A stretch of 64,000 nucleotides of DNA from the sequence record OX016465. One strand, 5' to 3'. How positions within the stretch are numbered: position 1 is the first letter of the stretch; the number at the start of each line of letters is the position of its first letter. This document shows, piece by piece, positions 1 to 64,000 of this stretch. The notes below the pieces were generated by a model. The model saw only the letters and a list, made by a program, of their open reading frames with translations. It had not been told where the DNA came from and searched no databases. This stretch comes from Escherichia phage vB_Eco_Tribble. The position numbers and the translations under genes were made by a program.

Positions 1-1
1 C

Positions 2-1333
2 TTCAGACTTGCTGATAGATTATTCAACCAACCTTTACTAGCCACTGAATCATTAGCTCACTCAGCAGCAACTTATGTGAATAACAGATTGCTGGGTGAT
101 GTCCAAGCAGCAGTAAACTTTGATAAACCCAAAGGTGAAGCAAGAAGTCTTTTAAAAGTAAAAGATGACATTGCTATTATCCCTATTATGGGTGGTTTAA
201 CCCATCGTATGACATTCATTGATGCAATGTGTACAGGTGGATTAAGCTCTTATGAAGGTTTGCGTAGAGGCTTTGACGAAGCTTTAGCAGATGAGTCAAT
301 CAAGACTATTGTTCTGCACATTGATTCTGGTGGTGGTGAAGCTTCAGGTTGCTTTGAATTAGCACGTCACATTATGGCTTCAAGAGGCCAAAAGAAAATT
401 ATTGCTTATGTAGATGAGTTCGCTTGTTCCGCTGCATACGCTCTTGCATCTTCTGCTGAAGAAATTATTGCATCACCAGATGCAGATGTTGGTTCTATTG
501 GTGTAATTATGGTTCATCAGGAATTAACTAAAGCATTTGAAAAGAATGGCGTGACAATTAACGTCATCAAAGCTGGTGAGTTTAAAGGTATGGGTTCACC
601 ATTCCAAGCACTTTCAGAAGAAAGCAAAGAAAGACTTCAAAAGAGAATTAATGATACCTACGCAACCTTTACAGGTTTTGTAGCCGAATCTCGTAATCTC
701 TCTGAAGAAGCTGTAAAGAATACTGAGGCGAATGTTTATTCTGCTCAGGAAGCTCTTGAACTTGGTTTAATTAACTCAATCATGTCTCAAGATGATTTCT
801 TAAATTACTTACAAGGTTCTGAAGAGGCTCCTGTAAGTTTAAACGTTAACAATTCAGGTGAAGAAATGACTGAACAAGAAAAGCAAGAACTAGAAGCTTT
901 GCGTCTTCAGGTTGCTCAAATGAAAGCTAAAGAACAGGAAGCTGCTTTGTCAGATTTGACTAATAAGATTTCTGCTTCTGCTGAAGCTTTTGGGTTTGAT
1001 GCAAAAGAAGCTGCAACGGCTATTTTAGGTGCTGGTCTTGATAACCCTCTGAGCGTTCTGTTTATGAATGCTATGGAAGGTGCTAACCAGAAACTTAATG
1101 AAACTATCGCGTCCCATGCTTCTGCAATGGAAGAAAAAGAATCAGAAATTACCAAGCTGAAAGAAACTGCTGGTGCTGTTCTTGAACATTCCAACGCTAT
1201 GGAAGAAGTGGGTAATGACGGCGAAGCTGATTTGGTTGAAGAAGAAAAAGAACCAGCTAAGAATGCTTCCGAAGACACCGCTGAACAACGCAAACTGGCT
1301 CTCCAGAATGCTCTAAAATCTCTTATCAAATAA
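2..1333 (+). CDS. Prohead protease / scaffold fusion (S49 SppA/ClpP-like peptidase, lambda gpC-like); 5' end lies outside the window
   Basis: Reading frame is open from position 2 with no upstream stop. S49 motifs DSGGGEASG and ACSAAYALAS (catalytic Ser context). C-terminal half is acidic, Ala/Glu-rich and coiled-coil-like (scaffold-like). Confidence 0.7.
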   Translation, partial: FRLADRLFNQPLLATESLAHSAATYVNNRLLGDVQAAVNFDKPKGEARSLLKVKDDIAIIPIMGGLTHRMTFIDAMCTGGLSSYEGLRRGFDEALADESIKTIVLHIDSGGGEASGCFELARHIMASRGQKKIIAYVDEFACSAAYALASSAEEIIASPDADVGSIGVIMVHQELTKAFEKNGVTINVIKAGEFKGMGSPFQALSEESKERLQKRINDTYATFTGFVAESRNLSEEAVKNTEANVYSAQEALELGLINSIMSQDDFLNYLQGSEEAPVSLNVNNSGEEMTEQEKQELEALRLQVAQMKAKEQEAALSDLTNKISASAEAFGFDAKEAATAILGAGLDNPLSVLFMNAMEGANQKLNETIASHASAMEEKESEITKLKETAGAVLEHSNAMEEVGNDGEADLVEEEKEPAKNASEDTAEQRKLALQNALKSLIK

Positions 1334-1344
1334 GGAACACAATA

Positions 1345-1722
1345 ATGGCATATCAAGGTTTTACTAAGTTAGGTAACAGAGAACCTCTGAATGATATCAT
1401 TCTTTGGGAACAGATTACCCCAACAGGCCACTCTCGTAAAGAGTACACTCCGGTTGCTTCAACAGAATACCGTGTAGGTGAAGTTCTGAAAGCAGATGGT
1501 ACTAAGGTACAAGCTGGAGAAGAAGCCCAAGCAGACTCTGTATGTATCGTTAATTTCTACGCAGACCTGCAACTGTCTTATCATGGTCAGTTGAAAGTGG
1601 TAGGTATCCACCGTGATGCAGAACTAAAAGACCTGCTGACTCTTGAATCAAGCGTTAATGCTGCTGAAGTCAAGAAAGCTCTGGCTGCTAAAGGTATTGA
1701 TTTCGTACCAACTGGCCTGTAA
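1345..1722 (+). CDS. Head decoration protein (lambda gpD-like)
   Basis: 125 aa ORF between protease and capsid genes, the lambda C-D-E order; size and composition typical of gpD family. Confidence 0.45.
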   Translation: MAYQGFTKLGNREPLNDIILWEQITPTGHSRKEYTPVASTEYRVGEVLKADGTKVQAGEEAQADSVCIVNFYADLQLSYHGQLKVVGIHRDAELKDLLTLESSVNAAEVKKALAAKGIDFVPTGL

Positions 1723-1755
1723 TAACAATAATAAGACATTCTGGAGAATTTTACA

Positions 1756-2862
1756 ATGTTGACTAATTCTGAAAAAAGCAGATTTTTACTTGCTGACCTG
1801 ACTCGTGAAGTCCAGTCTATCCCAAACACTTATGGGTATATTTCCAACTTAGGTCTGTTCCGTTCAGCACCACAAACTCAGACAACCTTCCTGATGGACT
1901 TGACAGATTGGGATATCAGCTTGCTTGATGCTGTAGACCGCACTAGCCGTAAAGCTGAAACAAGTGCTCCTGAGCGTGTTCGTCAAATCAGCTTCCCAAT
2001 GATGTACTTCAAGGAAGTTGAAAGCATTACTCCTGATGAGATTCAGGGTGTACGTCAGCCAGGTACTGCAAATGAACTAACCACTGAAGCTATCGTTCGT
2101 GCTAAGAAGCTGATGAAGATTCGCACCAAGTTCGATATTACTCGTGAGTTCTTGTTCATGCAAGCTCTGAAGGGTAAAGTTATCGACGCTAATGGTGTTC
2201 TGTACGCAGACCTGTACAAACAGTTCGATGTAACTAAGAAGACTATCTACTTCGACCTTGACAATCCGAACTCTGATATTGATGCTCACATCGAAGACCT
2301 ACGTATGCACATGGAAGACGAAGCTAAGACTGGTACTGTAATCAACGGTGAAGAGATTCACGTAGTTGTTGACAGAACTTTCTTCAGTAAACTTACCAAG
2401 CATCCGAAGATTCGTGACGCATACCTTGCACAGCAGACTCCGCTGGCATGGCAACAGATTACTGGCTCTCTGAGAACTGGTGGTTCTGATGGTGTTCAGT
2501 CTCATATGAACACGTTCTACTACGGTGGTGTTAAGTTTGTCCAGTACAACGGTAAGTTCAAAGACAAGCGCGGCAAGACCCATACTCTGGTTAGCATCGA
2601 TGGTGTTACTCAGGATGGAACTGTAGGTGTAGGGCACGCTTTCCCTAACGTTTCTATGCTTGGTGAAGCAAACAACATCTTTGAAGTAGCTTACGCTCCA
2701 TGTCCGAAGATGGGCTACGCAAATACTCTGGGGCAGGAGTTGTACGTATTTGAATACGAAAAAGACCGTGATGAAGGTATTGACTTCGAAGCTCACTCTT
2801 ACATGCTGCCATACTGCACACGTCCTCAACTGCTGGTTGACGTTCGCTCAGACTCTGAGTAA
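1756..2862 (+). CDS. Major capsid protein (lambda gpE-like)
   Basis: 368 aa ORF directly after the decoration gene; size and position match lambda E-family major capsid protein. Confidence 0.55.
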   Translation: MLTNSEKSRFLLADLTREVQSIPNTYGYISNLGLFRSAPQTQTTFLMDLTDWDISLLDAVDRTSRKAETSAPERVRQISFPMMYFKEVESITPDEIQGVRQPGTANELTTEAIVRAKKLMKIRTKFDITREFLFMQALKGKVIDANGVLYADLYKQFDVTKKTIYFDLDNPNSDIDAHIEDLRMHMEDEAKTGTVINGEEIHVVVDRTFFSKLTKHPKIRDAYLAQQTPLAWQQITGSLRTGGSDGVQSHMNTFYYGGVKFVQYNGKFKDKRGKTHTLVSIDGVTQDGTVGVGHAFPNVSMLGEANNIFEVAYAPCPKMGYANTLGQELYVFEYEKDRDEGIDFEAHSYMLPYCTRPQLLVDVRSDSE

Positions 2863-2884
2863 TGATAGGTAAGGAGGGTTATGA

Positions 2885-3334
2885 ATGTGTTATACAGGCG
2901 ACCCAGCCAATAACCCTCTTGATAGAGTAAGAATCCTCTGCACAGACACTAATAATGATGAAATTCTTATTGAGCAGTCTGTGCTAGAGTGGTTCTATCT
3001 AGAATCTGGAAAGGATGAAAAGAAAGCAGCCATCAAAGCTCTTAAATATTTACTCTTTCAAGTAGCCAAGATGGGAGATGAGAAGGTTGGTGGTGTTTAT
3101 TTACGTAACTCTTCCAGATTCAAGTCTCTGAAAGCTGTTTATGACGACCTTGTTAAAAGCTCTGTTTCAGGACTACCCTATGCAGGTGGTATTAATCAGT
3201 GTGATATTGACATGCGTCGTCAGAATCCTTGCTCTGTCAAGAAATACACAGAATATGGTGATGCTGCCAGATACGAAGGCAGAGATTACTGCAACCGTGT
3301 TAATGGCGTATTTATTATCGAGCGAGATGAATAA
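2885..3334 (+). CDS. Hypothetical head/neck protein
   Basis: ORF with AAGGAGGG Shine-Dalgarno 6 nt upstream; lies between capsid and tail genes. Confidence 0.3.
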   Translation: MCYTGDPANNPLDRVRILCTDTNNDEILIEQSVLEWFYLESGKDEKKAAIKALKYLLFQVAKMGDEKVGGVYLRNSSRFKSLKAVYDDLVKSSVSGLPYAGGINQCDIDMRRQNPCSVKKYTEYGDAARYEGRDYCNRVNGVFIIERDE

Positions 3335-3816
3335 TGGTTAAAAGGGTTATTCACCCCGCTAGAGCAAAATTAGTCGGGGCTATGAAGAACTTGCAAACGG
3401 CTAATGCTCAAGTTGGGTATTTTCAAGAACAAGGTCAACATAGCTCTGGTTTTTCTTATCCTGCTTTAATGTATTTACAAGAAGTTATTGGGGTTCCTTC
3501 AGCTTCTGGTAAAGTATATCGTAGGTTGTTTGAAATCACTATGATGCTAAACAAACAGACCTTGTTAGAGCAGACTAAGAAGAATCTATATAAGCAACTT
3601 AGCAGTCTCAACACAGACCCTTCAAATACCTTAGAAGCATTTGCAAAGAATGCTCAAAAGGCAATTAAAAGGGGTTTTGGTAATTCTGCTATCCTCCCTC
3701 CTAACGCACCTTCCACAGTCAAGAAAAAAGGCTTTAACGCACCTCTTGTTGAGACAGGTGACTTAAGGGATAACCTTGCTTATAAAATTTCTACTAAGAA
3801 GGGTATTAAGAAATGA
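3334..3816 (+). CDS. Putative head-tail joining / virion morphogenesis protein
   Basis: Start overlaps the upstream stop (ATGA); located in the neck region. Confidence 0.3.
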   Translation: MVKRVIHPARAKLVGAMKNLQTANAQVGYFQEQGQHSSGFSYPALMYLQEVIGVPSASGKVYRRLFEITMMLNKQTLLEQTKKNLYKQLSSLNTDPSNTLEAFAKNAQKAIKRGFGNSAILPPNAPSTVKKKGFNAPLVETGDLRDNLAYKISTKKGIKK

Positions 3817-4214
3817 GACTCTTAAACAGACACAGCTTTGTAGTAAAGCGTAAAGTCTCTGAAGATGGTTATTATAATGATGATGGTGATTGGGTAGCTT
3901 CACAAGATATTGTAGAGGTTAACTGTAAAGGTAATATCCAGCCATATATCAAAGGTTCTGTAAAGAACGGTACACAGATTGCTTTACCGGAAGGTATTAG
4001 ACTTACCGATACAAGAATCCTGTATACCACATATAAGCTTAGAACTTCAGATGATGTAGAGTGGAATGAGTCTGATATTGTTATGATTGATGGTCATGAG
4101 TATGAAGTATTTATGACTATGGATTGGTCACAGCAATTAGCCCATACGTCCCATTATGAATATATCATTATTAGAAGGGATAAAATGAATGCAGTTAGAA
4201 ACAGCAGAACTTGA
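3813..4214 (+). CDS. Putative neck / head completion protein
   Basis: Translationally coupled ORF (4-nt overlap) in the head-tail connector region. Confidence 0.3.
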   Translation: MRLLNRHSFVVKRKVSEDGYYNDDGDWVASQDIVEVNCKGNIQPYIKGSVKNGTQIALPEGIRLTDTRILYTTYKLRTSDDVEWNESDIVMIDGHEYEVFMTMDWSQQLAHTSHYEYIIIRRDKMNAVRNSRT

Positions 4215-4788
4215 AAAAGGTCTAGTTAGAACCTTAGTGGATGTTATTGGTCACAGATTAGCTCGTGATAAAAATAATAGGCCAAACGTAATTAGGGCTT
4301 ACCCTTCTGATAACTCAAATGACAAAGGTTTAAAACCTGACCAGCCATTTATCACCGTATATTGTCAAGATGCTGCAACACCTTATGGTTGGGTTCTTGA
4401 TAAGTTTGTTGAGGATGATGTAGTTTGCTACAGAATTGCTTTTCAGATTCCTGTATTGATTACGGTAAATGGTAAAGGTGCTCACAGTATTATGCTTGAG
4501 CTTAAACAACGATTAGAGATGAGTTCAGTCAGAGATTTAATCCTTGAAGAAACAGGAGCTACAGTACTAGACACTGGAGCTATCCCGAATGACTATACTT
4601 ATCTCAATACAGATTTCGAAAATTCTGCGCCTCTTGTTGTAACTCTTGTAAAAAACTCAGTCCTGAAAGATGAACGCGGAAGTATTATTGAGCGTGTCAT
4701 TGTTGATGGTGAGTTGGTTTATGAAGAAGGACAAGAGCCACCAGAATATACTATCCATCTAGATGTAGACTCCAAAGGGGTAAAATAA
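4189..4788 (+). CDS. Putative tail completion / neck protein
   Basis: ORF immediately upstream of the sheath gene. Confidence 0.3.
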   Translation: MQLETAELEKGLVRTLVDVIGHRLARDKNNRPNVIRAYPSDNSNDKGLKPDQPFITVYCQDAATPYGWVLDKFVEDDVVCYRIAFQIPVLITVNGKGAHSIMLELKQRLEMSSVRDLILEETGATVLDTGAIPNDYTYLNTDFENSAPLVVTLVKNSVLKDERGSIIERVIVDGELVYEEGQEPPEYTIHLDVDSKGVK

Positions 4789-6141
4789 ATGTGGAATCCA
4801 ATTGTTAATGTAGATATTACATTGAACACCGCAGGAACTACAAGAGAAGGTTTTGGTTTGCCACTATTCTTAGCTTCAACAGATAACTTTGAAGAAAGAG
4901 TACGTGGTTACACTTCCTTAACTGAAGTTGCTGAAGATTTCGATGAAAACTCTGCTGCATATAAGGCTGCTAAACAACTTTGGAGTCAGACTCCTAAAGT
5001 AACTCAGCTTTATATTGGTAGACGTGCTATGCAGTACACTGTATCAATTCCTGATGCCGTTACCGAAAGTACAGACTACTCAATTACTGTAGCTGTTGGC
5101 GGTGGAATTTCTCAACCATACCAGTACACAGCACAAGATTCAGACACTGCTGAGGTAGTGTTGCAACAGTTTAAAACACAGATTGAAGCTGACCCAACAA
5201 TCAAAGATAAGGTTTCTGTGAATGTAACTGGTAGCAATGGCTCTGCCACAATGATTATTACCAAAGCTGGTGATAATGACTTTGTGAAAGTAACAACCAC
5301 AGCACAGACTGTATATATTGCAAGTACAACTGCCGATACAGCAGCAACTGCTCTGGCAGCTATCGAAGCTTATTCTACCGACTGGTATTTCATTGCAGCA
5401 GAAGACAGAACTCAACAGTTTGTCTTAGCAATGGCTTCTGAGATTCAGGCTCGCAAGAAAATCTTCTTTACAGCTAACTCGGATGTAACAGCACTGCAAG
5501 GCACAGAACTAGCCAGTGCAAATGATGTTCCAGCACAGCTTGCTAAGAATATGTACACTCGTACAGTTTGCTTGTGGCATCACGCAGCAGCAGAAGATTA
5601 CCCAGAGATGGCATACATTGCTTATGGTGCTCCATATGATGCAGGTTCAATTGCTTGGGGTAATGCTCAGCTAACTGGTGTAGCAGCTTCTCTACAACCA
5701 TCTAATCAGAGACCTCTGACAAGTATTCAGAAGTCTGCTTTAGATGTACGTCACTGTAACTTTATTGACCTTGATGGTGGTGTTCCAGTGGTTCGTAGAG
5801 GGATTACTTCTGGTGGGGAATGGATTGATATCGTCCGTGGTGTTGACTGGTTAGAATCAGACCTGAAAACTTCTCTGAGAGACTTGCTAATTAACCAGAA
5901 GGGTGGTAAGATTACTTATGATGATACTGGTATTACCCGTATTCGTCAAGTCATTGAAACCTCTCTGCAAAGAGCAGTCAACAGAAACTTCCTGTCATCT
6001 TACACAGTTAATGTTCCTAAAGCCTCTCAAGTTGCTTTAGCAGACAAGAAAGCGCGTATCCTAAAAGATGTTACCTTCGCAGGTATCTTAGCAGGGGCTA
6101 TCTTGGATGTTGACTTGAAAGGTACAGTGGCTTACGAATAA
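4789..6141 (+). CDS. Tail sheath protein
   Basis: 450 aa ORF followed by a ~150 aa tube-like ORF, the sheath-tube order of contractile tails. Confidence 0.5.
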   Translation: MWNPIVNVDITLNTAGTTREGFGLPLFLASTDNFEERVRGYTSLTEVAEDFDENSAAYKAAKQLWSQTPKVTQLYIGRRAMQYTVSIPDAVTESTDYSITVAVGGGISQPYQYTAQDSDTAEVVLQQFKTQIEADPTIKDKVSVNVTGSNGSATMIITKAGDNDFVKVTTTAQTVYIASTTADTAATALAAIEAYSTDWYFIAAEDRTQQFVLAMASEIQARKKIFFTANSDVTALQGTELASANDVPAQLAKNMYTRTVCLWHHAAAEDYPEMAYIAYGAPYDAGSIAWGNAQLTGVAASLQPSNQRPLTSIQKSALDVRHCNFIDLDGGVPVVRRGITSGGEWIDIVRGVDWLESDLKTSLRDLLINQKGGKITYDDTGITRIRQVIETSLQRAVNRNFLSSYTVNVPKASQVALADKKARILKDVTFAGILAGAILDVDLKGTVAYE

Positions 6142-6156
6142 TAGAGGTAAATTGGA

Positions 6157-6603
6157 ATGGCTATGTATCAGCAATATTCCCCTAAAGACGTTGTATGTAG
6201 CTGGAACGGCATTGCTATTGAAGGCTTTGCTCCAGACTCATTCTTGCGTCTACAGAGAACATCACCACTTGTGACACCAGTTGTTGGTGCAGGTGGTCAG
6301 GTTGCTCTGACAAGAAATGCAGACAAGACAGGCACTATTGAGATTGAGTTAATGCAGACTTCTCTCTCTAACCAGATGCTTTCTGCAATTCAAGCTAAAC
6401 AAGACAATATGGAACTTGAAGAAGATATCTCTTCTAACTTCGTAATCTACGACCCATCAGGCTCTGTTCTGGCAACTGGTATTAACGCTTGGTTGCAGGA
6501 GTTACCACAGATTGAACTTGGTCGTGACCAGAACTCTAAAACTTGGATTTTTGGTTGTGAGAAGTTAGACTACACTTCTACAATTCCAGCGTCAAGTGTT
6601 TAA
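6157..6603 (+). CDS. Tail tube protein
   Basis: 148 aa ORF after the sheath gene, followed by a terminator-like hairpin. Confidence 0.5.
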   Translation: MAMYQQYSPKDVVCSWNGIAIEGFAPDSFLRLQRTSPLVTPVVGAGGQVALTRNADKTGTIEIELMQTSLSNQMLSAIQAKQDNMELEEDISSNFVIYDPSGSVLATGINAWLQELPQIELGRDQNSKTWIFGCEKLDYTSTIPASSV

Positions 6604-6615
6604 TAAATCCTATAA

Positions 6616-6650
6616 GGGGGAGACTTTAAAAGGTCTTCCCCTTTTTTGTT
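6616..6650 (+). terminator. Intrinsic terminator after the tube gene
   Basis: GGGGGAGAC-loop-GTCTTCCCC stem followed by a T tract. Confidence 0.5.
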
Positions 6651-6676
6651 TCTTTTAAAAGTATTAAGGAATCACA

Positions 6677-7075
6677 ATGAAAACAGAATCTAGAGTAATT
6701 AATGGTAAGAAAGTAAATATCGTTCTGCTTGGGGCAAGAGATGGTATTAAGATGTCTATGAAGTTGGGTAAAATTGTTGTTCCAACCTTTGCACAGATGC
6801 TATCAAGTCTGACTGACAAGGATAAGAAAGAAGCTCCAATGGTTCCATTTAAAGAACTTGTTGAAGCTTGTTTTGACAGAATTGAAGAAATTAACCTTGA
6901 AGAGATGGCAACCCTGTTATTTCAAGGGGCAACTGTTGATGACTTCCCACTTAATATTGATACGTACTTCCAAGCAAACTACGGTGAATTTATTGATTAC
7001 CTAGCATTTGCGCTGGAGGCAAACTTCGGAAGTTTTTTCGAAGCAAGCATTTTCAAAAGCCTAACTTCTCAGTAA
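6677..7075 (+). CDS. Tail assembly chaperone (gpG-like)
   Basis: 132 aa ORF between tube and tape measure genes; candidate slippery heptamer near its 3' end. Confidence 0.5.
   Translation: MKTESRVINGKKVNIVLLGARDGIKMSMKLGKIVVPTFAQMLSSLTDKDKKEAPMVPFKELVEACFDRIEEINLEEMATLLFQGATVDDFPLNIDTYFQANYGEFIDYLAFALEANFGSFFEASIFKSLTSQ
7033..7039 (+). other. Candidate -1 programmed ribosomal frameshift site (T TTT TTC)
   Basis: Heptamer TTTTTTC in X XXY YYZ phasing relative to the 6677 frame; a -1 shift enters the 7078 frame with no intervening stop. Confidence 0.45.
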
Positions 7076-7077
7076 AC

Positions 7078-7316
7078 ATGGGTAATACTCTACAGACACC
7101 ACTGACTGATGCTGCTGTAGAGGCAACCTATGAAGAAGCAGACGAGATGAAATTTGTGCTTGCTATTTATGGTATGGAAGGGTGTAAAGAAACACTTGAC
7201 CAACTCTTTGCTATGACATTCTCTGATTTATTATCATTGAGACAATTTCTTGAGATTCAGAGGTCGTATAAAGAGGAAATTGCTTACAACGAACTTAGAA
7301 GAGCAGGAAAAATGTA

Positions 7317-7317
<1 letters not shown>
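7078..7317 (+). CDS. Frameshift extension of tail chaperone (gpGT-like C-terminal part)
   Basis: 79 aa ORF in the -1 frame relative to 6677..7075, immediately upstream of the tape measure gene. Confidence 0.4.
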
Positions 7318-15333
<8,016 letters not shown>

Positions 15334-15335
15334 TA

Positions 15336-16484
15336 ATGGCAGTAGGTGAAATTCAAATTAGTGCCTTGCCTCAAGCAGCCTTACCAATTGACCTTAGTGA
15401 TATCTTCCATCTTAAACAGGGTATCGAGGATAAGAGATGTACTCTTGAGCAATTACTTGCTCCACACTCAAGCCTAAGAAATAACCCACATGGTGTTACT
15501 AAGACACAAATTGGTTTAGATAACGTTATTAATGCTCTCCAGTTAGTTGCTGAAAATAACTTATCAGATATTGTTAATGTAGCTGAGGCAAGAGCGAATC
15601 TACAGATTATGTCTTCAGAAGAGGTTAATAATCTTATTCAACAGCATATTGATGATAAGAGCAACCCACACAATACTACTAAGGCACAGGTTGGGTTAAG
15701 CAATGTTCAGAACTGGGTGACATCTAACCTTTATAATGAGGATGCAGATAAGTATGCTACAGCAAGAGCAGTAAATAACTTGTACAAGGCTGTTCAGGCT
15801 TCTTATCCAGTAGGTACTATCCATCTCTCTATGAATCCTGCAAACCCTTCTACATATTTAATTTGTGGAGGTACTTGGGAGTTAGTTTCAAAAGGAAGAG
15901 CACTTGTAGGTTATGATAGTGCTTCTAGGCCAGTTGGTTCAACGTTTGGTTCGCAGACTACTGCACTGACAGTTAACAACATTCCTGCACATACTCACTC
16001 AGTATACGTCACTGGTGGTGGTCACACACACGGTGCAACGGCCTCTATCAGTGCTTTTGACTACGGTACTAAAGGGACTACAACGTTTGACTATGGAACA
16101 AAGACTGTATCTACTTATGACTATGGTAACAGAACAACCAGTGCTGCTGGTTTAACACAAACAACATTCATTAATCGTGGTTATGCTGATGGTGGTTGGA
16201 GAGGTTTATCAGTTGAGGGGGCAAGCTATGACCCAAGAGCTACGCTGACAACAGCTAACAACCACACTCACTCTGTAGCAATTGGTGCGCATAATCACAC
16301 AGTGGGGATTGGTGCTCACAGCCATTCTGTTGCAATTGGTTCCCACAACCACTCAGCAACAGTAACAGTAACCGGAGCAGGTGAGCATTCGCACTCTGGC
16401 ACAACTGGCACAACTGGTTCTGGTCAAGCGTTTAGCGTTGAACAGCCATCCTTCGTATTGTATGTATGGCAGAGAACAGCTTAA
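15336..16484 (+). CDS. Tail fibre protein with tail-fibre repeats and His-x-His tip
   Basis: Repeated NPHxxTKxQ(I/V)GLxNV motifs; C-terminal HTHS/AHNHT/AHSHS/SHNHS repeats; C-terminus resembles that of the next gene. Confidence 0.6.
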   Translation: MAVGEIQISALPQAALPIDLSDIFHLKQGIEDKRCTLEQLLAPHSSLRNNPHGVTKTQIGLDNVINALQLVAENNLSDIVNVAEARANLQIMSSEEVNNLIQQHIDDKSNPHNTTKAQVGLSNVQNWVTSNLYNEDADKYATARAVNNLYKAVQASYPVGTIHLSMNPANPSTYLICGGTWELVSKGRALVGYDSASRPVGSTFGSQTTALTVNNIPAHTHSVYVTGGGHTHGATASISAFDYGTKGTTTFDYGTKTVSTYDYGNRTTSAAGLTQTTFINRGYADGGWRGLSVEGASYDPRATLTTANNHTHSVAIGAHNHTVGIGAHSHSVAIGSHNHSATVTVTGAGEHSHSGTTGTTGSGQAFSVEQPSFVLYVWQRTA

Positions 16485-16494
16485 TTTCTTTACA

Positions 16495-16514
16495 GGGGCT
16501 GTATAGCCCCTTTT
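16495..16514 (+). terminator. Intrinsic terminator between the two fibre genes
   Basis: GGGGCT-GTAT-AGCCCC hairpin followed by TTTT. Confidence 0.5.
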
Positions 16515-16530
16515 AAGAGGAAAATTTATA

Positions 16531-18864
16531 ATGGCAGATTACAAGTTGAGTGAATTAAACTCAATTGATACAATTCGTTCAGACGACCTCCTTCATGTCA
16601 GGGTTAAAAAGAGACCTGAAATGCTGGGTGATGAAGACCGTCGAATGACCTATCAAGACTTCTTAGCGTCTTTTAAACTAGAAAGATTTGTTCAGATTGC
16701 TGGTAGCACTATGACGGGTGACTTAGGGATTGTTAAGTTACTTTATGGTGGTAAGGCAGTCTTTGACCCTACAGGCTCTTCTGAGATTACTATGGGGGAT
16801 GTTTTAAAGACTTTTAAAATTAATGCAAATGGTCTTAAACTAACTATTGCAGATGCTTCAAGGTCTGCAACTGTTTATCATACTCTTAATAAGCCAAGCC
16901 CTAATGAACTTGGGATGAGAACTAATGCTGAGAATGATGCTAGATATGCTAGATTAGAAGTACTAAATACTTTTAAGTCTAGGCAGACAATTGTAGCAGA
17001 TGGTCAAGCACTGTTGTTAAGAAGTGCAACTGATAGCCCTTCTCTCTATGTTAGAGGTCAAGACCCATCTGGAACTAATAAATGGTATGTTGGATTTAAT
17101 ACTTCAAATGTTCTTGGATTATCAAATGAAGCCTCTGGCACGACATTGACATTGGATTCAGCAGGTATTAATTCTAATAAGAATTTAAATATCACTGGTC
17201 AGGTTAAACCTTCAGACTGGTCTAACCTAGATGATAGATACTTTACCCAAACATTGGCTAATCAAAGATTTGCACAGTTGGCTGGTAATAACACTTTTAA
17301 CGGCACTAATACATTCAACCAACTGAGTGTTTTCAAAAAAGATGGTGAAGCAATTAGGCTACAGAATGCCAATGCTGCACAACCATTGTACATTAAAGCA
17401 ATTGATAGCACAGGTGTCAACAGATGGTACATTGGTAATAGTAACGAAGGTGATAACGTAGCTCTAGAAAACTACAAAACTAGTGGCAAGATTACTGTAG
17501 GGACAAGTGTTAATATCAATAAAACACTAACTGTAACTGGTCAAGTTCAACCTTCAGATTGGACTAACATTGACTCTAGATATATTCCGGCAGCAACATT
17601 AAGCACTCTTGCAAAAATTAATGCTAAGAATACTTTTTCTCAAGGTCAGATTATTAAGGCTGATGGAGAGGGTATTAGGCTTCAAGGGGTAAATGATACT
17701 GGTGGTTTGTTCTTGCAAGGTTATACTTCTGATGGTGCTAAAAAGTGGTTTATGGGTACTAATGCTTCAGGAAACTTTACTATCAGGGAGATGGTGTTAG
17801 GTACTGAACTGTCTCTTAGAGAGAACTATATCCAGTTTAATAAGAATGTAACAATCACTGGGCAGGTTCAACCATCAGACTGGACTAACCTAGATAAAAG
17901 GTACTATACCGGTTCAGCATCAAACGCCAGATACATGTATGCAGGAAAAACTGGTGAAGGTGATAATGATGCTGCTATTGCTTGGGATGCTAAGACAGGG
18001 CTGTATAATGTCAAGACTGGAGCTACATCATCAAATCTTTTACTTCAGTTATATCAGGGGTCTGAGTCATCTACACCGTCTGCGCAGCTAAGATTTAAAT
18101 GGGCGAATGGTGGTATGTGGTATAGGACATCAAGAGATGGTGATGGCTTTGAGAAAAGTTGGGCTATGGTGTACACAACTGCACAGAAGCCAACCCCTTC
18201 AGATATTGGTGCATACACTAAAGCAGAAACTGACCAGAAGATTGCACAGGCAGTAAGTGATTCAACAGACCTTAATAAAATCTACCCTGTTGGTATTGTA
18301 ACGTGGTTTAACAGTAACGTTAACCCTAATACAGCACTGCCTGGTCTAACTTGGACGTACCTTAACAATGGTGTAGGTAGAACAATCAGGATTGCAGCAG
18401 CTAACGGTTCAGATGTTGCTACAACTGGTGGTTCAGATTCTGTAACGTTATCTGTTGGTAACTTACCTTCACACACACACAGTTTTTCTGCTACTACTTC
18501 GTCTTTTGACTACGGAACAAAAAACACTAACACGACTGGTGCTCACACCCACTCTGTAAGTGGTTCTACTTCATCTGCTGGTAACCACAGCCACTCTATT
18601 TCGTGGATTGGTCAGAACTCACAGCACTATTCCGGTGGTGGTGGTGGTTACATTGGTACAGGGCCGGGTTACACCGATGCTAACGGTGCTCACACCCACT
18701 CTGTAAGTGGTACTGCCGCTTCTGCTGGTAACCATGCTCACAGTGTTGGTATTGGTGCTCACAGTCATACAGTTAGTGGTAACACTGGTGGTACAGGTTC
18801 TGGTTCAGCATTTAGTGTTACTAACCAGTTCTATAAGTTAATGGCTTGGGTGAGGACTGCTTAA
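16531..18864 (+). CDS. Long tail fibre / receptor-binding protein with internal ~100-aa repeats and His-x-His tip
   Basis: Four repeat modules each ending in T(I/V)TGQV(K/Q)PSDW(S/T)N(L/I)D(D/S/K)RY; C-terminal HTHS/NHSHS/AHSHT motifs; C-terminus …SGSAFSV…WVRTA parallels the 15336 gene. Confidence 0.65.
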
Positions 18865-18943
18865 TCCCTTATTGACTGATTGTTAAGATGGTGTTAATAT
18901 TCTTTATAGGTATTCTCACCATCTTGGCTGATGAGGTGATTAA

Positions 18944-19138
18944 ATGCCTACAATCCTAGCAATTCTCCTAAAAAATCTAGGTAGTTTCTTCTGGAAACTC
19001 ATTTTATCTCTTCTAAGTGAATACATGATTGAGAAAGTGTTCTTTAAGCTTGCAAGATACCTTGCGGGTAAGACAGACACCCCTATTGATGATGAATTCG
19101 TAGATAACTTAGAAAAAGCTTTTAAGGGGGAGAAATAA
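18944..19138 (+). CDS. Small hydrophobic protein (possible holin-like)
   Basis: 64 aa with hydrophobic N-terminal segment; at the 3' end of the late operon. Confidence 0.25.
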   Translation: MPTILAILLKNLGSFFWKLILSLLSEYMIEKVFFKLARYLAGKTDTPIDDEFVDNLEKAFKGEK

Positions 19139-19510
19139 ATGAAGTGGATAGAGGAAGCTTTTAAAAATAATATTGGTGCAATTGTTGTTGGTATTTTTAG
19201 TGTTATTGGGATGTATACCACGATGCAAGTTTCAAGTGGTAAGCAAGAGGTGTCTGTCACAACAAAATTACAGCAGCTAGATAATTATAGCAAATCTAAT
19301 TACTCAGCTATTCGTGATTTACAGTCTGACATAAGACTTATTCAGTTAGGGATGGAGAACCAGAAAGTTCAGTTAGAGAATGTTAAGGGTGAGAATGCAA
19401 AACTTACCAAAACTCTTGATAAATTCTCTGACAGTGTGAATAATCTGGCTCAATCAGTATCAGCCCTCCAAGCTATTACTGAAAAGAACACAAAGAATAC
19501 TGAAAAATAA
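19139..19510 (+). CDS. Membrane-anchored coiled-coil protein
   Basis: N-terminal TM-like segment (IGAIVVGIFSVIGMY) followed by a coiled-coil-like region. Confidence 0.3.
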   Translation: MKWIEEAFKNNIGAIVVGIFSVIGMYTTMQVSSGKQEVSVTTKLQQLDNYSKSNYSAIRDLQSDIRLIQLGMENQKVQLENVKGENAKLTKTLDKFSDSVNNLAQSVSALQAITEKNTKNTEK

Positions 19511-19516
19511 AATTTA

Positions 19517-19550
19517 AGGCTCCTTTTTACGGGAGCCTTTTTTTTTTTTG
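19517..19550. terminator. Bidirectional intrinsic terminator between convergent modules
   Basis: AGGCTCC-TTTTTAC-GGGAGCC hairpin followed by 12 T; sits between the end of the plus-strand late operon (19510) and the end of minus-strand thyA (19553). Confidence 0.7.
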
Positions 19551-19552
19551 TT

Positions 19553-20452
19553 TTACTTACCTACTGACAGAGGTGCTTCAATCTTTCCTGCATGTTGGTA
19601 GTTGCTAATACCACCAATAAAATCACTTGCGGTAAGGTGTTTTAGGTCACTTAGCGTGTTAAGCTGCACACCAATCTCAAAAGTAGGCGCATGGAACTCT
19701 TTATTGTTCATCAGTTCATAAACCTGCTTCATATGGTTCTGATAAATCTGAGTATCCCCAAAGACACCTATCAAGTACCGTGGAGTATATCCAGTCATCT
19801 TGCAAAGTACTTCCAGAATAAAACCATAAGATGCAATGTTAAATGGAAGACCTAAAAAGGTGTCTACAGAACGTTGATACCATTGTAAGTCAACCTCACC
19901 TTCGTTAGTGATATAAATCTGAAACAGAACATGACAAGGTGCTAAAGCCATTGAGTTAGCTGCAATATCTGCTGCATTCCAAGCATTAACAAGCATGTAA
20001 CGGTCTGTGATATCACCTTTCATCTTCGTTACTAAGGTCTCTAACTGGTCTACAACACAACCGTTATGACCTTCAAAGTTTCTCCACTGAACCCCGTAGA
20101 TTCTCCCACCTGCATCTTCTAACCAGTCTTGCTCAGAAGAATAGTTAGAGCTTAACCAGCGTTTAAAATCATCTGACCAGATAGTCCAACGTTCCCCATC
20201 ATTTTCACCCCAAGTACGGTAACGGAGTTCACCAAGTTTATTCTCACCATTCAGGAACCATAAAGCTTCCCCAATAACTTGCCGTGTAAACACCTGTTTA
20301 GATGTTAAGAGTGGGAAACCAGTACGCATATCAAAACGAAATTTTGGTGGAGCAAATGCAGAGATAACATCTCCAGTTCGTGTAGTACGCAGTTCACCAA
20401 CGGATAAAACATGGTTCAGGATATTTTTGTAACTCAAATCAGCTTGTGACAT
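19553..20452 (-). CDS. thyA: Thymidylate synthase
   Basis: Conserved ThyA motifs: FPLLTSK, EALWFLNGE, IYGVQWR, ALAPCH, LGLPFNIASY. Confidence 0.9.
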   Translation of the reverse strand: MSQADLSYKNILNHVLSVGELRTTRTGDVISAFAPPKFRFDMRTGFPLLTSKQVFTRQVIGEALWFLNGENKLGELRYRTWGENDGERWTIWSDDFKRWLSSNYSSEQDWLEDAGGRIYGVQWRNFEGHNGCVVDQLETLVTKMKGDITDRYMLVNAWNAADIAANSMALAPCHVLFQIYITNEGEVDLQWYQRSVDTFLGLPFNIASYGFILEVLCKMTGYTPRYLIGVFGDTQIYQNHMKQVYELMNNKEFHAPTFEIGVQLNTLSDLKHLTASDFIGGISNYQHAGKIEAPLSVGK

Positions 20453-20453
20453 A

Positions 20454-20999
20454 TCAAAAGTGTCCTTTTACTTGTGGAACATAGATTTCAAAGGTTGCTT
20501 TACCATCATCTGAAGGTCTCGACTGCACCTTTGCAAATACACGGTTATCATACAGCTTATCAAAGAAGTTTTCAAAAGGTAAATACACAGTGGTCTCTTC
20601 AGTAACTTTATGGAAAACTGTATGGAAAACTACACCAGCATATGGTAAAGCATCGACAAGAACACCTGCACCACCAATTACAAAGACATCTTCATCAATA
20701 GAGCTATCAAGATACTTCAAAAATGCTCCAAAGGACTCTTTGCTGGCCTTAGCATACATTACATCTTCTTTACCAAAATCTATACCATAATAAGGTACAG
20801 AGTTTGTTAAGATAAGGTTTTCACGTTCAGGTAAAGGCTTACTACCCAGAGTCTTAAAAGTCTCATTGCCCATAACTACTAAGTTGTTTTTAGTAAGTCT
20901 CTTAAACTCTTGCATATCTTGCTTATGTCGAGGCCACGGCATACCAGTTGGAGTACCAAACTCCCCATTTTCACCACTTGCAAAGATTAATTTAATCAT
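20454..20999 (-). CDS. folA: Dihydrofolate reductase
   Basis: DHFR-like N-terminus (MIKLIFA…GMPW…) and GG-containing core; adjacent to thyA as in T4 frd-td. Confidence 0.75.
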   Translation of the reverse strand: MIKLIFASGENGEFGTPTGMPWPRHKQDMQEFKRLTKNNLVVMGNETFKTLGSKPLPERENLILTNSVPYYGIDFGKEDVMYAKASKESFGAFLKYLDSSIDEDVFVIGGAGVLVDALPYAGVVFHTVFHKVTEETTVYLPFENFFDKLYDNRVFAKVQSRPSDDGKATFEIYVPQVKGHF

Positions 21000-21256
21000 T
21001 TTGTAAACCCTTTCTTAATAAACCAGTTGATAACATTCTTCACAGCTTTATTGCTATGGTAGATTAAGTGTGGTGTAGGTTGGTATAAACCATAAGCCCA
21101 GAAAGCAATGATTTCATTACATCCTGTACACCTTGTACTCTCTTCAGCAATATGACCGTTGACTATTTCACTTACCTCACCTTGTAAGTCTGTACATCCA
21201 CAATGTGGACATCGGATAGGTGTTCCATCAGACTCATAGCAGTGTTCAATTTTCAT
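20996..21256 (-). CDS. Small zinc-ribbon protein
   Basis: CPHCGC…CTGC motifs. Confidence 0.3.
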   Translation of the reverse strand: MKIEHCYESDGTPIRCPHCGCTDLQGEVSEIVNGHIAEESTRCTGCNEIIAFWAYGLYQPTPHLIYHSNKAVKNVINWFIKKGFTK

Positions 21257-21772
21257 CTATTTAACCTCAAAAACTGGCTCAAGAACCAATATAAAGTCTA
21301 CACAGTCATCTTCTTCATCCAGAATACCATCAAAATTCTTAGGAACGAAGTCGAAGAGGCTCATAACAAAACAGTCAGAAGTGACCCTGATAGTTCCTCC
21401 TATGTTCTCTACAGTTAACACTGTACGACTTTCTTTTACCTCCCTCAGAAGATTACTCACAAAGTCATCTAAGAAGTACTTCATCAGTGACTTGAAACCT
21501 TTAGGATAATCTGTACCAGAGTATGTTTCAATCTGTGGTACAAGCTTAACATTTATACTAGTCTTTGTTAAGAACGTTTTAGAGAACATACTATCAGGTA
21601 ACTTACAAACAGTCTTTCCAGTACCTTCATGCTCAATCTCAACAAAACCAGCTTCATCGCCACATGTAACTATTTTAAAAGATGCTTCATTCTCATACTG
21701 TGAAGCCATAAACTTTTTAAGCATCTCTTTAAGGAAATCTGCATGAGCATCTTGTAAGAAGATATCAATCAT
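21257..21772 (-). CDS. Hypothetical protein
   Basis: 171 aa ORF in the minus-strand gene series, tightly packed. Confidence 0.3.
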   Translation of the reverse strand: MIDIFLQDAHADFLKEMLKKFMASQYENEASFKIVTCGDEAGFVEIEHEGTGKTVCKLPDSMFSKTFLTKTSINVKLVPQIETYSGTDYPKGFKSLMKYFLDDFVSNLLREVKESRTVLTVENIGGTIRVTSDCFVMSLFDFVPKNFDGILDEEDDCVDFILVLEPVFEVK

Positions 21773-21785
21773 AGTTAATCACCTA

Positions 21786-22145
21786 TTATGGGAACAAGCA
21801 CTTAATGTCATCGTTTTTGAAAACAAAACTTGTGTAGTTATGACCATCAACATCCAACCAAACAGCTTGAACATCTACACCATCAAGATTCTGGTAAAGC
21901 TCTTTGATGAAGTGGTCTTTTACAATCTGACTGCTAGTTGTTTCCAACTTAATGTTCGAGATTGCTGAACCTACAGCCATATAACCCATGACACGTTTCT
22001 TCTCAGTATGCTTAATCTTACCATCTTTGTAAGCCATAATGAGATTGGAAAGAATCTTTACACCATAATACTTTTCAAGGTGAGTAGGTACACCATAAAA
22101 CCCTAATGCGAAGTTTTCAGAGTGGATTATGTTTTCACGTTTCAT
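21786..22145 (-). CDS. Hypothetical protein
   Basis: 119 aa ORF in the minus-strand series. Confidence 0.3.
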   Translation of the reverse strand: MKRENIIHSENFALGFYGVPTHLEKYYGVKILSNLIMAYKDGKIKHTEKKRVMGYMAVGSAISNIKLETTSSQIVKDHFIKELYQNLDGVDVQAVWLDVDGHNYTSFVFKNDDIKCLFP

Positions 22146-22146
22146 A

Positions 22147-22476
22147 TTAATCTGCCAACCTTAAATTGAAATTAACACCAAATTTTTCGCATACTTCCAA
22201 CATATACTCAAGGGAGACGTTACCAGTGAGGTGGATTATGTTGGATACACGAGCCTGAGAGATACCACAAATTTTAGCGACTTGCTCTTGAGAAAGACCT
22301 CTGGATTTAATCTCTCTCTTAAAACGATGTGCAACGAAGTCTCTCATTTCGTCTACATCCATTGGACAAATATAACTCTCCATTTCAGCCTCTCTATCAG
22401 CCTCCCAATCATCTTGTGGAGCATAAGGGTCAAAAACCTCATTCATCTTTCTTCTTCCGTTTGCGTGAAGTGTCAA
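22147..22476 (-). CDS. XRE-family helix-turn-helix DNA-binding protein
   Basis: C-terminal HTH signature GLSQEQVAKICGISQARVSNI; acidic N-terminus; true start may be the internal Met at about 22446. Confidence 0.55.
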   Translation of the reverse strand: MTLHANGRRKMNEVFDPYAPQDDWEADREAEMESYICPMDVDEMRDFVAHRFKREIKSRGLSQEQVAKICGISQARVSNIIHLTGNVSLEYMLEVCEKFGVNFNLRLAD

Positions 22477-22651
22477 TCAATGAATCTATGTTTGTAGCCC
22501 TAACCTTTTCACGTTCATCGTTAAGATAATCATCAAGAGCCTTTTCAATCTGTGAATCATCTTGACAGATAACTGTAAAGACTGTAAAGCCGTCTGTATC
22601 GTCAATTATCTTACCATAACCGCTTCTGGGATGTAACTTTTTAAGAGCCAT
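22439..22651 (-). CDS. Hypothetical small protein
   Basis: 70 aa ORF with basic C-terminal tail (RKRKKKDE). Confidence 0.25.
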   Translation of the reverse strand: MALKKLHPRSGYGKIIDDTDGFTVFTVICQDDSQIEKALDDYLNDEREKVRATNIDSLIDTSRKRKKKDE

Positions 22652-22652
22652 A

Positions 22653-23036
22653 TTAGATACCTGTGCAGCTTCTGTTTTCTAAGAAATACTCAACACCATA
22701 CATAGCTTTTTGCATCAAATCTTCTTTAAACTGGATACGGTGGTTGAGCATAGCCTGTATATCAATATCATCACGGTGTTTCTCTTTAATGTTTGCAGAT
22801 TGCAGGAAATACTCTGCAAGAACACGATACTGGTAGTCAGTCACCTTATCAGTCATCTCTGTTAAAGACTCTTCAGAGATTGGTTTAAGTAGCTCACCAT
22901 TCGCTAGAGCAACACCCTTTACAATCTGACAAGTATCCTCTGGGACGCCTGATAAGTTCACATTTGGTAGTTCTGTTGAATGAACTGGTAAACTCATTGT
23001 CATAACCATTGCAGCAGCTAATAAAATCTTTTTCAT
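22653..23036 (-). CDS. Secreted/periplasmic protein with signal peptide
   Basis: N-terminal MKKILLAAAMVMTMSLPVHS signal-peptide-like sequence; first gene downstream of repeat copy A and a candidate promoter. Confidence 0.4.
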   Translation of the reverse strand: MKKILLAAAMVMTMSLPVHSTELPNVNLSGVPEDTCQIVKGVALANGELLKPISEESLTEMTDKVTDYQYRVLAEYFLQSANIKEKHRDDIDIQAMLNHRIQFKEDLMQKAMYGVEYFLENRSCTGI

Positions 23037-23080
23037 AATGACCTCAAAGTTATATTAAATTTTGTATTACGTTGAGTATA

Positions 23081-23109
23081 AAAATAAGCTATAACACCTG
23101 ACTTGTCAA
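23081..23109 (-). promoter_or_regulatory. Candidate sigma70-like promoter (TTGACA-N17-TATTTT) for the 22653..23036 gene
   Basis: Minus-strand reading gives TTGACA, 17-nt spacer, TATTTT about 45 nt upstream of the start codon. Confidence 0.35.
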
Positions 23110-23270
23110 CAGACTTTATAGCTTATTTGGCAGATTTTTTATAAGGCTACTGCCATCCTTCCATACCTTACCTTACCACACCTAACCATACCTAACCAAA
23201 CTACACCATACAATACCTTGTTAAAAGACCCTCTTAAAGACCTTTTAAAAAGGAGCCTCCGAAGAGGCTG
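23101..23270. repeat. Intergenic repeat copy A (G-free YYACC-periodic tract plus conserved AAAAGACCCTCTTAAAGACCTTTTAAAAAGG box plus hairpin)
   Basis: Shares GGCTACT(G/A)CCATCC…CCTAACCAAACT…TTAAAAGACCCT(C/G)TT(T)AAAGACCTTTTAAAAAGG with 24365-24545; plus strand 23153-23219 has no G. Confidence 0.6.
23241..23270 (-). terminator. Intrinsic terminator (minus strand) after the 23281..23721 gene
   Basis: Minus strand reads AGCCTC-TTCG-GAGGCT followed by CCTTTTTAAAAG. Confidence 0.45.
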
Positions 23271-23280
23271 CCTAGTCAAC

Positions 23281-23721
23281 TTAGAAAGGTTTTCTACGTT
23301 GCTTGTTAATGTTAGCTTTCATAGCAGCTAAATGGTTTTGCTGTTCAATTAGTCGTGAACGTTCTTGATGGCTAAGTGCCATAGTGTTCACATTCTCAAT
23401 TGCTTGAGTGGCTTGCTTTAAAGCTCGACCAATCTTACCAGACATTTTACGTTTTGCAATAGTTGCTTGATGCTTAGGTTCAACCACACGATAACCAACA
23501 CCCATTGAAGCAACCAGATAAATCTTCTCTTCTTTAAGAAGCTTCTCAATAAACTTCTCAAGTCGGTTTAGACGTGTAAGCGCATAAGCCTTCATTTCAT
23601 CTTCGTACTTAACAATGTCACCTTGATAAGTTGGCTTCACAATACCTAAGAAGGTGTCCATCTCAGAATGTGATACAGTGTCACCGTAACTAAACTTTGC
23701 TGCTAATGCTTTCGTATTCAT
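23281..23721 (-). CDS. Hypothetical protein
   Basis: 146 aa ORF flanked by the two repeat copies; basic coiled-coil-like C-terminus. Confidence 0.35.
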   Translation of the reverse strand: MNTKALAAKFSYGDTVSHSEMDTFLGIVKPTYQGDIVKYEDEMKAYALTRLNRLEKFIEKLLKEEKIYLVASMGVGYRVVEPKHQATIAKRKMSGKIGRALKQATQAIENVNTMALSHQERSRLIEQQNHLAAMKANINKQRRKPF

Positions 23722-23723
23722 AA

Positions 23724-24329
<606 letters not shown>

Positions 24330-24364
24330 TTAGTTGATTGTTAAGTTGTTTGTAAAGAACCCTC

Positions 24365-24545
24365 AACAGAAGACTCTTTAGAAACTTGGTAGATTTTTAA
24401 CGTGGCTACTACCATCCACCCATACCTCACATCACCATACCATACCTGACCGGACCTAACCAAACTCCACAGCACCATACATCACATCACACAACCTTAT
24501 TAAAAGACCCTGTTTAAAGACCTTTTAAAAAGGTAAGTCTCATTT
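24365..24545. repeat. Intergenic repeat copy B (G-poor CA-rich tract plus conserved box)
   Basis: Homologous to 23101-23270 including GGCTACTACCATCC, CCTAACCAAACT and TTAAAAGACCCTGTTTAAAGACCTTTTAAAAAGG. Confidence 0.6.
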
Positions 24546-24660
24546 TAATGTAGCTGAGACTAACTACCCATACCAAACAGCACCGCACTATGCCTTACCC
24601 CACCTCACCGAGCCTCGCCCCACATCACTTAAAAAACCCTTTTCAAAGACTCTTAAGTGA
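24546..24660. repeat. Partial third repeat copy with inverted repeats
   Basis: G-poor tract CCCATACCAAACAGCACC…CCTTACCCCACCTCACC; 7-bp inverted repeat AGTCTCA/TGAGACT; 11-bp perfect inverted repeat ACATCACTTAA…TTAAGTGATGT. Confidence 0.5.
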
Positions 24661-24877
24661 TGTTGGTGAGTACCCGTTGGTTTATGCTGCTCAGTATACT
24701 CACCAAATTTTCTATGTCAACAACTTTTTATAAAAAAGTTCTGATAGCTATATGTGTCACGAAACAAAAGATTGTAAACAAGACACCTATTGCAAAAGAT
24801 GTGTCCAAAAGCTTACTTGCAACGTATGACAATACAAAGACAACCAGTATAAACAGAATGACTGTACTGAACATAGT

Positions 24878-26014
24878 TTATTCATAATCCCTAATAACTA
24901 GCCCTACAGGGAACTGTAAAGACCCCTTACGAGTCATCTTCTGGAACTGAACCGTTAAAGGTTTCCCGATAAACTCTTCAGGGTGTTCAGCAAGATACTG
25001 TTTCTTCTCGTGACTAGTCTTCCATGAAACATCTACAAAGACGTTAGGAAGAGTCTCTACAACGAACTTACCATGACCACGCTTATCGGTCTTGACACCA
25101 GTCACTTTAAACTCTTCAGTGTGCATCTTCTTGTGCTTAATCAAGAAGTATGAACGGTGACAACACTCATAGAAGGAGTCTTCAGAGATTGAACGGTACA
25201 TTGCACCTTCAAACTTAGATTCAACCCACTTATCATGAGCTTCATCAAACTCTTCCCAAGAATTTACACGGATAGTCTGTACAGGAACAACTCTACAGGT
25301 ATCCCCAAGCTCAACAATAGGTGAGTTATCAATAACTTCACGACGTTCAGGCCAAGATTTTGAATTGTCGCAGATATCATACCAGTAGAATTTAAGAAGG
25401 TGACGGTCTGGATTGTCAGCATTCTTAATCATAGACACAATATCTTCTAAGTCCCAACCATGAGCATAAATCTCACCATCAAAGTCTTCGACTTGTGGAT
25501 GCAATTTAAGCAACAAAAGCAAATCTGGGATTAGTTCTGCTGGGACGTTGTAAATAGTATTCTCACGAGAATAAGCCGTGAAGCTAACTAAATCAGCATC
25601 TCTTGAGATTCTACAACGTACACCATCAAGTTTTGGTTGAGCATCAGCAGGGAACTTCAGATACTTTGCATGACTAACCTTTGCAGCATCATGAGCAAGC
25701 TGTACACCTACCTTCTCAGTATTCTGTGCAGACTCTTTTGTGTAAGCATAACCTTTACGGTCAACTTGCTTTTTATACTTAGCAGCAACTTCAAAGAGAG
25801 CTTGCTGTTCAGCGTTACGCTCATTCTTTTTACCGATGTTCTTAGGCTCTGCTGTATACTCTTCAAACATCATCTTGCCATTTTCTTTACCATAGGTTGT
25901 AATAACTTTGTCACCTATAGCACCGCATGACCAGATGTTGAAGGAACCGTCTTTATTTTGTTTGTACAGTGTTGTCATTTTTAACCTCTGAGTGATACCA
26001 AGAGTTGCAAGCAT
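24878..26014 (-). CDS. ATP-dependent DNA ligase
   Basis: Nucleotidyltransferase motifs: KLDGVR (motif I lysine), FDGEIY (III), EGAMYR (IV), FLIKHKK (V). Confidence 0.8.
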   Translation of the reverse strand: MLATLGITQRLKMTTLYKQNKDGSFNIWSCGAIGDKVITTYGKENGKMMFEEYTAEPKNIGKKNERNAEQQALFEVAAKYKKQVDRKGYAYTKESAQNTEKVGVQLAHDAAKVSHAKYLKFPADAQPKLDGVRCRISRDADLVSFTAYSRENTIYNVPAELIPDLLLLLKLHPQVEDFDGEIYAHGWDLEDIVSMIKNADNPDRHLLKFYWYDICDNSKSWPERREVIDNSPIVELGDTCRVVPVQTIRVNSWEEFDEAHDKWVESKFEGAMYRSISEDSFYECCHRSYFLIKHKKMHTEEFKVTGVKTDKRGHGKFVVETLPNVFVDVSWKTSHEKKQYLAEHPEEFIGKPLTVQFQKMTRKGSLQFPVGLVIRDYE

Positions 26015-26171
26015 TACATGCGTAAAGCTCTAAGTCATTTTTATCCGGTTTATGAAAACAGTTTGCTCCGCAGTGGCAACGAAATGGCTTTCCACCAACT
26101 GTCAGGACGAAGGACTGAATCTTTCCATCAGGAGTTCGTACAGCATTTTTATGCTTATCTTCTTTGTTCAT
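25953..26171 (-). CDS. Small zinc-binding protein
   Basis: CHCGANC…CNACNSWYH cysteine/histidine cluster. Confidence 0.3.
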   Translation of the reverse strand: MNKEDKHKNAVRTPDGKIQSFVLTVGGKPFRCHCGANCFHKPDKNDLELYACNACNSWYHSEVKNDNTVQTK

Positions 26172-26374
26172 TTCCTCTTACCACCAATCTCTACGTCAAT
26201 AACTTGAACATCGCCAGCAACATCAAACTTATGAATGATGCTTTCCACAGTGTAAGTCCAATCCTCAATGCGAACCAACTCACCTTCTCGTGGGACGATT
26301 GGATTACGTTGAGCTACCGTTGTAGTGGAGTGAACAACATCATAACGATAGATATAGTTTACTAATACTTCCAT
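26168..26374 (-). CDS. Hypothetical small protein
   Basis: ORF in the minus-strand series; start placed at an internal Met to avoid overlap with the lipoprotein gene. Confidence 0.25.
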   Translation of the reverse strand: MEVLVNYIYRYDVVHSTTTVAQRNPIVPREGELVRIEDWTYTVESIIHKFDVAGDVQVIDVEIGGKRK

Positions 26375-26384
26375 CGTTAAAACC

Positions 26385-26627
26385 TCACTCAATAACCGTA
26401 GTATGTGATTGACCATTTTTGCCATAGCTATAAGATGTTGTTGTTTGAGAATTTGGACATCTTACAACAACAATATCTCTACTTATAGCATCACCATGTA
26501 ACTTGTACACTCTGCAATCTTGCATCTCTGGTGGGAGGCTGTAAGAAGCATTCTTATCTTCATAAGAAGGGTTGCAGCCAGATAGAAAAATAACACCAAG
26601 TGCAATTACTGCTTTCCACATAATACT
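26385..26627 (-). CDS. Small lipoprotein
   Basis: Signal peptide with lipobox (MSIMWKAVIALGVIFLSGC); about 80 aa mature protein. Confidence 0.45.
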   Translation of the reverse strand, partial: SIMWKAVIALGVIFLSGCNPSYEDKNASYSLPPEMQDCRVYKLHGDAISRDIVVVRCPNSQTTTSYSYGKNGQSHTTVIE

Positions 26628-26634
26628 CATCCTA

Positions 26635-26880
26635 TTACTGTTCACGATGTTCTACTTCTCTGTATGTGCGTCGGTAGTTTATGATAAGAGGTGCTAATTC
26701 ATTGCTTTTAACATTTGAACGTAACAGTTGCCAGTCAAAACCTTTAGCAACCCTCCCATATAAATTAAATAACTTTACTTTACGTTTCATTTTTTGGTAT
26801 CCCCAATATTCAGAAGTTAATATTAATACGTTCGCCCTTAAGGACTCCTGTGCGGTCTCTTGCAATCTTACCGTCAACAA
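26635..26880 (-). CDS. Hypothetical small protein
   Basis: ORF in the early minus-strand series; start uncertain. Confidence 0.2.
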   Translation of the reverse strand: MLTVRLQETAQESLRANVLILTSEYWGYQKMKRKVKLFNLYGRVAKGFDWQLLRSNVKSNELAPLIINYRRTYREVEHREQ

Positions 26881-27037
26881 TAAGAATATGTGCAGACCTT
26901 AAAGAATCATGATTAAAACCTTTTACGAACTTACTAGGCATCACTACAATAAGCATCTCCTGAATCAACTCTGGAGTATAACAATTGTTGTGAAGTTGCT
27001 GAATAACGTCTGCAAGTGTCATTTTTGATGTCTCCAA
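26810..27037 (-). CDS. Hypothetical small protein
   Basis: 75 aa ORF in the minus-strand series. Confidence 0.25.
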   Translation of the reverse strand: METSKMTLADVIQQLHNNCYTPELIQEMLIVVMPSKFVKGFNHDSLRSAHILIVDGKIARDRTGVLKGERININF

Positions 27038-27228
27038 TACTCAATATCAATAAGTTCTTGTGCAATGCTTTTTAGATTACCTTTCAAGAAAACCTTCTCA
27101 GAACCTGAAAGAGATGAATTGTCAATTAACCTGTTCATTCTCTCAAACAACTTCTGCTTACGGTTCTTGATAGTTTCCTTTGAAGCACCTTTCATCATCG
27201 CTGCATGGGTTCTTCCACGGTGGCTCAT
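27019..27228 (-). CDS. Hypothetical small basic protein
   Basis: 69 aa ORF immediately downstream of polymerase exon 2. Confidence 0.25.
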   Translation of the reverse strand: MSHRGRTHAAMMKGASKETIKNRKQKLFERMNRLIDNSSLSGSEKVFLKGNLKSIAQELIDIEYWRHQK

Positions 27229-27289
27229 AAGCCCTCCTATATAAGATATAGTATAAGGTACTCTTCCCTGAGCACCTTGTCAATACTAA

Positions 27290-27846
27290 TCAGTGTACCT
27301 CATACCAGCTTTTACCAACCTTACCAGTACCTGTAACAAGTGTTTCTTTCTTAAGACCTAAGTTCTTAGAAGCTTGTCCATAATACCAGTCAGTAACTGC
27401 CTTCACCTCTGCCGTCATACTTTCTGGGCATTCCCAACTTGTCTCGTCGTGATAGGAGCACAATAAACGAGCACCTATAGCTGGTTTACGACCGTTCAAC
27501 TTCATCAAACCTTCGTCAATCATACGACGGCAAGCAAGGTTAATTGCTTCATTCTGAACCTGCGCCTCACTACCCATAAGTGTGTAATTCAATAACTTAT
27601 GTGGAGATTTACACCATAACCACGCTCCAGCGACCTGAATGTACCCACCCTTAGCGATTGCAGCACTCTTGCCGAAAACCTCTTCTAATGCCTTCTTAGT
27701 GGCCTTAAAATCGGCTTCTAAGTTATCAAGTAGTTTCTTAATCTTTGGTAGACGCATATAGTAGGTCTGCTTAGTCAATGCACCTTCCTCTGTAGAAGCT
27801 GCCTTAATGGTTTTGGCAAACTTCTCATCACCTGCACCGAACAATA
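27290..27846 (-). CDS. DNA polymerase (family A), exon 2
   Basis: Begins with LFGAGDEK, completing T7-type motif B (T7: …IYGFLYGAGDEK…); contains HDE motif C (SYHDET). 5' boundary is a model. Confidence 0.65.
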
Positions 27847-28651
27847 CATCTGGTCAATACACTCGCAAGGTGTACCAGTTCTCTTATGAACTTCTCCGCA
27901 TTTCTACGGAGTGTCGGACTATATCACGTAGTAGTAATACTACCGTTGCACTTGGGAATGGTCATTAGCTTACCACCCTACTCTACTCAGTTCATACATT
28001 AAGTATGCTTTTCGATAGTCTCTGAACGTTTCTCTGTTAGGAACTCTAAAATACTATTATTTACTAAGGTATGCAATTGCTCTCTTCATGTTCTCTATAC
28101 TATCTGAGAACAGCCCAAGACCTCTGTTACAGTTGTGACACAGCATACCTCTTACCTGTCCTGTTTTGTGGTCATGGTCAACAACCAGCTTGGCTTTATG
28201 TCTTGAACCATCCATGATAAAACCTTCACCACCGCAGATTTGACACTTGTGACCACACTTACTTAGTAACTCTTCGACCTCTTCTCTTTCTAAGCCGTAA
28301 GTCCTTAAGTAATAGTTCTTTACCCTTCCCTTTTCTCCACAAGCAGAACTGCAATACGTCTGTCTTGCTGTTCTAGGTGTAAACTGGTTATTGCAACTTG
28401 GACATATTTTCTCTATGACACGACTTGCTGCTCTTCTGTCTACTTCAAGAACGCAGTTTCTACAACGTTTTTGATTGTACTGATATGGCTTAAACTCTTC
28501 GCCACATCTGGAACAAACTCTTTCTTTATAACCTGCCATTGTCTCTCTCCCATTTCTACTATAGGAGTCCTAACAGAGACTTCGCTGCTGATTACCATAT
28601 CTTTTAAGACTTAGGCTTCCAGCAATTCACAACGTTTTACATGCGCCACTG
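27847..28651 (-). mobile_element. Group I intron in the DNA polymerase gene, carrying an HNH endonuclease ORF
   Basis: Interrupts pol at motif B; R-like GTTCAGAGACTATC (plus 28014-28027) and S-like GATATAGTCC (plus 27914-27923); modelled exon 1 ends in U and intron ends in G. Confidence 0.6.
28057..28539 (-). CDS. HNH homing endonuclease (endonuclease VII-like), intron-encoded
   Basis: HNH core LVVDHDHKTGQVRGMLCHNCNRGLG; several CxxC zinc-finger pairs; lies between the two polymerase segments. Confidence 0.8.
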   Translation of the reverse strand: MAGYKERVCSRCGEEFKPYQYNQKRCRNCVLEVDRRAASRVIEKICPSCNNQFTPRTARQTYCSSACGEKGRVKNYYLRTYGLEREEVEELLSKCGHKCQICGGEGFIMDGSRHKAKLVVDHDHKTGQVRGMLCHNCNRGLGLFSDSIENMKRAIAYLSK

Positions 28652-30824
28652 ACGCATAGATACCATTCTTAGCCTTCTTACGGCCTTTAGTTATCTCGTG
28701 AAGGAGTTCCTCATCCTGTGTCTCTCTACAACGGATAATATCTTCTTCTTTGTTCAATGCAAAATAGATACTGTTAAGTGTATGCGCATCAGTACCTGTG
28801 TAGACTTCATACAAATCATTATCAGCATCGTAACGACAATATTTATCAGCCTCTGGATTTAGGTACTTATCAAGATGCTTGCAGTAGTATCGTCCATCAT
28901 CCTGTTTAGTGAACTCTACAAACTCTTTACCTTCAGTTACCGCTTTGGTGAAGTCTTTATCACCCATAAAGTTACACAGTAAAACAAGCTGTGCAGAGTT
29001 CTGGTCAACTGAAACGATATTAGTCCCTTCCTCACAAATCCACACCTCCCTCATAGGTGCTCCATAGACAGCAGCACCAGACGGTACGTTTACAATACCA
29101 TATTGTGTCATACGTCCAGTTGAAGTACCAAACACCATTGCACCAGCACTAAGGCGACCATCTGGACGAATCTGGTTCAACCAACCTTTTTCATCATCCT
29201 TTGAGTTCTCAATAGTTCTGCGTCGGTGCATCAAAGTATAGTACTTAGCAATCTTCTGTCCAAGTTCACCTTCAATCGTATCATAAGATGATTCAGTAAG
29301 TTTTGGTGAAGTACGGATTAAGCAAGGCTCAAGCAAATCTGTGTACTTCTTCACAGACCAGTTATGCTCAATGTACTGTACACCTTCATGTTCAACATAA
29401 CTCAAACCACACCGCTCAACCATTTCCTGCCACTTAGGATGTTTTGTAATCATCTTTTTATTGTCTTTGAAACGACAAACTTTGACAGGGCGACCATCAG
29501 AGTCTTTCTTGTAGTTCCAGTCATCTGGAATCCAACCAACTGATTTCAAGTAGTCTTTAACAACTGCTACCTGAGTCATACGAGAAACTTCAAACTCAAT
29601 TGGTGTATATGGTGCATCAATCAAACCTGTGTAGCGACTTGACTCAAGTTCAAAGTGGTTAACAACGTGGCTGTTATAATACTTCACAGTTTTAACTGTT
29701 TTTACTGGCTTCCAGTCTTTGCATTTCTTACCAATCTTTGCGTTCAACTCATTGCAAATTGCACGAGCATCCTTCATTGCTACAAAGCCTTCCTTGTACT
29801 CTTCACCAGTTACAGTGTTGGTTGGTGTATAGCAATTCCTTTTTTCAATGTTAAAAATCTTTGTAGTTGGCTTACCAAATGGTTTGATTTCGTATGTCTG
29901 CATCTCGCCATTACGTACCTGCTGACGATACTTTGTCTTAGGGTACTTGGTAATTCTTTTCAGTCCATCTGCATGACCAAATGTTTCAACATACTCATTC
30001 CAAGCTTTTGCAAACTCTTCTCCAGTAACTTTACCTTTAGTCTTAATAGTTGGAGGAAGATGTGGTTCAACTTCTGAAGCAAGCTCATTAGTCAACTTGT
30101 CAAGTTCCTTTACATGGAACTCCATAAGCTCTTTATCAGCTTTCCAACCATTGATAGCTTGTTGACTCATCCAGAAAGATGTTTCTTTAGCTCGCATGTA
30201 AGTTTCATAAGTGTCTATACCACACTTCTTAAGCTTGAGATACTCGTTATCAAGTGCCCGTTTAGTTTTGGCGTTAATACGGATATCTTCTACAACACGA
30301 GTGAAGATTTCTGCATTCCACACACCCCAATGTTCAATCTCTGGTTTACGGACACCAACACGAGCACCCCATGCAGCCAAACCATGAGCACCTTTATAAC
30401 CCTTTGGAGTTGGCCTATCCATCCACTGAACACGAGACTGGATAAGAGAATCCTGAAAGAAATTACTCCACGGCTTACATTTTGGATTATCAAAATTCCA
30501 TAAATCAGGTGCAATGTGATTGAAAACCCACCAGTCATATCCGAGACCATTATGGATGCAAAGACGTTTTGCCTTTAACGCAAACTCAATACCTTCTCGT
30601 AAGCCACCCTTAATGTACTTAGTGTACTTGTGACCGAGGATAGGCTCATCTGTAAAGACCCATACAGGTGGCTCTTCATCGTCAGATTTATAGTCTGCAA
30701 AGGCCATTACGTGAACTTTAGTGAACTCAAGGAGTAAACCATCAGTTTCTGTATCACCAACCAAATGTAAGTTTTTAAAATCTACGTTTTCCATTTTTAC
30801 TCCCTCTAAAACCATTAACCTCAT
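28652..30824 (-). CDS. DNA polymerase (family A), exon 1 with 3'-5' exonuclease domain
   Basis: Exo I motif LVGDTETDGL; polymerase motif A region (VSVDQNSAQLVLL); ends inside motif B (…RKKAKNGIY). The annotated ORF runs 14 codons into the intron before a stop at 28611. Confidence 0.75.
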
Positions 30825-31051
30825 ACATTACTGCAAAAAATTATAAAAAGCAAGTTGACAATGCACTTGACAAGGTGTTAATCTTTGCGAAGTGGGTTTT
30901 TACTTAAAAGGTTACTTAACAGTTTAACTATACAGATACTTTAAAACTCTTAAAAGATTATTTAATAGCTTTTAAAAAGCTTTAAAGTATAACGTATAGA
31001 ATACGTTAAGATAAAAGATTAAAACTTAATAGTTACTTAAAAGAGGCTTAC
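30825..31051. promoter_or_regulatory. Divergent intergenic control region between minus-strand and plus-strand modules
   Basis: 227 bp AT-rich; tandem TTGACA hexamers (30855-30860, 30867-30872); inverted repeat AACGTAT-AGA-ATACGTT (30991-31007); AAAGCTTT palindromes. Confidence 0.4.
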
Positions 31052-31474
31052 ATGCAGAAAATGTTTGTTCACCCAGACATAGCTGACTTTGTTAGAGCTT
31101 TGCAGAAGTTGGAAGAACTTGACATTGCTGCTCAACGGGAATATGCTCACCATCACAGGAGAATGGTTGATATACAACATGAAATAGAGTTGTCTGAAAA
31201 CTATGAAGATGACTTGAAATGCTCTGTATTTGAGCATATGAAAGATGTTGCTACAGCTAGACGTAAAGCTAAAGACACAGTTGCTTTACTAGATTCTCTT
31301 AAAAAGAGGTTGCAAAGTGGTACAGACCTGTGTAATCTAGCGTCACTGATTAACGATGTTGAAACTTCTTGGGATAGGCACTATTATCCACGTTCTGAAA
31401 AGACACTTGACTTTTCTTCATCCGAAAACTTAAAATGTTCTAGAAAGAAACTTAACCAACTGAGAGAGAAATAA
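31052..31474 (+). CDS. Hypothetical protein
   Basis: 140 aa ORF, first gene of the plus-strand module. Confidence 0.35.
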   Translation: MQKMFVHPDIADFVRALQKLEELDIAAQREYAHHHRRMVDIQHEIELSENYEDDLKCSVFEHMKDVATARRKAKDTVALLDSLKKRLQSGTDLCNLASLINDVETSWDRHYYPRSEKTLDFSSSENLKCSRKKLNQLREK

Positions 31475-31475
31475 T

Positions 31476-32276
31476 ATGAATATCGATGTAGAAAAGATGC
31501 TTGAAGAAAAAGGTATTGACGAAGCATTTTTAATCAATGCCGTAGAAAGCATGGCTATGATTCTTCGTGGGAACAACTACACAGAACAGTTTATGCCTGC
31601 AAGCTATAATCTGCCTAAAGACAAGTCTGATAACGGTGCTTTTGCAGAACAGGTCAACATGATGCTGACAGACACTACACTTGCTTTGGCATCTATAGTC
31701 GTAGGTGTTGATGCTCTTGCAGAGTTCATTTTTAAGGAGATGCAGAAAAATGATTATATCTCCCTTAACTCTGAAGAAAAGGACTTGTTACTGTCATTAG
31801 GTAATAATGAGTTAATTTCCATGATAATTTCATCAACAAGTGCTGTTATGGCTGCTCTTGAGAAGCGAATGGAAGAGAAGCTGTCACGATATGAAAAACT
31901 TGATTGGGGGGTAGAAGAACTAAACCCACGAATCCAAGAAATTATCCAGCAAACTAAAGATTCTTTGGAAGAAGCTGTTGAGAATGACTCTGTAGCTGAC
32001 ATCGAACCACTTCAGGTGAAAGTTGCACTGATGATTCCAGCTATCTCTACGATGATGAATATCGTTGCGCTAGTCCAACTGTCACAGATGATGAGTGTGA
32101 GTATTGAGTTCATTGAGGAGATGACTGGTGGTGTCAGTATGCAAGCAATCAATGATGTTTTGGTGAACATTGGTGCTTCCATCATTGAAGAGAAACTACG
32201 CATTAACTTCGGTGATGATTTTGTGAAGCAACTCTCAGCTATGGCTGAAAAAGAGTCTGCTGAGCAACTGCACTAA
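31476..32276 (+). CDS. Hypothetical protein
   Basis: 266 aa ORF followed by a terminator hairpin. Confidence 0.35.
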   Translation: MNIDVEKMLEEKGIDEAFLINAVESMAMILRGNNYTEQFMPASYNLPKDKSDNGAFAEQVNMMLTDTTLALASIVVGVDALAEFIFKEMQKNDYISLNSEEKDLLLSLGNNELISMIISSTSAVMAALEKRMEEKLSRYEKLDWGVEELNPRIQEIIQQTKDSLEEAVENDSVADIEPLQVKVALMIPAISTMMNIVALVQLSQMMSVSIEFIEEMTGGVSMQAINDVLVNIGASIIEEKLRINFGDDFVKQLSAMAEKESAEQLH

Positions 32277-32293
32277 GTCTTTATAAATTTTAC

Positions 32294-32320
32294 AAGCCTC
32301 CTTAGTTGGGGGCTTTTTAG
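32294..32320 (+). terminator. Intrinsic terminator
   Basis: AAGCCTCC-TTAGTT-GGGGGCTT followed by TTTTAG. Confidence 0.45.
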
Positions 32321-32337
32321 TAATTAAGGAAGTTAAA

Positions 32338-33081
32338 ATGAGTAATATTATTGCATTTACTGGAAAGGCACGTTCTGGAAAAGACACCTCGTGTTCTATT
32401 GTGAAGAATATCTTAGAGGATGAGTACGGCTACAATGTTGCAGTAATGGCCTATGCGGACAACCTTAAGCTATCTGCATCAAGGATATTTGACCTGACTT
32501 GGAATGACCTGTATGGTGAAACTAAAGAGACTCCGCAGGTTTTTGACTTATCATATCCTGAACTGTTGTTCAAAGTTACAGAAGCTATGGAGTTTACCTT
32601 CAAAGGTGAACGTTACCATATGGATTTTAAGCTTATGTCAGAACTAACCGGACGATTAATCATGGAGCTTAAGAAGGTTGCTAAACCGACTCTATTGACA
32701 CGCCTGGGATTTAGCAACAAGTATAAATTCTCATCAAGACAAATTCAACAGATTTGGGGCACTGAAGTTATCCGTAAAGTTATGGGTGACAAGTTCTGGG
32801 CTAAAGACCTCGAAAAACGAATGGTAAACTTCTTTGATATTTGTTCACTTAGAAATCAAGAGGGTGTTGTTTTAATCAGTGATTTAAGATTTGACTCTGA
32901 AGCTGAATGGCTGAGTAGATTTGCACACCAAACTATTGAAGTAAAAAGAAACAATATGGATAAAGTTTCATCACATGTTTCAGAAAATGGGATTTCTACC
33001 AAATATGCGCGTGACATTATTCATAATAATGGTACTCTTGAAGACCTTGAGAGCAAACTAAGAGCCATCCTGAAGATTTAA
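32338..33081 (+). CDS. Deoxynucleoside monophosphate kinase (T4 gp1-like)
   Basis: P-loop FTGKARSGKDT matches T4 gp1 SGVKRSGKDT; C-terminus NNGTLEDLESKLRAILKI resembles the T4 gp1 C-terminus as recalled. Confidence 0.7.
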   Translation: MSNIIAFTGKARSGKDTSCSIVKNILEDEYGYNVAVMAYADNLKLSASRIFDLTWNDLYGETKETPQVFDLSYPELLFKVTEAMEFTFKGERYHMDFKLMSELTGRLIMELKKVAKPTLLTRLGFSNKYKFSSRQIQQIWGTEVIRKVMGDKFWAKDLEKRMVNFFDICSLRNQEGVVLISDLRFDSEAEWLSRFAHQTIEVKRNNMDKVSSHVSENGISTKYARDIIHNNGTLEDLESKLRAILKI

Positions 33082-33089
33082 AAGAGAGA

Positions 33090-33290
33090 ATGAAGATGAG
33101 AGTAAAAGACAATTTTAAAGTTATTGACCACCGTTTAGTGGAACTCTCATCTCTTTCCAATGAGGTAATGATTGAACGTCTTAAGAGAGTTGAATCACGA
33201 AGGAAAGAGATTGCAGATGAAATTCATGAACTGGACAAGATTGAAAATGGATTAAAAGCAGAACTACAACGAAGAGGTGCTAATGTCTAA
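33090..33290 (+). CDS. Hypothetical small coiled-coil protein
   Basis: 66 aa charged helical ORF upstream of the primase-helicase gene. Confidence 0.3.
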   Translation: MKMRVKDNFKVIDHRLVELSSLSNEVMIERLKRVESRRKEIADEIHELDKIENGLKAELQRRGANV

Positions 33291-35268
33291 AGGTCGTAAA
33301 TTGAAAGAGGCTGGTCAGTTTATTGGTCATTGTGCATGTCCACGTTGTGGTTCATCAGATGCTGGTTCAATCTATCATCATGACGATGATTCTTATTCGA
33401 TGACTTGCTTTAGTTGTAACAAAGGTTTCCCAGAGTGGGACTTTGATAAAGGACAAATCGTGAGCACTTATTCTACTGGTTCAGACAATAAAAACCGTAC
33501 TTTCCGTGGAATGGATTTAGACGATGTAAAAGAAAACCTTGAAGCAATGGACTTAAAAGACAGGAAGATTCCTGCAAAAGTTCTTGAGCGTTTAGGTATC
33601 AAGGTAGACATTGACAGTGATGGTGAAATTGACGCACATTTCTACCCAACTTACAAACGCAATGAAGATGGTAAGTTAGAACATGTTGGCTACCGTGTTC
33701 GTCACCGTTATCCAGAAGACCATCCAAAAGAGCACCTACGTGGTAAGTTAAAAGACTTCTCAGGTGGTGTTGGAGACATTAAAGGTGAACTGGCAATGTT
33801 CGGTTCATGGATTGCTCCAGAAGGTGGTAACCGTCTATTCATCTGGGAAGGTGAGATGGAATGTGCGACAGCAATCTATATGACTTCTCTTGCGATTAAG
33901 GACAAATCTCGTCGTAAGAATTACTGTCACGTATCTGTTCCATCGGGTGCAAACATTAAGTCTATCAAAGACAACTATCAGTACATCACATCATTTGATG
34001 AGATTTACTTGTGCTTTGATAACGATGAAGCAGGTGCTAAAGCTACCAAAGAAGCTGCTGGTATCCTACCTATTGAGAAGGTTCGTTTATTCCAGTATCC
34101 AGAAGGTGTAAAAGACCTTAATGAATGGTGGACAAAGTTCTATAAAGAGAAAGATACAGTTCTGGAAGGATTTAAGCAGCGTATCTACAATGCACCTCGT
34201 TACTGTCCTGCTGGTATCAAGAACTTCGCAGATGGTTTTGAGGCAATGAAGAATCGTGGTCAGATTCCATTGATTCCTTTCCCAGAATCTTTCGGAGATT
34301 TGAACAGGCTGACTTATGGCGGTTACGGTTTAGGTGAGATTACAACGCTGGCAGCACCATCTTCAGTGGGTAAATCAGCATACACTCGTGAAATGATTTA
34401 TACTGCTTGGAAAGATACCGATTACAATATTGGTGTAATTCCTGTAGAGGATACCTATGAAGAGCTGATGGAGATGCTCTGCGCAATCCACCTGAGCAAG
34501 CAGATTTCTGAGATTCCTTATGACGAACGTGATTGGGATGAATTGAAGGAAGCACACGCAGAACTATCTAAAGGTCGTCGTATCCACATCGTTGACCATC
34601 AAGGGGCAATTGACCAAGATAACTTGCTGGAGTTTGTTGACTATCTTGTTAATAGTTTAGACTGTAAGATTATTATTCTTGACCCTATTACGTTGGCTCT
34701 GTCACGTTCAGATACGGATGAAGAGGAAGTTTTGTCTGAGCTATTGCGTCGTTGCAAACGCTACCAGTATGCACAGGTGAACGTCTGTCACGTTCGTAAG
34801 AGTGCAGGTGGTCAGAAGGCTAACTCTGAAGGTGGGGATATCTCTGAAGAGGATATTAAAGGTTCTGGTGCGTATTTCCAGATTTCTATGAACAACATCC
34901 TGTTGATGCGTAACAAGGTTGACCCAGACCCTGTTAAGAAAAACTTGACAAAAATCAAGTTAACTAAATGCCGTCGGCATGGTAAGTCAACTGGTATTGC
35001 TGGTCATACTTGGTACAATCCAGATACAGGACGCCTCATCAAAGCATCTGGTTGTGGGGTTGACATTGATGGTGCAGCAGAAAATATTCGCCAACAGTTT
35101 GGTATTGGTGAAGCTGAAGACCATTACGATGACTCTTTACCGCATTATGAGGATGAAGTGTTTGACCGTGAGACTGGTGAAGTCTATACTGAAGAGCAGC
35201 GTCAAAGCTCAACGATTCCACCTGTATTAAGTGAGGATGCAGATGACTGCCCATTCGAAACTGAGTGA
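33277..35268 (+). CDS. DNA primase-helicase (T7 gp4-like)
   Basis: N-terminal zinc ribbon (CPRCGSSD…CFSCN), TOPRIM-like region (…YLCFDNDEAG…), DnaB-type helicase Walker A (AAPSSVGKSAYT). Confidence 0.8.
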   Translation: MLMSKGRKLKEAGQFIGHCACPRCGSSDAGSIYHHDDDSYSMTCFSCNKGFPEWDFDKGQIVSTYSTGSDNKNRTFRGMDLDDVKENLEAMDLKDRKIPAKVLERLGIKVDIDSDGEIDAHFYPTYKRNEDGKLEHVGYRVRHRYPEDHPKEHLRGKLKDFSGGVGDIKGELAMFGSWIAPEGGNRLFIWEGEMECATAIYMTSLAIKDKSRRKNYCHVSVPSGANIKSIKDNYQYITSFDEIYLCFDNDEAGAKATKEAAGILPIEKVRLFQYPEGVKDLNEWWTKFYKEKDTVLEGFKQRIYNAPRYCPAGIKNFADGFEAMKNRGQIPLIPFPESFGDLNRLTYGGYGLGEITTLAAPSSVGKSAYTREMIYTAWKDTDYNIGVIPVEDTYEELMEMLCAIHLSKQISEIPYDERDWDELKEAHAELSKGRRIHIVDHQGAIDQDNLLEFVDYLVNSLDCKIIILDPITLALSRSDTDEEEVLSELLRRCKRYQYAQVNVCHVRKSAGGQKANSEGGDISEEDIKGSGAYFQISMNNILLMRNKVDPDPVKKNLTKIKLTKCRRHGKSTGIAGHTWYNPDTGRLIKASGCGVDIDGAAENIRQQFGIGEAEDHYDDSLPHYEDEVFDRETGEVYTEEQRQSSTIPPVLSEDADDCPFETE

Positions 35269-35524
35269 TAGTTATAAAAGAGAGGGTTTCACACCCTTCT
35301 TTGAAGAAAAAAGTTTAAATAAATTTCAGGAAGAGTGTTTGACAAAGATTGATAGGTTCTATAGAATGCTCTACATGAAATGTGATGGTGGTGTTGAGGT
35401 AGAAGAAAAGTTCCATCACAATATTATCACAGTCACTATTACTATACCTGAACATAATATTGGTTGGCTGTTTATAATGAAAGAAAATGTGTTTGAATAT
35501 CAAGTATATCGGAGAATATCATGA
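35231..35524 (+). CDS. Hypothetical protein
   Basis: 97 aa ORF overlapping the primase-helicase 3' end; start uncertain. Confidence 0.2.
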   Translation: MRMQMTAHSKLSDSYKREGFTPFFEEKSLNKFQEECLTKIDRFYRMLYMKCDGGVEVEEKFHHNIITVTITIPEHNIGWLFIMKENVFEYQVYRRIS

Positions 35525-35670
35525 AACACTCTAAAGCATTTGAAAAAGTTTTTGGGGATTCCTTAAAAGCCACTGCTGGAAAACCAGCAAAATACTATGA
35601 AGAAAAACGTGTAAGAACTGGAAAAACTGCACGTAAAGCAGCTTCTAAAGATAAGCACAACTTCCAGTAA
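35521..35670 (+). CDS. Small basic protein (49 aa), not in the ORF track
   Basis: ATG at 35521 overlapping the upstream stop (ATGA), GGAGA Shine-Dalgarno; translation MKHSKAFEKVFGDSLKATAGKPAKYYEEKRVRTGKTARKAASKDKHNFQ. Confidence 0.35.
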   Translation: MKHSKAFEKVFGDSLKATAGKPAKYYEEKRVRTGKTARKAASKDKHNFQ

Positions 35671-35677
35671 TTAGTAT

Positions 35678-35706
35678 TTGACAATAGAGTATCAACAAAT
35701 TAGAAT
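35678..35706 (+). promoter_or_regulatory. Candidate sigma70-type promoter (TTGACA-N17-TAGAAT) upstream of the SSB-like gene
   Basis: Perfect -35 TTGACA at 35678-35683, 17-nt spacer, TAGAAT at 35701-35706; start codon at 35743. Confidence 0.55.
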
Positions 35707-35742
35707 TGGTACTCTTCATAAATTGAGATAGAGGTTTAAATA

Positions 35743-36600
35743 ATGTCTAAAGTTGTTAAAATGAAAGCTCCGGTAGAGAAATACAATGGTACTGAACGCC
35801 AAACTCTGCGATACCTGCTGAAAGATGTCTGGTTTTATTACCTGAACACTTCACCACGTCCGGGAAAAGGTAAGTCTATTGATAAGAAATTCCCAGGAAA
35901 AGATTGTAACTACAGCGTATCAATTCTGGCAGAAGACGGTAACAAACTGTTTAAAGAGTTTACTAAGTCTAAGAAAAATCCAGAAGGTTGGGATAAAGTT
36001 ACTACTGAAGCAGTTGATGCAGATGACTTCGAAGAGAAGTTTGGTTGTAAACCACCTTTTGAAGCAGACACTTACTACATCTTGAAAGTAAGTCGTGCAG
36101 CAGCTTATAAAGATGGTGCTGTGTGGACAGCTAAACAGTCATTCCCTGTTATGCTTATTGAAGAAGTAAATGGTAAGCGTGTAGCTGTTAAGCAGCCGAT
36201 GAAGAAAATCAAAGCTCAAGCATCTGATAAACATGAAGATGACAAGAACTATGACGTAATTCATCCAGATATCGCAGTTGGTAACGGTTCTTTTGGTAGT
36301 GTGATTCTTTCTACTCACTTCTACACTTTTGAGAACAATGTTCTGACAAAACCTATTCAGGAACAGTTTATCATTGATACTCTTGTACCTTACACTGGTG
36401 GTAACGGTGCTAATGGCGAACCTGAACTGGATGAAGATGAACTGGCTATGCTTGGTCTTGATGGTGTTGAAGATAACGGTGAAATCACTGAAGAAGACGC
36501 AACAGACCATAAATCTTCGAATGATTCTGATGATGGTGATGATGAAGATTTGCCAGACCCAGATGACGAAGAAGATGAAGACTTCGATACAGAAGATTAA
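35743..36600 (+). CDS. Putative single-stranded DNA-binding protein (T7 gp2.5-like)
   Basis: Highly acidic C-terminal tail (…DEDLPDPDDEEDEDFDTED) with a near-terminal Phe; positioned between primase-helicase and exonuclease. Confidence 0.4.
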   Translation: MSKVVKMKAPVEKYNGTERQTLRYLLKDVWFYYLNTSPRPGKGKSIDKKFPGKDCNYSVSILAEDGNKLFKEFTKSKKNPEGWDKVTTEAVDADDFEEKFGCKPPFEADTYYILKVSRAAAYKDGAVWTAKQSFPVMLIEEVNGKRVAVKQPMKKIKAQASDKHEDDKNYDVIHPDIAVGNGSFGSVILSTHFYTFENNVLTKPIQEQFIIDTLVPYTGGNGANGEPELDEDELAMLGLDGVEDNGEITEEDATDHKSSNDSDDGDDEDLPDPDDEEDEDFDTED

Positions 36601-36619
36601 TCTCTAAAAGTTACTTTAA

Positions 36620-36646
36620 AGCCCTGTACTCAGTATGGGGCTTTTT
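36620..36646 (+). terminator. Intrinsic terminator
   Basis: AGCCC(T)-loop-GGGGCT hairpin followed by TTTTCAT. Confidence 0.4.
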
Positions 36647-36662
36647 CATATGGAGAGCCATA

Positions 36663-37703
36663 ATGGAGAAGTACACATTAACAAAACTTCCCGATTCAGT
36701 TACACATGTCTTTATTGACTCTGACAGTATTGCCTATAAAGGTGCTTGTGTAGTTGAGAAAGCAAAGTATAAATATGTCAATAAACTCACAGCAGAAGAG
36801 TCTGAGCCATTTGATAATGCGAAAGATGCCGCAAGATGGTTAGCAGACCAGAGAATCTTTGTGGAAGAGCTTGGTCTGACATTTGATGAAGATGAATGGG
36901 AAAGACAGACTTGGAAAGAAGCTAAGAGTGAAAAAGAAGCTATCATGGCTACTCAACAGGTTCTTCAGGAATGGCTTAAGGTTGTTGGTAAAGATAGAAC
37001 TTGGGTGGGTTATTTAACAGAGAAAGGTGTGCATAAACATAAAGACATTAAAGGTCTTGAGCACCAATATCAAGGTAACCGCAAAGATGCTGTCACACCA
37101 ACACACTTAGTTGCTTGTCGTGAATATCTTTTATCCAGACCAGAGTTCAAACTCTTAAGGGGTGGCTTCGAAGCCGATTCAATCGTAATTGCTAAAGCTG
37201 AAAAGATGGGTAAGAAAGCTGCTCTTATGAGTATTGACAAAGACCTTCGACAAGCTGAAGGAACTTATTGTATTGATATGACTTATGAAAAGTCACCACT
37301 AATTTTTATCGCTGATAATAATGTTGGTGATATCTGGGATTGCCCTATCAAATCAAAACCAAAAGCTGCAAAAACAGTTGGTGTAGGTTTTAAATTCTTG
37401 TGTTATCAGGCTGTTGCTGGAGATAATGCAGACAACTACTTTGGCCTTAAAGGTGCTGGTAAAGTAGCTGTGATGAATGCTTTAGAGGGTAAAGAAACCT
37501 ACAAAGAGTGTCTTGACGCTATCTATGAACTTTATGCTAAAAAAGACTCTTATACCTATGTGTCATGGGATGGTCAGACTGTTACAAAGACACCGTTAGA
37601 GTTAATGGAACAGCATTTCTGGGTGGCATATCAAGAGAGAAATCCAAAAGATAATTTCTCTTTTAAGAAATATAATTGGGAGCCGTGTATGAATGAAGAT
37701 TAA
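36663..37703 (+). CDS. 5'-3' exonuclease (T7 gene 6 / FEN-like)
   Basis: Acidic clusters resembling T7 gp6 as recalled: HVFIDSDSIAY, SIDKDLRQ, GDNADNYFGLKGAG. Confidence 0.6.
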   Translation: MEKYTLTKLPDSVTHVFIDSDSIAYKGACVVEKAKYKYVNKLTAEESEPFDNAKDAARWLADQRIFVEELGLTFDEDEWERQTWKEAKSEKEAIMATQQVLQEWLKVVGKDRTWVGYLTEKGVHKHKDIKGLEHQYQGNRKDAVTPTHLVACREYLLSRPEFKLLRGGFEADSIVIAKAEKMGKKAALMSIDKDLRQAEGTYCIDMTYEKSPLIFIADNNVGDIWDCPIKSKPKAAKTVGVGFKFLCYQAVAGDNADNYFGLKGAGKVAVMNALEGKETYKECLDAIYELYAKKDSYTYVSWDGQTVTKTPLELMEQHFWVAYQERNPKDNFSFKKYNWEPCMNED

Positions 37704-38190
37704 AGGATTTGGCAATTGCCCCACCTATGGCCATTGGGTATCTTTATGTGGGGAGGTTGACCCCACTAAACATTTTGGCTTTGTCTATTTAGTACACTGT
37801 AAGAAGACTGGACAATACTATATAGGAAAGAAACAGCTTAACAGTGTGACCAAAAGAAAAGTTGCTGGGAAGACTCGGAAGAAGGTAGTCACTAAGGAAA
37901 GTGATTGGATGACTTACGAGACTTCTTCTGAGTATATTAAAAAAGATATTGAAAGCTTTGGAAAGGAATCTTTTGACTTTTACATTATCCAAACCTACTA
38001 CACAAAAGGTGGCCTAGTTTATGGAGAAGCAAACCTTCAACATAAGTTCGATGTAATGACAAAAAGGATTGACTCGAAGCTCAGACTCTTCTACAATGCC
38101 AATATTGCAGCAATTAAGTTTATTACTAAAGAAACTTATGAAGATGCTGAAAAAAGAATCCATAAGGTAATGAAAGCAAATTGTGCTTGA
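37693..38190 (+). CDS. Hypothetical protein with possible GIY-YIG-like nuclease motif
   Basis: GFVY-x10-YIGKK spacing resembles GIY-x(9-11)-YIG; otherwise unassigned. Confidence 0.25.
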   Translation: MKIKGFGNCPTYGHWVSLCGEVDPTKHFGFVYLVHCKKTGQYYIGKKQLNSVTKRKVAGKTRKKVVTKESDWMTYETSSEYIKKDIESFGKESFDFYIIQTYYTKGGLVYGEANLQHKFDVMTKRIDSKLRLFYNANIAAIKFITKETYEDAEKRIHKVMKANCA

Positions 38191-38211
38191 TAACTATTGA
38201 GAGAGAATAAA

Positions 38212-38460
38212 ATGTTTAACAAAAGTAAAGCTGTGAGCCATGTAGCAAAAGTTGACAGCAAGATTGAAGAACTTGAGCGCATCCTTGCAAATGCTAGAGA
38301 GTCAATAATTAAAGAAGTTGAATCTGTTGAATCTCAAATGCAGCACCTAATGCTTAAACGTCAAGAGCTACGTGAGCATCTAGAATATATTGAAACACGA
38401 GAGCTAAAGGTTAACAAATATTTTAAGGAGTCCGAATGTTTAACTCAAGAGAATCAGTAA
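38212..38460 (+). CDS. Hypothetical small coiled-coil protein
   Basis: Start placed at ATG preceded by GAGAGAA; helical charged protein. Confidence 0.3.
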   Translation: MFNKSKAVSHVAKVDSKIEELERILANARESIIKEVESVESQMQHLMLKRQELREHLEYIETRELKVNKYFKESECLTQENQ

Positions 38461-39191
38461 AAAACTGGAACCTTCGTTGTGGAAACACTCAAAAGCAACC
38501 TTACAGTGATGAGTATTGGGAATCTTTAAAATCTCAATCTCTGTGTATGCTTGAAGAAGCAAAAGAGCTTGTAAAAGCAATTGAAGAGAAAGACCCCATT
38601 GAAACACTGGATGCTCAGGCAGATTTACAATATGTTCTTGACGGCTTGATTTATCTGTCACAACATGACCATAACGGTGCTATGAAAGCTGTTTGCCATA
38701 ATAATGACCTGAAGTACACAGATGACTATGAAGAAGCTTTAAAACGTCTTGCAGACATTGAAAAGCGTACTGGTCAAGAGTGTATTATCAGAATGTCAGT
38801 AGTTGATGGTAAAGAGTGGTATGCGATTGTTCGTGCAGCCGATGGGAAGATTATGAAGCAATCAAATCTCCCTAAAGTACAGCTTGGTGAATACATTGTA
38901 GAACTTGAAAGCCAAGAACTTTTTGTGGTAGTATCTGAGACATGCGTTATCTGCAAAGGTATTGTAGGTAGCTTAAAGGATTTGGGTGTAGATGGTTTTG
39001 TAGAAGTTAATCCAATTACCTCTAAAGCAGATAAAGACTTCTGTAAAGAGAATGGACTATGGATTGCAGATATTGTCTATTATGATGGTGAGCAGTTCCA
39101 TGTAACCTCATACCCGAAACTGAATTATGATGCTAATAACCTGAAGTGCTGGTTAAAAGGGGTTGGTTATAATGGATTCACAGAACATTAA
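38436..39191 (+). CDS. Hypothetical protein with possible MazG-like pyrophosphohydrolase N-terminus
   Basis: N-terminal EExxE…D…D pattern (MLEEAKELVKAIEE…DAQADLQYVLDGLIY). Confidence 0.3.
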   Translation: MFNSRESVKNWNLRCGNTQKQPYSDEYWESLKSQSLCMLEEAKELVKAIEEKDPIETLDAQADLQYVLDGLIYLSQHDHNGAMKAVCHNNDLKYTDDYEEALKRLADIEKRTGQECIIRMSVVDGKEWYAIVRAADGKIMKQSNLPKVQLGEYIVELESQELFVVVSETCVICKGIVGSLKDLGVDGFVEVNPITSKADKDFCKENGLWIADIVYYDGEQFHVTSYPKLNYDANNLKCWLKGVGYNGFTEH

Positions 39192-39495
39192 TAAAGAGGG
39201 TGTGGCTCAGAAGAGCCACTTCTCAAACTACAATATTTCTATGACGGTGTTTATGAATGACCCGTTACTTGAAAAGTATGGTGAGACTCCAGATACACTT
39301 CTGGATAATGAACAAGTTTTAAAAGCAGTCCTGTACAAATACGGGATTGACATTGAGAAAGAGTATTCTTTTGAAATCTGCCAACACAGAAATACTTTCG
39401 GTAAAGTTGTGATGGCTCCACTCTTTATGGGTGTAGAAAGGACTGATTATGGTTGGTTGTATCTAAAAAGAAACTTGGAGAAATACCGTGTCTAA
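39163..39495 (+). CDS. Hypothetical protein
   Basis: 110 aa ORF in the plus-strand series. Confidence 0.25.
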   Translation: MVIMDSQNINKEGVAQKSHFSNYNISMTVFMNDPLLEKYGETPDTLLDNEQVLKAVLYKYGIDIEKEYSFEICQHRNTFGKVVMAPLFMGVERTDYGWLYLKRNLEKYRV

Positions 39496-39824
39496 AACAA
39501 AAAAAGCTATCTTATGATGACATCATCTCAGGTGCTAAGTTAGGTGTTGACAGTATCGGACAAGATATCAAGCACGGGGACACAGTTATGTACTGTGATG
39601 ACCGAAGAGGAAGAAGCGCAATCTTGTTTGGGAGAATTGTTTGCAAGATGCGAGGTAATTATGTTGTTGCAGACATGGATGTGAACGTTACACAAAAACT
39701 TGAAACGATTATGGGTGATAATACACCGTCATGGCTCCTGAATTGTATGCACACTTCTTCAGTCACAAAAGTAAGTGATAAGTTTTACGATATGTGGCAG
39801 AATGAGCAAATTTTCAAGATTTAA
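39453..39824 (+). CDS. Hypothetical protein
   Basis: 123 aa ORF followed by a terminator. Confidence 0.25.
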   Translation: MVVSKKKLGEIPCLKQKKLSYDDIISGAKLGVDSIGQDIKHGDTVMYCDDRRGRSAILFGRIVCKMRGNYVVADMDVNVTQKLETIMGDNTPSWLLNCMHTSSVTKVSDKFYDMWQNEQIFKI

Positions 39825-39828
39825 ACTA

Positions 39829-39853
39829 TGGAGCCTCTTCGGAGGCTCTTTTC
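39829..39853 (+). terminator. Intrinsic terminator upstream of nrdA
   Basis: GGAGCCTC-TTCG-GAGGCTC followed by TTTTC. Confidence 0.55.
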
Positions 39854-39870
39854 ATCTGTAGGACTCAAAA

Positions 39871-42105
39871 ATGATTAAGACAATTAAAAAATCAAACGGT
39901 ACAGTAGTCAGCTTTGACCCAGAAAGACTGAATAAATGGGCATCATGGGCAGATAAACGTGGAATTATCTGGTCAGAAGTCACTATGGAAGCTATGAAAC
40001 GTGTCTATGAGGGTTGCACTACAAAAGAGATGCACCAAGCCATGATTGATGTTTGTGTTGATAAACAAACTCAAGAGTACTCAGACATGGCTGGACGACT
40101 GCTTTTGGGTATTATCTACAAAGAAGCCTTTGGAGGCTTTACTAAGGTTCCTACGCTGGTCACCTTCGTTAAAAATATGGAGAGAGCAGGACTTTGGGAG
40201 AAGATGGATTATTCACAGGAAGAGCTTGAATACCTGCAAGGTTACATCGTACACTCAAAAGATATCTCTTACGGTTATGCAGTCTTGAAACAGTTCAGAG
40301 ACAAGTATGGTATCCGTGATATTAAAACGGGAAGACTTTTTGAGTCACCACAATTTATGTTTATGGGTATGGCTATGAAAGCTTTTGAGAAGCAACCAAA
40401 GCACCGTAGACTGCAAGATGTTATCAAGCTGTACACTTATCTATCTGACCTGAAGATTAACGCCCCTACGCCTTATTTAAATGGCTTAAGAGCAACTAAA
40501 TCAGGTTATGCGTCATGCTGTTTGATTAAGGCAAATGATACTGCTGAGTCTCTCGGTATTGCTGCAAAGGTTGCTTATGATATGACCACAAAGCAAGCTG
40601 GTATTGGTATGCTGATGGAGACACGTACTATTGGTGATGGTATCCGTCAAAATACGATTGAGCACATGGGTAAGCTGCCTTATTACAAGCTTGTACGTTC
40701 ATCTGTAGAGGCAAACAAACAGAAGAGCCGTGGTGGTTCAGCTAATAACTTCTACACTGCTCTAGACCCGCAGATTGAAGATTTACTGCGTTTGAAGCAC
40801 CCTACAACGGTTCCTTCTAAACGTATTAATGAGATGGACTACTCATTCGGCACAAACGATTATTTCTGGCAGTGTGTTCAGTATGATACAGATTGGTTGC
40901 TATTCTCTTACAAAGATGCACCAAAACTCTATGACATGTTCTACACAGCATCTGCTGATGAGTTTGCTATGGCAGTTGGTCACGCAGTACATTCAGGAGT
41001 TAAGCACAGACGAGTAAAGGCTCGTGAAATTGCTAAGCTGTTTATTCAACAGCGTTATGCTACAGGTCGTGTGTATCCATTCTTCACTAACAATGCAAAC
41101 ACACATACACCATTTAAAGAGCCTTTGAAGATGTCAAATCTTTGTATGGAAATTGTGTTGCCAGTGTATGGTTTTGAGAAAGAGACAGACCTTTACAGAG
41201 ACGATGCTGTGAAAGAGGATGGTGAGGTGGCTCTTTGCTTCCTAGCTAGTTTGGTTGCAGGGAGAATTTCAGAAGATGAATACGCTGACGTTGCTTATTA
41301 TGCTCTTGCAATGGTTGATTCCGTTATTGACCTTATGGATTATCCGTATCCGTCGATGCATAACCATGTTCAGAAGCGTCGTTCTGTTGGGATTGGCCTT
41401 ACAAATGTGGCTCATTACCTTGCGAAGAACTACGTGAACTACTCTTCACGAGCAGGTAAGACGAAGCTTCATGAACTTGCAGAGATGCACTCTTACTATC
41501 TGCATGAAGCCTCTCTGAGACTTGCTAAAGAGCGTGGTGTTCCAGAGTACATGAAGTTCACTAAGTATCCTGAAGGCTGGGTTCCTCCAAAGACAGCTAA
41601 CAAGAAGATTGATGAAAAGCATGATGCAAAACTAAGATATGATTGGGATGACTTAGCACAACGTATCAAAGAGAATGGTGGAATCCGAAACTCTGTATTA
41701 GAAGCTTACATGCCTAATGAGAGTTCTTCACTAGCAACTAATACGACAAATGGCTTGTACCCAATTCGTGACTTTATTTTAACTAAAAAGTCTGCAACTG
41801 GTAACGTACTGTTTATTGTTCCAGATTATGAAGAGTTGAAGTATGTTTATGAAATTGCTTGGGGTATTGACACCTTTGATATAATTGATTGTTATGCAAT
41901 TGTTCAAAAGTTCACTGGTCAAGCTATTTCTTCAGACTTCTATGTTGACTATGCAAAGTCTAAGAAGGTATCATTGGCTCAAGCTCTGAAGTACATGATT
42001 TATGCCAACTCGGTAGGTATGAAAACCATGTACTACCTTAACAGTCGCATTGGTGTAGGTAAATCTGCACTGCAAGATGCTTATTGCGAGGGCTGTGGTG
42101 TTTAG
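39871..42105 (+). CDS. nrdA: Ribonucleoside-diphosphate reductase large subunit (class Ia)
   Basis: N-terminal ATP-cone-like segment; active-site region SNLCMEIVLP; 744 aa. Confidence 0.85.
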   Translation: MIKTIKKSNGTVVSFDPERLNKWASWADKRGIIWSEVTMEAMKRVYEGCTTKEMHQAMIDVCVDKQTQEYSDMAGRLLLGIIYKEAFGGFTKVPTLVTFVKNMERAGLWEKMDYSQEELEYLQGYIVHSKDISYGYAVLKQFRDKYGIRDIKTGRLFESPQFMFMGMAMKAFEKQPKHRRLQDVIKLYTYLSDLKINAPTPYLNGLRATKSGYASCCLIKANDTAESLGIAAKVAYDMTTKQAGIGMLMETRTIGDGIRQNTIEHMGKLPYYKLVRSSVEANKQKSRGGSANNFYTALDPQIEDLLRLKHPTTVPSKRINEMDYSFGTNDYFWQCVQYDTDWLLFSYKDAPKLYDMFYTASADEFAMAVGHAVHSGVKHRRVKAREIAKLFIQQRYATGRVYPFFTNNANTHTPFKEPLKMSNLCMEIVLPVYGFEKETDLYRDDAVKEDGEVALCFLASLVAGRISEDEYADVAYYALAMVDSVIDLMDYPYPSMHNHVQKRRSVGIGLTNVAHYLAKNYVNYSSRAGKTKLHELAEMHSYYLHEASLRLAKERGVPEYMKFTKYPEGWVPPKTANKKIDEKHDAKLRYDWDDLAQRIKENGGIRNSVLEAYMPNESSSLATNTTNGLYPIRDFILTKKSATGNVLFIVPDYEELKYVYEIAWGIDTFDIIDCYAIVQKFTGQAISSDFYVDYAKSKKVSLAQALKYMIYANSVGMKTMYYLNSRIGVGKSALQDAYCEGCGV

Positions 42106-42160
42106 TTTTAATAACTATGAGGGTCGTAAAAGACCCTCTAAAAATAACTTTGGAGAGACC

Positions 42161-42418
42161 ATGAAAGATTTAATAGAAAAACATGAGCGACCTATATACT
42201 TGCTCCACAAGCCTCGGAAAACGATGTACTATGTGAGTAGCACAGATATGATGATAAAACAAAAGGATGACTCATGGGTTGCTGGTATCTCTTACATCTC
42301 TACAGCAGATGGTAAAATCTACGCAAGACCTTATGAGATGTTCAACAAAGAAAATTGGGAAGTTTTAGACAGAAAACAAGCCTCAGAAATGATAAAGAAA
42401 GGAGAAATCACACTATGA
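42161..42418 (+). CDS. Hypothetical small protein between nrdA and nrdB
   Basis: ATG at 42161 preceded by GGAGAGA; ends at the nrdB start (ATGA overlap). Confidence 0.3.
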   Translation: MKDLIEKHERPIYLLHKPRKTMYYVSSTDMMIKQKDDSWVAGISYISTADGKIYARPYEMFNKENWEVLDRKQASEMIKKGEITL

Positions 42419-43488
42419 TTAACCAGCATCCAATCTTTTTAGGTGGTGAGAGAAAAACTTTTGACTCACTCAATAAGCACTACCCAAAAATCTTTGAACT
42501 TTATAAACAACAAAAAGCACAAGATTGGTCAGAAGATGAGTTCCCTTTTGAACAATCACGTCTTGATTTTGAGAGTGTCCCAGCATCAATGTCAGGTGTA
42601 ATGCTTGAGATTCTTAAGTGGCAATGGGAAGCAGACACTCAAGTTGCTAAGAGCTTGGCATTTGCCTTTGCACCCTTTATCTCTGACGACATCTATGCAA
42701 CTGCAATTATGAAGCAGTCTGAGATTGAAAACCTACATGCTCTTACTTACTCAGAGATTGTAAGACAATGTATTAAAAACCCTGAAACAATCTTAGATGA
42801 GATTAACCAGAATGTTGCTGTGCAAGACCGATTAAAAACTGTGAATCGTGTTCTTGAAGAATTACTGGATGAGGGTATAAACTATCGGCTGAGTTATGTG
42901 CGTGACTCACTTTTGGACAAAGACCCTTTACACTTCCATAAAGTGATTCTAAAAGGTCTGTTTGCAGTGACTGCACTTGAAGGTATATCTTTTATGGCAT
43001 CCTTTGCATGTACCTTTGCACTTGATGCTCAAGATAAATTTCAGGGTATTGCTCAAGCTGTCCAGAAAATTATGCTTGACGAAATTCTTCACACTAAAAT
43101 TGATATTGAAGTTTTAAAAGAAACTTTAAGAGATGATGAGTGGCAGAAAGCTTTTCAACAAATTCTTCCAGAGATTAAAGTAATCTTAGATGAAGTAGTT
43201 GAAAGTGAAGAAAAATGGTCGTATTATATCTTCTCTGAAGGGCGTGCTGTAGTTGGCTTAAATACAAAGCTTCTTCATGAGTGGGTTTACTATAATGCTG
43301 CCCCACTGTATGATATGTTTGGCATTCCAAGAGATTTTGTAGCTCCCAAAGAACCACCTTTGAAGTACATGATTAAGAAGATGGAAATTGATAAAGAGCA
43401 GAATGCTAATCAGGAGCAACAGAACGGTGCGTACCTATTGAATACTGTTGTAGATGATTTGAATAGTGGATTTTTAGAGGTTCCTTAA
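42415..43488 (+). CDS. nrdB: Ribonucleoside-diphosphate reductase small subunit
   Basis: Start reassigned to ATG 42415 with AAGGAG Shine-Dalgarno; NrdB-like ferritin-type helices with conserved Glu/His positions. Confidence 0.75.
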   Translation: MINQHPIFLGGERKTFDSLNKHYPKIFELYKQQKAQDWSEDEFPFEQSRLDFESVPASMSGVMLEILKWQWEADTQVAKSLAFAFAPFISDDIYATAIMKQSEIENLHALTYSEIVRQCIKNPETILDEINQNVAVQDRLKTVNRVLEELLDEGINYRLSYVRDSLLDKDPLHFHKVILKGLFAVTALEGISFMASFACTFALDAQDKFQGIAQAVQKIMLDEILHTKIDIEVLKETLRDDEWQKAFQQILPEIKVILDEVVESEEKWSYYIFSEGRAVVGLNTKLLHEWVYYNAAPLYDMFGIPRDFVAPKEPPLKYMIKKMEIDKEQNANQEQQNGAYLLNTVVDDLNSGFLEVP

Positions 43489-43730
43489 TGACTTATGTAA
43501 TTTACTCCAAAACTGGATGCCCTCAGTGTGAGACTGCAAAGAATTTTGCAAAAGCTCGCGGTATTGACCATGTTGTGAGGATGTTAGGGCAGGATTATGA
43601 GCTATCAGAACTAATGGATATTGCACAGATGCCAGTTCGTCAGATGCCATTCATCATGAAAACTGATGGACAAAACCTAAAACCTGTTGGGACGCTACAG
43701 AATTTTATGGCAGAGGTGAATAATGCTTAA
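43488..43730 (+). CDS. Glutaredoxin-like protein (NrdH/NrdC-type)
   Basis: 80 aa with CPQC redox motif near N-terminus; directly follows nrdB. Confidence 0.6.
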   Translation: MTYVIYSKTGCPQCETAKNFAKARGIDHVVRMLGQDYELSELMDIAQMPVRQMPFIMKTDGQNLKPVGTLQNFMAEVNNA

Positions 43731-43929
43731 ACGCCTTTGGGAAGGTTTGGTTATTGATGCACCAGTTATTGTAATTGGTATGCTTATTGCTAACCTATTT
43801 ACTGACTTTAAACAAGGTTTGTTGTTTGGAGCCATGTTACTATGGGTTATCTTTGAGATATTAGAGATACAGTTAGGTATCACTGAAAAACTAAGAGAAC
43901 TCTTTGCGAAGTTTTCTAAAAAGATTTAA
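43723..43929 (+). CDS. Small membrane protein
   Basis: 68 aa with two hydrophobic segments. Confidence 0.3.
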   Translation: MLKRLWEGLVIDAPVIVIGMLIANLFTDFKQGLLFGAMLLWVIFEILEIQLGITEKLRELFAKFSKKI

Positions 43930-43936
43930 AATGAAA

Positions 43937-43958
43937 GGGTCTCTTCGGAGACCTTTTT
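43937..43958 (+). terminator. Intrinsic terminator
   Basis: GGTCTC-TTCG-GAGACC followed by TTTTT. Confidence 0.55.
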
Positions 43959-43977
43959 AGCATATAAAGGGGCAATA

Positions 43978-45174
43978 ATGAACAAAGTACAGATTATTAA
44001 AAAGAACGGCTCACTCGAAGAACCAGATATCAAAAAAGTTTTAGCAGCAGTCACTAAGTCAGCTAATAGGGTTGGGTATAAAGAACTACCACCAGATGTT
44101 ACCCAAGCTCTTGAGTCAGCATTTATGAGGATTCTGGTAAAATCCACTAAGCAGAATAATTTACTCATTTCAGTAAATGATATTCACAGTATTGTTGAGG
44201 GTGCTTTGGCAGAAGTCAATCACGAGATTTATGAGTCTTACTCAACATATAGAAATTACCGTAAAGAAGTTGCTCAAAATTGGGATGAACTCTACCAGAA
44301 GACCAAAGATACACTCTTCTTAGGCGACAGAGAGAATGCTAACTTTGACAGCAGTTTAATTTCTACAAAAGGCTCAATTATTCGTGGTTACCTGACTAAA
44401 GAAATCTTTAAACAGTACCATTTAACACCAGAGGAACTTGAAGCCATTGAAAAAGGGTTTATCTATATCCATGATTTAAGAGACCTAATTTTTGGTGGTA
44501 TCAACTGTTGCCTGTTTGACATTGGTAAAGTGCTGAAAGGTGGCTTTGAAATGTCTGGCATTGAATACTGTGAACCGAAGTCTGTGCTGTCAGCCTTACA
44601 GGTTATTGGTGATGTAGTTCTTTCAGCAACTGCACAGCAATTTGGTGGCTTTACTTTAGCAGAGATTGATAAGGTACTTGTACCGTATGCTAAGAAGTCT
44701 TTAGTGTACCACTCAGAGAAAGCTGAAGAGTACGGAATCCCTAAAGAGCAACACTATAATTACGTAATGGAGCAATTACAGAATGAGTTAACACAAGGTT
44801 TCCAATCTCTTGAAATGAAACTTAACACTGTTCCTTGCAGTCGCGGTGATTTTGCATTTACTACTCTGACATTTGGTCTGTTGGAACCAGATATGCACAA
44901 TGAAGATAACCGTCTTCAGTTTATGATTGCCAATACAATCCTTAACGTAAGGATGAACGGGCAAGGAAAAAGCAAAAAACCTGTTGTGTTCCCTAAACTT
45001 GTGTATATCTATGAAGAAACGAGACATAAGCTTGATGTATGCCAAGCAAGGTTGTTTGAAAAAGCTATTGAGTGTTGCTCTAAAGCTATGTATCCAGATT
45101 TCTTAAGTGTAACTGGACATGGTGCTGTAGCAGAGGCTTTTGAGCGTTCTGGTAAGGTAATTTCCCCGATGGGT
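43978..45174 (+). CDS. nrdD: Anaerobic ribonucleoside-triphosphate reductase (class III), exon 1
   Basis: N-terminal ATP-cone; ends …VISPMG, matching E. coli NrdD …TPMG|CRSFL…; annotated ORF stops one codon later inside the intron. Confidence 0.75.
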
Positions 45175-45916
45175 TAACAAGCTCTATAGCTCATCTAAAA
45201 CGTGCCTAAACAGGGAAACTCTACAGATGTAGACAATCCTGTGCTAAATGATGTACGATGTAAGAAACTATACAACATAGGAGTCTTACATGCCAAACTA
45301 TCACGTCACTGAAGATGGAAAAGTCTTTAGGGAAAATGGTGTAGAGCTTACGCAGTGGAAATCCAACACTGGGTATATGAAAGTGAGGTTTTACGGTAAG
45401 AAGAATCGTGACATGTATGTCCACAGGTTAGTTGCTGAGAAATATGTACCTAACCCGAACAATCTTCCAATTGTAAAACATAAGGACGATAACAAACTAA
45501 ATAACCACGTATCTAACTTAGAATGGGGTACTCATTCTGAGAATGCTAAAGAAGGTTATGAGAATGGATGTTACAAGTTCCACAAGCGTTCATATGCCGT
45601 GAAAGCCACACACAAAGTGACAAAGGAAGTTATTGTTACTAAGTCAATACGAGAGTTATCCAATATACTTGGATACAATCGCAAGACCATCTCTTCAATA
45701 TTGAAGGGTGTAAAAGAGCATAATAACTTCGAATATGAGTTTGAATACATCTAAATGCCGAACGACTAACCGTGATGAATGTAGCGGTGTAGGGTCAAGC
45801 GACTCGAAATGGTACGCTACTTAGAAATAAGTAGAAGATATAGTCTGGACTTACTGGCGACAGTAAGCAGCTTGAATAAAGCGGGGTAAGCTTAGCGAAC
45901 TTACCTGAACAATAAG
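45175..45916 (+). mobile_element. Group I intron in nrdD carrying an HNH endonuclease ORF
   Basis: Exon 1 ends in U (…ATG GGT), intron ends in G (…AATAAG); P-like AACAGGGAAA (45209-45218), Q-like AATCCTGTG (45235-45243), R-like GTAAGAAACTATACA (45260-45274), S-like AAGATATAGTCT (45835-45846). Confidence 0.7.
45290..45754 (+). CDS. HNH homing endonuclease, intron-encoded
   Basis: HNH motif VHRLVAEKYVPNPNNLPIVKHKDDNKLNNHVSNLEWGTHSEN; AGGAG Shine-Dalgarno before ATG. Confidence 0.8.
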   Translation: MPNYHVTEDGKVFRENGVELTQWKSNTGYMKVRFYGKKNRDMYVHRLVAEKYVPNPNNLPIVKHKDDNKLNNHVSNLEWGTHSENAKEGYENGCYKFHKRSYAVKATHKVTKEVIVTKSIRELSNILGYNRKTISSILKGVKEHNNFEYEFEYI

Positions 45917-46864
45917 TGTAGAGCATTTTTATCATCATACCATAACGAATATGGTGAAGAGTTTTATGTAGGTCGTGCTAACATTGGTGCTGTATCTTTG
46001 AACTTACCAATGATTTACCAGTATTCTAAAGAGAATGGCTTAGATTTCTGGAAAGAGCTTGATAAGTACCTAGAAATGATTCGCAGCTTCCACAAGAAAC
46101 GTTACGAAATGATTGCTAATATGTCAGCAAGTTCTAACCCTCTTGCGTTCACACAAGGTGGTCTGTACAAAGGGAATAAGAAACCTACTGACAAGGTTGG
46201 CTGGGATATCGTGAAGTCCTTCACAGCTTCTTTTGGGGTTACTGCGCTTGATGAGCTATCTGTTCTTGCTGAAGGTAAACGACTTCATGAAGTTGGAAGC
46301 TGTAGTTTTGCATATGATGTTCTGGAATATATCAACATGAAGACTGAAGAGTTTAAAAATGAAGATGGCTTCTTATATGCAGTCTATGGCACTCCAGCAG
46401 AATCACTTTGTGGAACTCAGCTAAAACAGTTCAGAGATATGTTTGGCGTTATCAAAGGCGTTTCTGACAAGGAATACTTTACAAACAGTTTCCATATGAA
46501 TGTTGCAGCAGATATTACACCATTTGAGAAGCAGGACTTAGAAGAACCCTTCTTCCATATCTGTAGAGGCGGCAGAATCCAGTATGTAAGAGTGGCTAAC
46601 CCAGAAAACTTATCAGCACTTAAGAGTTGTATTACAAGAGGGATGTTGAAAGGTTTCTATCAGGGACTTAACTTTGACTTAGCAATCTGTGAACATTGTG
46701 GTAACAGACCAAAGGCTGATGCTGAAGAATGTGAGGTTTGTCATTCACACGATATCTCTGTGATTAACAGGGTGTGCGGATATTTGGGATGGACTAAGAT
46801 TAAAGGTGAATCCCGAATGAATGATGCAAAAATCGCTGAGATTCGCGACAGAATTTCTATGTAA
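45917..46864 (+). CDS. nrdD: Anaerobic ribonucleoside-triphosphate reductase, exon 2
   Basis: Frame open from 45917: CRAFLSSYHNEYGEEFYVGRANIGAVSLNLP aligns with E. coli CRSFLGVWENENGEQIHDGRNNLGVISLNLP; C-terminal zinc ribbon and glycyl-radical loop RVCGYLG. Confidence 0.75.
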   Translation, partial: CRAFLSSYHNEYGEEFYVGRANIGAVSLNLPMIYQYSKENGLDFWKELDKYLEMIRSFHKKRYEMIANMSASSNPLAFTQGGLYKGNKKPTDKVGWDIVKSFTASFGVTALDELSVLAEGKRLHEVGSCSFAYDVLEYINMKTEEFKNEDGFLYAVYGTPAESLCGTQLKQFRDMFGVIKGVSDKEYFTNSFHMNVAADITPFEKQDLEEPFFHICRGGRIQYVRVANPENLSALKSCITRGMLKGFYQGLNFDLAICEHCGNRPKADAEECEVCHSHDISVINRVCGYLGWTKIKGESRMNDAKIAEIRDRISM

Positions 46865-46880
46865 AACTTGACAAGGTGAT

Positions 46881-47261
46881 GTGGGTCTTGATAGGCTTAC
46901 ACCACCTTTTATTTGGAGTTACATTATGGACTTGTGGCTTTATGTAGCAGTTTGTGGGATTGTATGTCTGATAATCTTATTTATTCTTGGAATAATGCGA
47001 TTTAGAGACATCATACAGTCAGATTTTTTGCCTGAGTTTGCCATGATGGTTGGAGTTATTGCACTTTGTGTCTTGGCGGTGTTCTATTCATACAAAACTG
47101 TGATACGGATGAAGGCAAACAATTGTGTAAAAACTCATCAACATCGTGAGGTTACTTATTTTGTGAGTGTACTTAGTGGGAACACCACTGTACTTGTCCC
47201 ACAAACTTCTGTAGAGTATCTTTACACATGTGATAATGGTAAAACTATATGGTGGAATTAA
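46881..47261 (+). CDS. Membrane protein
   Basis: Two hydrophobic helices (LYVAVCGIVCLIILFILGI; MMVGVIALCVLAVFY); true start may be Met at about 46926. Confidence 0.3.
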   Translation: MGLDRLTPPFIWSYIMDLWLYVAVCGIVCLIILFILGIMRFRDIIQSDFLPEFAMMVGVIALCVLAVFYSYKTVIRMKANNCVKTHQHREVTYFVSVLSGNTTVLVPQTSVEYLYTCDNGKTIWWN

Positions 47262-47464
47262 CAATGACAACAATCTTAAAGGTATTGACACCCATACTAC
47301 ACATAGTAATCTTCTTCTTTGGTGTTAGTGTTATGGTATGGGGTTTTTCAGACCCACAATGGAATTTCTCATATCATGGTAAGATGGATTTATGGTCATG
47401 CTTCAAACCATTTTTAGGGTTAGCTATAGCATTCAGTGCATTACCAACCAAGGTGAAATTATGA
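47249..47464 (+). CDS. Small membrane protein
   Basis: 71 aa with two hydrophobic segments. Confidence 0.3.
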   Translation: MVELTMTTILKVLTPILHIVIFFFGVSVMVWGFSDPQWNFSYHGKMDLWSCFKPFLGLAIAFSALPTKVKL

Positions 47465-47856
47465 TTAAGTTGAACCAAAAACAGTTAGAGTGGATTAAAG
47501 ATTACGCCTCAGAGTGTGGCTCTTGCGAAAAGAACCACGTAAGATACTCAACATTCCATACGGCCTTCACATTGTATATTGGTGACAATGTTCTAAGTGA
47601 TTCTGTAGAAGATGGTGTAGCATTGCCTAATGAATTACTTGATAAACTAGCTGTAGTCTCTGGAACTTGGTCTGAAGAAGATGGTCACGAACTGTCTGAT
47701 GATGTTGTCTTCTACACCCTTGAAAGCATCATGAACCCAGAGTACGTTATGCTAATGACTTGCGCACAAGATTGTGTACCTTTACAAAACTTCATTAAAG
47801 AGCACTGTGAAGAATTTATTACTAAACAGGTTCCTTGTCAGGTGGTATTTGAATGA
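47461..47856 (+). CDS. Hypothetical protein
   Basis: Start placed at ATG 47461 overlapping the upstream stop; acidic protein. Confidence 0.3.
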   Translation: MIKLNQKQLEWIKDYASECGSCEKNHVRYSTFHTAFTLYIGDNVLSDSVEDGVALPNELLDKLAVVSGTWSEEDGHELSDDVVFYTLESIMNPEYVMLMTCAQDCVPLQNFIKEHCEEFITKQVPCQVVFE

Positions 47857-48152
47857 GTAAAACAATTCGAAGAAAAGGTTTAAAGAACGTTCATGGACTT
47901 TATGAGTGGAGAAATGAGGTACGTAACAGAGAAAATGCTTCAGAGGTCTACTACCACTCTGATATGATGTCTAGAAAAGGTGGCTCTTACGACTTTACAA
48001 GTCAGCCTTGCAGAGAGATTAAGAAGGCTACTAAACGTCTTACAAGAACACAAATAAGGCAGCTTTCTAAGACATCCTTCTTAGATGAGGACTTCGACAT
48101 TGATAGTAAGTCCCCAAAGAAAGCTGCTAAGAACACTTATATGTATTGGTGA
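47853..48152 (+). CDS. Hypothetical basic protein
   Basis: 99 aa ORF overlapping the upstream stop. Confidence 0.3.
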   Translation: MSKTIRRKGLKNVHGLYEWRNEVRNRENASEVYYHSDMMSRKGGSYDFTSQPCREIKKATKRLTRTQIRQLSKTSFLDEDFDIDSKSPKKAAKNTYMYW

Positions 48153-48161
48153 GGTAACTAG

Positions 48162-48647
48162 ATGAATTACATGGAGATTAGACCATTTGATACAGCTAAT
48201 GGTGAAGGGGTTCGTGTAAGCCTCTTCGTAGCTGGTTGTAAGCATCACTGTGAAGGCTGCTTTAACAGAGAGTCTTGGAAGTTTAATGCTGGTAAAGAGT
48301 TTACTTATGCAAACCTCTACGGAATCATCCAGCTAATGTGCGATAATGCCGTCAGTGGGTTGTCGATACTTGGTGGAGAACCTCTGGATGATAGAAATAT
48401 TCAAGAGGTCACCAATATATGTAAACGTATTAAAACTGTTTACCCAGAGAAATCTATCTGGCTCTGGACAGGTTTTCAGTTACACGAAAAAATTCACCTA
48501 GATGTGATGAAATATGTTGACGTGGTGATTGATGGTAAGTATGATTCATCTAAACCAACAGTTAAACCATATCGTGGTTCTGATAACCAAAACCTCTGGA
48601 GAAAAGAGTATGGGTGGCAAGGCGATTGCCAATGGCGAACAGAATGA
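48162..48647 (+). CDS. nrdG: Anaerobic ribonucleotide reductase activating protein (radical SAM)
   Basis: CKHHCEGC radical-SAM-type cysteine cluster near N-terminus; size about 160 aa; downstream of nrdD. Confidence 0.75.
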   Translation: MNYMEIRPFDTANGEGVRVSLFVAGCKHHCEGCFNRESWKFNAGKEFTYANLYGIIQLMCDNAVSGLSILGGEPLDDRNIQEVTNICKRIKTVYPEKSIWLWTGFQLHEKIHLDVMKYVDVVIDGKYDSSKPTVKPYRGSDNQNLWRKEYGWQGDCQWRTE

Positions 48648-48885
48648 TTATTCTGGTAAGTGGACTTATGACATCAACAAGTTAGATGCCTGGATGATTT
48701 ATACGAGAGAAAAATTTGGTGAGCGTTCATTATGTGCTCTTGCAACGATGGTGAAGAACGTTACCTTTGAAATTCATGAATCAGATAAGTTTGGAGACTT
48801 CTACAGGATTCAAAACATCAGGGAAGGTATAACTCCAATCGGTATCACTGAAGAAGAACTTCATAAGTTCTGTATTAAACTTTAA
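48610..48885 (+). CDS. Hypothetical protein
   Basis: Start placed at internal ATG 48610 (MGGKAIANG…), overlapping the nrdG 3' end in another frame. Confidence 0.25.
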   Translation: MGGKAIANGEQNDYSGKWTYDINKLDAWMIYTREKFGERSLCALATMVKNVTFEIHESDKFGDFYRIQNIREGITPIGITEEELHKFCIKL

Positions 48886-49166
48886 TGAGAGAGACTAAAA
48901 TGGGAATTTTAGGCAATATGAAAGCTGGCTTCTTGAAGGCACTGGCAAAAGCAGCAGCAATCATTTCTATGACTGGAAAACAGGTTGGTGTAGATGCTTC
49001 AGCAATTGCACAGGTTCTTGCAAGCCAAATTGAACATCAGCCTTACATCCACGTTGGACGTGGTAAAGGTGGTAAAAAACAAGCACATCGACCAACTGGT
49101 GCAGCAGCAATTAAACGTGCAGCTAAGAAAGCTCGTAACCGTAAACGTAATAAGAAGGCTAAATAA
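48885..49166 (+). CDS. Hypothetical protein with highly basic C-terminus
   Basis: C-terminal KRAAKKARNRKRNKKAK tail. Confidence 0.3.
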   Translation: MRETKMGILGNMKAGFLKALAKAAAIISMTGKQVGVDASAIAQVLASQIEHQPYIHVGRGKGGKKQAHRPTGAAAIKRAAKKARNRKRNKKAK

Positions 49167-49168
49167 TC

Positions 49169-49489
49169 ATGAGCAAAGTTTATAACACTCGCAAATTACA
49201 GATTTTCGTACTGTGCCAGTTTATGGCTAAAGAATACAACTTCTACTATTGCGGCACAGGTTTTATTAGCGATGATGATGGTTCATACCTCCCATTCAAA
49301 GAAGCTGTAAAGCTCTTTAATGAAGAGAAAAGCTCTAAGAAAGATATTGAAAAGGTGAAACTAACCTACAGCAAGAAAGATAAGAAGATTATCTGCCTAG
49401 ATAACTTTGTAAAAGTTACTGGAGAAGCAAAAGAGTTTATGGATGAGGGTGAGATTTCATTCACAAGCATCTTGAAAGTAGCTCAGTAA
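49169..49489 (+). CDS. Hypothetical protein
   Basis: 106 aa ORF followed by a terminator. Confidence 0.3.
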   Translation: MSKVYNTRKLQIFVLCQFMAKEYNFYYCGTGFISDDDGSYLPFKEAVKLFNEEKSSKKDIEKVKLTYSKKDKKIICLDNFVKVTGEAKEFMDEGEISFTSILKVAQ

Positions 49490-49502
49490 ACAGATACTAT
49501 AG

Positions 49503-49532
49503 GGGAACTGTAAAGGTTCCCTTTTTATTTTG
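49503..49532 (+). terminator. Intrinsic terminator
   Basis: GGGAAC-TGTAAAG-GTTCCC followed by TTTTTATTTT. Confidence 0.55.
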
Positions 49533-49540
49533 GAGATAAT

Positions 49541-50056
49541 ATGTACCTGTCAAATCTGAAACGTTCGGCTGCAATGTCAGTGTTAAGGCTCAGCTTTGAG
49601 GAACGTCAAGAGTTCATTGACTCCCACCAATACGACCCCTCCAACTCCAATCACATGATTCTCTGGAATCGTGAGAGTGCTCGTGAAAGAGCATTATTCC
49701 GATATTATCCACACTACACCATAGATAACCTGTATGAATGTTTTGTTGTGAAGAACACCATTACAGTACTCAATAAACTTTGCAGATACACAGGTAGTCA
49801 ATCCTTCACATTAGGACACCACAAACCTGTTACAAAGGGTGGTGAGCATCACTGTGCAAACTGGTTTATCCAGACTAAACTTGATAACCAGAAGCAAGGG
49901 GATAGTCTTTTAAGCACCCCTAAGATGACCTACGAAGAGCAAGAGAAATATATCAAAAATAATATGCCAGATGTGCTTGACAACAACTATACAGATTTGG
50001 CAATATCTCTCCTGTTGAAGTTCGAGACAGTTTATAGGGCAACTTACAATGGCTAA
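49541..50056 (+). CDS. Free-standing HNH endonuclease
   Basis: HNH core LGHHKPVTKGGEHHCANWFIQTKLDNQ. Confidence 0.6.
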   Translation: MYLSNLKRSAAMSVLRLSFEERQEFIDSHQYDPSNSNHMILWNRESARERALFRYYPHYTIDNLYECFVVKNTITVLNKLCRYTGSQSFTLGHHKPVTKGGEHHCANWFIQTKLDNQKQGDSLLSTPKMTYEEQEKYIKNNMPDVLDNNYTDLAISLLLKFETVYRATYNG

Positions 50057-50327
50057 AGAGAAGTGGGAGATTTTACCATTAGTCAGTGAAGGCGGTAATG
50101 GTTGTGAAATGTACATGATACGTGGTCATGTTCCAGAACCAATTGCACTTGAGATGGTAAACAACTTTACAGATGGCTCTTACAAAGACTTAGGGGAGCC
50201 AACTATAAAGCAGCAATGGGTAAAGCCTGTACCAGACAGCACAGGTAACTGTAGTGTACTTTATCACGTTGTAGACCCTGCAAAATGCAAATCTGCAATG
50301 GCAGTAACAAACGTAACTTTTGATTGA
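50049..50327 (+). CDS. Hypothetical protein
   Basis: 92 aa ORF immediately upstream of the Prs-like gene. Confidence 0.3.
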   Translation: MAKEKWEILPLVSEGGNGCEMYMIRGHVPEPIALEMVNNFTDGSYKDLGEPTIKQQWVKPVPDSTGNCSVLYHVVDPAKCKSAMAVTNVTFD

Positions 50328-51220
50328 GAGAGAAAACTATGAAAACTGTTATTGAAGCCGTCGTCACCGCACAAGAGAAATTCTTCCACACAGAAAAATT
50401 CAATATCATTCAATTTCCATCTGGAGAAATTGGTGGAAACTTCTCTGAAGATTTTGTTAAGTTTGCTGAGCGTAATGCTGGTAAGATTGATAATGTTATA
50501 TTTACTGTACAGGGGTATGACAAAGATACACTGTTTGCATTAGCTTTGGCTAAGGATGCCGTTGACAGTCTTGTTCCCCAGAAATCAGCGATGAAAACCG
50601 TTGTTTTCGGGTTCTTACCAAATGCTCGATATGACCGCCACATGTTCAAAGGTGATGCAGCAGCACTGAAAGTCTTTGCCAACCTAGTTAATGCAATGGG
50701 CTTTGATGCAGTATGTGCTCTTGACCCTCACAGTAATGTTGCAGAAAACTTATTTAAGTGCTTTCAGAGCATGAAGCAAAAAGATGTGGCAGTACACTTT
50801 GCAAGCGACCCACGCATTGATTACTTAGTAGCCCCAGATGCAGGTGCTTCTAAGAAGATTGCAGAGACTGCTAAAGAGGTGGATAAACCATATATCACAA
50901 TGTCTAAAGTGCGTAACCTTAAGACTGGTGAAATTACTGGTATGCGAATCCTTGATGATGTTGATTTGACAGATAAAACCGTCATGATTCTGGATGATAT
51001 CTGTGATGGTGGTCGAACCTTCGTAGAGGCAGCTAAACACCTACGTGAAGCGGGTGCAAAACGTGTGGAACTCTATGTAACTCATGGTATTTTCTCTAAA
51101 GGTGTTGAAAACTTACTTGACAATGGTATTGACCATATCTACACTACAAACACTTTAGGTGAAGCTAAAGACCGTGGCTTAACACATTACGCCCAAGTTA
51201 CTGTAGCAACCATTGATTGA
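50324..51220 (+). CDS. Ribose-phosphate pyrophosphokinase family protein (PRPP synthetase-like; possibly ADPR-PP synthetase of NARP1)
   Basis: Phosphoribosyltransferase-type motif VMILDDICDGGRTF; about 300 aa; immediately upstream of the NAMPT-like gene. Confidence 0.7.
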   Translation: MREKTMKTVIEAVVTAQEKFFHTEKFNIIQFPSGEIGGNFSEDFVKFAERNAGKIDNVIFTVQGYDKDTLFALALAKDAVDSLVPQKSAMKTVVFGFLPNARYDRHMFKGDAAALKVFANLVNAMGFDAVCALDPHSNVAENLFKCFQSMKQKDVAVHFASDPRIDYLVAPDAGASKKIAETAKEVDKPYITMSKVRNLKTGEITGMRILDDVDLTDKTVMILDDICDGGRTFVEAAKHLREAGAKRVELYVTHGIFSKGVENLLDNGIDHIYTTNTLGEAKDRGLTHYAQVTVATID

Positions 51221-51229
51221 AACTTTATA

Positions 51230-51250
51230 GGGGCTTGAAAGCCCCATTTT
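51230..51250 (+). terminator. Hairpin / weak terminator between the Prs-like and NAMPT-like genes
   Basis: GGGGCT-TGAA-AGCCCC followed by ATTTT. Confidence 0.35.
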
Positions 51251-51265
51251 GAGAGAGATTAAAAG

Positions 51266-53047
51266 ATGACTAAATCACTTTATGCAGTACCAGCAGGTTT
51301 AAACGCGGACGCTTACAAATCTGGCCATGTTTACCAGTACCCTAGTGCAACAGAATACTTAATGTTCAACCTGACACCACGTAGTGACAAATGGTTTAAC
51401 AGCCCCTTAGCAATTGATGGTGTAGTGGCTTTTGGTATTCAACGTTTTGTTAAAGATTACTTGATAGACCACTGGAACGCCACTTTCTTTGAACGTGATA
51501 AAAAAGAAGCAATTGACGAAATCTTAGAAGTCATGAATGGTGTTCTGGGTAAAGATGCTATCGGTCGAGAGCATTGGGAAGCACTTCACGACTTAGGTTA
51601 TCTACCAGTTGAAGTATACTCTGTAGAAGAAGGCACAGTTGTCCCGATGCGTGTCCCAATGATTGTCTTCCAGAACACTGTTTCAGGTTTCCATTGGGTA
51701 GCAGGTTATCTGGAAGACGCTTTCTCTGCTGAGATTTGGAAGGCTTGCACCATTGCAACTATTGCATTGCACTACAAACGTATCTGTAAGAAGTGGGCTG
51801 ACCTTACTTGCGACAACGACTTTCATTTACCTTATCAGTGCCATGACTTTGCTATGCGTGGTATGTCCGGCTTTACTGATGACGCATTTAATGCTGTAGG
51901 CCACTTAACCAGTTTTAAAGGGACTGACAGCTTCCCTGCTGTATACACAGCTAAACGAATCTATGGACAGTCTTACCCAATCTCTGATATTGGTAGTTCT
52001 GTACCAGCCACTGAACACTCTGTAATGTGTGCAAACATTGCTTGGGAAGGTGGTAATGAATTGATTGAAGAAGAAAGACGCTTTAAAGGTGAGTTACAAA
52101 CCTTCCGTCGCTTCTTAACAGAAACTTACCCAACTGGTATTGCAAGTATTGTTTCAGATACTTATAACTTCTGGAGAACTGTGTCAGAAATCTTACCAGC
52201 ACTTCGTAAAGAAATTATGGAACGTGATGGTAAGCTGGTAATTCGCCCTGACTCTGGAGACCCTGTACATATTGTCACGGGTTATAAAGCAATCCACTTA
52301 GAGTGTGCTAAGAAGGCTTATTACGAGCACCTAAGCAAGCTGGAAGCTAGTGACACAATGTTGAATGCTGTTATGAACATGAAGCTTGAAAACATCAACT
52401 ATGGAATTGCTGGATGGCTACTGTCAGAAGGCTACGAAATGGTTGTTGACAGAGAAGACTTTGAAGCTGCTGATACGGTGATGTTGAAAGATGCTTATAT
52501 GGTTGGTTCTGCAAACGTTGTAACACGTCCTGTAGCTGAAATTGATGGAGCTATTAAGACACTGTACAACATCTTTGGTGGAACTATTAACTCTAAAGGG
52601 TTTAAGGTACTGGATGAGCATATCGGCCTTATCTATGGTGACTCTATCACACTGGAACGTGCAAACGAAATACTGAAGCGTCTGTATGAAATGGGTTTTG
52701 CAAGCTCTAACGTAGTGTTTGGCGTAGGCTCTTACACTTACCAGTACATGACTCGTGACACCTTTGCATTTGCTGTTAAAGCAACTCTTGCAAGCATTGG
52801 TGGTAAAGAGATTATGCTTGCAAAAGACCCTAAAACAGATAGTGGTGTTAAGAAGTCTGCTTTTGGTGGTGTAGCACCTATGTGGGATGGTGATAAGTTG
52901 AAAGCTGTAGATGGCTATGGATTCCAGAGCTTTGCAGATGCACTTGAACATCCAGCTTGTGCTTTACGTTTAGTCTTTAGTGACTCTGAGCAGTTCGGTT
53001 ACACAACTCTTGGTGATATTCGAAACAATATTGACAAGCAGCTTTAA
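51266..53047 (+). CDS. Nicotinamide phosphoribosyltransferase family protein (NadV/NAMPT-like; possibly Namat of NARP1)
   Basis: 593 aa; N-terminal …NADAYKSGHVYQYP… resembles the NAMPT TDSYK-type region; adjacent to the Prs-like gene. Confidence 0.7.
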   Translation: MTKSLYAVPAGLNADAYKSGHVYQYPSATEYLMFNLTPRSDKWFNSPLAIDGVVAFGIQRFVKDYLIDHWNATFFERDKKEAIDEILEVMNGVLGKDAIGREHWEALHDLGYLPVEVYSVEEGTVVPMRVPMIVFQNTVSGFHWVAGYLEDAFSAEIWKACTIATIALHYKRICKKWADLTCDNDFHLPYQCHDFAMRGMSGFTDDAFNAVGHLTSFKGTDSFPAVYTAKRIYGQSYPISDIGSSVPATEHSVMCANIAWEGGNELIEEERRFKGELQTFRRFLTETYPTGIASIVSDTYNFWRTVSEILPALRKEIMERDGKLVIRPDSGDPVHIVTGYKAIHLECAKKAYYEHLSKLEASDTMLNAVMNMKLENINYGIAGWLLSEGYEMVVDREDFEAADTVMLKDAYMVGSANVVTRPVAEIDGAIKTLYNIFGGTINSKGFKVLDEHIGLIYGDSITLERANEILKRLYEMGFASSNVVFGVGSYTYQYMTRDTFAFAVKATLASIGGKEIMLAKDPKTDSGVKKSAFGGVAPMWDGDKLKAVDGYGFQSFADALEHPACALRLVFSDSEQFGYTTLGDIRNNIDKQL

Positions 53048-53060
53048 AAGTATATGATAA

Positions 53061-53088
53061 GAGGCTCCTACGGGAGCCTTTTTAATTT
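53061..53088 (+). terminator. Intrinsic terminator
   Basis: AGGCTCC-TACG-GGAGCCT followed by TTTTAATTT. Confidence 0.6.
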
Positions 53089-53100
53089 CTGGAGAAGATT

Positions 53101-53445
53101 ATGGATAGCCTTTCTATATGGTTTAACAAGAAACCTGTACAACCTAAATACTTACAAGTTGCCTATACAGACATCCTTGAAGTTCTCGGTAAGGAAAAGT
53201 TTGAAAAGTTCTGTGAAGGTATCTATAATCACCATTGTCAGTTTGCTACGAAAGAGGGTATGTTTGTCATAGAACAGTTCTTTGGCAGAGACCCAGATGA
53301 CTATGAAGAGATTAGCTTTGTAATGAAATACATGATAGAGTATATTGAGAATCGTGGATTCGAAGTTAATCCTGAATTTTATGAACATGAGGGTGTACCT
53401 TTAGCAAAAGGTTTTGATGGTATACTTGTTAACTGGACTTGGTAA
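53101..53445 (+). CDS. Hypothetical protein
   Basis: 114 aa acidic ORF. Confidence 0.3.
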   Translation: MDSLSIWFNKKPVQPKYLQVAYTDILEVLGKEKFEKFCEGIYNHHCQFATKEGMFVIEQFFGRDPDDYEEISFVMKYMIEYIENRGFEVNPEFYEHEGVPLAKGFDGILVNWTW

Positions 53446-53786
53446 AAGTTATGAAAATCAAAGAGATGAACATCAACGTTGTCCTAGAAGAACGTTGGGA
53501 AAACATTAAGAAACCTGAAGATGGTAAAAAGTTTCTTAACAAAATTTTAGTAGCAGCTAAAGAAGAACTTACGGGTAAGGTTGCAGCAGCAATCACAATA
53601 AAAGTCTGTGTAAAAGGTCTTCCACAACATCACCAATTTGCTCTTGATGAGTTTAAAGAAAACTTCTACAATCCAAATAAACAGATGCTTGAAAGTAACT
53701 TTGCAGTGTCTACAAGTATCGTCCATGACAGAAGCTTTATCCTTTACAAAAATATGAGAGGTGAGTCATGCAAGCATATTGGATAG
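53439..53786 (+). CDS. Hypothetical protein
   Basis: 115 aa ORF; start uncertain. Confidence 0.25.
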   Translation: MVKVMKIKEMNINVVLEERWENIKKPEDGKKFLNKILVAAKEELTGKVAAAITIKVCVKGLPQHHQFALDEFKENFYNPNKQMLESNFAVSTSIVHDRSFILYKNMRGESCKHIG

Positions 53787-53944
53787 AAATTTTACTGTCA
53801 CTTGGTAGTGTAGCAGTGTTCGTTTACCTTCTTTGCAAGTACTATGCAGAGTACAAGAAGTGTGATTACTGCAATGGGGAAGGGTATACAAGAGCAGGTT
53901 GTTGCCCTATGTGTGGCGGTTCTGGTAAAATGTTTAATAAGTGA
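53768..53944 (+). CDS. Small membrane-anchored zinc-finger protein (58 aa), not in the ORF track
   Basis: ATG 53768; N-terminal hydrophobic helix (WIEILLSLGSVAVFVYLL) and CxxCxGxG…CxxCxGxG motif (CDYCNGEG…CPMCGGSG). Confidence 0.35.
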   Translation: MQAYWIEILLSLGSVAVFVYLLCKYYAEYKKCDYCNGEGYTRAGCCPMCGGSGKMFNK

Positions 53945-53972
53945 TTTAACAGTAAACTAAGAGGAAAGTATT

Positions 53973-56339
53973 ATGCGCATGGTAAACGACCACGCAGAAG
54001 TGATTAAGAGTTCAACTTCTTTGGAGACATCTCAAGCACAGATTACAATGACACCTGAAATGTTCAGCCTTCTGAGTTCTGGTGTATACACATTCAAAGA
54101 AAGGGCAGTGATTCGTGAACTGTCATGTAATGCAGTAGATGCTCAGAAAGAAGCTGGAAAAGAGAACATCCCATTCCATGTGCATTTACCTACTCGATTT
54201 GAGCCTTACTTTGAAGTCCGTGACTTTGGAACTGGTTTAACCCATGACAAAGTAATGAGTTTGTACCTGAACTACGGGGCTTCTACGAAGAACGACTCTA
54301 ATGATTACATTGGTGCAATGGGTATCGGCTCAAAGTCACCGTTTGCAATTGCTCAGTCATTCACGGTGTCTAGCTATGTTGATGGTGTTGTTAATAAATA
54401 CTCTGTTTACCTTGAGAATGGCATCCCTCAAGTGACTAAGCTTACTACTAACCCAACAAATGAACCTAATGGCTTAGCTGTACGTGTGGCAGTTGCTGAC
54501 CACCGTATTTCAAAGTTCTTTGAAGAGGCTGGTCACGTATACTCATACTTTGCTGTAAAGCCAGAAAGTAATATTGTATATGATGACGTGTTAGCAGATA
54601 TGAACGTCATTGCTCGTGAAGAAGGTGTTTATGACGCTATGATTCATAAGCAAAGCTGGCGTTCTAGTGGTAACAGGACAGAGTTTAATGTGGTGATGGG
54701 TAATATTGCCTATCCAGTCAATATGGAAGCATTACTTGGTGATGATTTCTTCAAAGTCTTGCCAGAGTTTTTCCGTAGGAGCGTAGACCTTGTAAACATC
54801 TACATGCCTATTGGTTCAGTTGCTATTGCAGCTTCTCGTGAAGCATTGCAGATGAATGACACGACAAAAAATGTTATCATTGAGGCTACCAAAAAGATAA
54901 CTGAAGCAATTACAAAGGATGTTATCAAGAAAGTTAATAGCCAACCTACACTCATGGATGCTGCACAGGCTTACGCAGAGTTACGTTTGAACTCACGAGA
55001 AATGTTTAATGCTGTGTGTCCAAAGCTAGAGTGGGGAGGTGTTAAGCTTGATTCTCTGGAAGAAGAATTGCTAAACATTCGTCGTGGAATTATCTACGCA
55101 GAAGACGGCTCAGTCATTTATGAACGTGACGGTAAAGGTAATATTAAGGTTGATAGGAACGGGGACAATATCCCTAAAGTGGACTACCTATACAATCCAG
55201 TTGCTTATGTCAAGTTCAACTCTTTAGAGAGTAAGATTCGTGCAACAGCACTTTCCTACACTCAAGAGGCAAGTATGTTCAATATCTTTGGTGCAATGCG
55301 TAAAAGCCAAATTGAACAGTTTTTGTTCGTGATTAATGACCGTCGCAATAAAAACGGTACTGAGAAGACTGTAGGACGCAATCAGATTCTGCGTGGTGCA
55401 TGTCGAGACTATGCCAGCGAGTCAAGTCTGTTTCACAGATACAATGGTATTGTCTTTGTATTCCCTAATGAGAAAGAGCTAGATGATTTAATCAATCTGC
55501 ACAAACTTGATAAAAGCTTGTTAAAGATTGTGAAAATGTCTGATAAGGAACATCATTATCAGCGTAAAGAAGCTGTAAGAGGTGTTGTAAAACTTTGGAA
55601 AGCTGTTCCAGCAGAAGGTGTAGCTTCCTATAAAGAGGTTTCAGAGGACTTTGATACAATTGAAGAACCTCAGCTTTATATTAAGGCAGTCGGTGACACA
55701 GTTGATGGTGAATGTTTTTGCTCATCTCCAGAAGATGTAGCTAAGTCAGTTGCCAATGTCATTGGAAAGACAGTCTATGTTTTCCGAAAAGCAAATTGGA
55801 AAAAGATACCAGAAGACTGGATTGAAGTAGATGAGAAGCTCTTGAACGACAGCTTAACTGATGTTCACTGGATTAATCATAACAGGTATATGACACGTAT
55901 CTATATGAATGGTGTCCTCGACCTTACAAGCAGTTGGATTATTGCCAGAAACTTTACATTCAATAACAGGAAGATTTCTCGTGGCTATTGCTATTCACGA
56001 GACACAAACAAAACTATCTTCTTAGAAGGTAATGAAGATGCTGTTGAGGCAATGTTTGGTAAAATCCAATACGTTGCTGCACCGTTTGCATACACTTACA
56101 CTATTAGTAGATTGCAAACTTTGAAAGAATGCCTTGACAATGATACAAAGCTGTACAAGAAAATTAAGAAAGCTGGTGACCGCATGGTCATTAAGGTGAC
56201 AAACTACCTTTCAAAAAGAAAACAAGAAAACTTCTTGCTTTCTCATTTAGATTGGAATAAAGTGTCCCCCATCGAAGTGAGTAAGTTCTTAGGCTTTGAT
56301 GTAAAATGTGTTCCAGAAGGTACAACAGTTTACGATTAA
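53973..56339 (+). CDS. rIIA: rIIA-like protein (N-terminal GHKL ATPase domain)
   Basis: Bergerat-fold motifs: ELSCNAVDA, DFGTGLT, GAMGIGSKS; 788 aa; followed by an rIIB-like gene. Confidence 0.6.
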   Translation: MRMVNDHAEVIKSSTSLETSQAQITMTPEMFSLLSSGVYTFKERAVIRELSCNAVDAQKEAGKENIPFHVHLPTRFEPYFEVRDFGTGLTHDKVMSLYLNYGASTKNDSNDYIGAMGIGSKSPFAIAQSFTVSSYVDGVVNKYSVYLENGIPQVTKLTTNPTNEPNGLAVRVAVADHRISKFFEEAGHVYSYFAVKPESNIVYDDVLADMNVIAREEGVYDAMIHKQSWRSSGNRTEFNVVMGNIAYPVNMEALLGDDFFKVLPEFFRRSVDLVNIYMPIGSVAIAASREALQMNDTTKNVIIEATKKITEAITKDVIKKVNSQPTLMDAAQAYAELRLNSREMFNAVCPKLEWGGVKLDSLEEELLNIRRGIIYAEDGSVIYERDGKGNIKVDRNGDNIPKVDYLYNPVAYVKFNSLESKIRATALSYTQEASMFNIFGAMRKSQIEQFLFVINDRRNKNGTEKTVGRNQILRGACRDYASESSLFHRYNGIVFVFPNEKELDDLINLHKLDKSLLKIVKMSDKEHHYQRKEAVRGVVKLWKAVPAEGVASYKEVSEDFDTIEEPQLYIKAVGDTVDGECFCSSPEDVAKSVANVIGKTVYVFRKANWKKIPEDWIEVDEKLLNDSLTDVHWINHNRYMTRIYMNGVLDLTSSWIIARNFTFNNRKISRGYCYSRDTNKTIFLEGNEDAVEAMFGKIQYVAAPFAYTYTISRLQTLKECLDNDTKLYKKIKKAGDRMVIKVTNYLSKRKQENFLLSHLDWNKVSPIEVSKFLGFDVKCVPEGTTVYD

Positions 56340-56344
56340 AGTGT

Positions 56345-56374
56345 TTGACAAGGGGCTTTGAAGCCCCTTAGAAT
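56345..56374 (+). promoter_or_regulatory. Candidate promoter TTGACA-N18-TAGAAT with a GC hairpin in the spacer, upstream of the rIIB-like gene
   Basis: TTGACA 56345-56350; spacer AGGGGCTTTGAAGCCCC is a perfect hairpin; TAGAAT 56369-56374. May alternatively be a terminator for rIIA. Confidence 0.35.
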
Positions 56375-56418
56375 AACCTCACAAAATGATTTATTAACTA
56401 ACAAGAGAGAGTAATAAG

Positions 56419-57528
56419 ATGACTACTAAAACTAAAGCACAGATTGACGCAGAAATTTACAAACTGGTTAAAGAAGGTAAGCTGACTAAAACAGCTATTG
56501 CACAGAAATTTAATACTTCAACCCGTTCAGTTGGTCGTGCTGTAGAGCGTCATGAAGCAACCTTAAAAGGTAATAAGAAGGCGACTTCTACACCAGCTAC
56601 GAAGACTTTGAAACAAGTTGCTAAGACTTTTAAAAAGAAATCTGGCAAACAAGTTGAAAAGGTCGTTAAAGAGTCTGTACAGAAAGCTCCAGTAAATAAA
56701 CTGCATGAAGCTATGCAGAAAGATGACAAGATAGAGTACATGATTACTGGTGACTCTGTAATTATGACTTACGGTTCAGAATCTGAAATTGTTGAGTCTA
56801 CTCATCCGAACTATCAAGAGATTGTAGTTCATGTTGTGAAAGGTGAGTTTAAGAAAGCCTTTGAACTGATGAACATTCGTAAGTCTATCGAGAACTTCAC
56901 TCAGGGTGCTATCACAATCAAAGGTGACAAGCTGTTCTACGGTGCTGTTGAGATGCGTTCTACTCTGGTTGACCGTATTCTTCACATGATGAAGACTGGG
57001 GATAAAGGCTTTGAACGCCTTGTGATGTTCTTCGAAAAACTGATGGAAAACCCATCTAAAGACTCTGTAGAACAACTTTGGGGCTTCGTATCTCACCTTG
57101 ATGTTGAAATTGATGAAGAAGGCTACATCATTGGTTGGAAGAAAGTCTCTACTCGTGAAGGCAAGCTGGTTGATTCTCACACCTACAGAGTGCCTAATGA
57201 TTTGGGCAACGTTGTAGAAATGCCACGTTGGATGGTTGATAATAACCGTAACGTGACTTGCTCTCAAGGTCTTCACGTTGGTGCTTGGGATTATGTTCGT
57301 TGTTTCTCAGGTGATACAATTCTGAAGGTTCGTGTCCATCCACGAGATGTTGTATCTGTTCCAACTGATTACAACGATATGAAGATGCGCTCATCTCGTT
57401 ATGAAGTTGCAGCAATCGTTGATAATCAACGTAAAGTGTTGAAAGCATGGGATGGCAAGACTGAAGCTTTACATGTCATCGTTGGTACTGCTGGTGAACT
57501 CATCTCTCAGCGTAAACGTGAAATCTAA
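56419..57528 (+). CDS. rIIB: rIIB-like protein
   Basis: C-terminal region (…CSQGLHVGAWDYVRCFSGDTILKVRVHPRDVVSVPTDYNDMKMRSSRYEV…) resembles the T4 rIIB C-terminus as recalled. Confidence 0.65.
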   Translation: MTTKTKAQIDAEIYKLVKEGKLTKTAIAQKFNTSTRSVGRAVERHEATLKGNKKATSTPATKTLKQVAKTFKKKSGKQVEKVVKESVQKAPVNKLHEAMQKDDKIEYMITGDSVIMTYGSESEIVESTHPNYQEIVVHVVKGEFKKAFELMNIRKSIENFTQGAITIKGDKLFYGAVEMRSTLVDRILHMMKTGDKGFERLVMFFEKLMENPSKDSVEQLWGFVSHLDVEIDEEGYIIGWKKVSTREGKLVDSHTYRVPNDLGNVVEMPRWMVDNNRNVTCSQGLHVGAWDYVRCFSGDTILKVRVHPRDVVSVPTDYNDMKMRSSRYEVAAIVDNQRKVLKAWDGKTEALHVIVGTAGELISQRKREI

Positions 57529-57544
57529 TAAGTAATTTCTTAAA

Positions 57545-57570
57545 AGGCTGCTTCGGCGGCCTTTTTTATT
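57545..57570 (+). terminator. Intrinsic terminator after the rIIB-like gene
   Basis: GGCTGC-TTCG-GCGGCC hairpin (one G-U pair) followed by TTTTTTATTT. Confidence 0.55.
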
Positions 57571-57597
57571 TGTATTTTGTGCAGAGTGCTGTATAAT
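57569..57597 (+). promoter_or_regulatory. Candidate promoter with perfect TATAAT upstream of the transglycosylase gene
   Basis: TATAAT at 57592-57597 with weak -35 TTTGTA 17 nt upstream; contains TTGTGCAGAG, related to the iteron core at 61.7-61.9 kb. Confidence 0.35.
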
Positions 57598-57628
57598 TGT
57601 TGTCACGATAAACTAAACAGGAGAACCA

Positions 57629-58177
57629 ATGAAGAAATTGATTCTAGGTTTGTGCTTAATGTTTACAGCACACTTATCTTATGCAGTTGACTGCCCAGAG
57701 CTATCAATTAGCCAAAAAGTAAACATGTTAAAAGCTTACCAGTATGGTGAGAACAACATGGGTAAAGGTTGGGGTATCACTCTAGCTGCTATAGCCTTAC
57801 AAGAGTCAGAGTTAGGTCTGAAGGTAGAGAATAAAAAGACACATGATTATGGTATTTTCCAGAATCACTTGAAGACTGTTGTAAAGCGTAACAAAATTAG
57901 TCCTAATGTGGCTAAAAAGAAACTCTTAAAAGACTTTAACTATGCTGCGAAGGAAACGCACAAAGAACTTGAGTTTTGGACAAAGGTGCATGGTCAGCCA
58001 AAGTCAAAGAAGACTTTACAAAAAGTTTTAGCATCATATAATGCTGGGTATTCGTACAGAATCCCTAAAGCTAAGAAATATTCTCAAGATGTCTATAACA
58101 ACATGAAAGTTATTGCTCAATGTGAATTTGCAACAAACATTTCTAAGGTAAACCATGAAAAAATTAAAAAAGTCTGA
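57629..58177 (+). CDS. Secreted lytic transglycosylase-like protein (SLT domain; candidate endolysin)
   Basis: Signal peptide MKKLILGLCLMFTAHLSYA; SLT-type motifs AIALQESELG (Glu-Ser), GIFQ, SYNAGYS. Confidence 0.5.
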   Translation: MKKLILGLCLMFTAHLSYAVDCPELSISQKVNMLKAYQYGENNMGKGWGITLAAIALQESELGLKVENKKTHDYGIFQNHLKTVVKRNKISPNVAKKKLLKDFNYAAKETHKELEFWTKVHGQPKSKKTLQKVLASYNAGYSYRIPKAKKYSQDVYNNMKVIAQCEFATNISKVNHEKIKKV

Positions 58178-58730
58178 TGAAGTACTGTGTCATGCTTACG
58201 ACTTACATCCTCATGAGTTAGGTCTTGATTCCTGTGTATGTACTCCAGAACAGTGTAGGGATTTTGAAGACACCGCAAGAGAAGTCGTATGTTCACTCGA
58301 AGAGTTCCACACATCAGAGCCAATTGTGAATGTTGTAGATAAAGAGACTGGACAAACTATAGGTGTAAGTCGTGATAGCTTAGTCATAGTCAATAAAGAC
58401 CTTGTAGAAAAAGGTAACCTTATCTTAGCAGACATTGATGGTGTTCTTACAAATTTTAATCACGAAGATTGCTCAACGGAATTGATTGATGGGTCATTTT
58501 CACAGTACACTAATTTGCTTGACTCTGTAAGAGCAAAACCAACGTATGTTTTCAACATCATTGACGCAATTGCTAATCATGCCGCCATTGGACTCTTGAC
58601 AGCGAGAGGTGAATCTCAGAGAATACCTACTGAGATGTTTTTAAGGCATTACATAGAGCATGATTACATGCTTTTTATGCGTGGTTTTGGGACTAACTCT
58701 ATAAGTGCAGAAAGTTTGAAAGTGAGATGA
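58155..58730 (+). CDS. Hypothetical protein with possible HAD-like DxDG motif
   Basis: LILADIDGVLTNF resembles HAD motif I; start uncertain. Confidence 0.25.
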   Translation: MKKLKKSDEVLCHAYDLHPHELGLDSCVCTPEQCRDFEDTAREVVCSLEEFHTSEPIVNVVDKETGQTIGVSRDSLVIVNKDLVEKGNLILADIDGVLTNFNHEDCSTELIDGSFSQYTNLLDSVRAKPTYVFNIIDAIANHAAIGLLTARGESQRIPTEMFLRHYIEHDYMLFMRGFGTNSISAESLKVR

Positions 58731-58859
58731 TTCAGTCTTGCATTCTGCCTTACTTTGATATAGTATGTTTTATAGAAGATACAGAGAAGAATGTGCAGAA
58801 GGTGAACAGAATCCTTCCACACATTAAAACTATGTTAGTAAAACATTGAGAGAAAACTT

Positions 58860-59324
58860 ATGAACAATATCATTACGGTAGCACTGGACGTTACAGCAAA
58901 CAAATCTGAAGTAGTTCGTAACATTATCAAAAGCAACTTTGAGGGTAAAATCTTCCGTGCTGTCAATGTAAAAGCAGACGGTAACATCCGAGAGTATCGT
59001 GCTCTTCTGAATGTTAAGAAACACGTCAAAGGTGCTGGTTCAACGACTGCACACAAAGAAAACCTGATGACTATCTATGATATGGGTATGGCTTCAGAGT
59101 TAGGTGCTGAAGGTATCGTTAAAGAAGGTGCTCCGTATCGCTCTTTCAATCTGGAAACTGCTCTTATGCTTTCCTTCACAAGTGGTTCTAAAACAACTAC
59201 TTACCTCTTTACTGATGCTGCAACGGTATCTGCTATCAAGGATAGCACTGTCAAAGCTGGGGTAGCTGCTGCTGCAAAAGCTTCTTCGATGGCTGCAAAT
59301 GTCCTTGCTAAAGTCCTCGGTTAA
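58860..59324 (+). CDS. Hypothetical protein
   Basis: 154 aa; Ala-rich C-terminus; followed by a terminator. Confidence 0.3.
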   Translation: MNNIITVALDVTANKSEVVRNIIKSNFEGKIFRAVNVKADGNIREYRALLNVKKHVKGAGSTTAHKENLMTIYDMGMASELGAEGIVKEGAPYRSFNLETALMLSFTSGSKTTTYLFTDAATVSAIKDSTVKAGVAAAAKASSMAANVLAKVLG

Positions 59325-59335
59325 GGTTAAGATAC

Positions 59336-59358
59336 AGGCTCCTTCGGGAGCCTTTTTC
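59336..59358 (+). terminator. Intrinsic terminator
   Basis: AGGCTCC-TTCG-GGAGCCT followed by TTTTCATTT. Confidence 0.6.
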
Positions 59359-59376
59359 ATTTCAGGAGATTGTTAA

Positions 59377-59724
59377 ATGACATTTAAAGAGTTCTGTCAA
59401 GCTACTTTCATAATTGTTTTCTTAGTTGGGGCAGGTGTCTGGGGAGGATACTCTTACAGAGACTATCAAGTTGCTGAAACTGAGCTAAACAATCAAAAGC
59501 TCATAAGTGTTGCTAAAGATGCTTATCAGGAAGGATTAGTAACATTGAGCACCAATTACAAAAATGATTTGAAGGATGTGCTTGCTAAGAATAAGCATAC
59601 AAAAGAGGTACTAACATATGAAAAAACTAAGCCAGAGTTTTATAATGTTTGTGTTACTGATAACTATGTCAGGGTGTTCAACGAACAAAGTGAGCAGTAC
59701 ATTCAAAAACTCCCAAGTAAGTGA
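59377..59724 (+). CDS. Putative i-spanin (Rz-like)
   Basis: N-terminal TM helix (FIIVFLVGAGVWGGY) followed by a coiled-coil-like periplasmic domain; overlapping lipoprotein ORF in another frame. Confidence 0.45.
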   Translation: MTFKEFCQATFIIVFLVGAGVWGGYSYRDYQVAETELNNQKLISVAKDAYQEGLVTLSTNYKNDLKDVLAKNKHTKEVLTYEKTKPEFYNVCVTDNYVRVFNEQSEQYIQKLPSK

Positions 59725-59887
59725 GAGTGATAAGTACACTCAAGAAGAATCACGGTATATCATCAAAGGCAACACAGGCAGTGATGTAGCAGCAGCCCTT
59801 GAGTTCTATCGTGACGGCTTTTACCAGTGCACAATCAAAGCTAACAACCTTATTGACATGATTTTATTAGGGAATAAGCAGCAATGA
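59618..59887 (+). CDS. Putative o-spanin (Rz1-like outer-membrane lipoprotein)
   Basis: Lipoprotein signal MKKLSQSFIMFVLLITMSGC with lipobox Cys; starts inside the Rz-like gene in a different frame. Confidence 0.45.
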   Translation: MKKLSQSFIMFVLLITMSGCSTNKVSSTFKNSQVSESDKYTQEESRYIIKGNTGSDVAAALEFYRDGFYQCTIKANNLIDMILLGNKQQ

Positions 59888-60153
59888 CAGAGAATGAAGA
59901 TACTTTCTATGTAGAAGGTTACTTACTGTTACCACGACCAAAAGAAACTTATATGCGAATTGACTTCATACCAACCATTATGGATAATGTGATGTGTCAT
60001 ATCTTTATGCAAGGTGTCACAGCACAGCTTAAGCATGTCGGTAAAGACTGCAAAATAAAGGTTGACACTCATCCAGAAATCAAAGAGAATCACTACACAT
60101 GGTTCTTACCAGACTCTAAAGAAATCTTAGCAGTTCTCAAAACGAGGAAGTAA
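59884..60153 (+). CDS. Hypothetical protein
   Basis: 89 aa ORF translationally coupled to the upstream gene. Confidence 0.3.
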   Translation: MTENEDTFYVEGYLLLPRPKETYMRIDFIPTIMDNVMCHIFMQGVTAQLKHVGKDCKIKVDTHPEIKENHYTWFLPDSKEILAVLKTRK

Positions 60154-60155
60154 CT

Positions 60156-60482
60156 ATGCAGATTAATGGAAGAGACTTTGTAGCCGTTTACTACGAGAAA
60201 GGTAAAGAGGTTGGTGTAGCACAAGTAACTTATGGCAATGGTAAGTGGCTGTATGGAACAATCGCAGTAGTAGGAACAAGAAGTGATACAAAAACTTTTA
60301 AAGATTGTGTTGACCTTCTTGAAGAATCCATCCAGAATCATTGGTGTCTGATATGGATGACTGATAACGAAGTGATAGAACGTTTCAAAAAGATTAATAT
60401 CAACATTGACAGTATTGAGCATGTTGATTTATATGAGCTAACTGAGAAGGTAAACTATGAAAGTAATACTAGCCAGAGATAA
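60156..60482 (+). CDS. Hypothetical protein
   Basis: 108 aa ORF. Confidence 0.3.
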   Translation: MQINGRDFVAVYYEKGKEVGVAQVTYGNGKWLYGTIAVVGTRSDTKTFKDCVDLLEESIQNHWCLIWMTDNEVIERFKKININIDSIEHVDLYELTEKVNYESNTSQR

Positions 60483-60684
60483 AAAGACACGAAAACTTAT
60501 CAGGTCAGCAGTGTTCATTGGACGAAATGAGGTCATCCCATTTACAGCAAATGATGTGATAGCTTACAGGAAAAACTTAGTATTCACTGACTGCTTACGT
60601 GGCTTCATCTCTGAACCATTGGAAGACTTTAAAAGTCGTTGTGGTAAAGGTATTATCATTCAAGAGGCAATTATTCATGGCTGA
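60457..60684 (+). CDS. Hypothetical protein
   Basis: 75 aa ORF. Confidence 0.25.
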   Translation: MKVILARDKKTRKLIRSAVFIGRNEVIPFTANDVIAYRKNLVFTDCLRGFISEPLEDFKSRCGKGIIIQEAIIHG

Positions 60685-60877
60685 CTTCTGCAAAGATTGT
60701 TCTATCGAAATGTTCGGACGTGATACAGGTGACTTAAAAGGTCTCATCACTGAAGATGACTTTAAGGCTGGCTATGCAATGCCAGTAATCTGTGAAGGTT
60801 GTGGGTGCATCTGGGTAGACCACGAAGGACAGCGTGTAAAACCTTCAGAAGATAAAGAATCTTGGGAGAGATGTTAA
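60677..60877 (+). CDS. Small Cys-rich protein
   Basis: Start at ATG 60677; CKDC…CEGCGC cysteine cluster. Confidence 0.3.
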   Translation: MADFCKDCSIEMFGRDTGDLKGLITEDDFKAGYAMPVICEGCGCIWVDHEGQRVKPSEDKESWERC

Positions 60878-61663
60878 ATGGGTATTGTAAAAATCATCAA
60901 AGGTGATATCTTTGAAGCATTTGATAAAGGTAAATTTGATATCATTGGTCATGGTTGCAACTGTATGAATTTCATGGGTGCAGGTATTGCAGCAACTATT
61001 TCTAAGCGTTATCCAAAAGTGTATGATACTGACACAGAAGTTTACCTGTTTGCAGGTGGCATTCGTCACAAACCCTGTGAAAATTTACTAGGTAATTTAT
61101 CTGTAGCACGTTTAAAACAAGGTCGTATAGCTAACCTTTACACCCAACTTCATACTGGTAAAGATGCACGATACAGTGCTTTAGAGTCATCTTTGAAACA
61201 GCTTAACAGATACTGTGAAGTCAATCAGTTGAAGAAAGTTGGTTTTCCTATGATTGGTGCAGGTATTGGTGGACTTGACCCTCAAGCTGTCACAGTTATC
61301 ATCAATCAGGTGATGAAGAGTGTGGATGTTTATCTGTATGTCTATGAAGGAGAGATGTACCACAAGTTACGCTCAGGTTGGAAGAACTACTGTGAACCAG
61401 AATACTTTGCAGGTGTAGTTGTGTTCACGGATAATGCAGTTACCCTCTTCAGACGAAGAAAAGGTAAGATACATCAAAGTAACCCTCCGGTTGAAAAGAT
61501 GTCTCTAAGTAACGCTCTAGTTACCCACCTGTCGAAGAGCAATCATAGAATTGCCGTGACATTTGGTAGTGATGCAGACACCTACATCTATGCAAGAACT
61601 GATGAGGATATCGAGACAGTTTTCTCTTCGCCAGAAGTTACCTTCTTAGACGCAAAGAACTAA
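60878..61663 (+). CDS. Macrodomain protein (TARG1/DarG-like ADP-ribosyl hydrolase fold) with C-terminal extension
   Basis: GDIFEAFDKGKFDIIGHGCNCMNFMGAGIAATISKRYP resembles the TARG1-type motif …AHCISEDCRMGAGIA… as recalled; second Gly-rich loop FPMIGAGIGGLDP. Confidence 0.55.
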   Translation: MGIVKIIKGDIFEAFDKGKFDIIGHGCNCMNFMGAGIAATISKRYPKVYDTDTEVYLFAGGIRHKPCENLLGNLSVARLKQGRIANLYTQLHTGKDARYSALESSLKQLNRYCEVNQLKKVGFPMIGAGIGGLDPQAVTVIINQVMKSVDVYLYVYEGEMYHKLRSGWKNYCEPEYFAGVVVFTDNAVTLFRRRKGKIHQSNPPVEKMSLSNALVTHLSKSNHRIAVTFGSDADTYIYARTDEDIETVFSSPEVTFLDAKN

Positions 61664-61710
61664 GAAACTTCGTAGGATATTCACAATAGACTAAGCCTTT
61701 CTTATCTGGT

Positions 61711-61915
61711 AAATTTTTCAGGTAAGGAGGGCTTTTTCATTTCAGAATTGTGCAGGTATATTTCTATAGAGAAATCTGTAGAGTGAATTTTGAACTCCAA
61801 AGAGAAAATTCATTTTCAAACTGTGCAGGTAATCTCCAAAGAGCTTTTTCATTTTCAAAACGTGCAGAGAAAAATCAGGTCGGGCAAGAAAAATCATTTG
61901 AGAATTGTGCAGGTA
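61711..61915. repeat. Array of 4-5 direct repeats (iteron-like), core TTTTCATTTTCA(A/G)AANTGTGCAGGTA
   Basis: Copies at 61733-61758, 61805-61832, 61845-61870, 61889-61915 and a partial at 61711-61727, in a 510-bp noncoding region. Confidence 0.6.
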
Positions 61916-62092
61916 GGTGGGTGTAGGTGGGGCTGTCGCCATTTCTCACAAGGCTACCACATCTGAAAATAAAAGTCAAAAGAAAAATTTGTAGCGGATT
62001 GAAAAATAATTCTTGATTGTAGTTCTGTTTTGTGGTAATCGCGCGCACCCGTTTCATTACATTTTTGCCAAAAATATTTTTAAAAATTTTCA

Positions 62093-62121
62093 TTGACTCC
62101 TTGAACGGGTTTTTATAGTAT
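62093..62121 (+). promoter_or_regulatory. Candidate sigma70-type promoter TTGACT-N17-TAGTAT upstream of the small-gene cassette
   Basis: TTGACT 62093-62098, 17-nt spacer, TAGTAT 62116-62121; about 55 nt upstream of ATG 62175. Confidence 0.45.
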
Positions 62122-62174
62122 TTGCATCAGACGGGGCGACAAGCCCGACAGCCTTAAACTAGGAGAACTTAAAA

Positions 62175-62381
62175 ATGCTATACGGTCGTGAATTGATGGT
62201 TACAACTAACGTTAACACAAAGGTAAAACGTTTTTACATGCAAATCTGTGGCGTATGGTCTAGAATATCAGAAGCTGACTATTGCAACTATGTAGAAACA
62301 GCAATCAACTCTGATTGCTACCTTACAAGAAATACAAGAAAGCACATAAGACAGACAGCAGTTTATTACTACGATATCTAA
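62175..62381 (+). CDS. Hypothetical small protein (cassette gene 1)
   Basis: 68 aa; GGAGAACTTAAAA leader before ATG. Confidence 0.4.
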   Translation: MLYGRELMVTTNVNTKVKRFYMQICGVWSRISEADYCNYVETAINSDCYLTRNTRKHIRQTAVYYYDI

Positions 62382-62472
62382 TAAAGTACTTTACAGGGGG
62401 CTTAAAAGTTGATATCTTAAGCCCCAGATAAAGAGCTTTACCACATTAACCCTTAAACTAGGAGATTCAGAA
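62379..62472 (+). repeat. Conserved intergenic repeat A (stop codon - TTTACA - GC hairpin - AGATAAAGAGCTTTACC - RBS)
   Basis: TAATAAAGTACTTTACAGGGGGCTTAAAAGTTGATATCTTAAGCCCCAGATAAAGAGCTTTACCAC…GGAGA; 9-bp stem GGGGCTTAA/TTAAGCCCC. Confidence 0.6.
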
Positions 62473-62856
62473 ATGGCTTATCGTGCACCGAAATTCATCA
62501 ACAAAGACAACTTTCGCAACGTACTGGAGAAGTCACTTGATGAGAATTTCAAAGGCAATAAAATTGTTGTTCACTCATTTAATTTTAAATATGACATCAA
62601 CGGGAATAAAATCAACCATTACACGGCAACCATGATAGATGGTACACTCTCAAGCGAAAAAACCATACTGAATGCACTTGCAGGACGTGGAAAAAACCTG
62701 ATAAAATGCAATAAGAGACGTTATCAGGGTGGCGCATATGGTTATGATGATGCCATTTATCATCTTGAAAATATGGGCTATTCAGTAGAAAAAGTTGGAG
62801 TGCCGCAAATCATTGGTAGCGATGGTTATATAACTATCTTCAAAATTAACAAATAA
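62473..62856 (+). CDS. Hypothetical protein (cassette gene 2)
   Basis: 127 aa; preceded by repeat A and a GGAGA Shine-Dalgarno. Confidence 0.4.
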   Translation: MAYRAPKFINKDNFRNVLEKSLDENFKGNKIVVHSFNFKYDINGNKINHYTATMIDGTLSSEKTILNALAGRGKNLIKCNKRRYQGGAYGYDDAIYHLENMGYSVEKVGVPQIIGSDGYITIFKINK

Positions 62857-62942
62857 AGTACTTTACAGGGGGCTTAAAAGTTGATATCTTAAGCCCCAGA
62901 TAAAGAGCTTTACCACTAAATCCTAAATTGGAGAACTTAAAA
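62854..62942 (+). repeat. Conserved intergenic repeat B
   Basis: Near-identical to repeat A (same hairpin and flanks). Confidence 0.6.
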
Positions 62943-63233
62943 ATGGCTATTATCAAAAACGTTGTAATTACTGCAAAAACTCGTGATGATGCTCGCATTA
63001 TGGCTAAAAAGTTATGCGGTAAAGTTGTTGACAACGGAAAACAGTCTGCTGTAAGGTGGGGCGTGAAGGTTGATAAACAGTTGAAGTTAAAAAATTCACC
63101 AATAAACCTTTTTACATGTGTAAACACTATCGGGAAGACAAATATATACACGAAAAAGGCATATATTAGACGCGTAGCCTTAACCTCCCCCATTCGTACA
63201 ATGAGAGGTCATGCAAAGCTGAAAATTAACTAA
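62943..63233 (+). CDS. Hypothetical basic protein (cassette gene 3)
   Basis: Start reassigned to ATG 62943 (MAIIKNVV…) downstream of GGAGA; 96 aa. Confidence 0.4.
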   Translation: MAIIKNVVITAKTRDDARIMAKKLCGKVVDNGKQSAVRWGVKVDKQLKLKNSPINLFTCVNTIGKTNIYTKKAYIRRVALTSPIRTMRGHAKLKIN

Positions 63234-63321
63234 TAAAGTACTTTACAGGGGGCTTATAGTTCGATAAAGTAAGCCCCAGATAAAGAGCTTTACCACTAAA
63301 TCCTAAATTGGAGATTCTAAA
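63231..63321 (+). repeat. Conserved intergenic repeat C (same stem, different loop)
   Basis: Flanks identical to repeat B; hairpin GGGGCTTA-TAGTTCGATAAAG-TAAGCCCC keeps the stem while the loop differs. Confidence 0.6.
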
Positions 63322-63618
63322 ATGAAATTATCAAATAAAGTTCGTGAAAATCTGAGCAAGTTACTTAATAAAATTGATTTCATTGAAACATCAAGAAATA
63401 GCCACGACGTTATGGAATGGTTACACGGAAAAATTAAAGGACGTCGTGTAGTGATTTGCTTGTGGAATAGTTGCAGGGAGTATAAAAACCCTGTATTGCA
63501 AGTCAATATTTACGATGATACTTTTAAAAGTCCAGTAAAGTCTAAAAGTGACTTATTAGAATCCTATGAGATAACTGTAAGCGGCAAAGTATCACGTAAA
63601 GAGGAATCACCATGCTAA
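63322..63618 (+). CDS. Hypothetical protein (cassette gene 4)
   Basis: 98 aa; preceded by repeat C. Confidence 0.4.
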   Translation: MKLSNKVRENLSKLLNKIDFIETSRNSHDVMEWLHGKIKGRRVVICLWNSCREYKNPVLQVNIYDDTFKSPVKSKSDLLESYEITVSGKVSRKEESPC

Positions 63619-63944
63619 TGACTGGCATCACTGCAATTATTGCCATTTTCGCGCTCTATAAGGCATATAAAGCCTATAACCTAGCAAATAAGGCAATCAC
63701 GCAACAGGTCAATAATAGCCTTGTAATGAGCTTTCTGGAGCGTTTAAGTGATGAACAAATAAAACGGTTAGAAATGAGTTTCAGATTTCAATCGAGAACT
63801 TATCAAATCAGCGACATCTTTAAAGATGATTTTCAGTTAGTCGATGATTATAACTCTCTGATAAATGCTTTAAATATCAGTGACTTAAAAGACTACTACG
63901 CTGTAATTGTTCAAGAACTGAGCAAACGAAAAAATTTATCTTGA
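63612..63944 (+). CDS. Hypothetical protein with N-terminal hydrophobic segment (cassette gene 5)
   Basis: 110 aa; N-terminal ITAIIAIFALY hydrophobic stretch; overlaps the upstream stop. Confidence 0.35.
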   Translation: MLMTGITAIIAIFALYKAYKAYNLANKAITQQVNNSLVMSFLERLSDEQIKRLEMSFRFQSRTYQISDIFKDDFQLVDDYNSLINALNISDLKDYYAVIVQELSKRKNLS

Positions 63945-64000
63945 TTTTGATTTTAAAAACAAGTAAATTACTAATCAACGGGGAGGGAATGACCTTCCCC

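What the first reader, a model, noticed from the sequence alone, without database searches (positions are those of the whole stretch)
57629..59887. Probable lysis region: signal-peptide lytic transglycosylase plus overlapping Rz/Rz1-like spanin pair, with no obvious holin
57629..58177 encodes an SLT-like enzyme with a cleavable-looking signal peptide, which suggests Sec-dependent export rather than holin-dependent release. 59377..59724 (TM plus coiled coil) and 59618..59887 (lipoprotein, different frame) overlap as Rz/Rz1 pairs do. No holin is evident between them; the two genes in between (a possible HAD-like protein and an Ala-rich 154-aa protein) are unexplained. Small membrane proteins at 18944..19510 could be holin or antiholin encoded far away.
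Basis: partly seen in the sequence, partly recalled or inferred. Interest (0 to 1): 0.45.

Follow-up and report, generated by a model that had tools for sequence, protein, structure and literature searches.

The report
Felix O1-type spanins plus Vs.1-like transglycosylase
This stretch of a Felix O1-like phage holds a real, already catalogued spanin pair and a secreted wall-cutting enzyme related to phage T4 Vs.1, but it is not a self-contained lysis cassette, because in this phage group the main lysozyme and the likely holin are encoded elsewhere in the genome.

Summary
The window is a Felixounavirus (Felix O1-like myovirus, about 95% nucleotide identity to many records).

- **Spanins.** 59377-59724 and 59618-59887 are the overlapped i-spanin/o-spanin pair already listed for Felix O1 by Kongari et al. 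2018. The i-spanin sequence is identical and the overlap is the same 107 nt.
- **Transglycosylase.** 57629-58177 is a true GH23/SLT-fold protein with a cleavable-looking signal peptide. It is the homologue of T4 Vs.1, a conserved gene of unknown function found in more than 2,000 phage records and made before the late phase in T4. It follows rIIA-rIIB behind a sigma-70-like promoter.
- **Other lysis genes.** Felixounaviruses carry a separate T4-lysozyme-type endolysin, in the ~24 kb of the genome outside this window. They also carry a putative holin at the end of the tail-fibre operon (window 19139-19510). Published genome papers state that their lysis genes are scattered, as in T4.
- **Genes in between.** One is a pseT-like HAD phosphatase homologue, split here by a 1-nt deletion. 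The other is a small WYL/Sm-like protein. Neither looks lytic.

Already known; low interest.

The parts
53973..56339 (+). rIIA (context: start of the T4-like block of non-structural genes)
   Evidence: Colinear with annotated rIIA of garuso, Felix O1 and AYO145A.
56419..57528 (+). rIIB (context)
   Evidence: phrog_609 'RIIB lysis inhibitor', E 1.9e-88. 347 of 369 residues identical to Felix O1 rIIB.
57542..57565 (+). Intrinsic-terminator-like hairpin after rIIB
   Evidence: 10-bp stem with 5 GC pairs and a T-run. A terminator is annotated at the same place in AYO145A.
57570..57597 (+). Sigma-70-like promoter candidate (TTGTAT, 16 nt, TATAAT) upstream of the SLT gene
   Evidence: Read from the sequence. 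A promoter is annotated at the equivalent site in AYO145A ('3 bp mismatch'). Not experimentally mapped.
57629..58177 (+). Exported GH23/SLT-fold lytic transglycosylase-like protein, homologue of T4 Vs.1 (Felix O1 ORF3)
57629..57685 (+). Signal peptide (residues 1-19, predicted cleavage SYA|VD)
   Evidence: Rule-based reading. Equivalent N-terminal signals with small -3/-1 residues occur in homologues from Tequatrovirus, Kuttervirus and Kolesnikvirus. The Cys22/Cys165 pair is present or absent together in 18 full-length homologues, which suggests a periplasmic disulfide.
58155..58730 (+). pseT-like HAD phosphatase homologue, N-terminal 191-aa piece; overlaps the SLT gene by 23 nt
   Evidence: phrog_3970 'polynucleotide kinase', E 9e-104 over positions 1-191 of 231. 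DIDGV motif present; I see no GxxxxGK(S/T) P-loop on reading the sequence printed. A distant orthologue has a faint Pfam HAD_PNKP hit. A 1-nt deletion relative to garuso, AYO145A and Felix O1 truncates it.
58727..58849 (+). C-terminal 40-aa piece of the same gene, now a separate ORF (AGATGA stop/start overlap)
   Evidence: Matches the last 40 residues of the 231-aa Felix O1 protein with one substitution (N to D). It carries the FIEDTEKN acidic motif.
58860..59324 (+). 154-aa protein, WYL/Sm-like beta-barrel plus a C-terminal Ala-rich helix; function unknown, no export signal
59336..59353 (+). Terminator-like hairpin immediately before the i-spanin RBS
   Evidence: 7-bp stem with 5 GC pairs and a T-run. 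Annotated as a terminator in AYO145A.
59377..59724 (+). i-spanin (inner-membrane spanin subunit; Felix O1 ORF6/p014)
   Evidence: Identical to Felix O1 p014 as listed by Kongari 2018. phrog_1152, E 1e-41. N-terminal TMD and a single periplasmic Cys92. C-terminal motif conserved in five phage groups.
59618..59887 (+). o-spanin (outer-membrane lipoprotein subunit; Felix O1 ORF7/p015), +1 frame, 107-nt overlap
   Evidence: 88 of 89 residues identical to Felix O1 ORF7. Kongari 2018 lists an 89-aa o-spanin with a 107-nt overlap. Lipobox MSG|C, Ser at +2, second Cys71. Found in 342 phage records. Lipobox Cys and C-terminal Cys conserved.
18944..19138 (+). 64-aa hydrophobic/amphipathic protein (Felix O1 gp78 by position) preceding the holin candidate
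   Evidence: phrog_402. The homologue in Krischvirus phiS (44% identity, E 1e-16) lies between the tail-fibre genes and a true T holin.
19139..19510 (+). 123-aa single-TMD protein, the putative holin of Felix O1-type phages (Felix O1 gp79 by position)
   Evidence: TMD at about residues 11-30. Annotated 'holin' or 'putative holin' in garuso, Moogle, bumzen, warpig and Sf13. Listed as a holin candidate by Whichard 2010. Last gene of the tail-fibre operon before the strand switch. Not homologous to T4 T. Untested.
60878..61663 (+). Macro-domain protein, T4 tk.4-like (context: a further member of the T4-like non-structural gene set)
   Evidence: Pfam Macro 32.4 bits. Felix O1 note '17.5 KD protein in tk-vs intergenic region'. 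tk.4 is matched to the A1pp domain in Nolan 2006.

Best explanation
The region is part of a T4-like block of non-structural genes in a Felix O1-type myovirus: rIIA, rIIB, a vs.1 homologue, a pseT-like phosphatase, spanins and a tk.4-like Macro protein. It is not a lysis cassette.

Lysis in this phage group uses four scattered components:
1. A late, single-TMD holin candidate at the end of the tail-fibre operon (window 19139-19510).
2. A cytoplasmic T4-lysozyme-family endolysin, encoded outside this window.
3. The i-spanin (59377-59724), anchored in the inner membrane by its N-terminal TMD.
4. The o-spanin (59618-59887), lipidated at Cys20 and sorted to the outer membrane because residue +2 is Ser.

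The two spanin subunits join through their conserved C-terminal regions across the periplasm. Each has one periplasmic Cys available for homodimer disulfides. They fuse or disrupt the outer membrane once the endolysin has removed the peptidoglycan.

The SLT-like protein (57629-58177) is the Vs.1-family enzyme. It is probably transcribed from a sigma-70-like promoter, exported by Sec, cleaved after residue 19 and stabilised by a Cys22-Cys165 disulfide. It then acts in the periplasm as a small, basic GH23 glycan-strand cleaver during the latent period. That would be accessory wall remodelling with restrained activity, comparable to the specialised transglycosylases of secretion systems. It is not the endolysin that causes lysis.

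Shown here: gene identities, homologies, fold, motifs and synteny.

Inferred: export and cleavage, timing, enzymatic product, holin identity, and the presence of the endolysin in this particular phage.
For: - Identity of the phage: 212 phage records cover at least 80% of 55000-62000 at 90-99% identity, and they are Felixounavirus.
- Spanins: i-spanin identical and o-spanin 88/89 identical to Felix O1. Both are already catalogued as an overlapped pair of the 'JH2' family with a 107-nt overlap. phrog_1152 E 1e-41. Both frames, the lipobox and the periplasmic Cys residues are conserved in Kolesnikvirus, Hafnia phage Zyzzx, a phiEco32-like phage and Klebsiella phage phi_270.
- In phi_270 the homologous pair closes a canonical cassette: holin, endolysin, membrane protein, spanins.
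- Endolysin elsewhere: the garuso 'lysin' gives PF00959 140 bits and phrog_7. It has no match in the window (best E 4.8). The window equals garuso 69707-85798 plus 1-45413, so it lacks the segment that holds the lysin at 54835-55299.
- Literature: Felix O1 lacks a holin-lysin cassette and its lysin is gp35. 'Scattered around the genome' for Moogle and Meda. Lysozyme, holin and spanins are listed as separate genes.
- SLT = Vs.1: tblastn finds 2127 phage records, including Tequatrovirus, where the hit is vs.1 between regB and vs. Pairwise E 2e-16. The Felix O1 record note already says so. Homologues pass the Pfam SLT threshold. Fold and motifs.
- Expression in T4: vs.1 RNA is early and its protein middle; pseT.3 and pseT.2 (the T4 spanins) are also early/middle, and they lie next to pseT.
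- Not a virion protein: gp3 is absent from the Felix O1 virion proteome list.
- Transcription signals: a terminator and a promoter-like site flank the SLT operon.
- Holin slot.
Against: - None of these Felix O1-type genes has been tested functionally in anything I could find.
- The endolysin is inferred for this phage from colinear relatives, because that part of the genome is outside the window.
- Temporal classes are borrowed from T4. No Felix O1 transcriptome was found.
- A terminator-like hairpin sits directly before the i-spanin RBS with no room for a promoter, so how the spanins are transcribed is unknown.
- An exported muralytic enzyme could still contribute to lysis timing. The window's own SLT protein scores just below the Pfam threshold.
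- GH23 contains hydrolytic lysozymes as well as transglycosylases, so the chemistry is not settled.
Confidence: 0.8

Rival explanations
1. First reader's model. The SLT protein is the phage's endolysin. It is delivered by Sec without a holin and, together with the adjacent spanins, forms a holin-independent lysis module.
For: It has a true muralytic fold with an intact catalytic Glu. It has a conserved export signal. It lies 1.2 kb upstream of the spanins in Felixounavirus. Some records label it 'putative lysin'. No holin is proven for the group.
Against: A canonical PF00959 endolysin is present in relatives, and the Felix O1-type cd00737 lysin is the one the literature treats and studies as the lysin. 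The SLT gene sits in the rII block of non-structural genes behind a sigma-70-like promoter. Its T4 homologue Vs.1 has early RNA and middle protein, yet T4 still needs lysozyme E and holin T (own knowledge). Linkage to the spanins is loose: one, two or five annotated genes separate the conserved SLT/pseT-like pair from the i-spanin within the subfamily, and the genes are about 73 kb apart in T4. An unregulated exported endolysin made early would lyse the cell prematurely.
Confidence: 0.06
2. The SLT/Vs.1 protein is an auxiliary lysis factor. It pre-weakens or remodels the sacculus from the periplasmic side during the latent period. This would make holin-triggered lysis faster or more complete, or would help spanin complexes span the wall.
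For: Periplasmic location is inferred. In T4 it is expressed before the late phase, in parallel with the spanins. It is conserved in more than 2,000 genomes of large virulent myoviruses that share scattered lysis genes. The closest solved sequence relative is EtgA, a transglycosylase that opens the wall for an envelope-spanning machine. Nolan 2006 suggested 'some role in cell lysis'.
Against: There is no phenotype on record. vs.1 is among the conserved T4 ORFs not identified as essential. Lambda-type spanins work without such an enzyme (own knowledge). There is no conserved tight linkage to any lysis gene.
Confidence: 0.25
3. The SLT protein is a virion-borne wall-piercing enzyme used at infection, not after it.
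Against: It has a cleavable Sec signal and a likely periplasmic disulfide. It is a small single-domain protein. It lies among non-structural genes. It is absent from the Felix O1 structural proteome list.
Confidence: 0.02
4. The overlapping 89-aa ORF is a chance ORF and only the 115-aa protein is real.
For: Several GenBank records annotate it from a later start codon, or leave it unlabelled as a spanin or unannotated.
Against: The ORF, its lipobox Cys and its C-terminal Cys motif persist at 29-47% identity in distant phages. It has its own RBS. It is catalogued as an o-spanin.
Confidence: 0.01

Closest known systems
Felix O1 ORF6/ORF7 (Felix01p014/p015), the 'JH2' overlapped two-component spanin family of Kongari et al. 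2018
   Same: i-spanin 115/115 identical, o-spanin 88/89 identical, the same 107-nt overlap, the same RBS context and the same genomic position.
   Different: Nothing material. This is the same gene pair in another isolate.
Phage T4 Vs.1 (conserved ORF between regB and vs; marginal SLT match noted by Nolan et al. 2006)
   Same: Same length class (181-182 aa), N-terminal signal peptide, the E-S / G-x-x-Q / (S/A)-Y-N-x-G motifs, and a location among non-structural genes; 32% identity, E 2e-16.
   Different: The Felix O1-type protein has the Cys22/Cys165 pair that T4-type Vs.1 lacks. Its neighbours differ: rIIB and a pseT-like gene instead of regB and vs. Function is unknown in both.
Phage T4 PseT.3/PseT.2 spanins next to pseT
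   Same: The spanin genes lie apart from holin and endolysin, beside a pseT-type gene, in a block that T4 transcribes early.
   Different: T4 has the separated architecture, in the order pseT.3, pseT.2, pseT.1, pseT. Here the genes overlap and follow the pseT-like gene. I did not test for sequence homology. T4 PseT.2 has two periplasmic Cys and PseT.3 none; here each subunit has one.
Lambda Rz/Rz1
   Same: An inner-membrane type II protein plus an outer-membrane lipoprotein encoded in a +1 frame sharing DNA, with periplasmic Cys residues.
   Different: Overlapped rather than embedded. The mature o-spanin is 70 aa with no proline and some predicted structure, whereas lambda Rz1 is described as unstructured. 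The i-spanin has no predicted coiled coil. It is not in a lysis cassette.
Specialised lytic transglycosylases of secretion systems (EtgA; also IagB, IpgF, VirB1 and P19 from own knowledge)
   Different: Phage-encoded, with no associated envelope machine identified. Similarity is at superfamily level only.
Signal-peptide and SAR endolysins (fOg44 Lys44, P1 Lyz, phage 21 R; own knowledge)
   Same: A muralytic enzyme that reaches the wall through Sec.
   Different: Those are the phage's only endolysin and are late-expressed, typically with a holin or pinholin. Here a separate cytoplasmic endolysin exists. The gene lies among non-structural genes and probably has a sigma-70-like promoter. The N-terminus looks like a cleavable signal rather than a releasable anchor.

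Membership tests
Two-component spanin (i-spanin/o-spanin) | i-spanin: a single N-terminal transmembrane domain with a periplasmic C-terminal domain | tested here: met
   KD19 maximum 1.75 at residues 6-24; the remainder is hydrophilic. Orientation was not tested.
Two-component spanin (i-spanin/o-spanin) | o-spanin: signal peptide ending in a lipobox Cys, and no Lol-avoidance residue at +2 | tested here: met
   MKKLSQSFIMFVLLITMSG|CST: lipobox MSGC with Ser at +2. The Cys is conserved in five phage groups.
Two-component spanin (i-spanin/o-spanin) | The two genes are adjacent, with the o-spanin embedded, overlapped or immediately downstream | tested here: met
   107-nt overlap in the +1 frame. 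Overlaps of 116-164 nt in homologues.
Two-component spanin (i-spanin/o-spanin) | At least one periplasmic Cys for intermolecular disulfides | tested here: met
   i-spanin Cys92 and o-spanin Cys71, both conserved. The rule is described.
Two-component spanin (i-spanin/o-spanin) | Homology to an accepted spanin family | tested here: met
   phrog_1152 E 1e-41; the o-spanin hits phrog_456 only weakly (3e-4). The sequence is identical to the Felix01 entry of Kongari 2018.
Two-component spanin (i-spanin/o-spanin) | Required for outer-membrane disruption; complements lambda Rz/Rz1 amber mutants | not testable with these tools
   I found no experiment for this family. The only context evidence is that the homologous pair ends a holin-endolysin cassette in phage phi_270.
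GH23 / SLT-domain lytic transglycosylase | Passes the Pfam PF01464 gathering score | tested here: not met
   19.2 bits against a cut-off of 21.3 for the window protein. Its homologues pass: RB6 Vs.1 25.1, Tian 23.2, Marshall 21.6.
GH23 / SLT-domain lytic transglycosylase | Catalytic Glu in an E-S motif, plus the G-x-x-Q and (A/S)-Y-N-x-G motifs | tested here: met
   E59, Q78, Y137, N138 and G140 are invariant in 19 sequences; S60 in 18 of 19.
GH23 / SLT-domain lytic transglycosylase | Goose-lysozyme/SLT fold | tested here: met
GH23 / SLT-domain lytic transglycosylase | Produces 1,6-anhydroMurNAc ends (transglycosylase) rather than hydrolysing (lysozyme) | not testable with these tools
   Needs muropeptide analysis. 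GH23 contains both chemistries.
T4 Vs.1 family (phrog_600) | Sequence homology over the full length | tested here: met
   phrog_600 E 1.5e-57 over residues 1-170. 32% identity and E 2e-16 to RB6 Vs.1. 2127 phage records.
T4 Vs.1 family (phrog_600) | N-terminal export signal | tested here: met
   Present in all full-length homologues inspected. Assessed by rule, not with SignalP.
T4 Vs.1 family (phrog_600) | Expressed before the late phase, among non-structural genes | tested here: inconclusive
   Position after rIIB with a sigma-70-like promoter. T4 vs.1 has early RNA and middle protein. No expression data for Felix O1-type phages.
Endolysin of a holin-endolysin (or SAR/signal-peptide endolysin) lysis system | Is the phage's lysis-effecting muralytic enzyme, normally the only soluble one | tested here: not met
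   Relatives encode a separate PF00959 endolysin, which is the one recognised as the lysin in the literature.
Endolysin of a holin-endolysin (or SAR/signal-peptide endolysin) lysis system | Encoded with a holin or pinholin, or in a late lysis cassette | tested here: not met
   The neighbours are rIIB, a HAD phosphatase homologue and a WYL-like protein, with no TMD protein among them. The same holds in T4, Kuttervirus and Kolesnikvirus.
T4 PseT (Pnkp) polynucleotide kinase/phosphatase, for 58155-58849 | N-terminal P-loop kinase domain | tested here: not met
   I see no GxxxxGK(S/T) motif on reading the 231-aa Felix O1 orthologue or the window pieces (sequences printed). No Pfam or PDB sequence hit.
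T4 PseT (Pnkp) polynucleotide kinase/phosphatase, for 58155-58849 | C-terminal HAD (DxDxT) phosphatase domain | tested here: inconclusive
   DIDGV motif and a later ED motif are present. Weak PHROG matches to polynucleotide kinase families, E about 1e-3. Faint HAD_PNKP in a distant orthologue. The gene is split in this window.

The most novel reading that the evidence does not exclude
The Vs.1-family exported transglycosylase, conserved in more than 2,000 genomes of T4-like, Vi1-like and Felix O1-like myoviruses and still without a function, may be a dedicated periplasmic wall-conditioning factor made before lysis. It would be delivered by Sec and would work alongside the spanins, which T4 also makes before the late phase. 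It would nick the sacculus so that lysis, lysis timing, or resistance to lysis inhibition or superinfection depends on it under natural conditions. That would amount to a fifth, holin-independent component of myovirus lysis.
Probability: 0.1. Interest if true: 0.55.

Novelty: already known. Interest (0 to 1): 0.15.

Why it matters
It matters little for discovery. The spanin pair, the scattered lysis genes and the Vs.1 resemblance are all on record for Felix O1 and its relatives.

The practical value is in annotation:
- Many GenBank records call this SLT-like gene 'RegB endoribonuclease' or 'lysin'.
- Many start the o-spanin too late or shift the spanin labels by one gene.
- Many call a phosphatase-only protein a 'polynucleotide kinase'.

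The one open biological question is what an exported GH23 enzyme does for large virulent myoviruses. The family is very widespread, is made before the late phase in T4, and is untested. A simple knock-out in T4 or Felix O1 would answer it.

Tried and rejected
- A single-sequence phmmer search of the PDB with the SLT protein gave only a spurious BvgS hit. NCBIfam gave nothing meaningful for any of the seven proteins.
- The HAD-like protein has no Pfam or PDB sequence match, even at full length.
- A scan of bacterial genomes for cellular relatives of the SLT family could not be run, because the alignment was too divergent for the tool. The one 'Campylobacter coli' homologue turned out to lie on a chimallin-encoding contig, which is probably a jumbo phage.
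- I found no Felix O1 transcriptome and no paper on Vs.1 function. The T4 genome review was not held.
- I tested whether the 123-aa holin candidate is a diverged T4 T holin. There is no similarity and no Pfam holin hit.
- I considered a SAR (signal-anchor-release) reading of the SLT N-terminus. I rejected it as less likely because small -3/-1 residues after a short h-region are conserved across the family. It cannot be excluded without an experiment.
- I considered whether the frameshift in the pseT-like gene is only a sequencing error. This cannot be decided from the window, but a Sanger-confirmed split of the same gene in phage Meda makes natural decay plausible.


Full report
**What the window is.** A megablast of 55000-62000 against the phage collection found 276 records. 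Of these, 212 cover at least 80% of the query at 90-99% identity, and almost all are Felixounavirus (Felix O1-like myoviruses of Escherichia, Salmonella, Shigella and Citrobacter). Against phage garuso, the window corresponds to genome positions 69707-85798 followed by 1-45413. About 24 kb of a typical 86-kb genome is therefore outside it. The region of the finding lies directly after rIIA (53973-56339) and rIIB (56419-57528).

The 182-aa product of 57629-58177 begins MKKLILGLCLMFTAHLSYA|VDCPE. It has a basic n-region, a 13-residue hydrophobic core and small residues at -3 and -1, and an AGGAG lies 7 nt before the ATG.

Its SLT character is weak by sequence alone: Pfam SLT scores 19.2 bits against a 21.3-bit cut-off, and single-sequence PDB and NCBIfam searches give nothing. 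Further evidence makes it robust:
- In an alignment of homologues down to 30% identity, E59, G63, Q78, Y137, N138, G140 and Y151 are invariant and S60 nearly so. These are the E-S, G-x-x-Q and (A/S)-Y-N-x-G motifs of family-1 transglycosylases.
- The profile finds EtgA (E 7e-4) and goose lysozyme in the PDB.

Cys22 and Cys165 of the precursor are either both present (13 sequences) or both absent (5) among 18 full-length homologues, never one alone. This pattern suggests a disulfide and hence an oxidising, periplasmic location. The protein is also very basic (32 K+R against 14 D+E).

**The spanin pair.**
- 59377-59724 encodes 115 aa with one N-terminal TMD and matches phrog_1152 'Rz-like spanin' at E 1e-41.
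- 59618-59887 lies in the +1 frame and overlaps it by 107 nt. It has its own GAGG 8 nt upstream and begins MKKLSQSFIMFVLLITMSG|CST. That is a lipobox with Ser at +2, so by established Lol sorting rules it should go to the outer membrane.
- Each subunit has one further periplasmic Cys (C92 and C71).
- The supplementary tables of Kongari et al. 2018 list exactly this i-spanin sequence as Felix01 p014. They also list an 89-aa o-spanin, the overlapped architecture and a 107-nt overlap, and place both in the 'JH2' family with wV8, Moogle, Mushroom, EC6 and, for the i-spanin, phiEco32-type phages.
- Against the Felix O1 record, the i-spanin is 115/115 identical and the o-spanin 88/89.
- Both reading frames survive deep divergence. 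Kolesnikvirus (Erwinia phage Tian), Hafnia phage Zyzzx, the phiEco32-like phage Bas89 and Klebsiella phage phi_270 all keep an overlapped lipoprotein ORF. It retains the lipobox Cys and a C-terminal (F/Y)-x-x-C motif. The i-spanin retains an EK-T-x-P/T-x-F-x-N-x-C motif.
- In phi_270 the homologous pair ends a canonical cassette of holin (phrog_24402), endolysin (phrog_315) and a membrane protein. This is the best contextual evidence for function.
Kongari's tables give 66% helix and no coiled-coil segment for this i-spanin.

**What the SLT-like gene is.** tblastn against phages finds it in 2127 records. Beyond the Ounavirinae these include Tequatrovirus and other Straboviridae, Kuttervirus and other Ackermannviridae, and large Aeromonas, Vibrio and Acinetobacter phages.
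- In RB6 the hit is the gene labelled vs.1, between regB and vs. Pairwise identity to the window protein is 32% with E 2e-16, and it too has an N-terminal signal.
- The Felix O1 record itself annotates ORF3 as 'hypothetical 20.7 KD protein in vs-regB intergenic region'.
- Homologues from T4-like, Kuttervirus and Kolesnikvirus phages pass the Pfam SLT threshold, and all carry signal peptides.
- Nolan et al. 2006 describe vs.1 as a conserved T4-type ORF of unknown function with a marginal SLT match, not among the genes identified as essential.
- In a time-resolved T4 omics data set, vs.1 is classed as early RNA and middle protein.
- I found no functional study.
- Many records mislabel the gene as RegB endoribonuclease, evidently by slippage from the neighbouring T4 gene.

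**Why this is not a lysis cassette.**
1. Felixounaviruses have a conventional endolysin. The garuso 'lysin' (154 aa) scores 140 bits on Pfam Phage_lysozyme and matches phrog_7. It has no counterpart in the window (best tblastn E 4.8), because the window ends before that part of the genome.
2. The literature agrees. Whichard et al. 2010 identify this protein (gp35) as the lysin, note that holin-lysin cassettes are absent 'as with coliphage T4', and list gp79, 116, 118, 119 and 131 as holin candidates. The Moogle and Meda announcements say the lysis genes are scattered around the genome, and Meda's authors could not name a holin. Another study lists lysozyme, holin and the two spanins as separate, distant genes.
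3. The SLT gene's surroundings are not lytic. A terminator-like hairpin follows rIIB (57542-57565). Then come TTGTAT, 16 nt, TATAAT (57570-57597) and the SLT gene. The SLT gene overlaps the next gene by 23 nt. AYO145A carries terminator and promoter annotations at the same sites.
4. Linkage to the spanins is loose. The conserved SLT/pseT-like pair is followed by one annotated gene before the i-spanin in Felixounavirus, two in Hafnia phage Zyzzx and five in Kolesnikvirus. In T4 the genes are about 73 kb apart, and a distant Ounavirinae-like contig keeps rIIA, rIIB, one gene, SLT and a HAD gene.
5. T4 shows the same logic. Its spanin genes pseT.3 and pseT.2 lie beside pseT, away from t and e, and are early/middle. 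From established T4 genetics (own knowledge), e and t mutants do not lyse although vs.1 is intact. A Vs.1-type enzyme is therefore not sufficient for lysis.
6. A virion role for the SLT protein is unlikely. It has an export signal, and gp3 is not among the Felix O1 structural proteins found by mass spectrometry.

**The genes in between.**
- *58155-58730* matches phrog_3970 ('polynucleotide kinase') over positions 1-191 of 231. Relatives encode 231 aa. The window has a 1-nt deletion (GTGAGGATG becomes GTGAGATG), which creates AGA-TGA overlapping an ATG. The last 40 residues, including the FIEDTEKN acidic motif, become a separate ORF, 58727-58849.
- This protein has a DIDGV HAD motif. On reading the sequence I see no P-loop, and it has no Pfam or PDB sequence match. 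A distant orthologue has a faint HAD_PNKP hit. It resembles only the phosphatase half of T4 PseT. In phage Meda the same gene is split by a Sanger-confirmed stop codon, so decay of this gene may be natural.
- Nothing points to a role in lysis for either gene.

**The holin question.**
- The window's 19139-19510 (123 aa, one N-terminal TMD followed by a long charged helical region) is the last gene of the tail-fibre operon before the strand switch.
- It is annotated 'holin' or 'putative holin' in several relatives. By position it is Whichard's candidate gp79.
- The preceding 64-aa protein (18944-19138) has a homologue (44% identity, E 1e-16) in the T4-like Krischvirus phiS. There it lies between the tail-fibre genes and a true T holin (PF11031, 203.8 bits).
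- The 123-aa protein occupies that same slot but is not homologous to T. This is positional support only, and the holin remains unproven.

**Most likely mechanism.**
1. Late in infection the holin candidate permeabilises the inner membrane.
2. The cytoplasmic T4-lysozyme-type endolysin then reaches and degrades the wall.
3. The pre-assembled i-spanin/o-spanin complexes, freed from the peptidoglycan mesh, disrupt the outer membrane.
4. The Vs.1-like enzyme is made earlier, exported by Sec, and acts in the periplasm as an accessory glycan-strand cleaver with restrained activity.

Steps 1-3 follow the established lambda/T4 lysis model. The assignment of genes to steps rests on homology, motifs and synteny as cited. 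Export, timing, chemistry and the purpose of the Vs.1-like enzyme are inferred.

**Novelty and score.** The spanins, the scattered arrangement and the Vs.1 similarity are already recorded. The only open item is the function of the widespread Vs.1 family, which this window does not illuminate further. Interest 0.15.

Noticed in passing
window 58700-58850: The pseT-like HAD gene is split by a 1-nt deletion relative to Felix O1, garuso and AYO145A. This gives a 191-aa ORF and a 40-aa ORF joined by an AGATGA stop/start overlap. Phage Meda has the same gene split by a Sanger-confirmed stop codon, so the gene may be decaying in several lineages. Alternatively this is a sequencing error.
   Followed up: partly
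window 18944-19138 and L016 1998-2237: The 64-aa protein before the putative holin has homologues in about 400 phage records. In the T4-like Krischvirus phiS the homologue sits directly between the tail-fibre genes and the true T holin. A conserved small partner gene upstream of non-homologous holins could be a lysis regulator.
   Followed up: partly
window 57629-58177 and hits H25, H26, H29, H40, H49, H50: Many GenBank records label the Vs.1-like SLT gene 'RegB endoribonuclease', 'endoribonuclease' or 'lysin'. The RegB label appears to have slipped over from the neighbouring T4 gene.
   Followed up: yes
L001 7666-7887, L002 5692-6155, L003 5644-5841: Relatives annotate the o-spanin from later start codons (73 or 65 aa), which removes the signal peptide. 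One record shifts the labels by one gene, calling the lipoprotein 'i-spanin' and the next gene 'o-spanin'. The 89-aa start at window 59618 is the one with an RBS and a complete signal.
   Followed up: yes
window 58860-59324: The 154-aa protein models as a WYL/Sm-like beta-barrel with a long Ala-rich C-terminal helix. It is homologous to a protein with a weak Pfam WYL_2 hit in a distant relative. It may bind a ligand or nucleic acid; its function is unknown.
   Followed up: partly
window 60878-61663: A Macro-domain protein (annotated 'phosphatase') corresponds to T4 tk.4. With rIIA/B, the vs.1 homologue, the pseT-like gene and the spanins, this block collects homologues or analogues of genes that are dispersed in T4.
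   Followed up: partly
window 45178-45997: Relative to garuso, the window has an insertion of about 740 bp inside the anaerobic ribonucleotide reductase gene. It carries a 154-aa ORF (45290-45754) that looks like a homing endonuclease. A similar interruption of this gene by an HNH endonuclease is reported for phage Meda.
   Followed up: no
window 59336-59376: A strong terminator-like hairpin ends only 23 nt before the i-spanin start codon, leaving no room for a promoter. The spanins must therefore be expressed by read-through or from a promoter inside the upstream genes.
   Followed up: no
L013 (GCA_053226485.1 contig, 214,766 bp): The only homologue of the SLT protein carrying a bacterial name ('Campylobacter coli') lies on a contig that also encodes a chimallin (phage-nucleus shell) protein. 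The contig is probably a jumbo phage genome inside a bacterial assembly.
   Followed up: no
phage records GU169904.1 and MG065668.1: Records named Staphylococcus phage SA1 and Campylobacter phage A126 contain near-identical Felixounavirus genes (96-98% protein identity). This suggests contamination or chimeric assemblies in those entries.
   Followed up: no

Follow-up and report, generated by a model that had tools for sequence, protein, structure and literature searches.

Does the gene at 60878..61663 (+) of the Escherichia phage vB_Eco_Tribble sequence (OX016465), of which a stretch of 64,000 nucleotides (the window) was analyzed, encode a macrodomain enzyme that removes ADP-ribose on behalf of the phage, and if so, from which substrate? 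The original prediction had placed an open reading frame (ORF) at exactly this position and quoted the motifs GDIFEAF, IIGHGCNCMNFMGAGIA, and FPMIGAGIGGL; the ORF and all three motifs were found. The gene has an ATG start, 261 codons, and a TAA stop. A Shine-Dalgarno-like GGGAGAG (60864..60870, +), read from the sequence, lies 7 nt 5' of the ATG, and the stop codon of the upstream ORF (TAA, 60875-60877) directly abuts the start (TAAATG). A terminator-like hairpin of 17 pairs (61693-61734), which with the T-run that follows it spans 61693..61744 (+), closes the long block of rightward genes. The ORFs flanking the gene encode at most 127 aa and match only groups of unknown function in PHROGs; a Pfam search of these ORFs gave no match, and there was no adjacent darT gene among the neighbors. 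The window phage is a Felixounavirus (Felix O1-like), and the ORF is the ortholog of a conserved gene, bas63_0095 (gene 95, "putative phosphatase") of Bas63, whereas the Felix O1 ortholog is annotated as "unknown." The product falls in phrog_335, and full-length homologs of the 261-aa protein are present in 257 phage records.

Residues 1-157 (60878..61348, +) form a macrodomain that belongs to the ALC1/TARG1/DarG/Poa1p class and has a Gln-type active site, an identity that is far above chance level. HMM search against macrodomain families and structure prediction, both proposed as checks in the original prediction, gave concordant results. Residues 25-141 matched Pfam PF01661 (Macro; model positions 2-117 of 118) with E = 9.7e-8 and a score of 32.4 bits, above the curated threshold of 22. 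The AlphaFold2 model (pLDDT 87, pTM 0.86) contains the macro fold, which Foldseek matched with a probability of 1.0 to many macrodomains, including TARG1 (TM-score 0.84), DarG (0.76-0.78), and Poa1p (0.73). These three proteins are the best solved relatives, TARG1 ranking highest in the PDB sequence search (E = 2e-6), in which the match to 5e3b was weak (E = 0.2). DarG was the top match in NCBIfam and PADLOC, at the level of the domain. Both Gly-rich ligand loops of the alpha/beta/alpha macro fold are present (MGAGIA and GAGIGG), and the domain is basic (pI 9.0). The fold and class put forward in the original prediction were confirmed. Identification as a bona fide DarG antitoxin, and with it a toxin-antitoxin module, was rejected because the protein scores below the cutoff of the DarG equivalog NF048014 (53 bits versus 250, covering only model positions 2-153 of 338), the C-terminal half of DarG is absent, and no darT gene is nearby.

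On the basis of HMMER and MAFFT alignments, the active site was compared with those of solved and characterized macrodomains. Loop 1 and the substrate-binding region, H25-G-C-N28-C-M-N-F-M-G-A-G-I-A38 (60950..60991, +), is near-invariant in both alignment sets (A1 and A2). His25 aligns with Poa1p H23 and TARG1 H32, and Asn28, which is invariant in the family, aligns with DarG N22, SCO6735 N27, and PhiKZ AdfM N23; the roles of the equivalent loop-1 residues are described in PMC13309987 and PMC9411070. In the segment N86-L-Y-T-Q90, which is followed by L-H-T-G-K95-D-A-R98 (61133..61171, +), Gln90 stands in the catalytic Lys column of TARG1 (K84) and DarG (K80), with the equivalence of Lys80 (Thermus aquaticus DarG numbering) and Lys84 (TARG1) taken from PMC9411070. 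The Gln of N-L-Y-T-Q is universal across the phage macrodomain family, and the TGK-DAR loop is confined to the two-domain clade. This Gln and the conserved Tyr are spaced 9 residues apart, a distance also found in TARG1, versus ∼15 in Bt_1257. Loop 2, the phosphate-binding loop assigned by alignment as P124-M-I-G-A-G-I-G-G-L-D134 (61247..61279, +), reads GGLD where single-domain relatives have GGDW, and the TARG1 Asp125 column is occupied by a Gly of GAGIGGL in the HMMER and MAFFT alignments. The "TARG1-type signature" of the original prediction therefore stands for the motifs but not for the chemistry: with Lys84 and Asp125 replaced by Gln90 and Gly, covalent catalysis by Lys as in TARG1 was rejected. 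A Gln at this position is compatible with hydrolysis, since SCO6735 carries Gln85 in place of the catalytic Lys, supported by Asn27, and hydrolyzes DarT-made dT-ADPr DNA, with the Q85A variant dead and the N27S variant nearly dead (PMC9411070).

Residues 158-261 (104 aa; 61349..61660, +) constitute an orphan C-terminal domain that is found only fused to the macrodomain and is confined to Felix O1-like phages. Its layout is one helix, six beta-strands, and a short helix, and the stand-alone model is of medium confidence (pLDDT 75). Searches of Pfam and PHROGs returned nothing beyond its own family, and a profile search of 1.84 billion representatives returned its own family plus matches that were rejected as repeat-inflated (a YDG/MBG adhesin, a retrotransposon polyprotein, a PB1-repeat plant protein, and a short tandem-repeat protein). 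The fold search gave no significant match, with BFVD yielding the SUSP2 ortholog only. We found no paralog of this domain elsewhere in the window and no separate gene for it beside single-domain macro genes; two tblastn matches (H99 and H100, E ∼0.1) were discarded as relatives, being weak and not reproduced in the window. The initial description of this region as ∼100 aa of unknown function was thus confirmed by the lack of a Pfam family, a fold match, or relatives outside its own family. We infer that the domain is a noncatalytic targeting or partner-binding module.

Both domains are under purifying selection, with the C-terminal domain evolving faster: among 20 unique close orthologs, the macrodomain had a dN/dS of 0.04-0.07, whereas that of the C-terminal domain was 0.17. 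Across the phage-family alignment, there is little or no variation at His25, Asn28, Gln90, and both Gly loops; this and the low dN/dS of the macrodomain are what an active site would be expected to show. The gene itself shows the hallmarks of an accessory gene, being nonessential in Bas63 and having an intragenic recombination breakpoint and replacement of the macro-gene allele in two relatives (L031 and L032), in which the NARP1 genes are still about 95-97% identical. The latter genes, which the original prediction had noted as a candidate NAD+ reconstitution pair ∼8 kb away, are indeed present at 50324..53047 (+) as an Adps-like gene (50324..51220) and a Namat-like gene (51266..53047), 96.6% and 98.1% identical to genes 79-80 of Bas63, in which NARP1 was discovered. 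The pair lies 7.8-10.5 kb upstream of the macro gene on the same strand, a synteny retained throughout the lineage, so that the macro gene is 7.8 kb and ∼15 genes downstream of Namat and outside the NARP1 operon. At the genome level, co-occurrence is near perfect (257 records with the Felix-type macro protein versus 257 with the Felix-type Namat); the exceptions, L006 and phage FM4b, have lost NARP1 and kept an intact macro gene, and too little time may have passed since these deletions for that gene to decay.

The functions of two phage homologs have been shown experimentally, and through them homology supports the proposed de-ADP-ribosylating or ADP-ribose-processing role in anti-defence. 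The closest characterized phage homolog is the T4-type Tk.4 protein (36% identity over 160 aa, 85 bits, E = 3e-26). In T4 this protein is AdfM (anti-DarT factor Macrodomain), which counters DarTG2; on a DarTG2 host, HIDEN-SEQ singled out tk.4 as the sole conditionally essential gene, and its clean knockout was sensitized, with the enzymatic activity of T4 AdfM itself inferred only (bioRxiv 10.1101/2025.11.20.689424). The second is Adpp of Vibrio phage Gary, which converts ADPR-1''-phosphate to ADPR, feeding NARP1 and defeating aRES; success against aRES takes Adpp together with Adps and Namat (bioRxiv 10.64898/2026.01.28.702374).

The explanation we tentatively prefer, as the leading candidate though one we would not yet bet on, is that the Felix O1-lineage protein is an accessory counter-defence hydrolase of the anti-DarTG2 type that uses Gln-type catalysis and releases ADP-ribose. 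The macrodomain would bind ADP-ribose and hydrolyze the linkage at C1'' of the distal ribose to give free ADP-ribose. As in SCO6735, Asn28 would position Gln90, and Gln90 would orient the distal ribose for attack by water. The most likely physiological substrate would be the ADP-ribose that DarT2-type toxins attach to thymidine in single-stranded phage DNA. The protein would then correspond, in the Felix O1 lineage, to T4 AdfM (Tk.4) and restore replication on DarTG2 hosts, and its gene would be a dispensable accessory counter-defence gene. The enzyme may also dephosphorylate ADPR-1''-phosphate, because this compound is a 1''-adduct of the same kind, and the ADPR freed from either substrate could be used by the NARP1 pathway of the phage itself. 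An extended version of this explanation, to which we give a low probability, has a dual-mode factor that clears both DarT2-modified thymidine and ADPR-1''-phosphate while the new-fold C-terminal domain binds a defence protein (e.g., DarT2 or RES) or ssDNA. Free ADPR would then be channeled to NARP1, two defence outputs would be turned back into NAD+, and the C-terminal domain would be functionally analogous, not homologous, to the DarT-binding domain of DarG.

The most serious rival, less probable than the anti-DarTG2 hydrolase but still a substantial candidate, is that the protein works mainly as a phosphatase on ADPR-1''-phosphate, an Adpp acting in trans that hands ADPR to NARP1 (Adps and Namat) for the rebuilding of NAD+. 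This would be a NARP1-AP pathway with its third gene 8-10 kb from the other two. The defence that it would oppose, aRES (RES-domain defence), converts NAD+ to nicotinamide and ADPR-1''-P, which Adps cannot use (bioRxiv 10.64898/2026.01.28.702374). The protein is of the same family as purified Gary Adpp (29% identity, E = 2e-16, measured with Chazly21 gp177, a proxy 98% identical to Gary Adpp), the phage has a bona fide NARP1, and the matching record counts and conserved one-strand synteny fit this explanation equally well. Consistent with it are also the presence of Poa1p among the fold matches, the long-standing database name "phosphatase," and the His, Lys, and Arg of the loop after Gln90, which could hold a phosphate. 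However, the published association window for Adpp is plus or minus 2 genes of Adps or Namat, a placement that a gene ∼15 genes from NARP1 does not have; the protein lacks the 7-residue insertion that Gary Adpp has after the Gln; the macro gene is intact where NARP1 is deleted, and in L031/L032 its allele was swapped while NARP1 was kept; and the faster-evolving extra domain is not obviously needed by a small-molecule phosphatase. Similarity does not decide the matter: because T4 AdfM shares 39% identity with Gary Adpp, the values of 36% and 29% do not discriminate between the two activities. Two further candidate discriminators were rejected, namely a neighbor-joining phylogeny, in which only the two-domain clade stood out from a star-like topology, and the PDB ranking, in which the window protein, T4 Tk.4, and the Adpp proxy shared one match set (TARG1, Bt_1257, SCO6735, DarG, and Poa1p) that differed only in order. 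The macrodomains encoded next to NARP1 likewise share neither one clade nor one common motif. The phosphatase and anti-DarTG2 explanations are not mutually exclusive.

Three other explanations appear unlikely to differing degrees. The protein might hydrolyze some other ADP-ribose conjugate or signal (an ADP-ribosylated protein or RNA of host or phage, O-acetyl-ADPR, or a Thoeris-type signal such as gcADPR or His-ADPR), with the C-terminal domain giving specificity. The ALC1/TARG1 class is promiscuous, SCO6735 and TARG1 acting on both protein and DNA substrates, TIR-derived ADPR signals have been predicted to be targets of macro domains (PMC9503650), and the clade-specific TGK-DAR and GGLD loops plus the extra domain suggest altered specificity. 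We nevertheless judge this rather unlikely: no role of this kind has been demonstrated for any homolog within the phage macrodomain family, the reported counters to the 33 systems of the Gao panel do not include gene 95, and no phage-internal ADP-ribosylation partner is annotated in Bas63 (ART, sirtuin, KptA, 2H, or NADAR) or among the neighboring genes (ART, sirtuin, KptA, or 2H). Still less probable is a noncatalytic ADP-ribose binder (sponge) or stoichiometric inhibitor whose C-terminal domain makes protein contacts, as might be suggested by the missing Lys/Asp dyad, by the continued inhibition of DarT through interaction with the dead SCO6735 Q85A variant (PMC9411070), by the binding of DarT by DarG through its second domain, and by the faster evolution of the C-terminal domain. 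The near-invariance of His25, Asn28, Gln90, and the Gly loops and the strong constraint on the macrodomain argue against this, as do the activities of the Gln-type enzymes SCO6735 and Gary Adpp and the lack of similarity between the C-terminal domain and the C-terminal half of DarG. The least probable explanation, which we consider very unlikely, is a housekeeping enzyme of RNA repair or metabolism that clears ADPR-1''-P made by Tpt1/KptA once RNA has been ligated, as yeast Poa1p does, and is tied to the phage polynucleotide kinase. The fold is Poa1p-like and a Pnk gene (58155..58730) lies 2 kb upstream, but RNA ligase, KptA/Tpt1, and 2H phosphodiesterase are all missing from the annotation of Bas63, and the gene is dispensable, with allele replacement typical of conflict genes. 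To our knowledge, moreover, T4-type Pnk/ligase repair makes no 2'-phosphate junctions.

The gene thus appears, from sequence comparison, to be a Felix O1-lineage variant of recently characterized phage macrodomain enzymes with a lineage-specific C-terminal domain. The functions assigned to such enzymes (AdfM against DarTG2, Adpp with NARP1 against aRES) are very recent, and the 39% identity of AdfM and Adpp raises the question of whether a single enzyme does both jobs. The Felix O1-like lineage is suited to asking whether the family is bifunctional and what the add-on domain contributes, and offers a clean test system because its macrodomain and NARP1 genes are unlinked and natural variants without NARP1 exist. 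These phages are widely used in biocontrol and typing of Salmonella and E. coli and include the tractable BASEL phage Bas63. Our literature search found no Felix O1-like phage tried on DarTG or aRES, and PhageMaP, which includes Bas63, has a defence panel without these two systems. If NARP1-AP works with an unlinked phosphatase, the reported prevalence of 15% would be an underestimate, and the answers would sharpen predictions about the defence systems that restrict therapeutic Felix O1-like phages.

Among related systems, T4 AdfM shares with the window protein H-G-C-N-C, M-G-x-G-[IV]-A, N-L-Y-T-Q, the G-x-G-I-x-G-G loop, and the 9-residue Gln-to-Tyr spacing; both genes are nonessential, accessory, and carried by virulent enterobacterial myoviruses. 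T4 AdfM consists of one 159-aa domain with GGDW, whereas the window protein adds the 104-aa C-terminal domain and carries GGLD as well as K95 and R98 in the loop after the Gln; moreover, the T4 gene has no adjoining NARP1, and it is for T4 AdfM that the anti-DarTG2 phenotype has been demonstrated. Gary Adpp belongs to the same family and is also Gln-type (N-V-Y-G-Q), and both phages carry Adps and Namat, but it is a single domain of 158 aa, has the 7-residue insertion, and is encoded between those two genes, whereas the window gene, 7.8 kb from Namat, encodes a protein with the C-terminal domain. The bacterial enzymes SCO6735 and Bt_1257 also have Gln (here Gln90) for the catalytic Lys, a supporting Asn (here Asn28), and no Lys/Asp dyad, and Bt_1257, whose site reads "NMIGQ," ranks first among the PDB sequence matches to T4 Tk.4. 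Their "mobile loop," ∼5 residues longer than in DarG and TARG1, is missing from the window protein. The post-Gln90 loop of the window protein, with K95 and R98, resembles the DNA-binding loop of SCO6735 with Lys89 and Lys94 (PMC9411070). DarG and PhiKZ gp104, the latter a biochemically proven AdfM of the Lys type (PMC13309987), are of the same macrodomain class, with Asn22/Asn23 kept as Asn28, but use a catalytic Lys (K80/K78) where the window protein has Gln, and DarG has a DarT-binding (ssDNA-mimic) C-terminal domain and an adjacent darT, neither of which accompanies the window protein. TARG1, the best solved relative by both sequence and fold, and Poa1p have the His that is kept as His25 (H32 and H23, respectively), although both are eukaryotic housekeeping or repair enzymes rather than viral counter-defence proteins.

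The macrodomain gene lies exactly where the original prediction had placed it, at 60878..61663 on the plus strand, begins with ATG, and encodes a 261-aa protein containing the motifs that had been quoted. A Shine-Dalgarno-like GGGAGAG is located 7 nt 5' of the ATG, the stop codon of a 66-aa upstream ORF abuts the start codon (TAAATG), and a hairpin of 17 pairs with a T-run (61693-61734) follows the gene, which is therefore the end of a long rightward block. The upstream ORF (60677-60877; phrog_2210, function unknown) may be translationally coupled with the macrodomain gene, and its paired cysteine motifs (FCKDC ... CEGCGC) suggest a zinc ribbon. The small ORFs flanking the gene gave no Pfam matches and fall into PHROGs of unknown function. 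Just past the terminator, a repeat of 28-34 nt ending ...TTTTCA(A/G)AA(C/T)TGTGCAG occurs five times within 61728-61912, with spacings of 26-47 nt; the copies overlap with small ORFs annotated on the reverse strand of the Felix O1-like phage Bas63 (bas63_0096/0097) and may form a regulatory array instead of coding for protein. An intergenic 101-nt cassette occurs three times (62370-62470, 62842-62942, and 63222-63322; 77-89% identical), each copy with a TTTACA-17-nt promoter-like site and small ORFs downstream and at least the first two with a hairpin (TAAAGTACTTTACAGGGGGCTTAA / TTAAGCCCC...), an arrangement that recalls the mobile promoter-early stem-loop cassettes found in T4-type phages.

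The Pfam Macro model (PF01661) covers residues 25-141 of the window protein at 32.4 bits, above its curated cutoff of 22, and by sequence TARG1/OARD1 (E=2e-6), TTHA0132, and DarG are its best matches among solved structures. The AlphaFold2 model, built from 25 sequences, was confident (pLDDT 87, pTM 0.86), and Foldseek placed its N-terminal part with TARG1 (TM 0.84), DarG (0.76-0.78), and Poa1p (0.73). The predicted TARG1-type macrodomain was thus upheld in fold and class but not in its catalytic residues, as HMMER and MAFFT alignments match TARG1 Lys84 to Gln90 and Asp125 to a glycine. Among 20 unique close orthologs, residues 1-157 had a dN/dS of 0.04-0.07 and residues 158-261 one of 0.17, low values which indicate that both parts encode functional protein. 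Across 46 non-redundant phage relatives, T4-type Tk.4 included, the N-[LA]-Y-T-Q motif, His25, Asn28, and both glycine loops are invariant or nearly so, and glutamine at the catalytic lysine position is family-wide and no peculiarity of the window protein. In some relatives (loci L033, L034, and L041) the otherwise invariant His25 is itself replaced by glutamine (I-[AG]-Q-G-C-N-C). As a published precedent shows, sites of this kind are active: Streptomyces SCO6735, in which Gln85 takes the structural place of Lys80/Lys84, hydrolyzes DarT-made thymidine-ADPr DNA, and its Q85A and N27S variants are dead and nearly dead, respectively (PMC9411070). The top PDB match of T4 Tk.4 is Bt_1257 ("NMIGQ"), a close homolog of SCO6735; that subclass has a longer "mobile loop," whereas the window protein lacks it and has TARG1-like spacing.

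The window belongs to Felixounavirus; Bas63/JohannRWettstein, warpig, and others share 92-94% nucleotide identity with it. The macrodomain protein of an IMG/VR contig (L004) is identical to that of the window, and over 50879-64000 the contig and the window share 98.4% DNA identity. Orthologs in the lineage, such as bas63_0095 (phrog_335, E=1e-114), are named "putative phosphatase" or "macro domain protein." The 257 phage records with a full-length homolog are all Felix O1-like, and ∼2,500 further records match residues 3-160 only, at 30-40% identity; these make up the T4 Tk.4 family of T4-like, rV5-like, PAK_P1-like, Vibrio, and other phages.

Two relatives have been characterized. HIDEN-SEQ on a DarTG2 host returned T4 tk.4 (AdfM, anti-DarT factor Macrodomain) as its sole hit, and a clean knockout of this gene sensitized T4 to DarTG2 (bioRxiv 10.1101/2025.11.20.689424). 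Adpp of Vibrio phage Gary, whose gene lies between those for Adps and Namat, removes the phosphate from ADPR-1''-P, which the RES-domain defense aRES produces, and so lets the NAD+-rebuilding Adps-Namat pair (NARP1) act, all three genes being needed (bioRxiv 10.64898/2026.01.28.702374). We independently observed the same operon layout in Chazly21, whose macrodomain shares 98% identity with Gary Adpp. In addition, the Lys-type macrodomain gp104 of PhiKZ strips ADPr off DarT2-modified DNA in vitro (PMC13309987). The Tk.4 type (L001:1498-1974) and the Adpp type (L003:4001-4474) share 39% identity (85 bits) and are both Gln-type, which places the two published functions in one family. The window protein shares 36% identity (85 bits) with the former and 29% (59 bits) with the latter, which has a 7-residue insertion after the glutamine. 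By these scores Tk.4 and Adpp are no further apart than either is from the window protein, and the neighbor-joining tree is star-like, so similarity cannot assign the activity of the window protein.

NARP1 was discovered in Bas63 genes 79-80, and the Adps-like and Namat-like genes of the window (50324..51220 and 51266..53047) match these with 96.6% and 98.1% identity. Wherever a Felix O1-like contig extends far enough, the pair lies 7.8-10.5 kb upstream of the macrodomain gene, in agreement with the predicted ∼8 kb, and Felix-type Namat and macrodomain records each number 257. Clean NARP1 deletions with an intact macrodomain gene occur in two relatives: a metagenomic contig (L006) lacks the Adps-Namat segment (equivalent to window 50345-53450) and retains the 261-codon gene, and the isolate Salmonella phage FM4b (PP068124.1) carries Adps and Namat remnants of 34 and 55 codons (81106-81353) and all 261 macrodomain codons (6927-7712). 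From NARP1 through macrodomain codon 47, two Felixounavirus contigs (L031/L032) share 94-96% identity with the window; they lose homology over 61019-61849 and resume it at 61849. Their 259-aa macrodomain protein (P0009 type) is only 39% identical to that of the window, the outcome of recombinational allele replacement whose breakpoint lies within the gene. Of the ∼50 nearest non-Felix relatives, only a handful encode an Adps- or Namat-like protein within 10 kb. In a few non-Felix relatives (loci L062, L068, L075/L076, and L081) an Adps- or Namat/NadV-like gene lies 0.4-4 kb from the macrodomain gene, and these macrodomains lack the Gary-type insertion, so the NARP-linked macrodomains form no single clade. 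These findings speak against a strict tie of the gene to NARP1, and cooperation between the two is compatible with them.

Homology identifies the protein as a putative macrodomain hydrolase of the ALC1/TARG1 class with a Gln-type active site, a member of the phage AdfM/Adpp family, and, with AdfM and Adpp as characterized relatives, supports the de-ADP-ribosylating or ADP-ribose-processing anti-defense role originally predicted. The activity that we tentatively rank as most likely is removal of thymidine-ADPr from DarT2-modified phage DNA. Dephosphorylation of ADPR-1''-P in service of the unlinked NARP1 of the phage would be a strong second, less probable in our estimate and compatible with thymidine-ADPr removal. 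Other substrates, a non-catalytic role, or RNA-repair housekeeping are less likely; among the Bas63 annotations, ART, sirtuin, KptA, 2H, NADAR, and RNA ligase are missing and Pnk alone is present. The PhageMaP fitness scores of Bas63 gene 95 are positive (about +0.6 to +1.1), which indicates that the gene is non-essential, and the PhageMaP text names it as a counter to 0 of the 33 Gao-panel systems, a panel without DarTG and aRES. We conclude that the macrodomain gene is an accessory, conflict-type gene.

The C-terminal ∼100 aa, predicted to be of unknown function, indeed gave no Pfam match for residues 158-261 and matched only their own PHROG. A ten-sequence profile of this domain searched against 1.84 billion representatives retrieved only its own family and repeat-inflated artefacts; the domain bore no similarity to the half of DarG that binds DarT and was a separate ORF in 0 of 85 loci. 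C-terminal extensions differ elsewhere, with a PF20274 domain in the P0019 protein type and total lengths of ∼245-249 aa at L053/L061; the extension of the 260-aa L033/L034 proteins gave no match to the Felix-type profile. At the conserved positions of the C-domain Pro, Gly, Tyr, and hydrophobic residues predominate, a composition more suggestive of a structural or binding module than of a second enzyme, and the domain has evolved 2.5- to 4-fold faster than the macrodomain. Because it was modeled with greater confidence in the full-length protein than alone, we infer that it probably packs against the macrodomain. The function of the gene is directly testable in Bas63. Compared with published proteins, two features are new: an orphan C-domain joined to the macrodomain in a two-domain architecture, and a macrodomain gene that is unlinked to NARP1 yet co-occurs with it.

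Follow-up and report, generated by a model that had tools for sequence, protein, structure and literature searches.

The window analysed here is a stretch of 64,000 nucleotides of Escherichia phage vB_Eco_Tribble (sequence record OX016465), and belongs to a Felixounavirus of the Felix O1 type. A gap of 511 bp lies between a gene for a macro-domain protein and a short early gene (Table 1), in agreement with the 510-bp non-coding region of the preliminary description, and no ORF conserved between genera was found in it. Judging by its sequence, the gap is a control region, conserved and non-coding, that is common to the Ounavirinae (Felix-O1-like) phages. Its first element is the intrinsic terminator of the upstream operon, which is listed as t13 for Felix O1 (PMC3185647). 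The wV8 record also annotates a terminator at this place, upstream of the array of direct repeats. The U-tract of the terminator serves at the same time as the first T-run of repeat copy 1.

The repeat unit of the array is a bipartite 28-mer, G-mwwww-TCATTT-N7-GTGCAGGTA, and consists of a T/A-rich box with TCATTT at its end, seven variable bases, and the 3' core. The array had been described as four full copies and one partial copy at irregular spacing, a layout that holds with the copies taken as 28-mers. All four full copies are on the + strand, with start-to-start spacings of 73, 39 and 45 bp. At a threshold of 19/28 identity or more, the gap contains four non-overlapping copies. Among 300 dinucleotide-preserving shuffles of the gap scored at the same threshold, 191 had one copy, 107 had two, 2 had three and none had four. 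The 10-mer TGTGCAGGTA has three exact matches in the window, every one of them within the array; at one mismatch or fewer, 13 sites are found versus 4.9 expected. With a weight matrix, the four copies reach 33.7–40.5 bits, and the rest of the window stays below 8 bits throughout. The complete genome of UAB_Phi87 gives a similar picture, with four copies at 34.5–39.4 bits versus 10.0 bits for the best other site. The search for the core across the genome, suggested in the preliminary description, returns one array locus in the window and one in UAB_Phi87.

Table 1. Features of the gap, its bordering genes and the isolated site upstream
Feature	Position	Strand	Evidence and remarks
Isolated weak repeat-like site, CCTTTTTTATTTGTATTTTGTGCAGAGT	57560-57597	+	directly after rIIB terminator; 6.8 bits
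Macro-domain gene, 5' border of gap	60878-61663		Pfam Macro
Predicted non-coding control region	61664-62174 (511 bp)	.	ORF list; homologous gap in 257 phage records
Intrinsic (rho-independent) terminator of upstream operon	61693-61734	+	-25.8 kcal/mol, z = -6.8
Repeat copy 1, GCTTTTTCATTTCAGAATTGTGCAGGTA	61731-61758	+	39.4 bits; 71% of columns invariant, 23 sequences
Degenerate partial copy, TTTCTATAGAGAAATCTGTAGAGT	61761-61784	+	under matrix threshold
Conserved linker CTCCAAAGAG, 5' of copies 2 and 3	61795-61804, 61834-61843
Repeat copy 2, GAAAATTCATTTTCAAACTGTGCAGGTA	61804-61831	+	40.5 bits; 68% of columns invariant
Repeat copy 3, GCTTTTTCATTTTCAAAACGTGCAGAGA	61843-61870	+	36.5 bits; 68% of columns invariant
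Repeat copy 4, GAAAAATCATTTGAGAATTGTGCAGGTA	61888-61915	+	33.7 bits; 75% of columns invariant
Variable GC-skewed tract, 53 nt	61919-61971	.	15% of columns invariant
Second conserved block, AT-rich, AAAAGTCAA.AGAAAAATTTGTAG...TGAAAAATAATTCTTGA	61972-62035		69% of columns invariant; locally low duplex stability
Short GC-rich segment CGCGCGCACCCG, closing the AT-rich block	62040-62051		sequence, stability profile
Sigma-70-type early promoter, TTGACT-N17-TAGTAT	62093-62121	+	AT-rich upstream stretch; directed away from array
5' leader, small GC hairpin, repeated CTTAAACTAGGAGA ribosome-binding cassette	62122-62174	+	repeat family D5
Early gene, 68 aa, 3' border of gap	62175-62381

The G-rich segment reported to follow the array is present (GGTAGGTGGGTGTAGGTGGGGCTG, 61910–61933), but it is lineage-specific: about one third of the close relatives, and the other genera, carry a C-rich tract in its place. 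The segment is in part a tandem duplication of the repeat 3' core, GTGCAGGT(A/G)GG. The GC-skewed tract occurs in two versions of the same length, exactly 53 nt. Type A, that of the window, is G-rich on the + strand and opens with a partial duplication of the repeat 3' core. Type B, found in relatives, is a homopyrimidine mirror repeat whose - strand carries a G-quadruplex motif. The idea that the G-rich tract is an inverted C-rich tract was rejected, as the two compare no better than shuffles in either sense (direct, p~0.19; reverse complement, p~0.16).

The promoter proposed in the preliminary description was located at the distal end of the gap, and its TTGAC and TA.TAT positions are invariant in three genera. 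At the homologue of the leader that follows, the wV8 record annotates the repeat DR_6. The cassettes DR_1 to DR_9 of wV8 and Felix O1 lie in the same genome region as the array, and the last 80 bp of the gap constitute one of them. They differ from the array, however, in being dispersed promoter/leader/ribosome-site units, one per gene, whereas the array is a single locus of different sequence. The four-copy array is not annotated in the wV8 record.

Conservation of the array in related phages

The preliminary description had named a lack of conservation in related phages as evidence against its reading. Three to five copies, mostly four, were found after the terminator of the macro-domain gene in Felixounavirus, Suspvirus, Mooglevirus and Kolesnikvirus. 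The order common to these four genera is terminator, four copies, C/G-skewed tract and, 180–250 bp further, the promoter. The array is also present in contig L104, still on the 3' side of the macro-domain gene even though proteins are only 29–42% identical, and is followed there by an AT-rich run made up of roughly a dozen TTAACA-type repeats. The copy spacing differs between genera, with 73/39/45 bp in the window, 75/41/45 bp in Mooglevirus and 37/37/39 bp in Erwinia phages. Scanning viral, metagenome and genome collections for the pattern recovered arrays only in Ounavirinae-like contigs, mostly of 80–94 kb and with three to five copies each. Similar arrays in bacterial genomes were discarded, since all 37 of the 37 pattern matches scored below 18 bits and correspond to chance or to unrelated tandem repeats.

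In an alignment of 23 sequences from three genera, 68–75% of the repeat-core columns are invariant. The adjacent gene has 65.5% invariant columns at codon positions 1 and 2 and 23% at position 3, and the value for linker 3 and the tract is 12–15%. These figures indicate that the array is under strong purifying selection throughout a phage subfamily. Because it occupies one locus per genome and is nearly unchanged over the subfamily, it is very probably a docking site for protein. It is non-coding, has no conserved RNA structure and is not a genome end, as detailed below, and so fits what is expected of a cis-acting protein-binding array. We therefore read the array as a docking platform for several copies of one sequence-specific DNA-binding protein, of phage or host. 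Searches of the flanking and operon proteins with Pfam and PHROGs returned no DNA-binding domain. OmpR C1/F1 sites, a sigma-E promoter and a sigma-54 promoter seem poor matches to the repeats, as spacing or key bases do not fit.

The genome papers of Felix O1, wV8, UAB_Phi87 and VpaE1 neither mention the array nor describe a replication origin, and a literature search with the long motif strings gave no match and with the 10-mer only unrelated papers. In typing, biocontrol and therapy, Felix O1 and its relatives belong to the Salmonella and E. coli phages in widest use. Alone among the non-coding sequences of the early region, the array is unique in the genome, and it has been kept despite the low protein identity in L104. 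Being both unique and deeply preserved, its four 28-mers constitute a precise and small experimental target. For Felix O1, assembly of the genome in vitro followed by rebooting has been demonstrated (PMC10933291).

Candidate functions of the array

The preliminary description had proposed a replication origin or a multi-site regulator. The unique, conserved, non-coding array on which this rested stands, and origin and regulator are both candidate functions. The most likely use of the docking platform, which we put forward tentatively, is as the protein-binding half of a phage replication origin. The upstream terminator would shield the array from incoming transcription, and the array would lead into the GC-skewed, structure-prone tract. 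The conserved AT-rich block, closed by the GC segment, would be a candidate opening or priming zone, and the early promoter, firing away, would give negative supercoiling behind the polymerase. Iteron-type origins of phages and plasmids are classically recognised by a unique array of three to six direct repeats with an AT-rich stretch alongside, and the array described here does have at least three same-direction repeats that are unique in the replicon. The AT-rich block has GC-rich flanks, and the least stable 40–60-bp segments of the gap are at the 99.5–99.7th percentile of the window. DnaA, plasmid Rep and similar initiators also have single sites in promoters, so that the isolated repeat-like site at 57.56 kb would fit the behaviour of an initiator.

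Several observations count against an iteron origin. The replisome is T7-like, as far as its protein sequences tell, and T7-like replisomes start from primers made by transcription, without iterons. The alignment of the primase-helicase with T7 gp4 extends over residues 14–594, and the protein has an acidic tail at its end; an origin-binding domain on this protein was rejected, because the C-terminal extension is an acidic tail as in T7 gp4. No Rep or initiator domain was found in the flanking and operon proteins, and the primase-helicase carries no extra DNA-binding domain. The geometry is also unlike that of iterons, with a 28-bp unit, irregular spacing and no helical phasing in place of repeats of ~17–22 bp at regular helical phasing. 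The array region contains no IHF consensus and no GATC, and its one DnaA-box-like 9-mer, with 1 mismatch, is what chance predicts. The adjoining tract, conserved neither in sequence nor in strand, argues against the origin reading as well. There is no GC-skew switch at the array, the skew following transcription. The least stable DNA of the window and the cumulative-skew minimum are found in a divergent gap at ~30.9 kb, which adjoins the polymerase and primase-helicase genes and carries repeats of its own; this more AT-rich gap is an equally good origin candidate.

The main alternative, somewhat less likely, is a transcription-regulatory array. Here, a phage or host transcription factor would bind the four sites together with the single site at the promoter that follows rIIB, and would control the early operon bracketed by these sites (57.6–61.7 kb). 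Control might be exerted by repression, by a protein roadblock that reinforces the terminator, by looping, or by loading of a Q-like antiterminator at a site between -35 and -10. The array begins at the 3' end of the bracketed operon, on the operon's own terminator, and the best non-array matches of several lineages share one homologous place, the post-rIIB TATAAT promoter. How transcription of Felix O1 is controlled in time, and how it passes the many terminators, is stated to be without explanation (PMC3185647). A helix-turn-helix protein of the XRE type is among the predicted products of the phage (22147–22476, - strand; HTH_3, E = 6e-10). The array sites are, however, asymmetric direct repeats, unlike the usual targets of this type, since XRE-type dimers usually bind inverted repeats. 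Moreover, the nearest promoter is 180–360 bp downstream of the array, with no overlap between the two, and the many similar early promoters downstream have no repeat copy.

A related motif had been noted at about 57.58 kb, with the suggestion that the core recurs as a protein-binding site. The site ends in the TATAAT -10 hexamer (57592–57597) and, at 57,577, shares just the 8-mer GTGCAGAG with copy 3. Its score is marginal in the window, although it is among the two best non-array positions of ~128,000. The homologous position in Mooglevirus and another lineage scores 15.8–23.5 bits, with TGTGCAG in the spacer of the TATAAT promoter, whereas two relatives have TGTGTAG and an Erwinia phage has no such site in the 5.8 kb upstream of its array. 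The conservation of the site is not specific, because the whole surrounding region is conserved. A recurring protein-binding site is, from these comparisons, a reasonable but tentative suggestion.

It is quite unlikely that the array, or the structure-prone tract, is a pause site for DNA entry analogous to the injection-stop signal of T5. Array and tract would then form a physical checkpoint on the chromosome, and not a classical origin or operator. The right-terminal ~6.9 kb, with ~15 small early genes, would enter first, and entry would stall until early proteins are made. In Pr103Blw, the gap with the array starts 6.9 kb from the right end, or 7.85% of the genome, and the segment beyond it consists of small genes with repeated promoter and leader cassettes in front of them. 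In T5, 7.9% of the genome is transferred in the first step, which halts in a region of conserved, untranslated repeats (bioRxiv 10.1101/866236). This T5 region spans 1.2 kb and is full of inverted repeats and palindromes, besides its eight DnaA boxes (bioRxiv 10.1101/866236). By contrast, the array is a simple direct one, and the eight DnaA boxes are absent. Furthermore, two-step entry is not reported in the genome papers of Felix-O1-like phages. If true, the explanation would mean that two-step DNA delivery exists in another family of virulent enterobacterial phages, unrelated to that of T5.

An action of the array in RNA is very unlikely. The array would be a structured non-coding RNA, or a platform on read-through transcripts for Rho loading or an RNA-binding protein, with the C-rich tract as the Rho utilisation site. 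The + strand of the tract is C-rich and G-poor in most lineages, and the repeats, being rich in U, are predicted to lack structure; the tract of the window itself is, however, G-rich at its start. A very strong terminator is located upstream of the array, and no conserved promoter feeds it. The consensus folds of the two strands, calculated over 266 columns, have energies of -11.2 and -3.8 kcal/mol; their covariation terms are -0.3 and -0.4, and no Rfam match was found in the gap at E <= 1. A structured RNA was thus rejected for either strand, given the lack of conserved structure, covariation and Rfam match.

Some records annotate a small repeat-containing protein at this place, for example wV8 gene 13 (54 aa), but such a product is highly implausible. 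The segment 61750–61926 is free of stops (58 aa with a GTG start), and several records annotate an ORF at the array, the strand of which differs between records. Copies 2–4 are in one frame in Felixounavirus because the spacings of 39 and 45 bp are multiples of three; with the spacings of Mooglevirus and the Erwinia phages, the copies change frame between genera. The Erwinia phage and L104 have no ORF spanning the array. The putative ORF also lacks a Shine-Dalgarno sequence, whereas every real neighbour gene has a strong GGAG(A) site. On the basis of the frame changes, the missing ORFs and the missing ribosome-binding site, the protein was rejected, and the array marks gene calls at this place as spurious in many database records.

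That the gap is, or adjoins, a short direct terminal repeat, with the repeats recognised by the terminase, is practically untenable: its 511 bp are close to the reported terminal repeats of 581–608 bp, and five independent assemblies (three GenBank records and two IMG/VR contigs) end in the tract by the array, but two independent lines, the SpeI/Bal31 map of UAB_Phi87 and the annotation of Pr103Blw, contradict a terminal repeat or pac site here. The published Bal31-sensitive end fragments of UAB_Phi87 amount to 4322 + 2819 - 608 = 6533 bp, and an in-silico SpeI digest maps the ends to a 6568-bp fragment (13015–19583), outside of which the array is located (~22.15–22.34 kb). In Pr103Blw, the annotated 581-bp terminal repeat is 6.3 kb downstream of the array, and four further records begin at that point. 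The breaks are confined to assemblies with the homopyrimidine/G-quadruplex version of the tract; a Nextera adapter stands at the end of one broken contig, and bases of low quality at the end of another. The restriction to type B tracts and the nature of these ends point to a sequencing problem and not to a DNA end, and the homopyrimidine/G-quadruplex tract accounts for the frequent assembly breaks at this spot in Felix-O1-like phages. Tf, LTH02, ESh20, FO1a and the first UAB_Phi87 version have uninformative record ends, which are arbitrary cuts or conventional openings at rIIA.

Comparison with known systems

Centromere-like partition arrays are represented by sopC of F, with 43-bp tandem repeats, and by parS of P1. 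The array resembles sopC in its period of ~37–45 bp and its same-direction tandem layout. By contrast, the units of sopC contain an inverted repeat, and those of the array have none. The phage is virulent, and no ParA/ParB pair was recognised among the proteins scanned.

The likeness to the injection-stop signal of T5 consists in untranslated conserved repeats at a similar distance from the end (7.85% versus ~7.9%) that border small early genes. The array is, however, outside the 0.6-kb terminal repeat, whereas the T5 region is inside a terminal repeat of 10 kb.

The primary origin of T7 and oriF and oriG of T4 consist of a promoter and a downstream AT-rich unwinding element, and are primed by transcripts. 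Like T7, the phage combines a primase-helicase of the gp4 kind with a family A polymerase, and the gap has a strong promoter and AT-rich DNA, as these origins do. The GC-skewed tract could stabilise an RNA-DNA hybrid. These origins need no repeat array, however, and their AT-rich element is downstream of the promoter, whereas the AT-rich block of the gap is upstream. A further difference is that the G-rich strand of the tract varies between relatives.

Iteron-type origins include lambda ori, P1 oriR, R6K and pSC101; oriE of T4 has short direct repeats and uses RepEB. The array departs from these origins in its unit of 28 bp versus 17–22 bp and in its irregular, non-helical spacing. It has neither DnaA nor IHF sites, and a Rep/initiator gene is neither adjacent nor recognisable. 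The replisome is T7-like, and the locus is in the early region of host takeover, outside the replication module. The array nonetheless agrees with iteron origins in being a single locus with repeats in the same direction, within the usual number of three to six, and with an AT-rich stretch alongside. Its bipartite unit is long enough for a two-domain binder. As in iteron origins, the copy number drifts between relatives (three to five), and there may be an extra single site in a promoter.

The array and its surroundings

For the surroundings of the array, 248-257 phage records gave matches with 70-97% identity; nearly all are Felixounavirus and related Ounavirinae, with E. coli, Salmonella, Shigella, Citrobacter and Erwinia as hosts. 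Felix-O1-like DNA (about 87% identity) is also included in a record named 'Staphylococcus phage SA1' (GU169904, 147 kb). The direct-repeat array of the preliminary description is present as four copies of a 28-mer plus a degenerate copy, as are the G-rich segment and the promoter that were described after it. The four copies start 73, 39 and 45 bp apart; copies 2 and 3 are each preceded by the conserved linker CTCCAAAGAG, and all three exact occurrences of the 10-mer TGTGCAGGTA in 64 kb are inside the array. Such an arrangement is beyond chance: at least four non-overlapping copies at 19/28 identity or better were found in none of 300 dinucleotide-preserving shuffles of the gap, and the maximum, three, was reached in two.

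Features of the array region and of the alternative gap
Feature	Position	Strand	Remarks
Macro-domain protein gene, 261 aa	60878-61663	+	Pfam Macro; upstream of the gap
Non-coding gap, 511 bp	61664-62174		contains the array
Intrinsic terminator	61693-61734		strong; -25.8 kcal/mol, z = -6.8; U-tract overlaps copy 1
Repeat copy 1 (28-mer)	61731-61758		
Degenerate repeat copy	61761-61784		
Repeat copy 2 (28-mer)	61804-61831		
Repeat copy 3 (28-mer)	61843-61870		
Repeat copy 4 (28-mer)	61888-61915		
Second conserved non-coding block, AAAAGTCAA.AGAAAAATTTGTAG...TGAAAAATAATTCTTGA	61972-62035		69% invariant columns
Promoter TTGACT-N17-TAGTAT	62093-62121		
First of the small early gene series	62175-62381	+	downstream of the gap
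Alternative divergent gap	30830-31050		between family A polymerase gene (-) and primase-helicase operon (+); cumulative GC-skew minimum

The terminator is t13 of the Felix O1 genome paper (PMC3185647). The second conserved block, which lies after the tract that follows copy 4, is conserved as strongly as the repeats, and its start weakly resembles copy 4. Further downstream, the small early genes bear repeated cassettes (62382-62440; 62152-62166 / 62451-62465) equivalent to features DR_1 to DR_9 in the wV8 record; one comprises a TTTACA-N17-TATCTT promoter inside a 24-nt inverted repeat, and another an identical CCTTAAACTAGGAGA leader with a ribosome-binding unit.

Conservation and confinement to one locus

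The repeat is conserved in related phages, being kept in four genera and in a distant 88-kb relative, L104 (IMGVR_UViG_3300045988_063805). A common layout of terminator, four same-strand copies, GC-skewed tract and, 180-250 bp further on, a sigma-70-type promoter was found in wV8 and typing phage 1 (Felixounavirus), mistaenkt (Suspvirus), Mijalis and Sf14 (Mooglevirus) and Erwinia phages (Kolesnikvirus). Repeat spacing varies by genus (73/39/45, 75/41/45 and 37/37/39 bp), with the 28-mers nearly constant. Across 23 sequences from three genera, 68-75% of the repeat-core columns are invariant, against 12% in linker 3 and 15% in the tract after the array; in the adjacent gene, 65.5% of first and second codon positions and 23% of third positions are invariant.

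The lineage of L104 is far more distant: its proteins share 29-42% identity with those of the window. As in the window, the repeats follow a macro-domain gene; there are five, in two clusters on the reverse strand (~5290-5780), and after them comes an AT-rich stretch in which TTAACA-type repeats, roughly a dozen, recur at intervals of about 10-12 nt. Because neutral DNA would be unrecognisable at this distance, the motif is, judging from these comparisons, under strong selection. In pattern scans that covered viral, metagenome and species-genome collections, every array lay in an Ounavirinae-like contig, mostly of 80-94 kb, and comprised 3-5 copies. Arrays in bacterial genomes were rejected, all 37 pattern matches scoring below 18 bits. 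An unrelated 16.6-kb viral contig (L045, IMGVR_UViG_3300023096_000157) has a single motif-like TTTTCATTTTAAAGCTGTGCATAG at 4857-4900, with a run of ten G 12 nt later, which is probably a chance match.

A weight matrix was built on 24 copies from four genera. The window's four copies score 33.7-40.5 bits, and no other window position on either strand reaches 8, only two others reaching 6. Likewise, UAB_Phi87 (complete genome, 87.6 kb) has its four copies at 34.5-39.4 bits, and its best site outside the array reaches 10.0. These single-locus scores indicate that the motif is no general, genome-wide promoter or regulator element. The recurrence of the core that was suggested earlier concerns the isolated site near 57.58 kb, CCTTTTTTATTTGTATTTTGTGCAGAGT (57560-57587), which shares an 8-mer with copy 3, lies directly past the rIIB terminator and runs into the TATAAT hexamer. 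At 6.8 bits it is, taken alone, not distinguishable from chance, but the homologous place reaches 15.8-19.5 bits in Mooglevirus and, in another lineage, 23.5 bits; TGTGCAG stands between -35 and -10 in each case. Such conservation is not specific, since it extends over the entire stretch and TGTGTAG takes the place of this motif in two relatives. The site may plausibly be a fifth, isolated copy.

The genomes also share a peculiarity of composition. GATC is absent from the window (0 in 64 kb vs about 216-225 expected), from the whole UAB_Phi87 genome (L012+L013) and from the Erwinia, Mooglevirus and Suspvirus loci (L041, L091, L120); L104 has an ordinary content (27 in 6.4 kb). CGCG, CCGG, GCGC and GGCC are several-fold rarer than expected from base composition.

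The tract after the array

Exactly 53 nt, at 61919-61971 in the window, separate GTGCAGGTAGG of copy 4 from the conserved AAAAGTCAA in both of two unrelated tract versions. The version that is G-rich on the + strand, found in the window and ~60% of close relatives, starts with a partial tandem duplication of the repeat's 3' core. The homopyrimidine version occurs in wV8, UAB_Phi87, Suspvirus and Mooglevirus. In UAB_Phi87 and several close relatives it is a perfect mirror repeat, CCCCTCTCCCCC-TCTTACT-CCCCCTCTCCCC, with a four-run G-quadruplex motif on the opposite strand; the wV8, Suspvirus and Mooglevirus tracts are C-rich variants of it. Homopyrimidine mirror repeats are a textbook triplex-forming motif.

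Five independent assemblies end inside the tract (L002, L003, L005, L025, L026), all five with the homopyrimidine version. The end of contig L026 is Nextera adapter read-through, and one record turns to Ns directly past the tract; we attribute the breaks to sequencing difficulty rather than to a DNA end. An IMG/VR contig (L031) changes to unrelated GC-rich DNA directly past copy 3, as a chimeric assembly.

Possible roles of the array

The data support a cis-acting element read as DNA, composed of four bipartite, asymmetric sites in the same orientation. Its most economical reading is a platform to which one sequence-specific protein would bind cooperatively, with the upstream terminator shielding it from incoming transcription. 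The use that we favour, tentatively, is as a replication origin. This would agree with the uniqueness of the array, its conserved sequence and orientation, the conserved AT-rich block with GC-rich flanks beside it, the AT-rich run in L104, a nearby promoter firing outward, and a drifting copy number (3-5), which is typical of iterons. Against an origin, a search of the flanking and operon proteins gave no initiator candidate, the replisome is T7-like with a primase-helicase devoid of an extra DNA-binding domain, repeat spacing is irregular and GC skew shows no switch at the array. Moreover, the window's least stable DNA is the gap next to the replication genes, at ~30.9 kb; it has its own repeats (CTTAAAAGrTTAyTTAAyAG) and a 27-nt inverted repeat, and is a candidate alternative origin or early control region. 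The family A polymerase there appears split (27290-30824, - strand) into ORFs 28611-30824 and 27290-27844, separated by an endonuclease VII-family ORF (28057-28539); this ORF and a SegE-like GIY-YIG endonuclease ORF (37693-38190) are probably mobile homing-endonuclease insertions.

The main rival to an origin, a regulatory array for the early operon, is somewhat less likely in our estimation. In its favour, the operon is bracketed by the isolated promoter site and the array, and an XRE-type protein (22147-22476) is the window's one recognisable site-specific binder. A T5-like DNA-entry pause site is an interesting alternative of low probability.

Other readings were rejected. Some records annotate a 50-58-aa ORF across the repeats, on differing strands; the frame of the copies shifts between genera, neither the Erwinia phage nor L104 has an ORF that covers the array, and a ribosome-binding site is lacking, whereas every real neighbouring gene has a strong one. 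A conserved RNA structure is dismissed by the consensus fold of seven sequences (-11.2 kcal/mol on the + strand and -3.8 on the -, 266 columns), with essentially zero covariation, and Rfam has no match within the gap. A genome end came into consideration, as the gap contains the ends of three GenBank records and two metagenome contigs and the terminal repeats of these phages are 581-608 bp (PMC4837284, PMC8303462). The published Bal31-sensitive end fragments of UAB_Phi87 (4322 + 2819 - 608 = 6533) fit the 6568-bp fragment 13015-19583 of an in-silico SpeI digest, outside which the array lies (~22.15-22.34 kb). In Pr103Blw the 581-bp terminal repeat is annotated at 87841-88421 and the array gap begins at 81479; four further records begin at the homologous point. 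Accordingly, 6.3 kb lie between the array and the right terminal repeat downstream of it, and the distance from the array to the right end is 7.85% of the genome length.

The array is absent from the text of the Felix O1, wV8, UAB_Phi87 and VpaE1 genome papers, and long motif strings gave no literature match. Small and well defined, it is a suitable target in the search for the origin, or an early regulator, of a phage group in wide use. The array differs from the dispersed promoter/leader repeats annotated in wV8 and, although it departs from an iteron cluster in repeat size and phasing and has no recognisable initiator, it would be similar to one in its working.

Follow-up and report, generated by a model that had tools for sequence, protein, structure and literature searches.

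Felix O1-type phages are widely used in Salmonella typing and biocontrol. The stretch of DNA analysed here (the window, 64,000 nucleotides of Escherichia phage vB_Eco_Tribble, sequence record OX016465) comes from a Felixounavirus, a Felix O1-like phage, and carries a row of small genes joined by copies of a ~90-bp intergenic unit, which raises the question of what such a unit does between genes. In the Felix O1 genome paper (Whichard et al. 2010), the unit was listed only as 'two 57 bp direct repeats' (PMC3185647). That 57-bp repeat (CTTTACATGGGGCTTAAAAGTCTGTAAAGTAAGCCCCAGATAAAGAGCTTTACCACT, located at the 15/16 and 19/20 gene junctions) is the same element, and it is absent from the promoters and terminators of that paper (PMC3185647). 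Here we propose that the unit is probably a composite linker that combines an early host-RNAP promoter, a sense-RNA hairpin serving the upstream message and a portable stretch of homology.

Three copies of one unit in an array of small genes

Downstream of rIIA/rIIB and a Macro-domain gene, the array sits amid small hypothetical genes. Each of the five ORFs that the units join has a match in a PHROG family of unknown function, and no Pfam domain was found in any of them. As the sequence-only reading had claimed, three ~90-bp units are present on the same strand, each running from an upstream stop codon through GGAG to an ATG (stops at 62379, 62854 and 63231; ATGs at 62473, 62943 and 63322). 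Their parts are located as follows.

62175..63944, + strand: cassettes joined by the units, five small ORFs of 68, 127, 96, 98 and 110 aa
62379..62475, + strand: unit A, from the stop codon TAA (62379-81) to the ATG at 62473
62382-62440, + strand: unit A hairpin (RNAfold), with lower stem 62382-87/62435-40, middle stem 62389-93/62429-33, upper stem 62397-62405/62417-25 and loop 62406-16
62390-95 and 62413-18: unit A predicted promoter, -35 TTTACA and -10 TATCTT, with TG at 62410-11
~62425-62427: unit A predicted transcription start
62426-44 and 62460-64: unit A conserved leader AGATAAAGAGCTTTACCAC and SD AGGAG
62854..62945, + strand: unit B, with leader 62898-62916, SD GGAG 62930-33 and ATG 62943
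62854-62912: unit B hairpin, whose first 3 nt are also the stop codon TAA (62854-56)
62862-67 and 62885-90: unit B predicted promoter, -35 and -10 TATCTT
63231..63324, + strand: unit C, with stop codon TAA 63231-33, hairpin 63234-63292 and ATG 63322
63242-47 and 63265-70: unit C predicted promoter, -35 and -10 TAAAGT, in another loop yet still TAnnnT
63278-96 and 63310-13: unit C leader and SD GGAG

The 25-mer AGCCCCAGATAAAGAGCTTTACCAC occurs exactly three times (0.00 expected from shuffles), as does the head TTTACAGGGGGCTTA. Units A and B, which had been described as near-identical, share 65 identical nucleotides and then diverge before the SD; unit C, for which a different loop between kept flanks had been noted, differs from A and B at seven loop positions, and its 3' part is that of B. 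In sequence, the three units are mosaics of one another (loop1+tail1, loop1+tail2 and loop2+tail2). On its 3' side, the near-invariant AGATAAAGAGCTTTACCAC is separated by a short variable spacer from CCTAAAyTrGGAGA and the ATG that follows it, and no consistent structure was found in the leader that begins at the predicted start (z = 0.2, -2.9 and 0.0).

Distribution of the unit

The repeat is not confined to this one genome, a possibility that had been raised as counting against a function. In BLAST searches, the 91-nt unit alone was found at 1,422 places in 287 phage records, and no unit-like DNA was detected outside Ounavirinae-type records. The surrounding 1.6-kb region was matched in 238 phage records, and the annotated records examined belong to Felixounavirus or other Ounavirinae genera. 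All carriers of the unit that have a name fall into Felixounavirus (phages of Escherichia, Salmonella and Shigella), Mooglevirus (of Citrobacter and Shigella) or Kolesnikvirus (of Erwinia and Hafnia).

For comparative analysis, 125 occurrences of the unit, which comprise 43 distinct cores, were collected from the window, 10 GenBank regions and IMG/VR contigs. A 15-mer scan of IMG/VR returned mostly chance matches, and only roughly phage-genome-sized contigs bearing real units were kept. For 111 of the 125 copies, we found one ORF that ends at the unit and another, led by an SD, that follows it, both in the orientation of the unit. Such regularity bears on the reading of the unit as a selfish miniature mobile repeat (REP- or MITE-like) with no regulatory role, to which its shortness, its inverted repeat and its many copies per genome (up to nine among the records listed) would be suited. 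We give this reading almost no credence, however, given that the 111 copies keep the same orientation and the same register from stop codon to SD and ATG, that copies are restricted to the early array, that the unit is absent from the 5,426 complete E. coli genomes in which a host origin was looked for, and that the pattern of conservation inside the unit, described below, is promoter-like.

A conserved sigma-70-type promoter signal

The sequence-only reading had pointed to an embedded promoter, TTTACA-N17-TATCTT, and the comparative data support it as a predicted promoter. The collection pattern fixed only parts of both flanks and allowed one mismatch, yet despite this tolerance TTTACA was invariant across the 43 distinct cores. 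A TAnnnT hexamer lies 17 bp after it in 41 of the 43 cores and 18 bp after it in the other two, both of which carry a 1-nt insertion. Eleven different hexamers occupy the 17-bp position, for example TATCTT, TAAAGT, TAGTAT, TAAGAT, TATGAT and TAATCT. In terms of information content, positions 1, 2 and 6 of the -10 hexamer carry 1.68, 1.73 and 1.84 bits, the conservation of position 6 being counted twice, as its T doubles as a base of the stem, whereas positions 3-5 carry 0.33, 0.07 and 0.21 bits; this high-low-high pattern is, as far as an alignment can tell, the signature of a sigma-70 -10 element. The hairpin described below cannot account for the conservation of positions 1 and 2, because both sit in its unpaired loop. 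The loop had been called variable, and its sequence does differ among units, but it is not free to vary, since TAnnnT is kept exactly 17 bp after TTTACA. The length of the spacer is preserved because the 1-nt difference in length between stem types falls downstream of the -10.

A consensus scan called all three units of the window at 9 of 12 matches, two of them (A and B, with -10 TATCTT) with an extended -10 TG. The hexamers are of moderate strength, the -35 matching at 5/6 positions and the -10 mostly at 4/6, and an A/T-rich stretch, AATAAAGTAC, lies upstream of the -35. A homologous head at the rIIA-rIIB junction, which reads TTGACA...TAGAAT, also counts in favour of the promoter. In Felix O1, both ORF16 and ORF20, which are downstream of its two repeat copies, show peak expression at 5 min, and ORF19, which precedes one copy, reaches its peak at 25 min (PMC3185647); we count this timing as indirect experimental support for the promoter. 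The promoter of the unit is a predicted one only, because our literature search yielded no transcription start site, transcriptome or transcript-end data for Ounavirinae.

A hairpin maintained on the sense strand

The GC stem of 8-9 bp that had been noted in each unit is present, but it is only the upper part of the structure: RNAfold predicts an interrupted 20-bp hairpin of 6+5+9 bp with 1x1 and 3x3 internal loops (-21.9 and -22.4 kcal/mol, z ~ -5). It begins within, or directly after, the upstream stop codon, with a lower stem UAAAGU/GCUUUA followed by a 1x1 A/A loop, continues through a middle stem CUUUA/UAAAG and a 3x3 CAG/AGA loop, and ends in an upper stem GGGGCUUAA/UUAAGCCCC capped by an 11-nt loop. 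The hairpin and the predicted promoter are interlocked, with the upper stem starting 1 nt past the -35 and ending 7 nt past the -10, so that its 3' arm takes up the DNA that separates the -10 from the predicted start.

Selection on the structure, which had been suggested from unit C, is borne out by covariation and by an excess of G·U pairs, although the loop is constrained by the -10 hexamer as well. Among 62 distinct units, gathered with a pattern that partly fixes both flanks, 95.7% of cells pair, a share that sliding the partner columns lowers to 56% or less, and the covariation score of 0.128, compared with 0.064 in shuffles, was reached by 0 of 500 of them, these figures counting cells and not independent events. 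In the MAFFT alignment, the short-stem variants had their 1-nt indel within the stem, which created false mismatches at two pairs; after re-registration of these variants, 97.3% of cells pair. Compensatory changes comprise G-C to U-A at pair 23-49 (GGTG/CACC, which may be one event in Kolesnikvirus), U-A/A-U at pair 27-45, A-U/U-A at 29-44 and five pair types at 30-43. In the lower stem, G-C is replaced by U-A six times; this helix alone pairs in 93.5% of cells and has 9 doubly changed cells against 1.6 expected. The middle helix is invariant and thus uninformative on pairing. There are 109 G·U cells and only 3 A·C cells, and the pairing is therefore maintained on the sense strand only, which fits an RNA or a sense-strand single-stranded DNA and not a symmetric duplex operator.

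The last point is relevant to the possibility that the inverted repeats are DNA operators at which a dimeric phage repressor silences early promoters, a reading that takes in GGGGCTTA..TAAGCCCC together with the flanking palindromes TAAAGnnCTTTA. The repeat does overlap the spacer, the -10 and the start site, the classic position of an operator, and TAAAGTACTTTA alone is a perfect 12-bp palindrome. However, about half of the variants have asymmetric half-sites (GGGGT vs GCCCC), the flanks, where they vary, keep their pairing with each other and not the palindromy of each flank, and several stem sequences coexist in one genome, for example in Mordin, which argues against a single repressor. Together with the 109 G·T against 3 A·C cells, this makes an operator highly improbable.

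The hairpin had also been described as not a canonical intrinsic terminator, and we agree: its 3' neighbour is AGATAAAG and contains no T run, and a terminator scan did not call the units. Efficient intrinsic termination is unlikely because the hairpin lacks a U tract. Three rho-independent terminators of the same genome (61693-61734, 59336-59353 and 16495-16518) likewise consist of a GC-rich hairpin just past a stop codon, but they have short loops and a T run, whereas the units have an 11-nt loop that contains the -10 hexamer and then AGATAAAG. That the unit is a terminator or attenuator only, and that its promoter-like hexamers are incidental, would be in keeping with a GC-rich hairpin directly past the stop codon and with an experiment on the promoter-early stem-loops (PeSLs) of the T4-like phages RB49/phi1, T4/PST and KVP40/nt-1 (Arbiol et al. 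2010, PMC2839356; Comeau et al. 2014, PMC4122927), in which one PeSL stem-loop lowered lacZ expression as much as rrnB T1 (PMC2839356). We nevertheless regard this as quite unlikely, as no variant has the T run that real terminators of this genome have, the TA at -10 positions 1-2 is near-invariant in an unpaired loop whose neighbouring positions vary, and the spacer is held at 17 bp; a terminator needs neither the TA nor the spacer.

A role in RNA processing, also proposed from the sequence, deserves more weight. The intercistronic RNase III hairpins between the early genes of T7, such as R1.1, have a ~20-bp helix with an internal loop and no U tract, and R1.1 is cleaved on the 3' side of its internal loop. 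The units resemble these sites in being intercistronic, in their interrupted ~20 bp, in the lack of a U tract and in their location in an early polycistronic region, but differ from them in that T7 sites are not known to overlap promoters or to form cassette junctions. The hairpin might thus be mainly an RNase III-type processing site that is cut in the 3x3 loop; such a role would be compatible with the promoter, and the upstream mRNA would keep a protective 3' hairpin while the downstream mRNA would acquire a 5' end close to the promoter start. About two turns of dsRNA, with 20 bp in 6+5+9 and internal loops in place of a short terminator stem, the absence of a U tract, the selection for pairing on the sense strand and the compensatory changes in a lower helix that a terminator would not need all speak for this reading. 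On the other hand, no Rfam family matched in 60000-64000 at E <= 1, the lower stem begins in the stop codon, and terminating ribosomes would therefore melt it, and the type 2 linkers described below, which occupy the same kind of position, have only 8-bp hairpins, too short for RNase III. As the main role of the hairpin, we consider RNase III processing possible but rather unlikely.

Cassette exchange at the units

The sequence-only reading had further proposed that the repeats are hotspots of gene-cassette exchange, and a comparison of cassette content between related phages, which it had suggested, supports this role through homology breakpoints, variable gene adjacencies and mosaic units. 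When the window was compared with 15 relatives, breakpoints concentrated at the units, nearly all of them falling within a few nucleotides of a unit or of the promoter at the array head; the exceptions are two by count, at 63599 and 63854. Meda, KhF1 and others carry an extra ~0.5-kb cassette at unit C, with unit C matched on both sides of the insert, and Felix O1 has a different gene in place of the two genes between units A and C. Gene 1, which lies between the head promoter and unit A, is deleted in some relatives, and the Mooglevirus phages have an additional 162-bp ORF at the 5' edge of unit A.

Across the 111 junctions, 26 distinct upstream-to-downstream gene adjacencies were found among 24 protein clusters; one gene has five different predecessors, and one gene pair was seen in both orders. 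Up to nine variants of the unit occur at the same junction in different genomes, and the units must therefore also exchange among themselves; judged by these combinations, the variant of a unit is decoupled from the genes that flank it. Mordin and Barry contain tandem double units without a gene between them, which look like footprints of cassette loss. Breakpoints at repeats would, however, also arise passively from any 90-bp homology.

An alternative to exchange through plain homology is that the hairpin acts as folded sense-strand single-stranded DNA, a structure-specific recombination site like attC of integrons, with integron-like capture of cassettes via mini-circles. The units are like attC in that structure is conserved and sequence variable, internal loops leave bases extra-helical, one strand folds, and each cassette has one site, all in the same orientation. 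The excess of G·T over A·C cells and the breakpoints at the units are compatible with such a role, which would give a strictly lytic phage family a means of making and taking up cassette mini-circles. No integrase is annotated in the regions examined, and we consider this alternative very unlikely.

Resemblance to the promoter-early stem-loops of T4-like phages

The known elements closest to the composite linker proposed here are the PeSLs. These cluster in hyper-plastic regions, among ORFans, and their positions match those of indels (PMC2839356, PMC4122927); their promoter activity, their attenuation of a downstream reporter and the formation of mini-circles have been demonstrated by experiment. 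Both elements share the order of stop codon, A/T-rich stretch, sigma-70-type -35 and -10 at 17 bp, stem-loop, SD and start codon, and in both a GGGG...CCCC stem-loop with G-T pairs lies in the gap that separates the -35 from the -10 or over the -10. The -35 form of the T4/PST PeSLs, TTTACW, is shared with the units. In both cases, the repeats separate small ORFans of an early region that is hyper-variable, and the sites at which close relatives differ by indels and replacements coincide with the elements. Stop-to-start layout, promoter boxes, stem-loop, hyper-variable ORFan setting and indel ends were thus all found in the units, which on these sequence features match the published definition of PeSLs feature by feature. 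The tandem gene-less double units are also compatible with PeSL-like formation of mini-circles.

There are differences as well. The units occur in Ounavirinae and the PeSLs in T4-like phages, without detectable DNA similarity between them; the units are far more uniform, with a nearly invariant 19-nt leader, and their three-segment 20-bp helix extends back to the stop codon. Moreover, activities have been measured for PeSLs, whereas the units are known from sequence comparison. In our literature search, PeSLs were found described only for T4-like phages, and no paper linking them with Felix O1-type phages was found.

A proposed composite linker for early gene cassettes

We propose the following scheme for the composite linker. 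The sigma-70 early promoter in each unit would drive the next small gene, with transcription starting in CCCCAGA, at approximately its final C's or its first A; from such a start, the next gene would receive a ~45-nt leader that is fixed and unstructured and bears a strong SD. RNA that reads through from the upstream gene would instead fold into the 20-bp hairpin that begins at the upstream stop codon. This hairpin would both create and shield the 3' end of the message from the upstream gene and would limit read-through, acting via attenuation or endonucleolytic processing, so that each cassette would become its own expression unit. Recombination between ~90-bp units in the same orientation would then insert, delete or swap cassettes and keep their expression intact.

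Three elements of this scheme, namely the conservation of the promoter elements, the selection for pairing on the sense strand and the location of breakpoints at the units, are established by comparison of genomes, and the overall case is, on comparative grounds, well supported. From them we infer the activity of the promoter, the molecular role of the hairpin and the mechanism of recombination. The mode of action of the hairpin is the weakest step, the suggestion that it acts as an attenuator being drawn by analogy from the one PeSL reporter experiment cited above.

If the scheme is correct, the units would supply the early promoters that the Felix O1 genome paper could not find, in which secondary promoters downstream of terminators were stated to be unknown (PMC3185647), and would explain how genes downstream of many hairpins are expressed. 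A function would be assigned to an overlooked repeat, and the PeSL-type architecture would be extended beyond the T4-like phages: a linker made of promoter and stem-loop would recur in a second myovirus subfamily without detectable DNA similarity, which would argue for a general plug-and-play solution for the exchange of ORFans involved in host takeover or anti-defence. The units may also serve as natural conserved landing pads for engineering cassettes into Felix O1-type phages, and the ~1,400 natural variants offer a ready mutational series for separating the constraints of the promoter from those of the hairpin.

Related sites in the window

Four further sites in the window share parts of this design.

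62093..62177, + strand: array head, promoter TTGACT-N17-TAGTAT (62093-62121), a short GC hairpin, CCTTAAACTAGGAGA and ATG 62175
63941..64000, + strand: type 2 linker, truncated by the end of the window; TTGATT 63941-46, N17, TAAATT 63964-69, ACTAATCAAC; hairpin 63980-64000 (+ strand), GGGGAGGG AATGA CCTTCCCC
56345..56374, + strand: rIIA-rIIB junction, TAAAGTGT-TTGACA-AGGGGCT TTGA AGCCCCT-TAGAAT
16489..16518, + strand: TTTACA-GGGGCT GTAT AGCCCC-TTTT, after a late ORF in the tail fibre region

The general form of the type 2 linker is a TTGACA-like hexamer, N17, TAAATT or TAAAGT, ~10 nt and a hairpin, and by this arrangement it is a predicted promoter whose own transcript would carry a hairpin at its 5' end; the Felix O1 paper listed this promoter as '39 bp repeats' (PMC3185647). 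The array head site bears the type 2 hairpin in relatives. Two other promoters were considered for the units and rejected. One would use the TAAAGT at the stop codon as its -10 and, like type 2, would yield an RNA with the hairpin at its 5' end, but the -35 scores upstream of it are those of the background: the best -35 at 16-18 bp upstream reached 4/6 in 13% and 5/6 in 5% of cases, compared with 14% and 2% in the background. In the type 2 linkers, which served as a positive control, a -35 of at least 4/6 was found in 56 of 57 contexts, even where the -35 lies inside the upstream ORF. The other would start from the 3' TTTACC, which has no -10 at a usable distance, its +17 position being the SD.

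The head that had been noted between the tail fibre genes at 16489 is present (TTTACAGGGGCT GTAT AGCCCC), but the site is not the same unit, as TTTT follows it. With its 6-bp stem, 4-nt loop and TTTT, it is an ordinary intrinsic-type terminator, and so is a similar site at 32289. The rIIA-rIIB junction has a homologous head and a related design, in which the hairpin fills the spacer of the promoter.

Promoter-hairpin linkers of other types

Beside the units, the ~90-bp linkers that combine a predicted promoter with a hairpin, two further arrangements of the same elements were found:

Window 63941-64000, and 9984-10076 and 12195-13780 in phage Barry: type 2 linker (-35, N17, -10, ~10 nt, hairpin)
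Erwinia and Hafnia phages (L125 and L126), for example L126 11135-11217 and 8646-8721: third hairpin family, GGGGTTA CGGTTATGAGAC TAACCCC

In the type 2 linker, a -35 hexamer of the form TTGACA, TTGCAA, TAGACA or TTGATT is followed by N17, TAAATT or TAAAGT, and ~10 nt with ATCAAC at the end, and this -35 is retained in 56 of 57 contexts, even inside the upstream ORF. The hairpin (GGGGAGGG..CCTTCCCC) probably serves as a 5' stem-loop that stabilises the mRNA, since it is located at the 5' end of the linker's own predicted transcript.

The third family displays the layout of the units, with TTTACA or TTGCAA as the -35, 17 bp, GACTAT, and the 3' arm of the hairpin directly after the -10, whereas its leader, GTCGAAACAAACAACCCTTAyAAAGGAA, is unlike that of the units. 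The design of the units is kept in this family, but their sequence is not.

The depositors of phage Mordin annotated a 14-bp 'repeat_region' (AACAATCCTAAACT before GGAG, for example, at 7399-7412) immediately 5' of many ribosome-binding sites; the conserved leader end had therefore already been noticed, without interpretation.

Tandem units without a gene

Two double units enclose no gene:

Mordin 6463-6611: two copies joined at ...GAGCTTTACCAACTTTACATGG...
Barry 10344-10655: two copies with ~90 nt between them, annotated only as 'repeat_region'

Both look like scars, either of cassette loss or of slipped recombination in which one of the unit's two CTTTAC motifs would have recombined with the other.

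Other hairpins and repeats in the window

Further elements of the window combine similar motifs or are repeated:

56345-56374: near-consensus promoter TTGACA...TAGAAT at the rIIA-rIIB junction
27283, - strand: TTGACA, hairpin AGGTGCTC AGGGAA GAGTACCT, TATACT
16489-16518 and 32289-32320: a pair of terminators in the late region, each a hairpin followed by a T run
61728-61912: 4-5 tandem repeats spaced 39-47 nt, consensus CTCCAAAGAG..TTCATTTTCAAA..GTGCAG(GTA)

The 18-nt spacer of the rIIA-rIIB junction promoter consists in full of the hairpin AGGGGCT TTGA AGCCCCT, and TAAAGTGT upstream of this promoter is similar to the unit head. At 27283, the hexamers are separated by 22 bp, a distance too long for a standard promoter. 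TTTACA, the -35 hexamer of the units, lies directly 5' of both late-region terminators, which could be due to chance or a relic of the unit design.

The tandem array is flanked by the Macro-domain gene terminator on one side and by the head promoter of the small-gene cassettes on the other. A matching array is also present in Mooglevirus (Mordin), and its counterpart in Kolesnikvirus (Prophecy, SPARTY) is TTTTTCATTTTCAATTTGTGCATAGG in four copies. These repeats could be iterons or phage-specific promoters. A single further copy follows the rIIB terminator (57568-57583).
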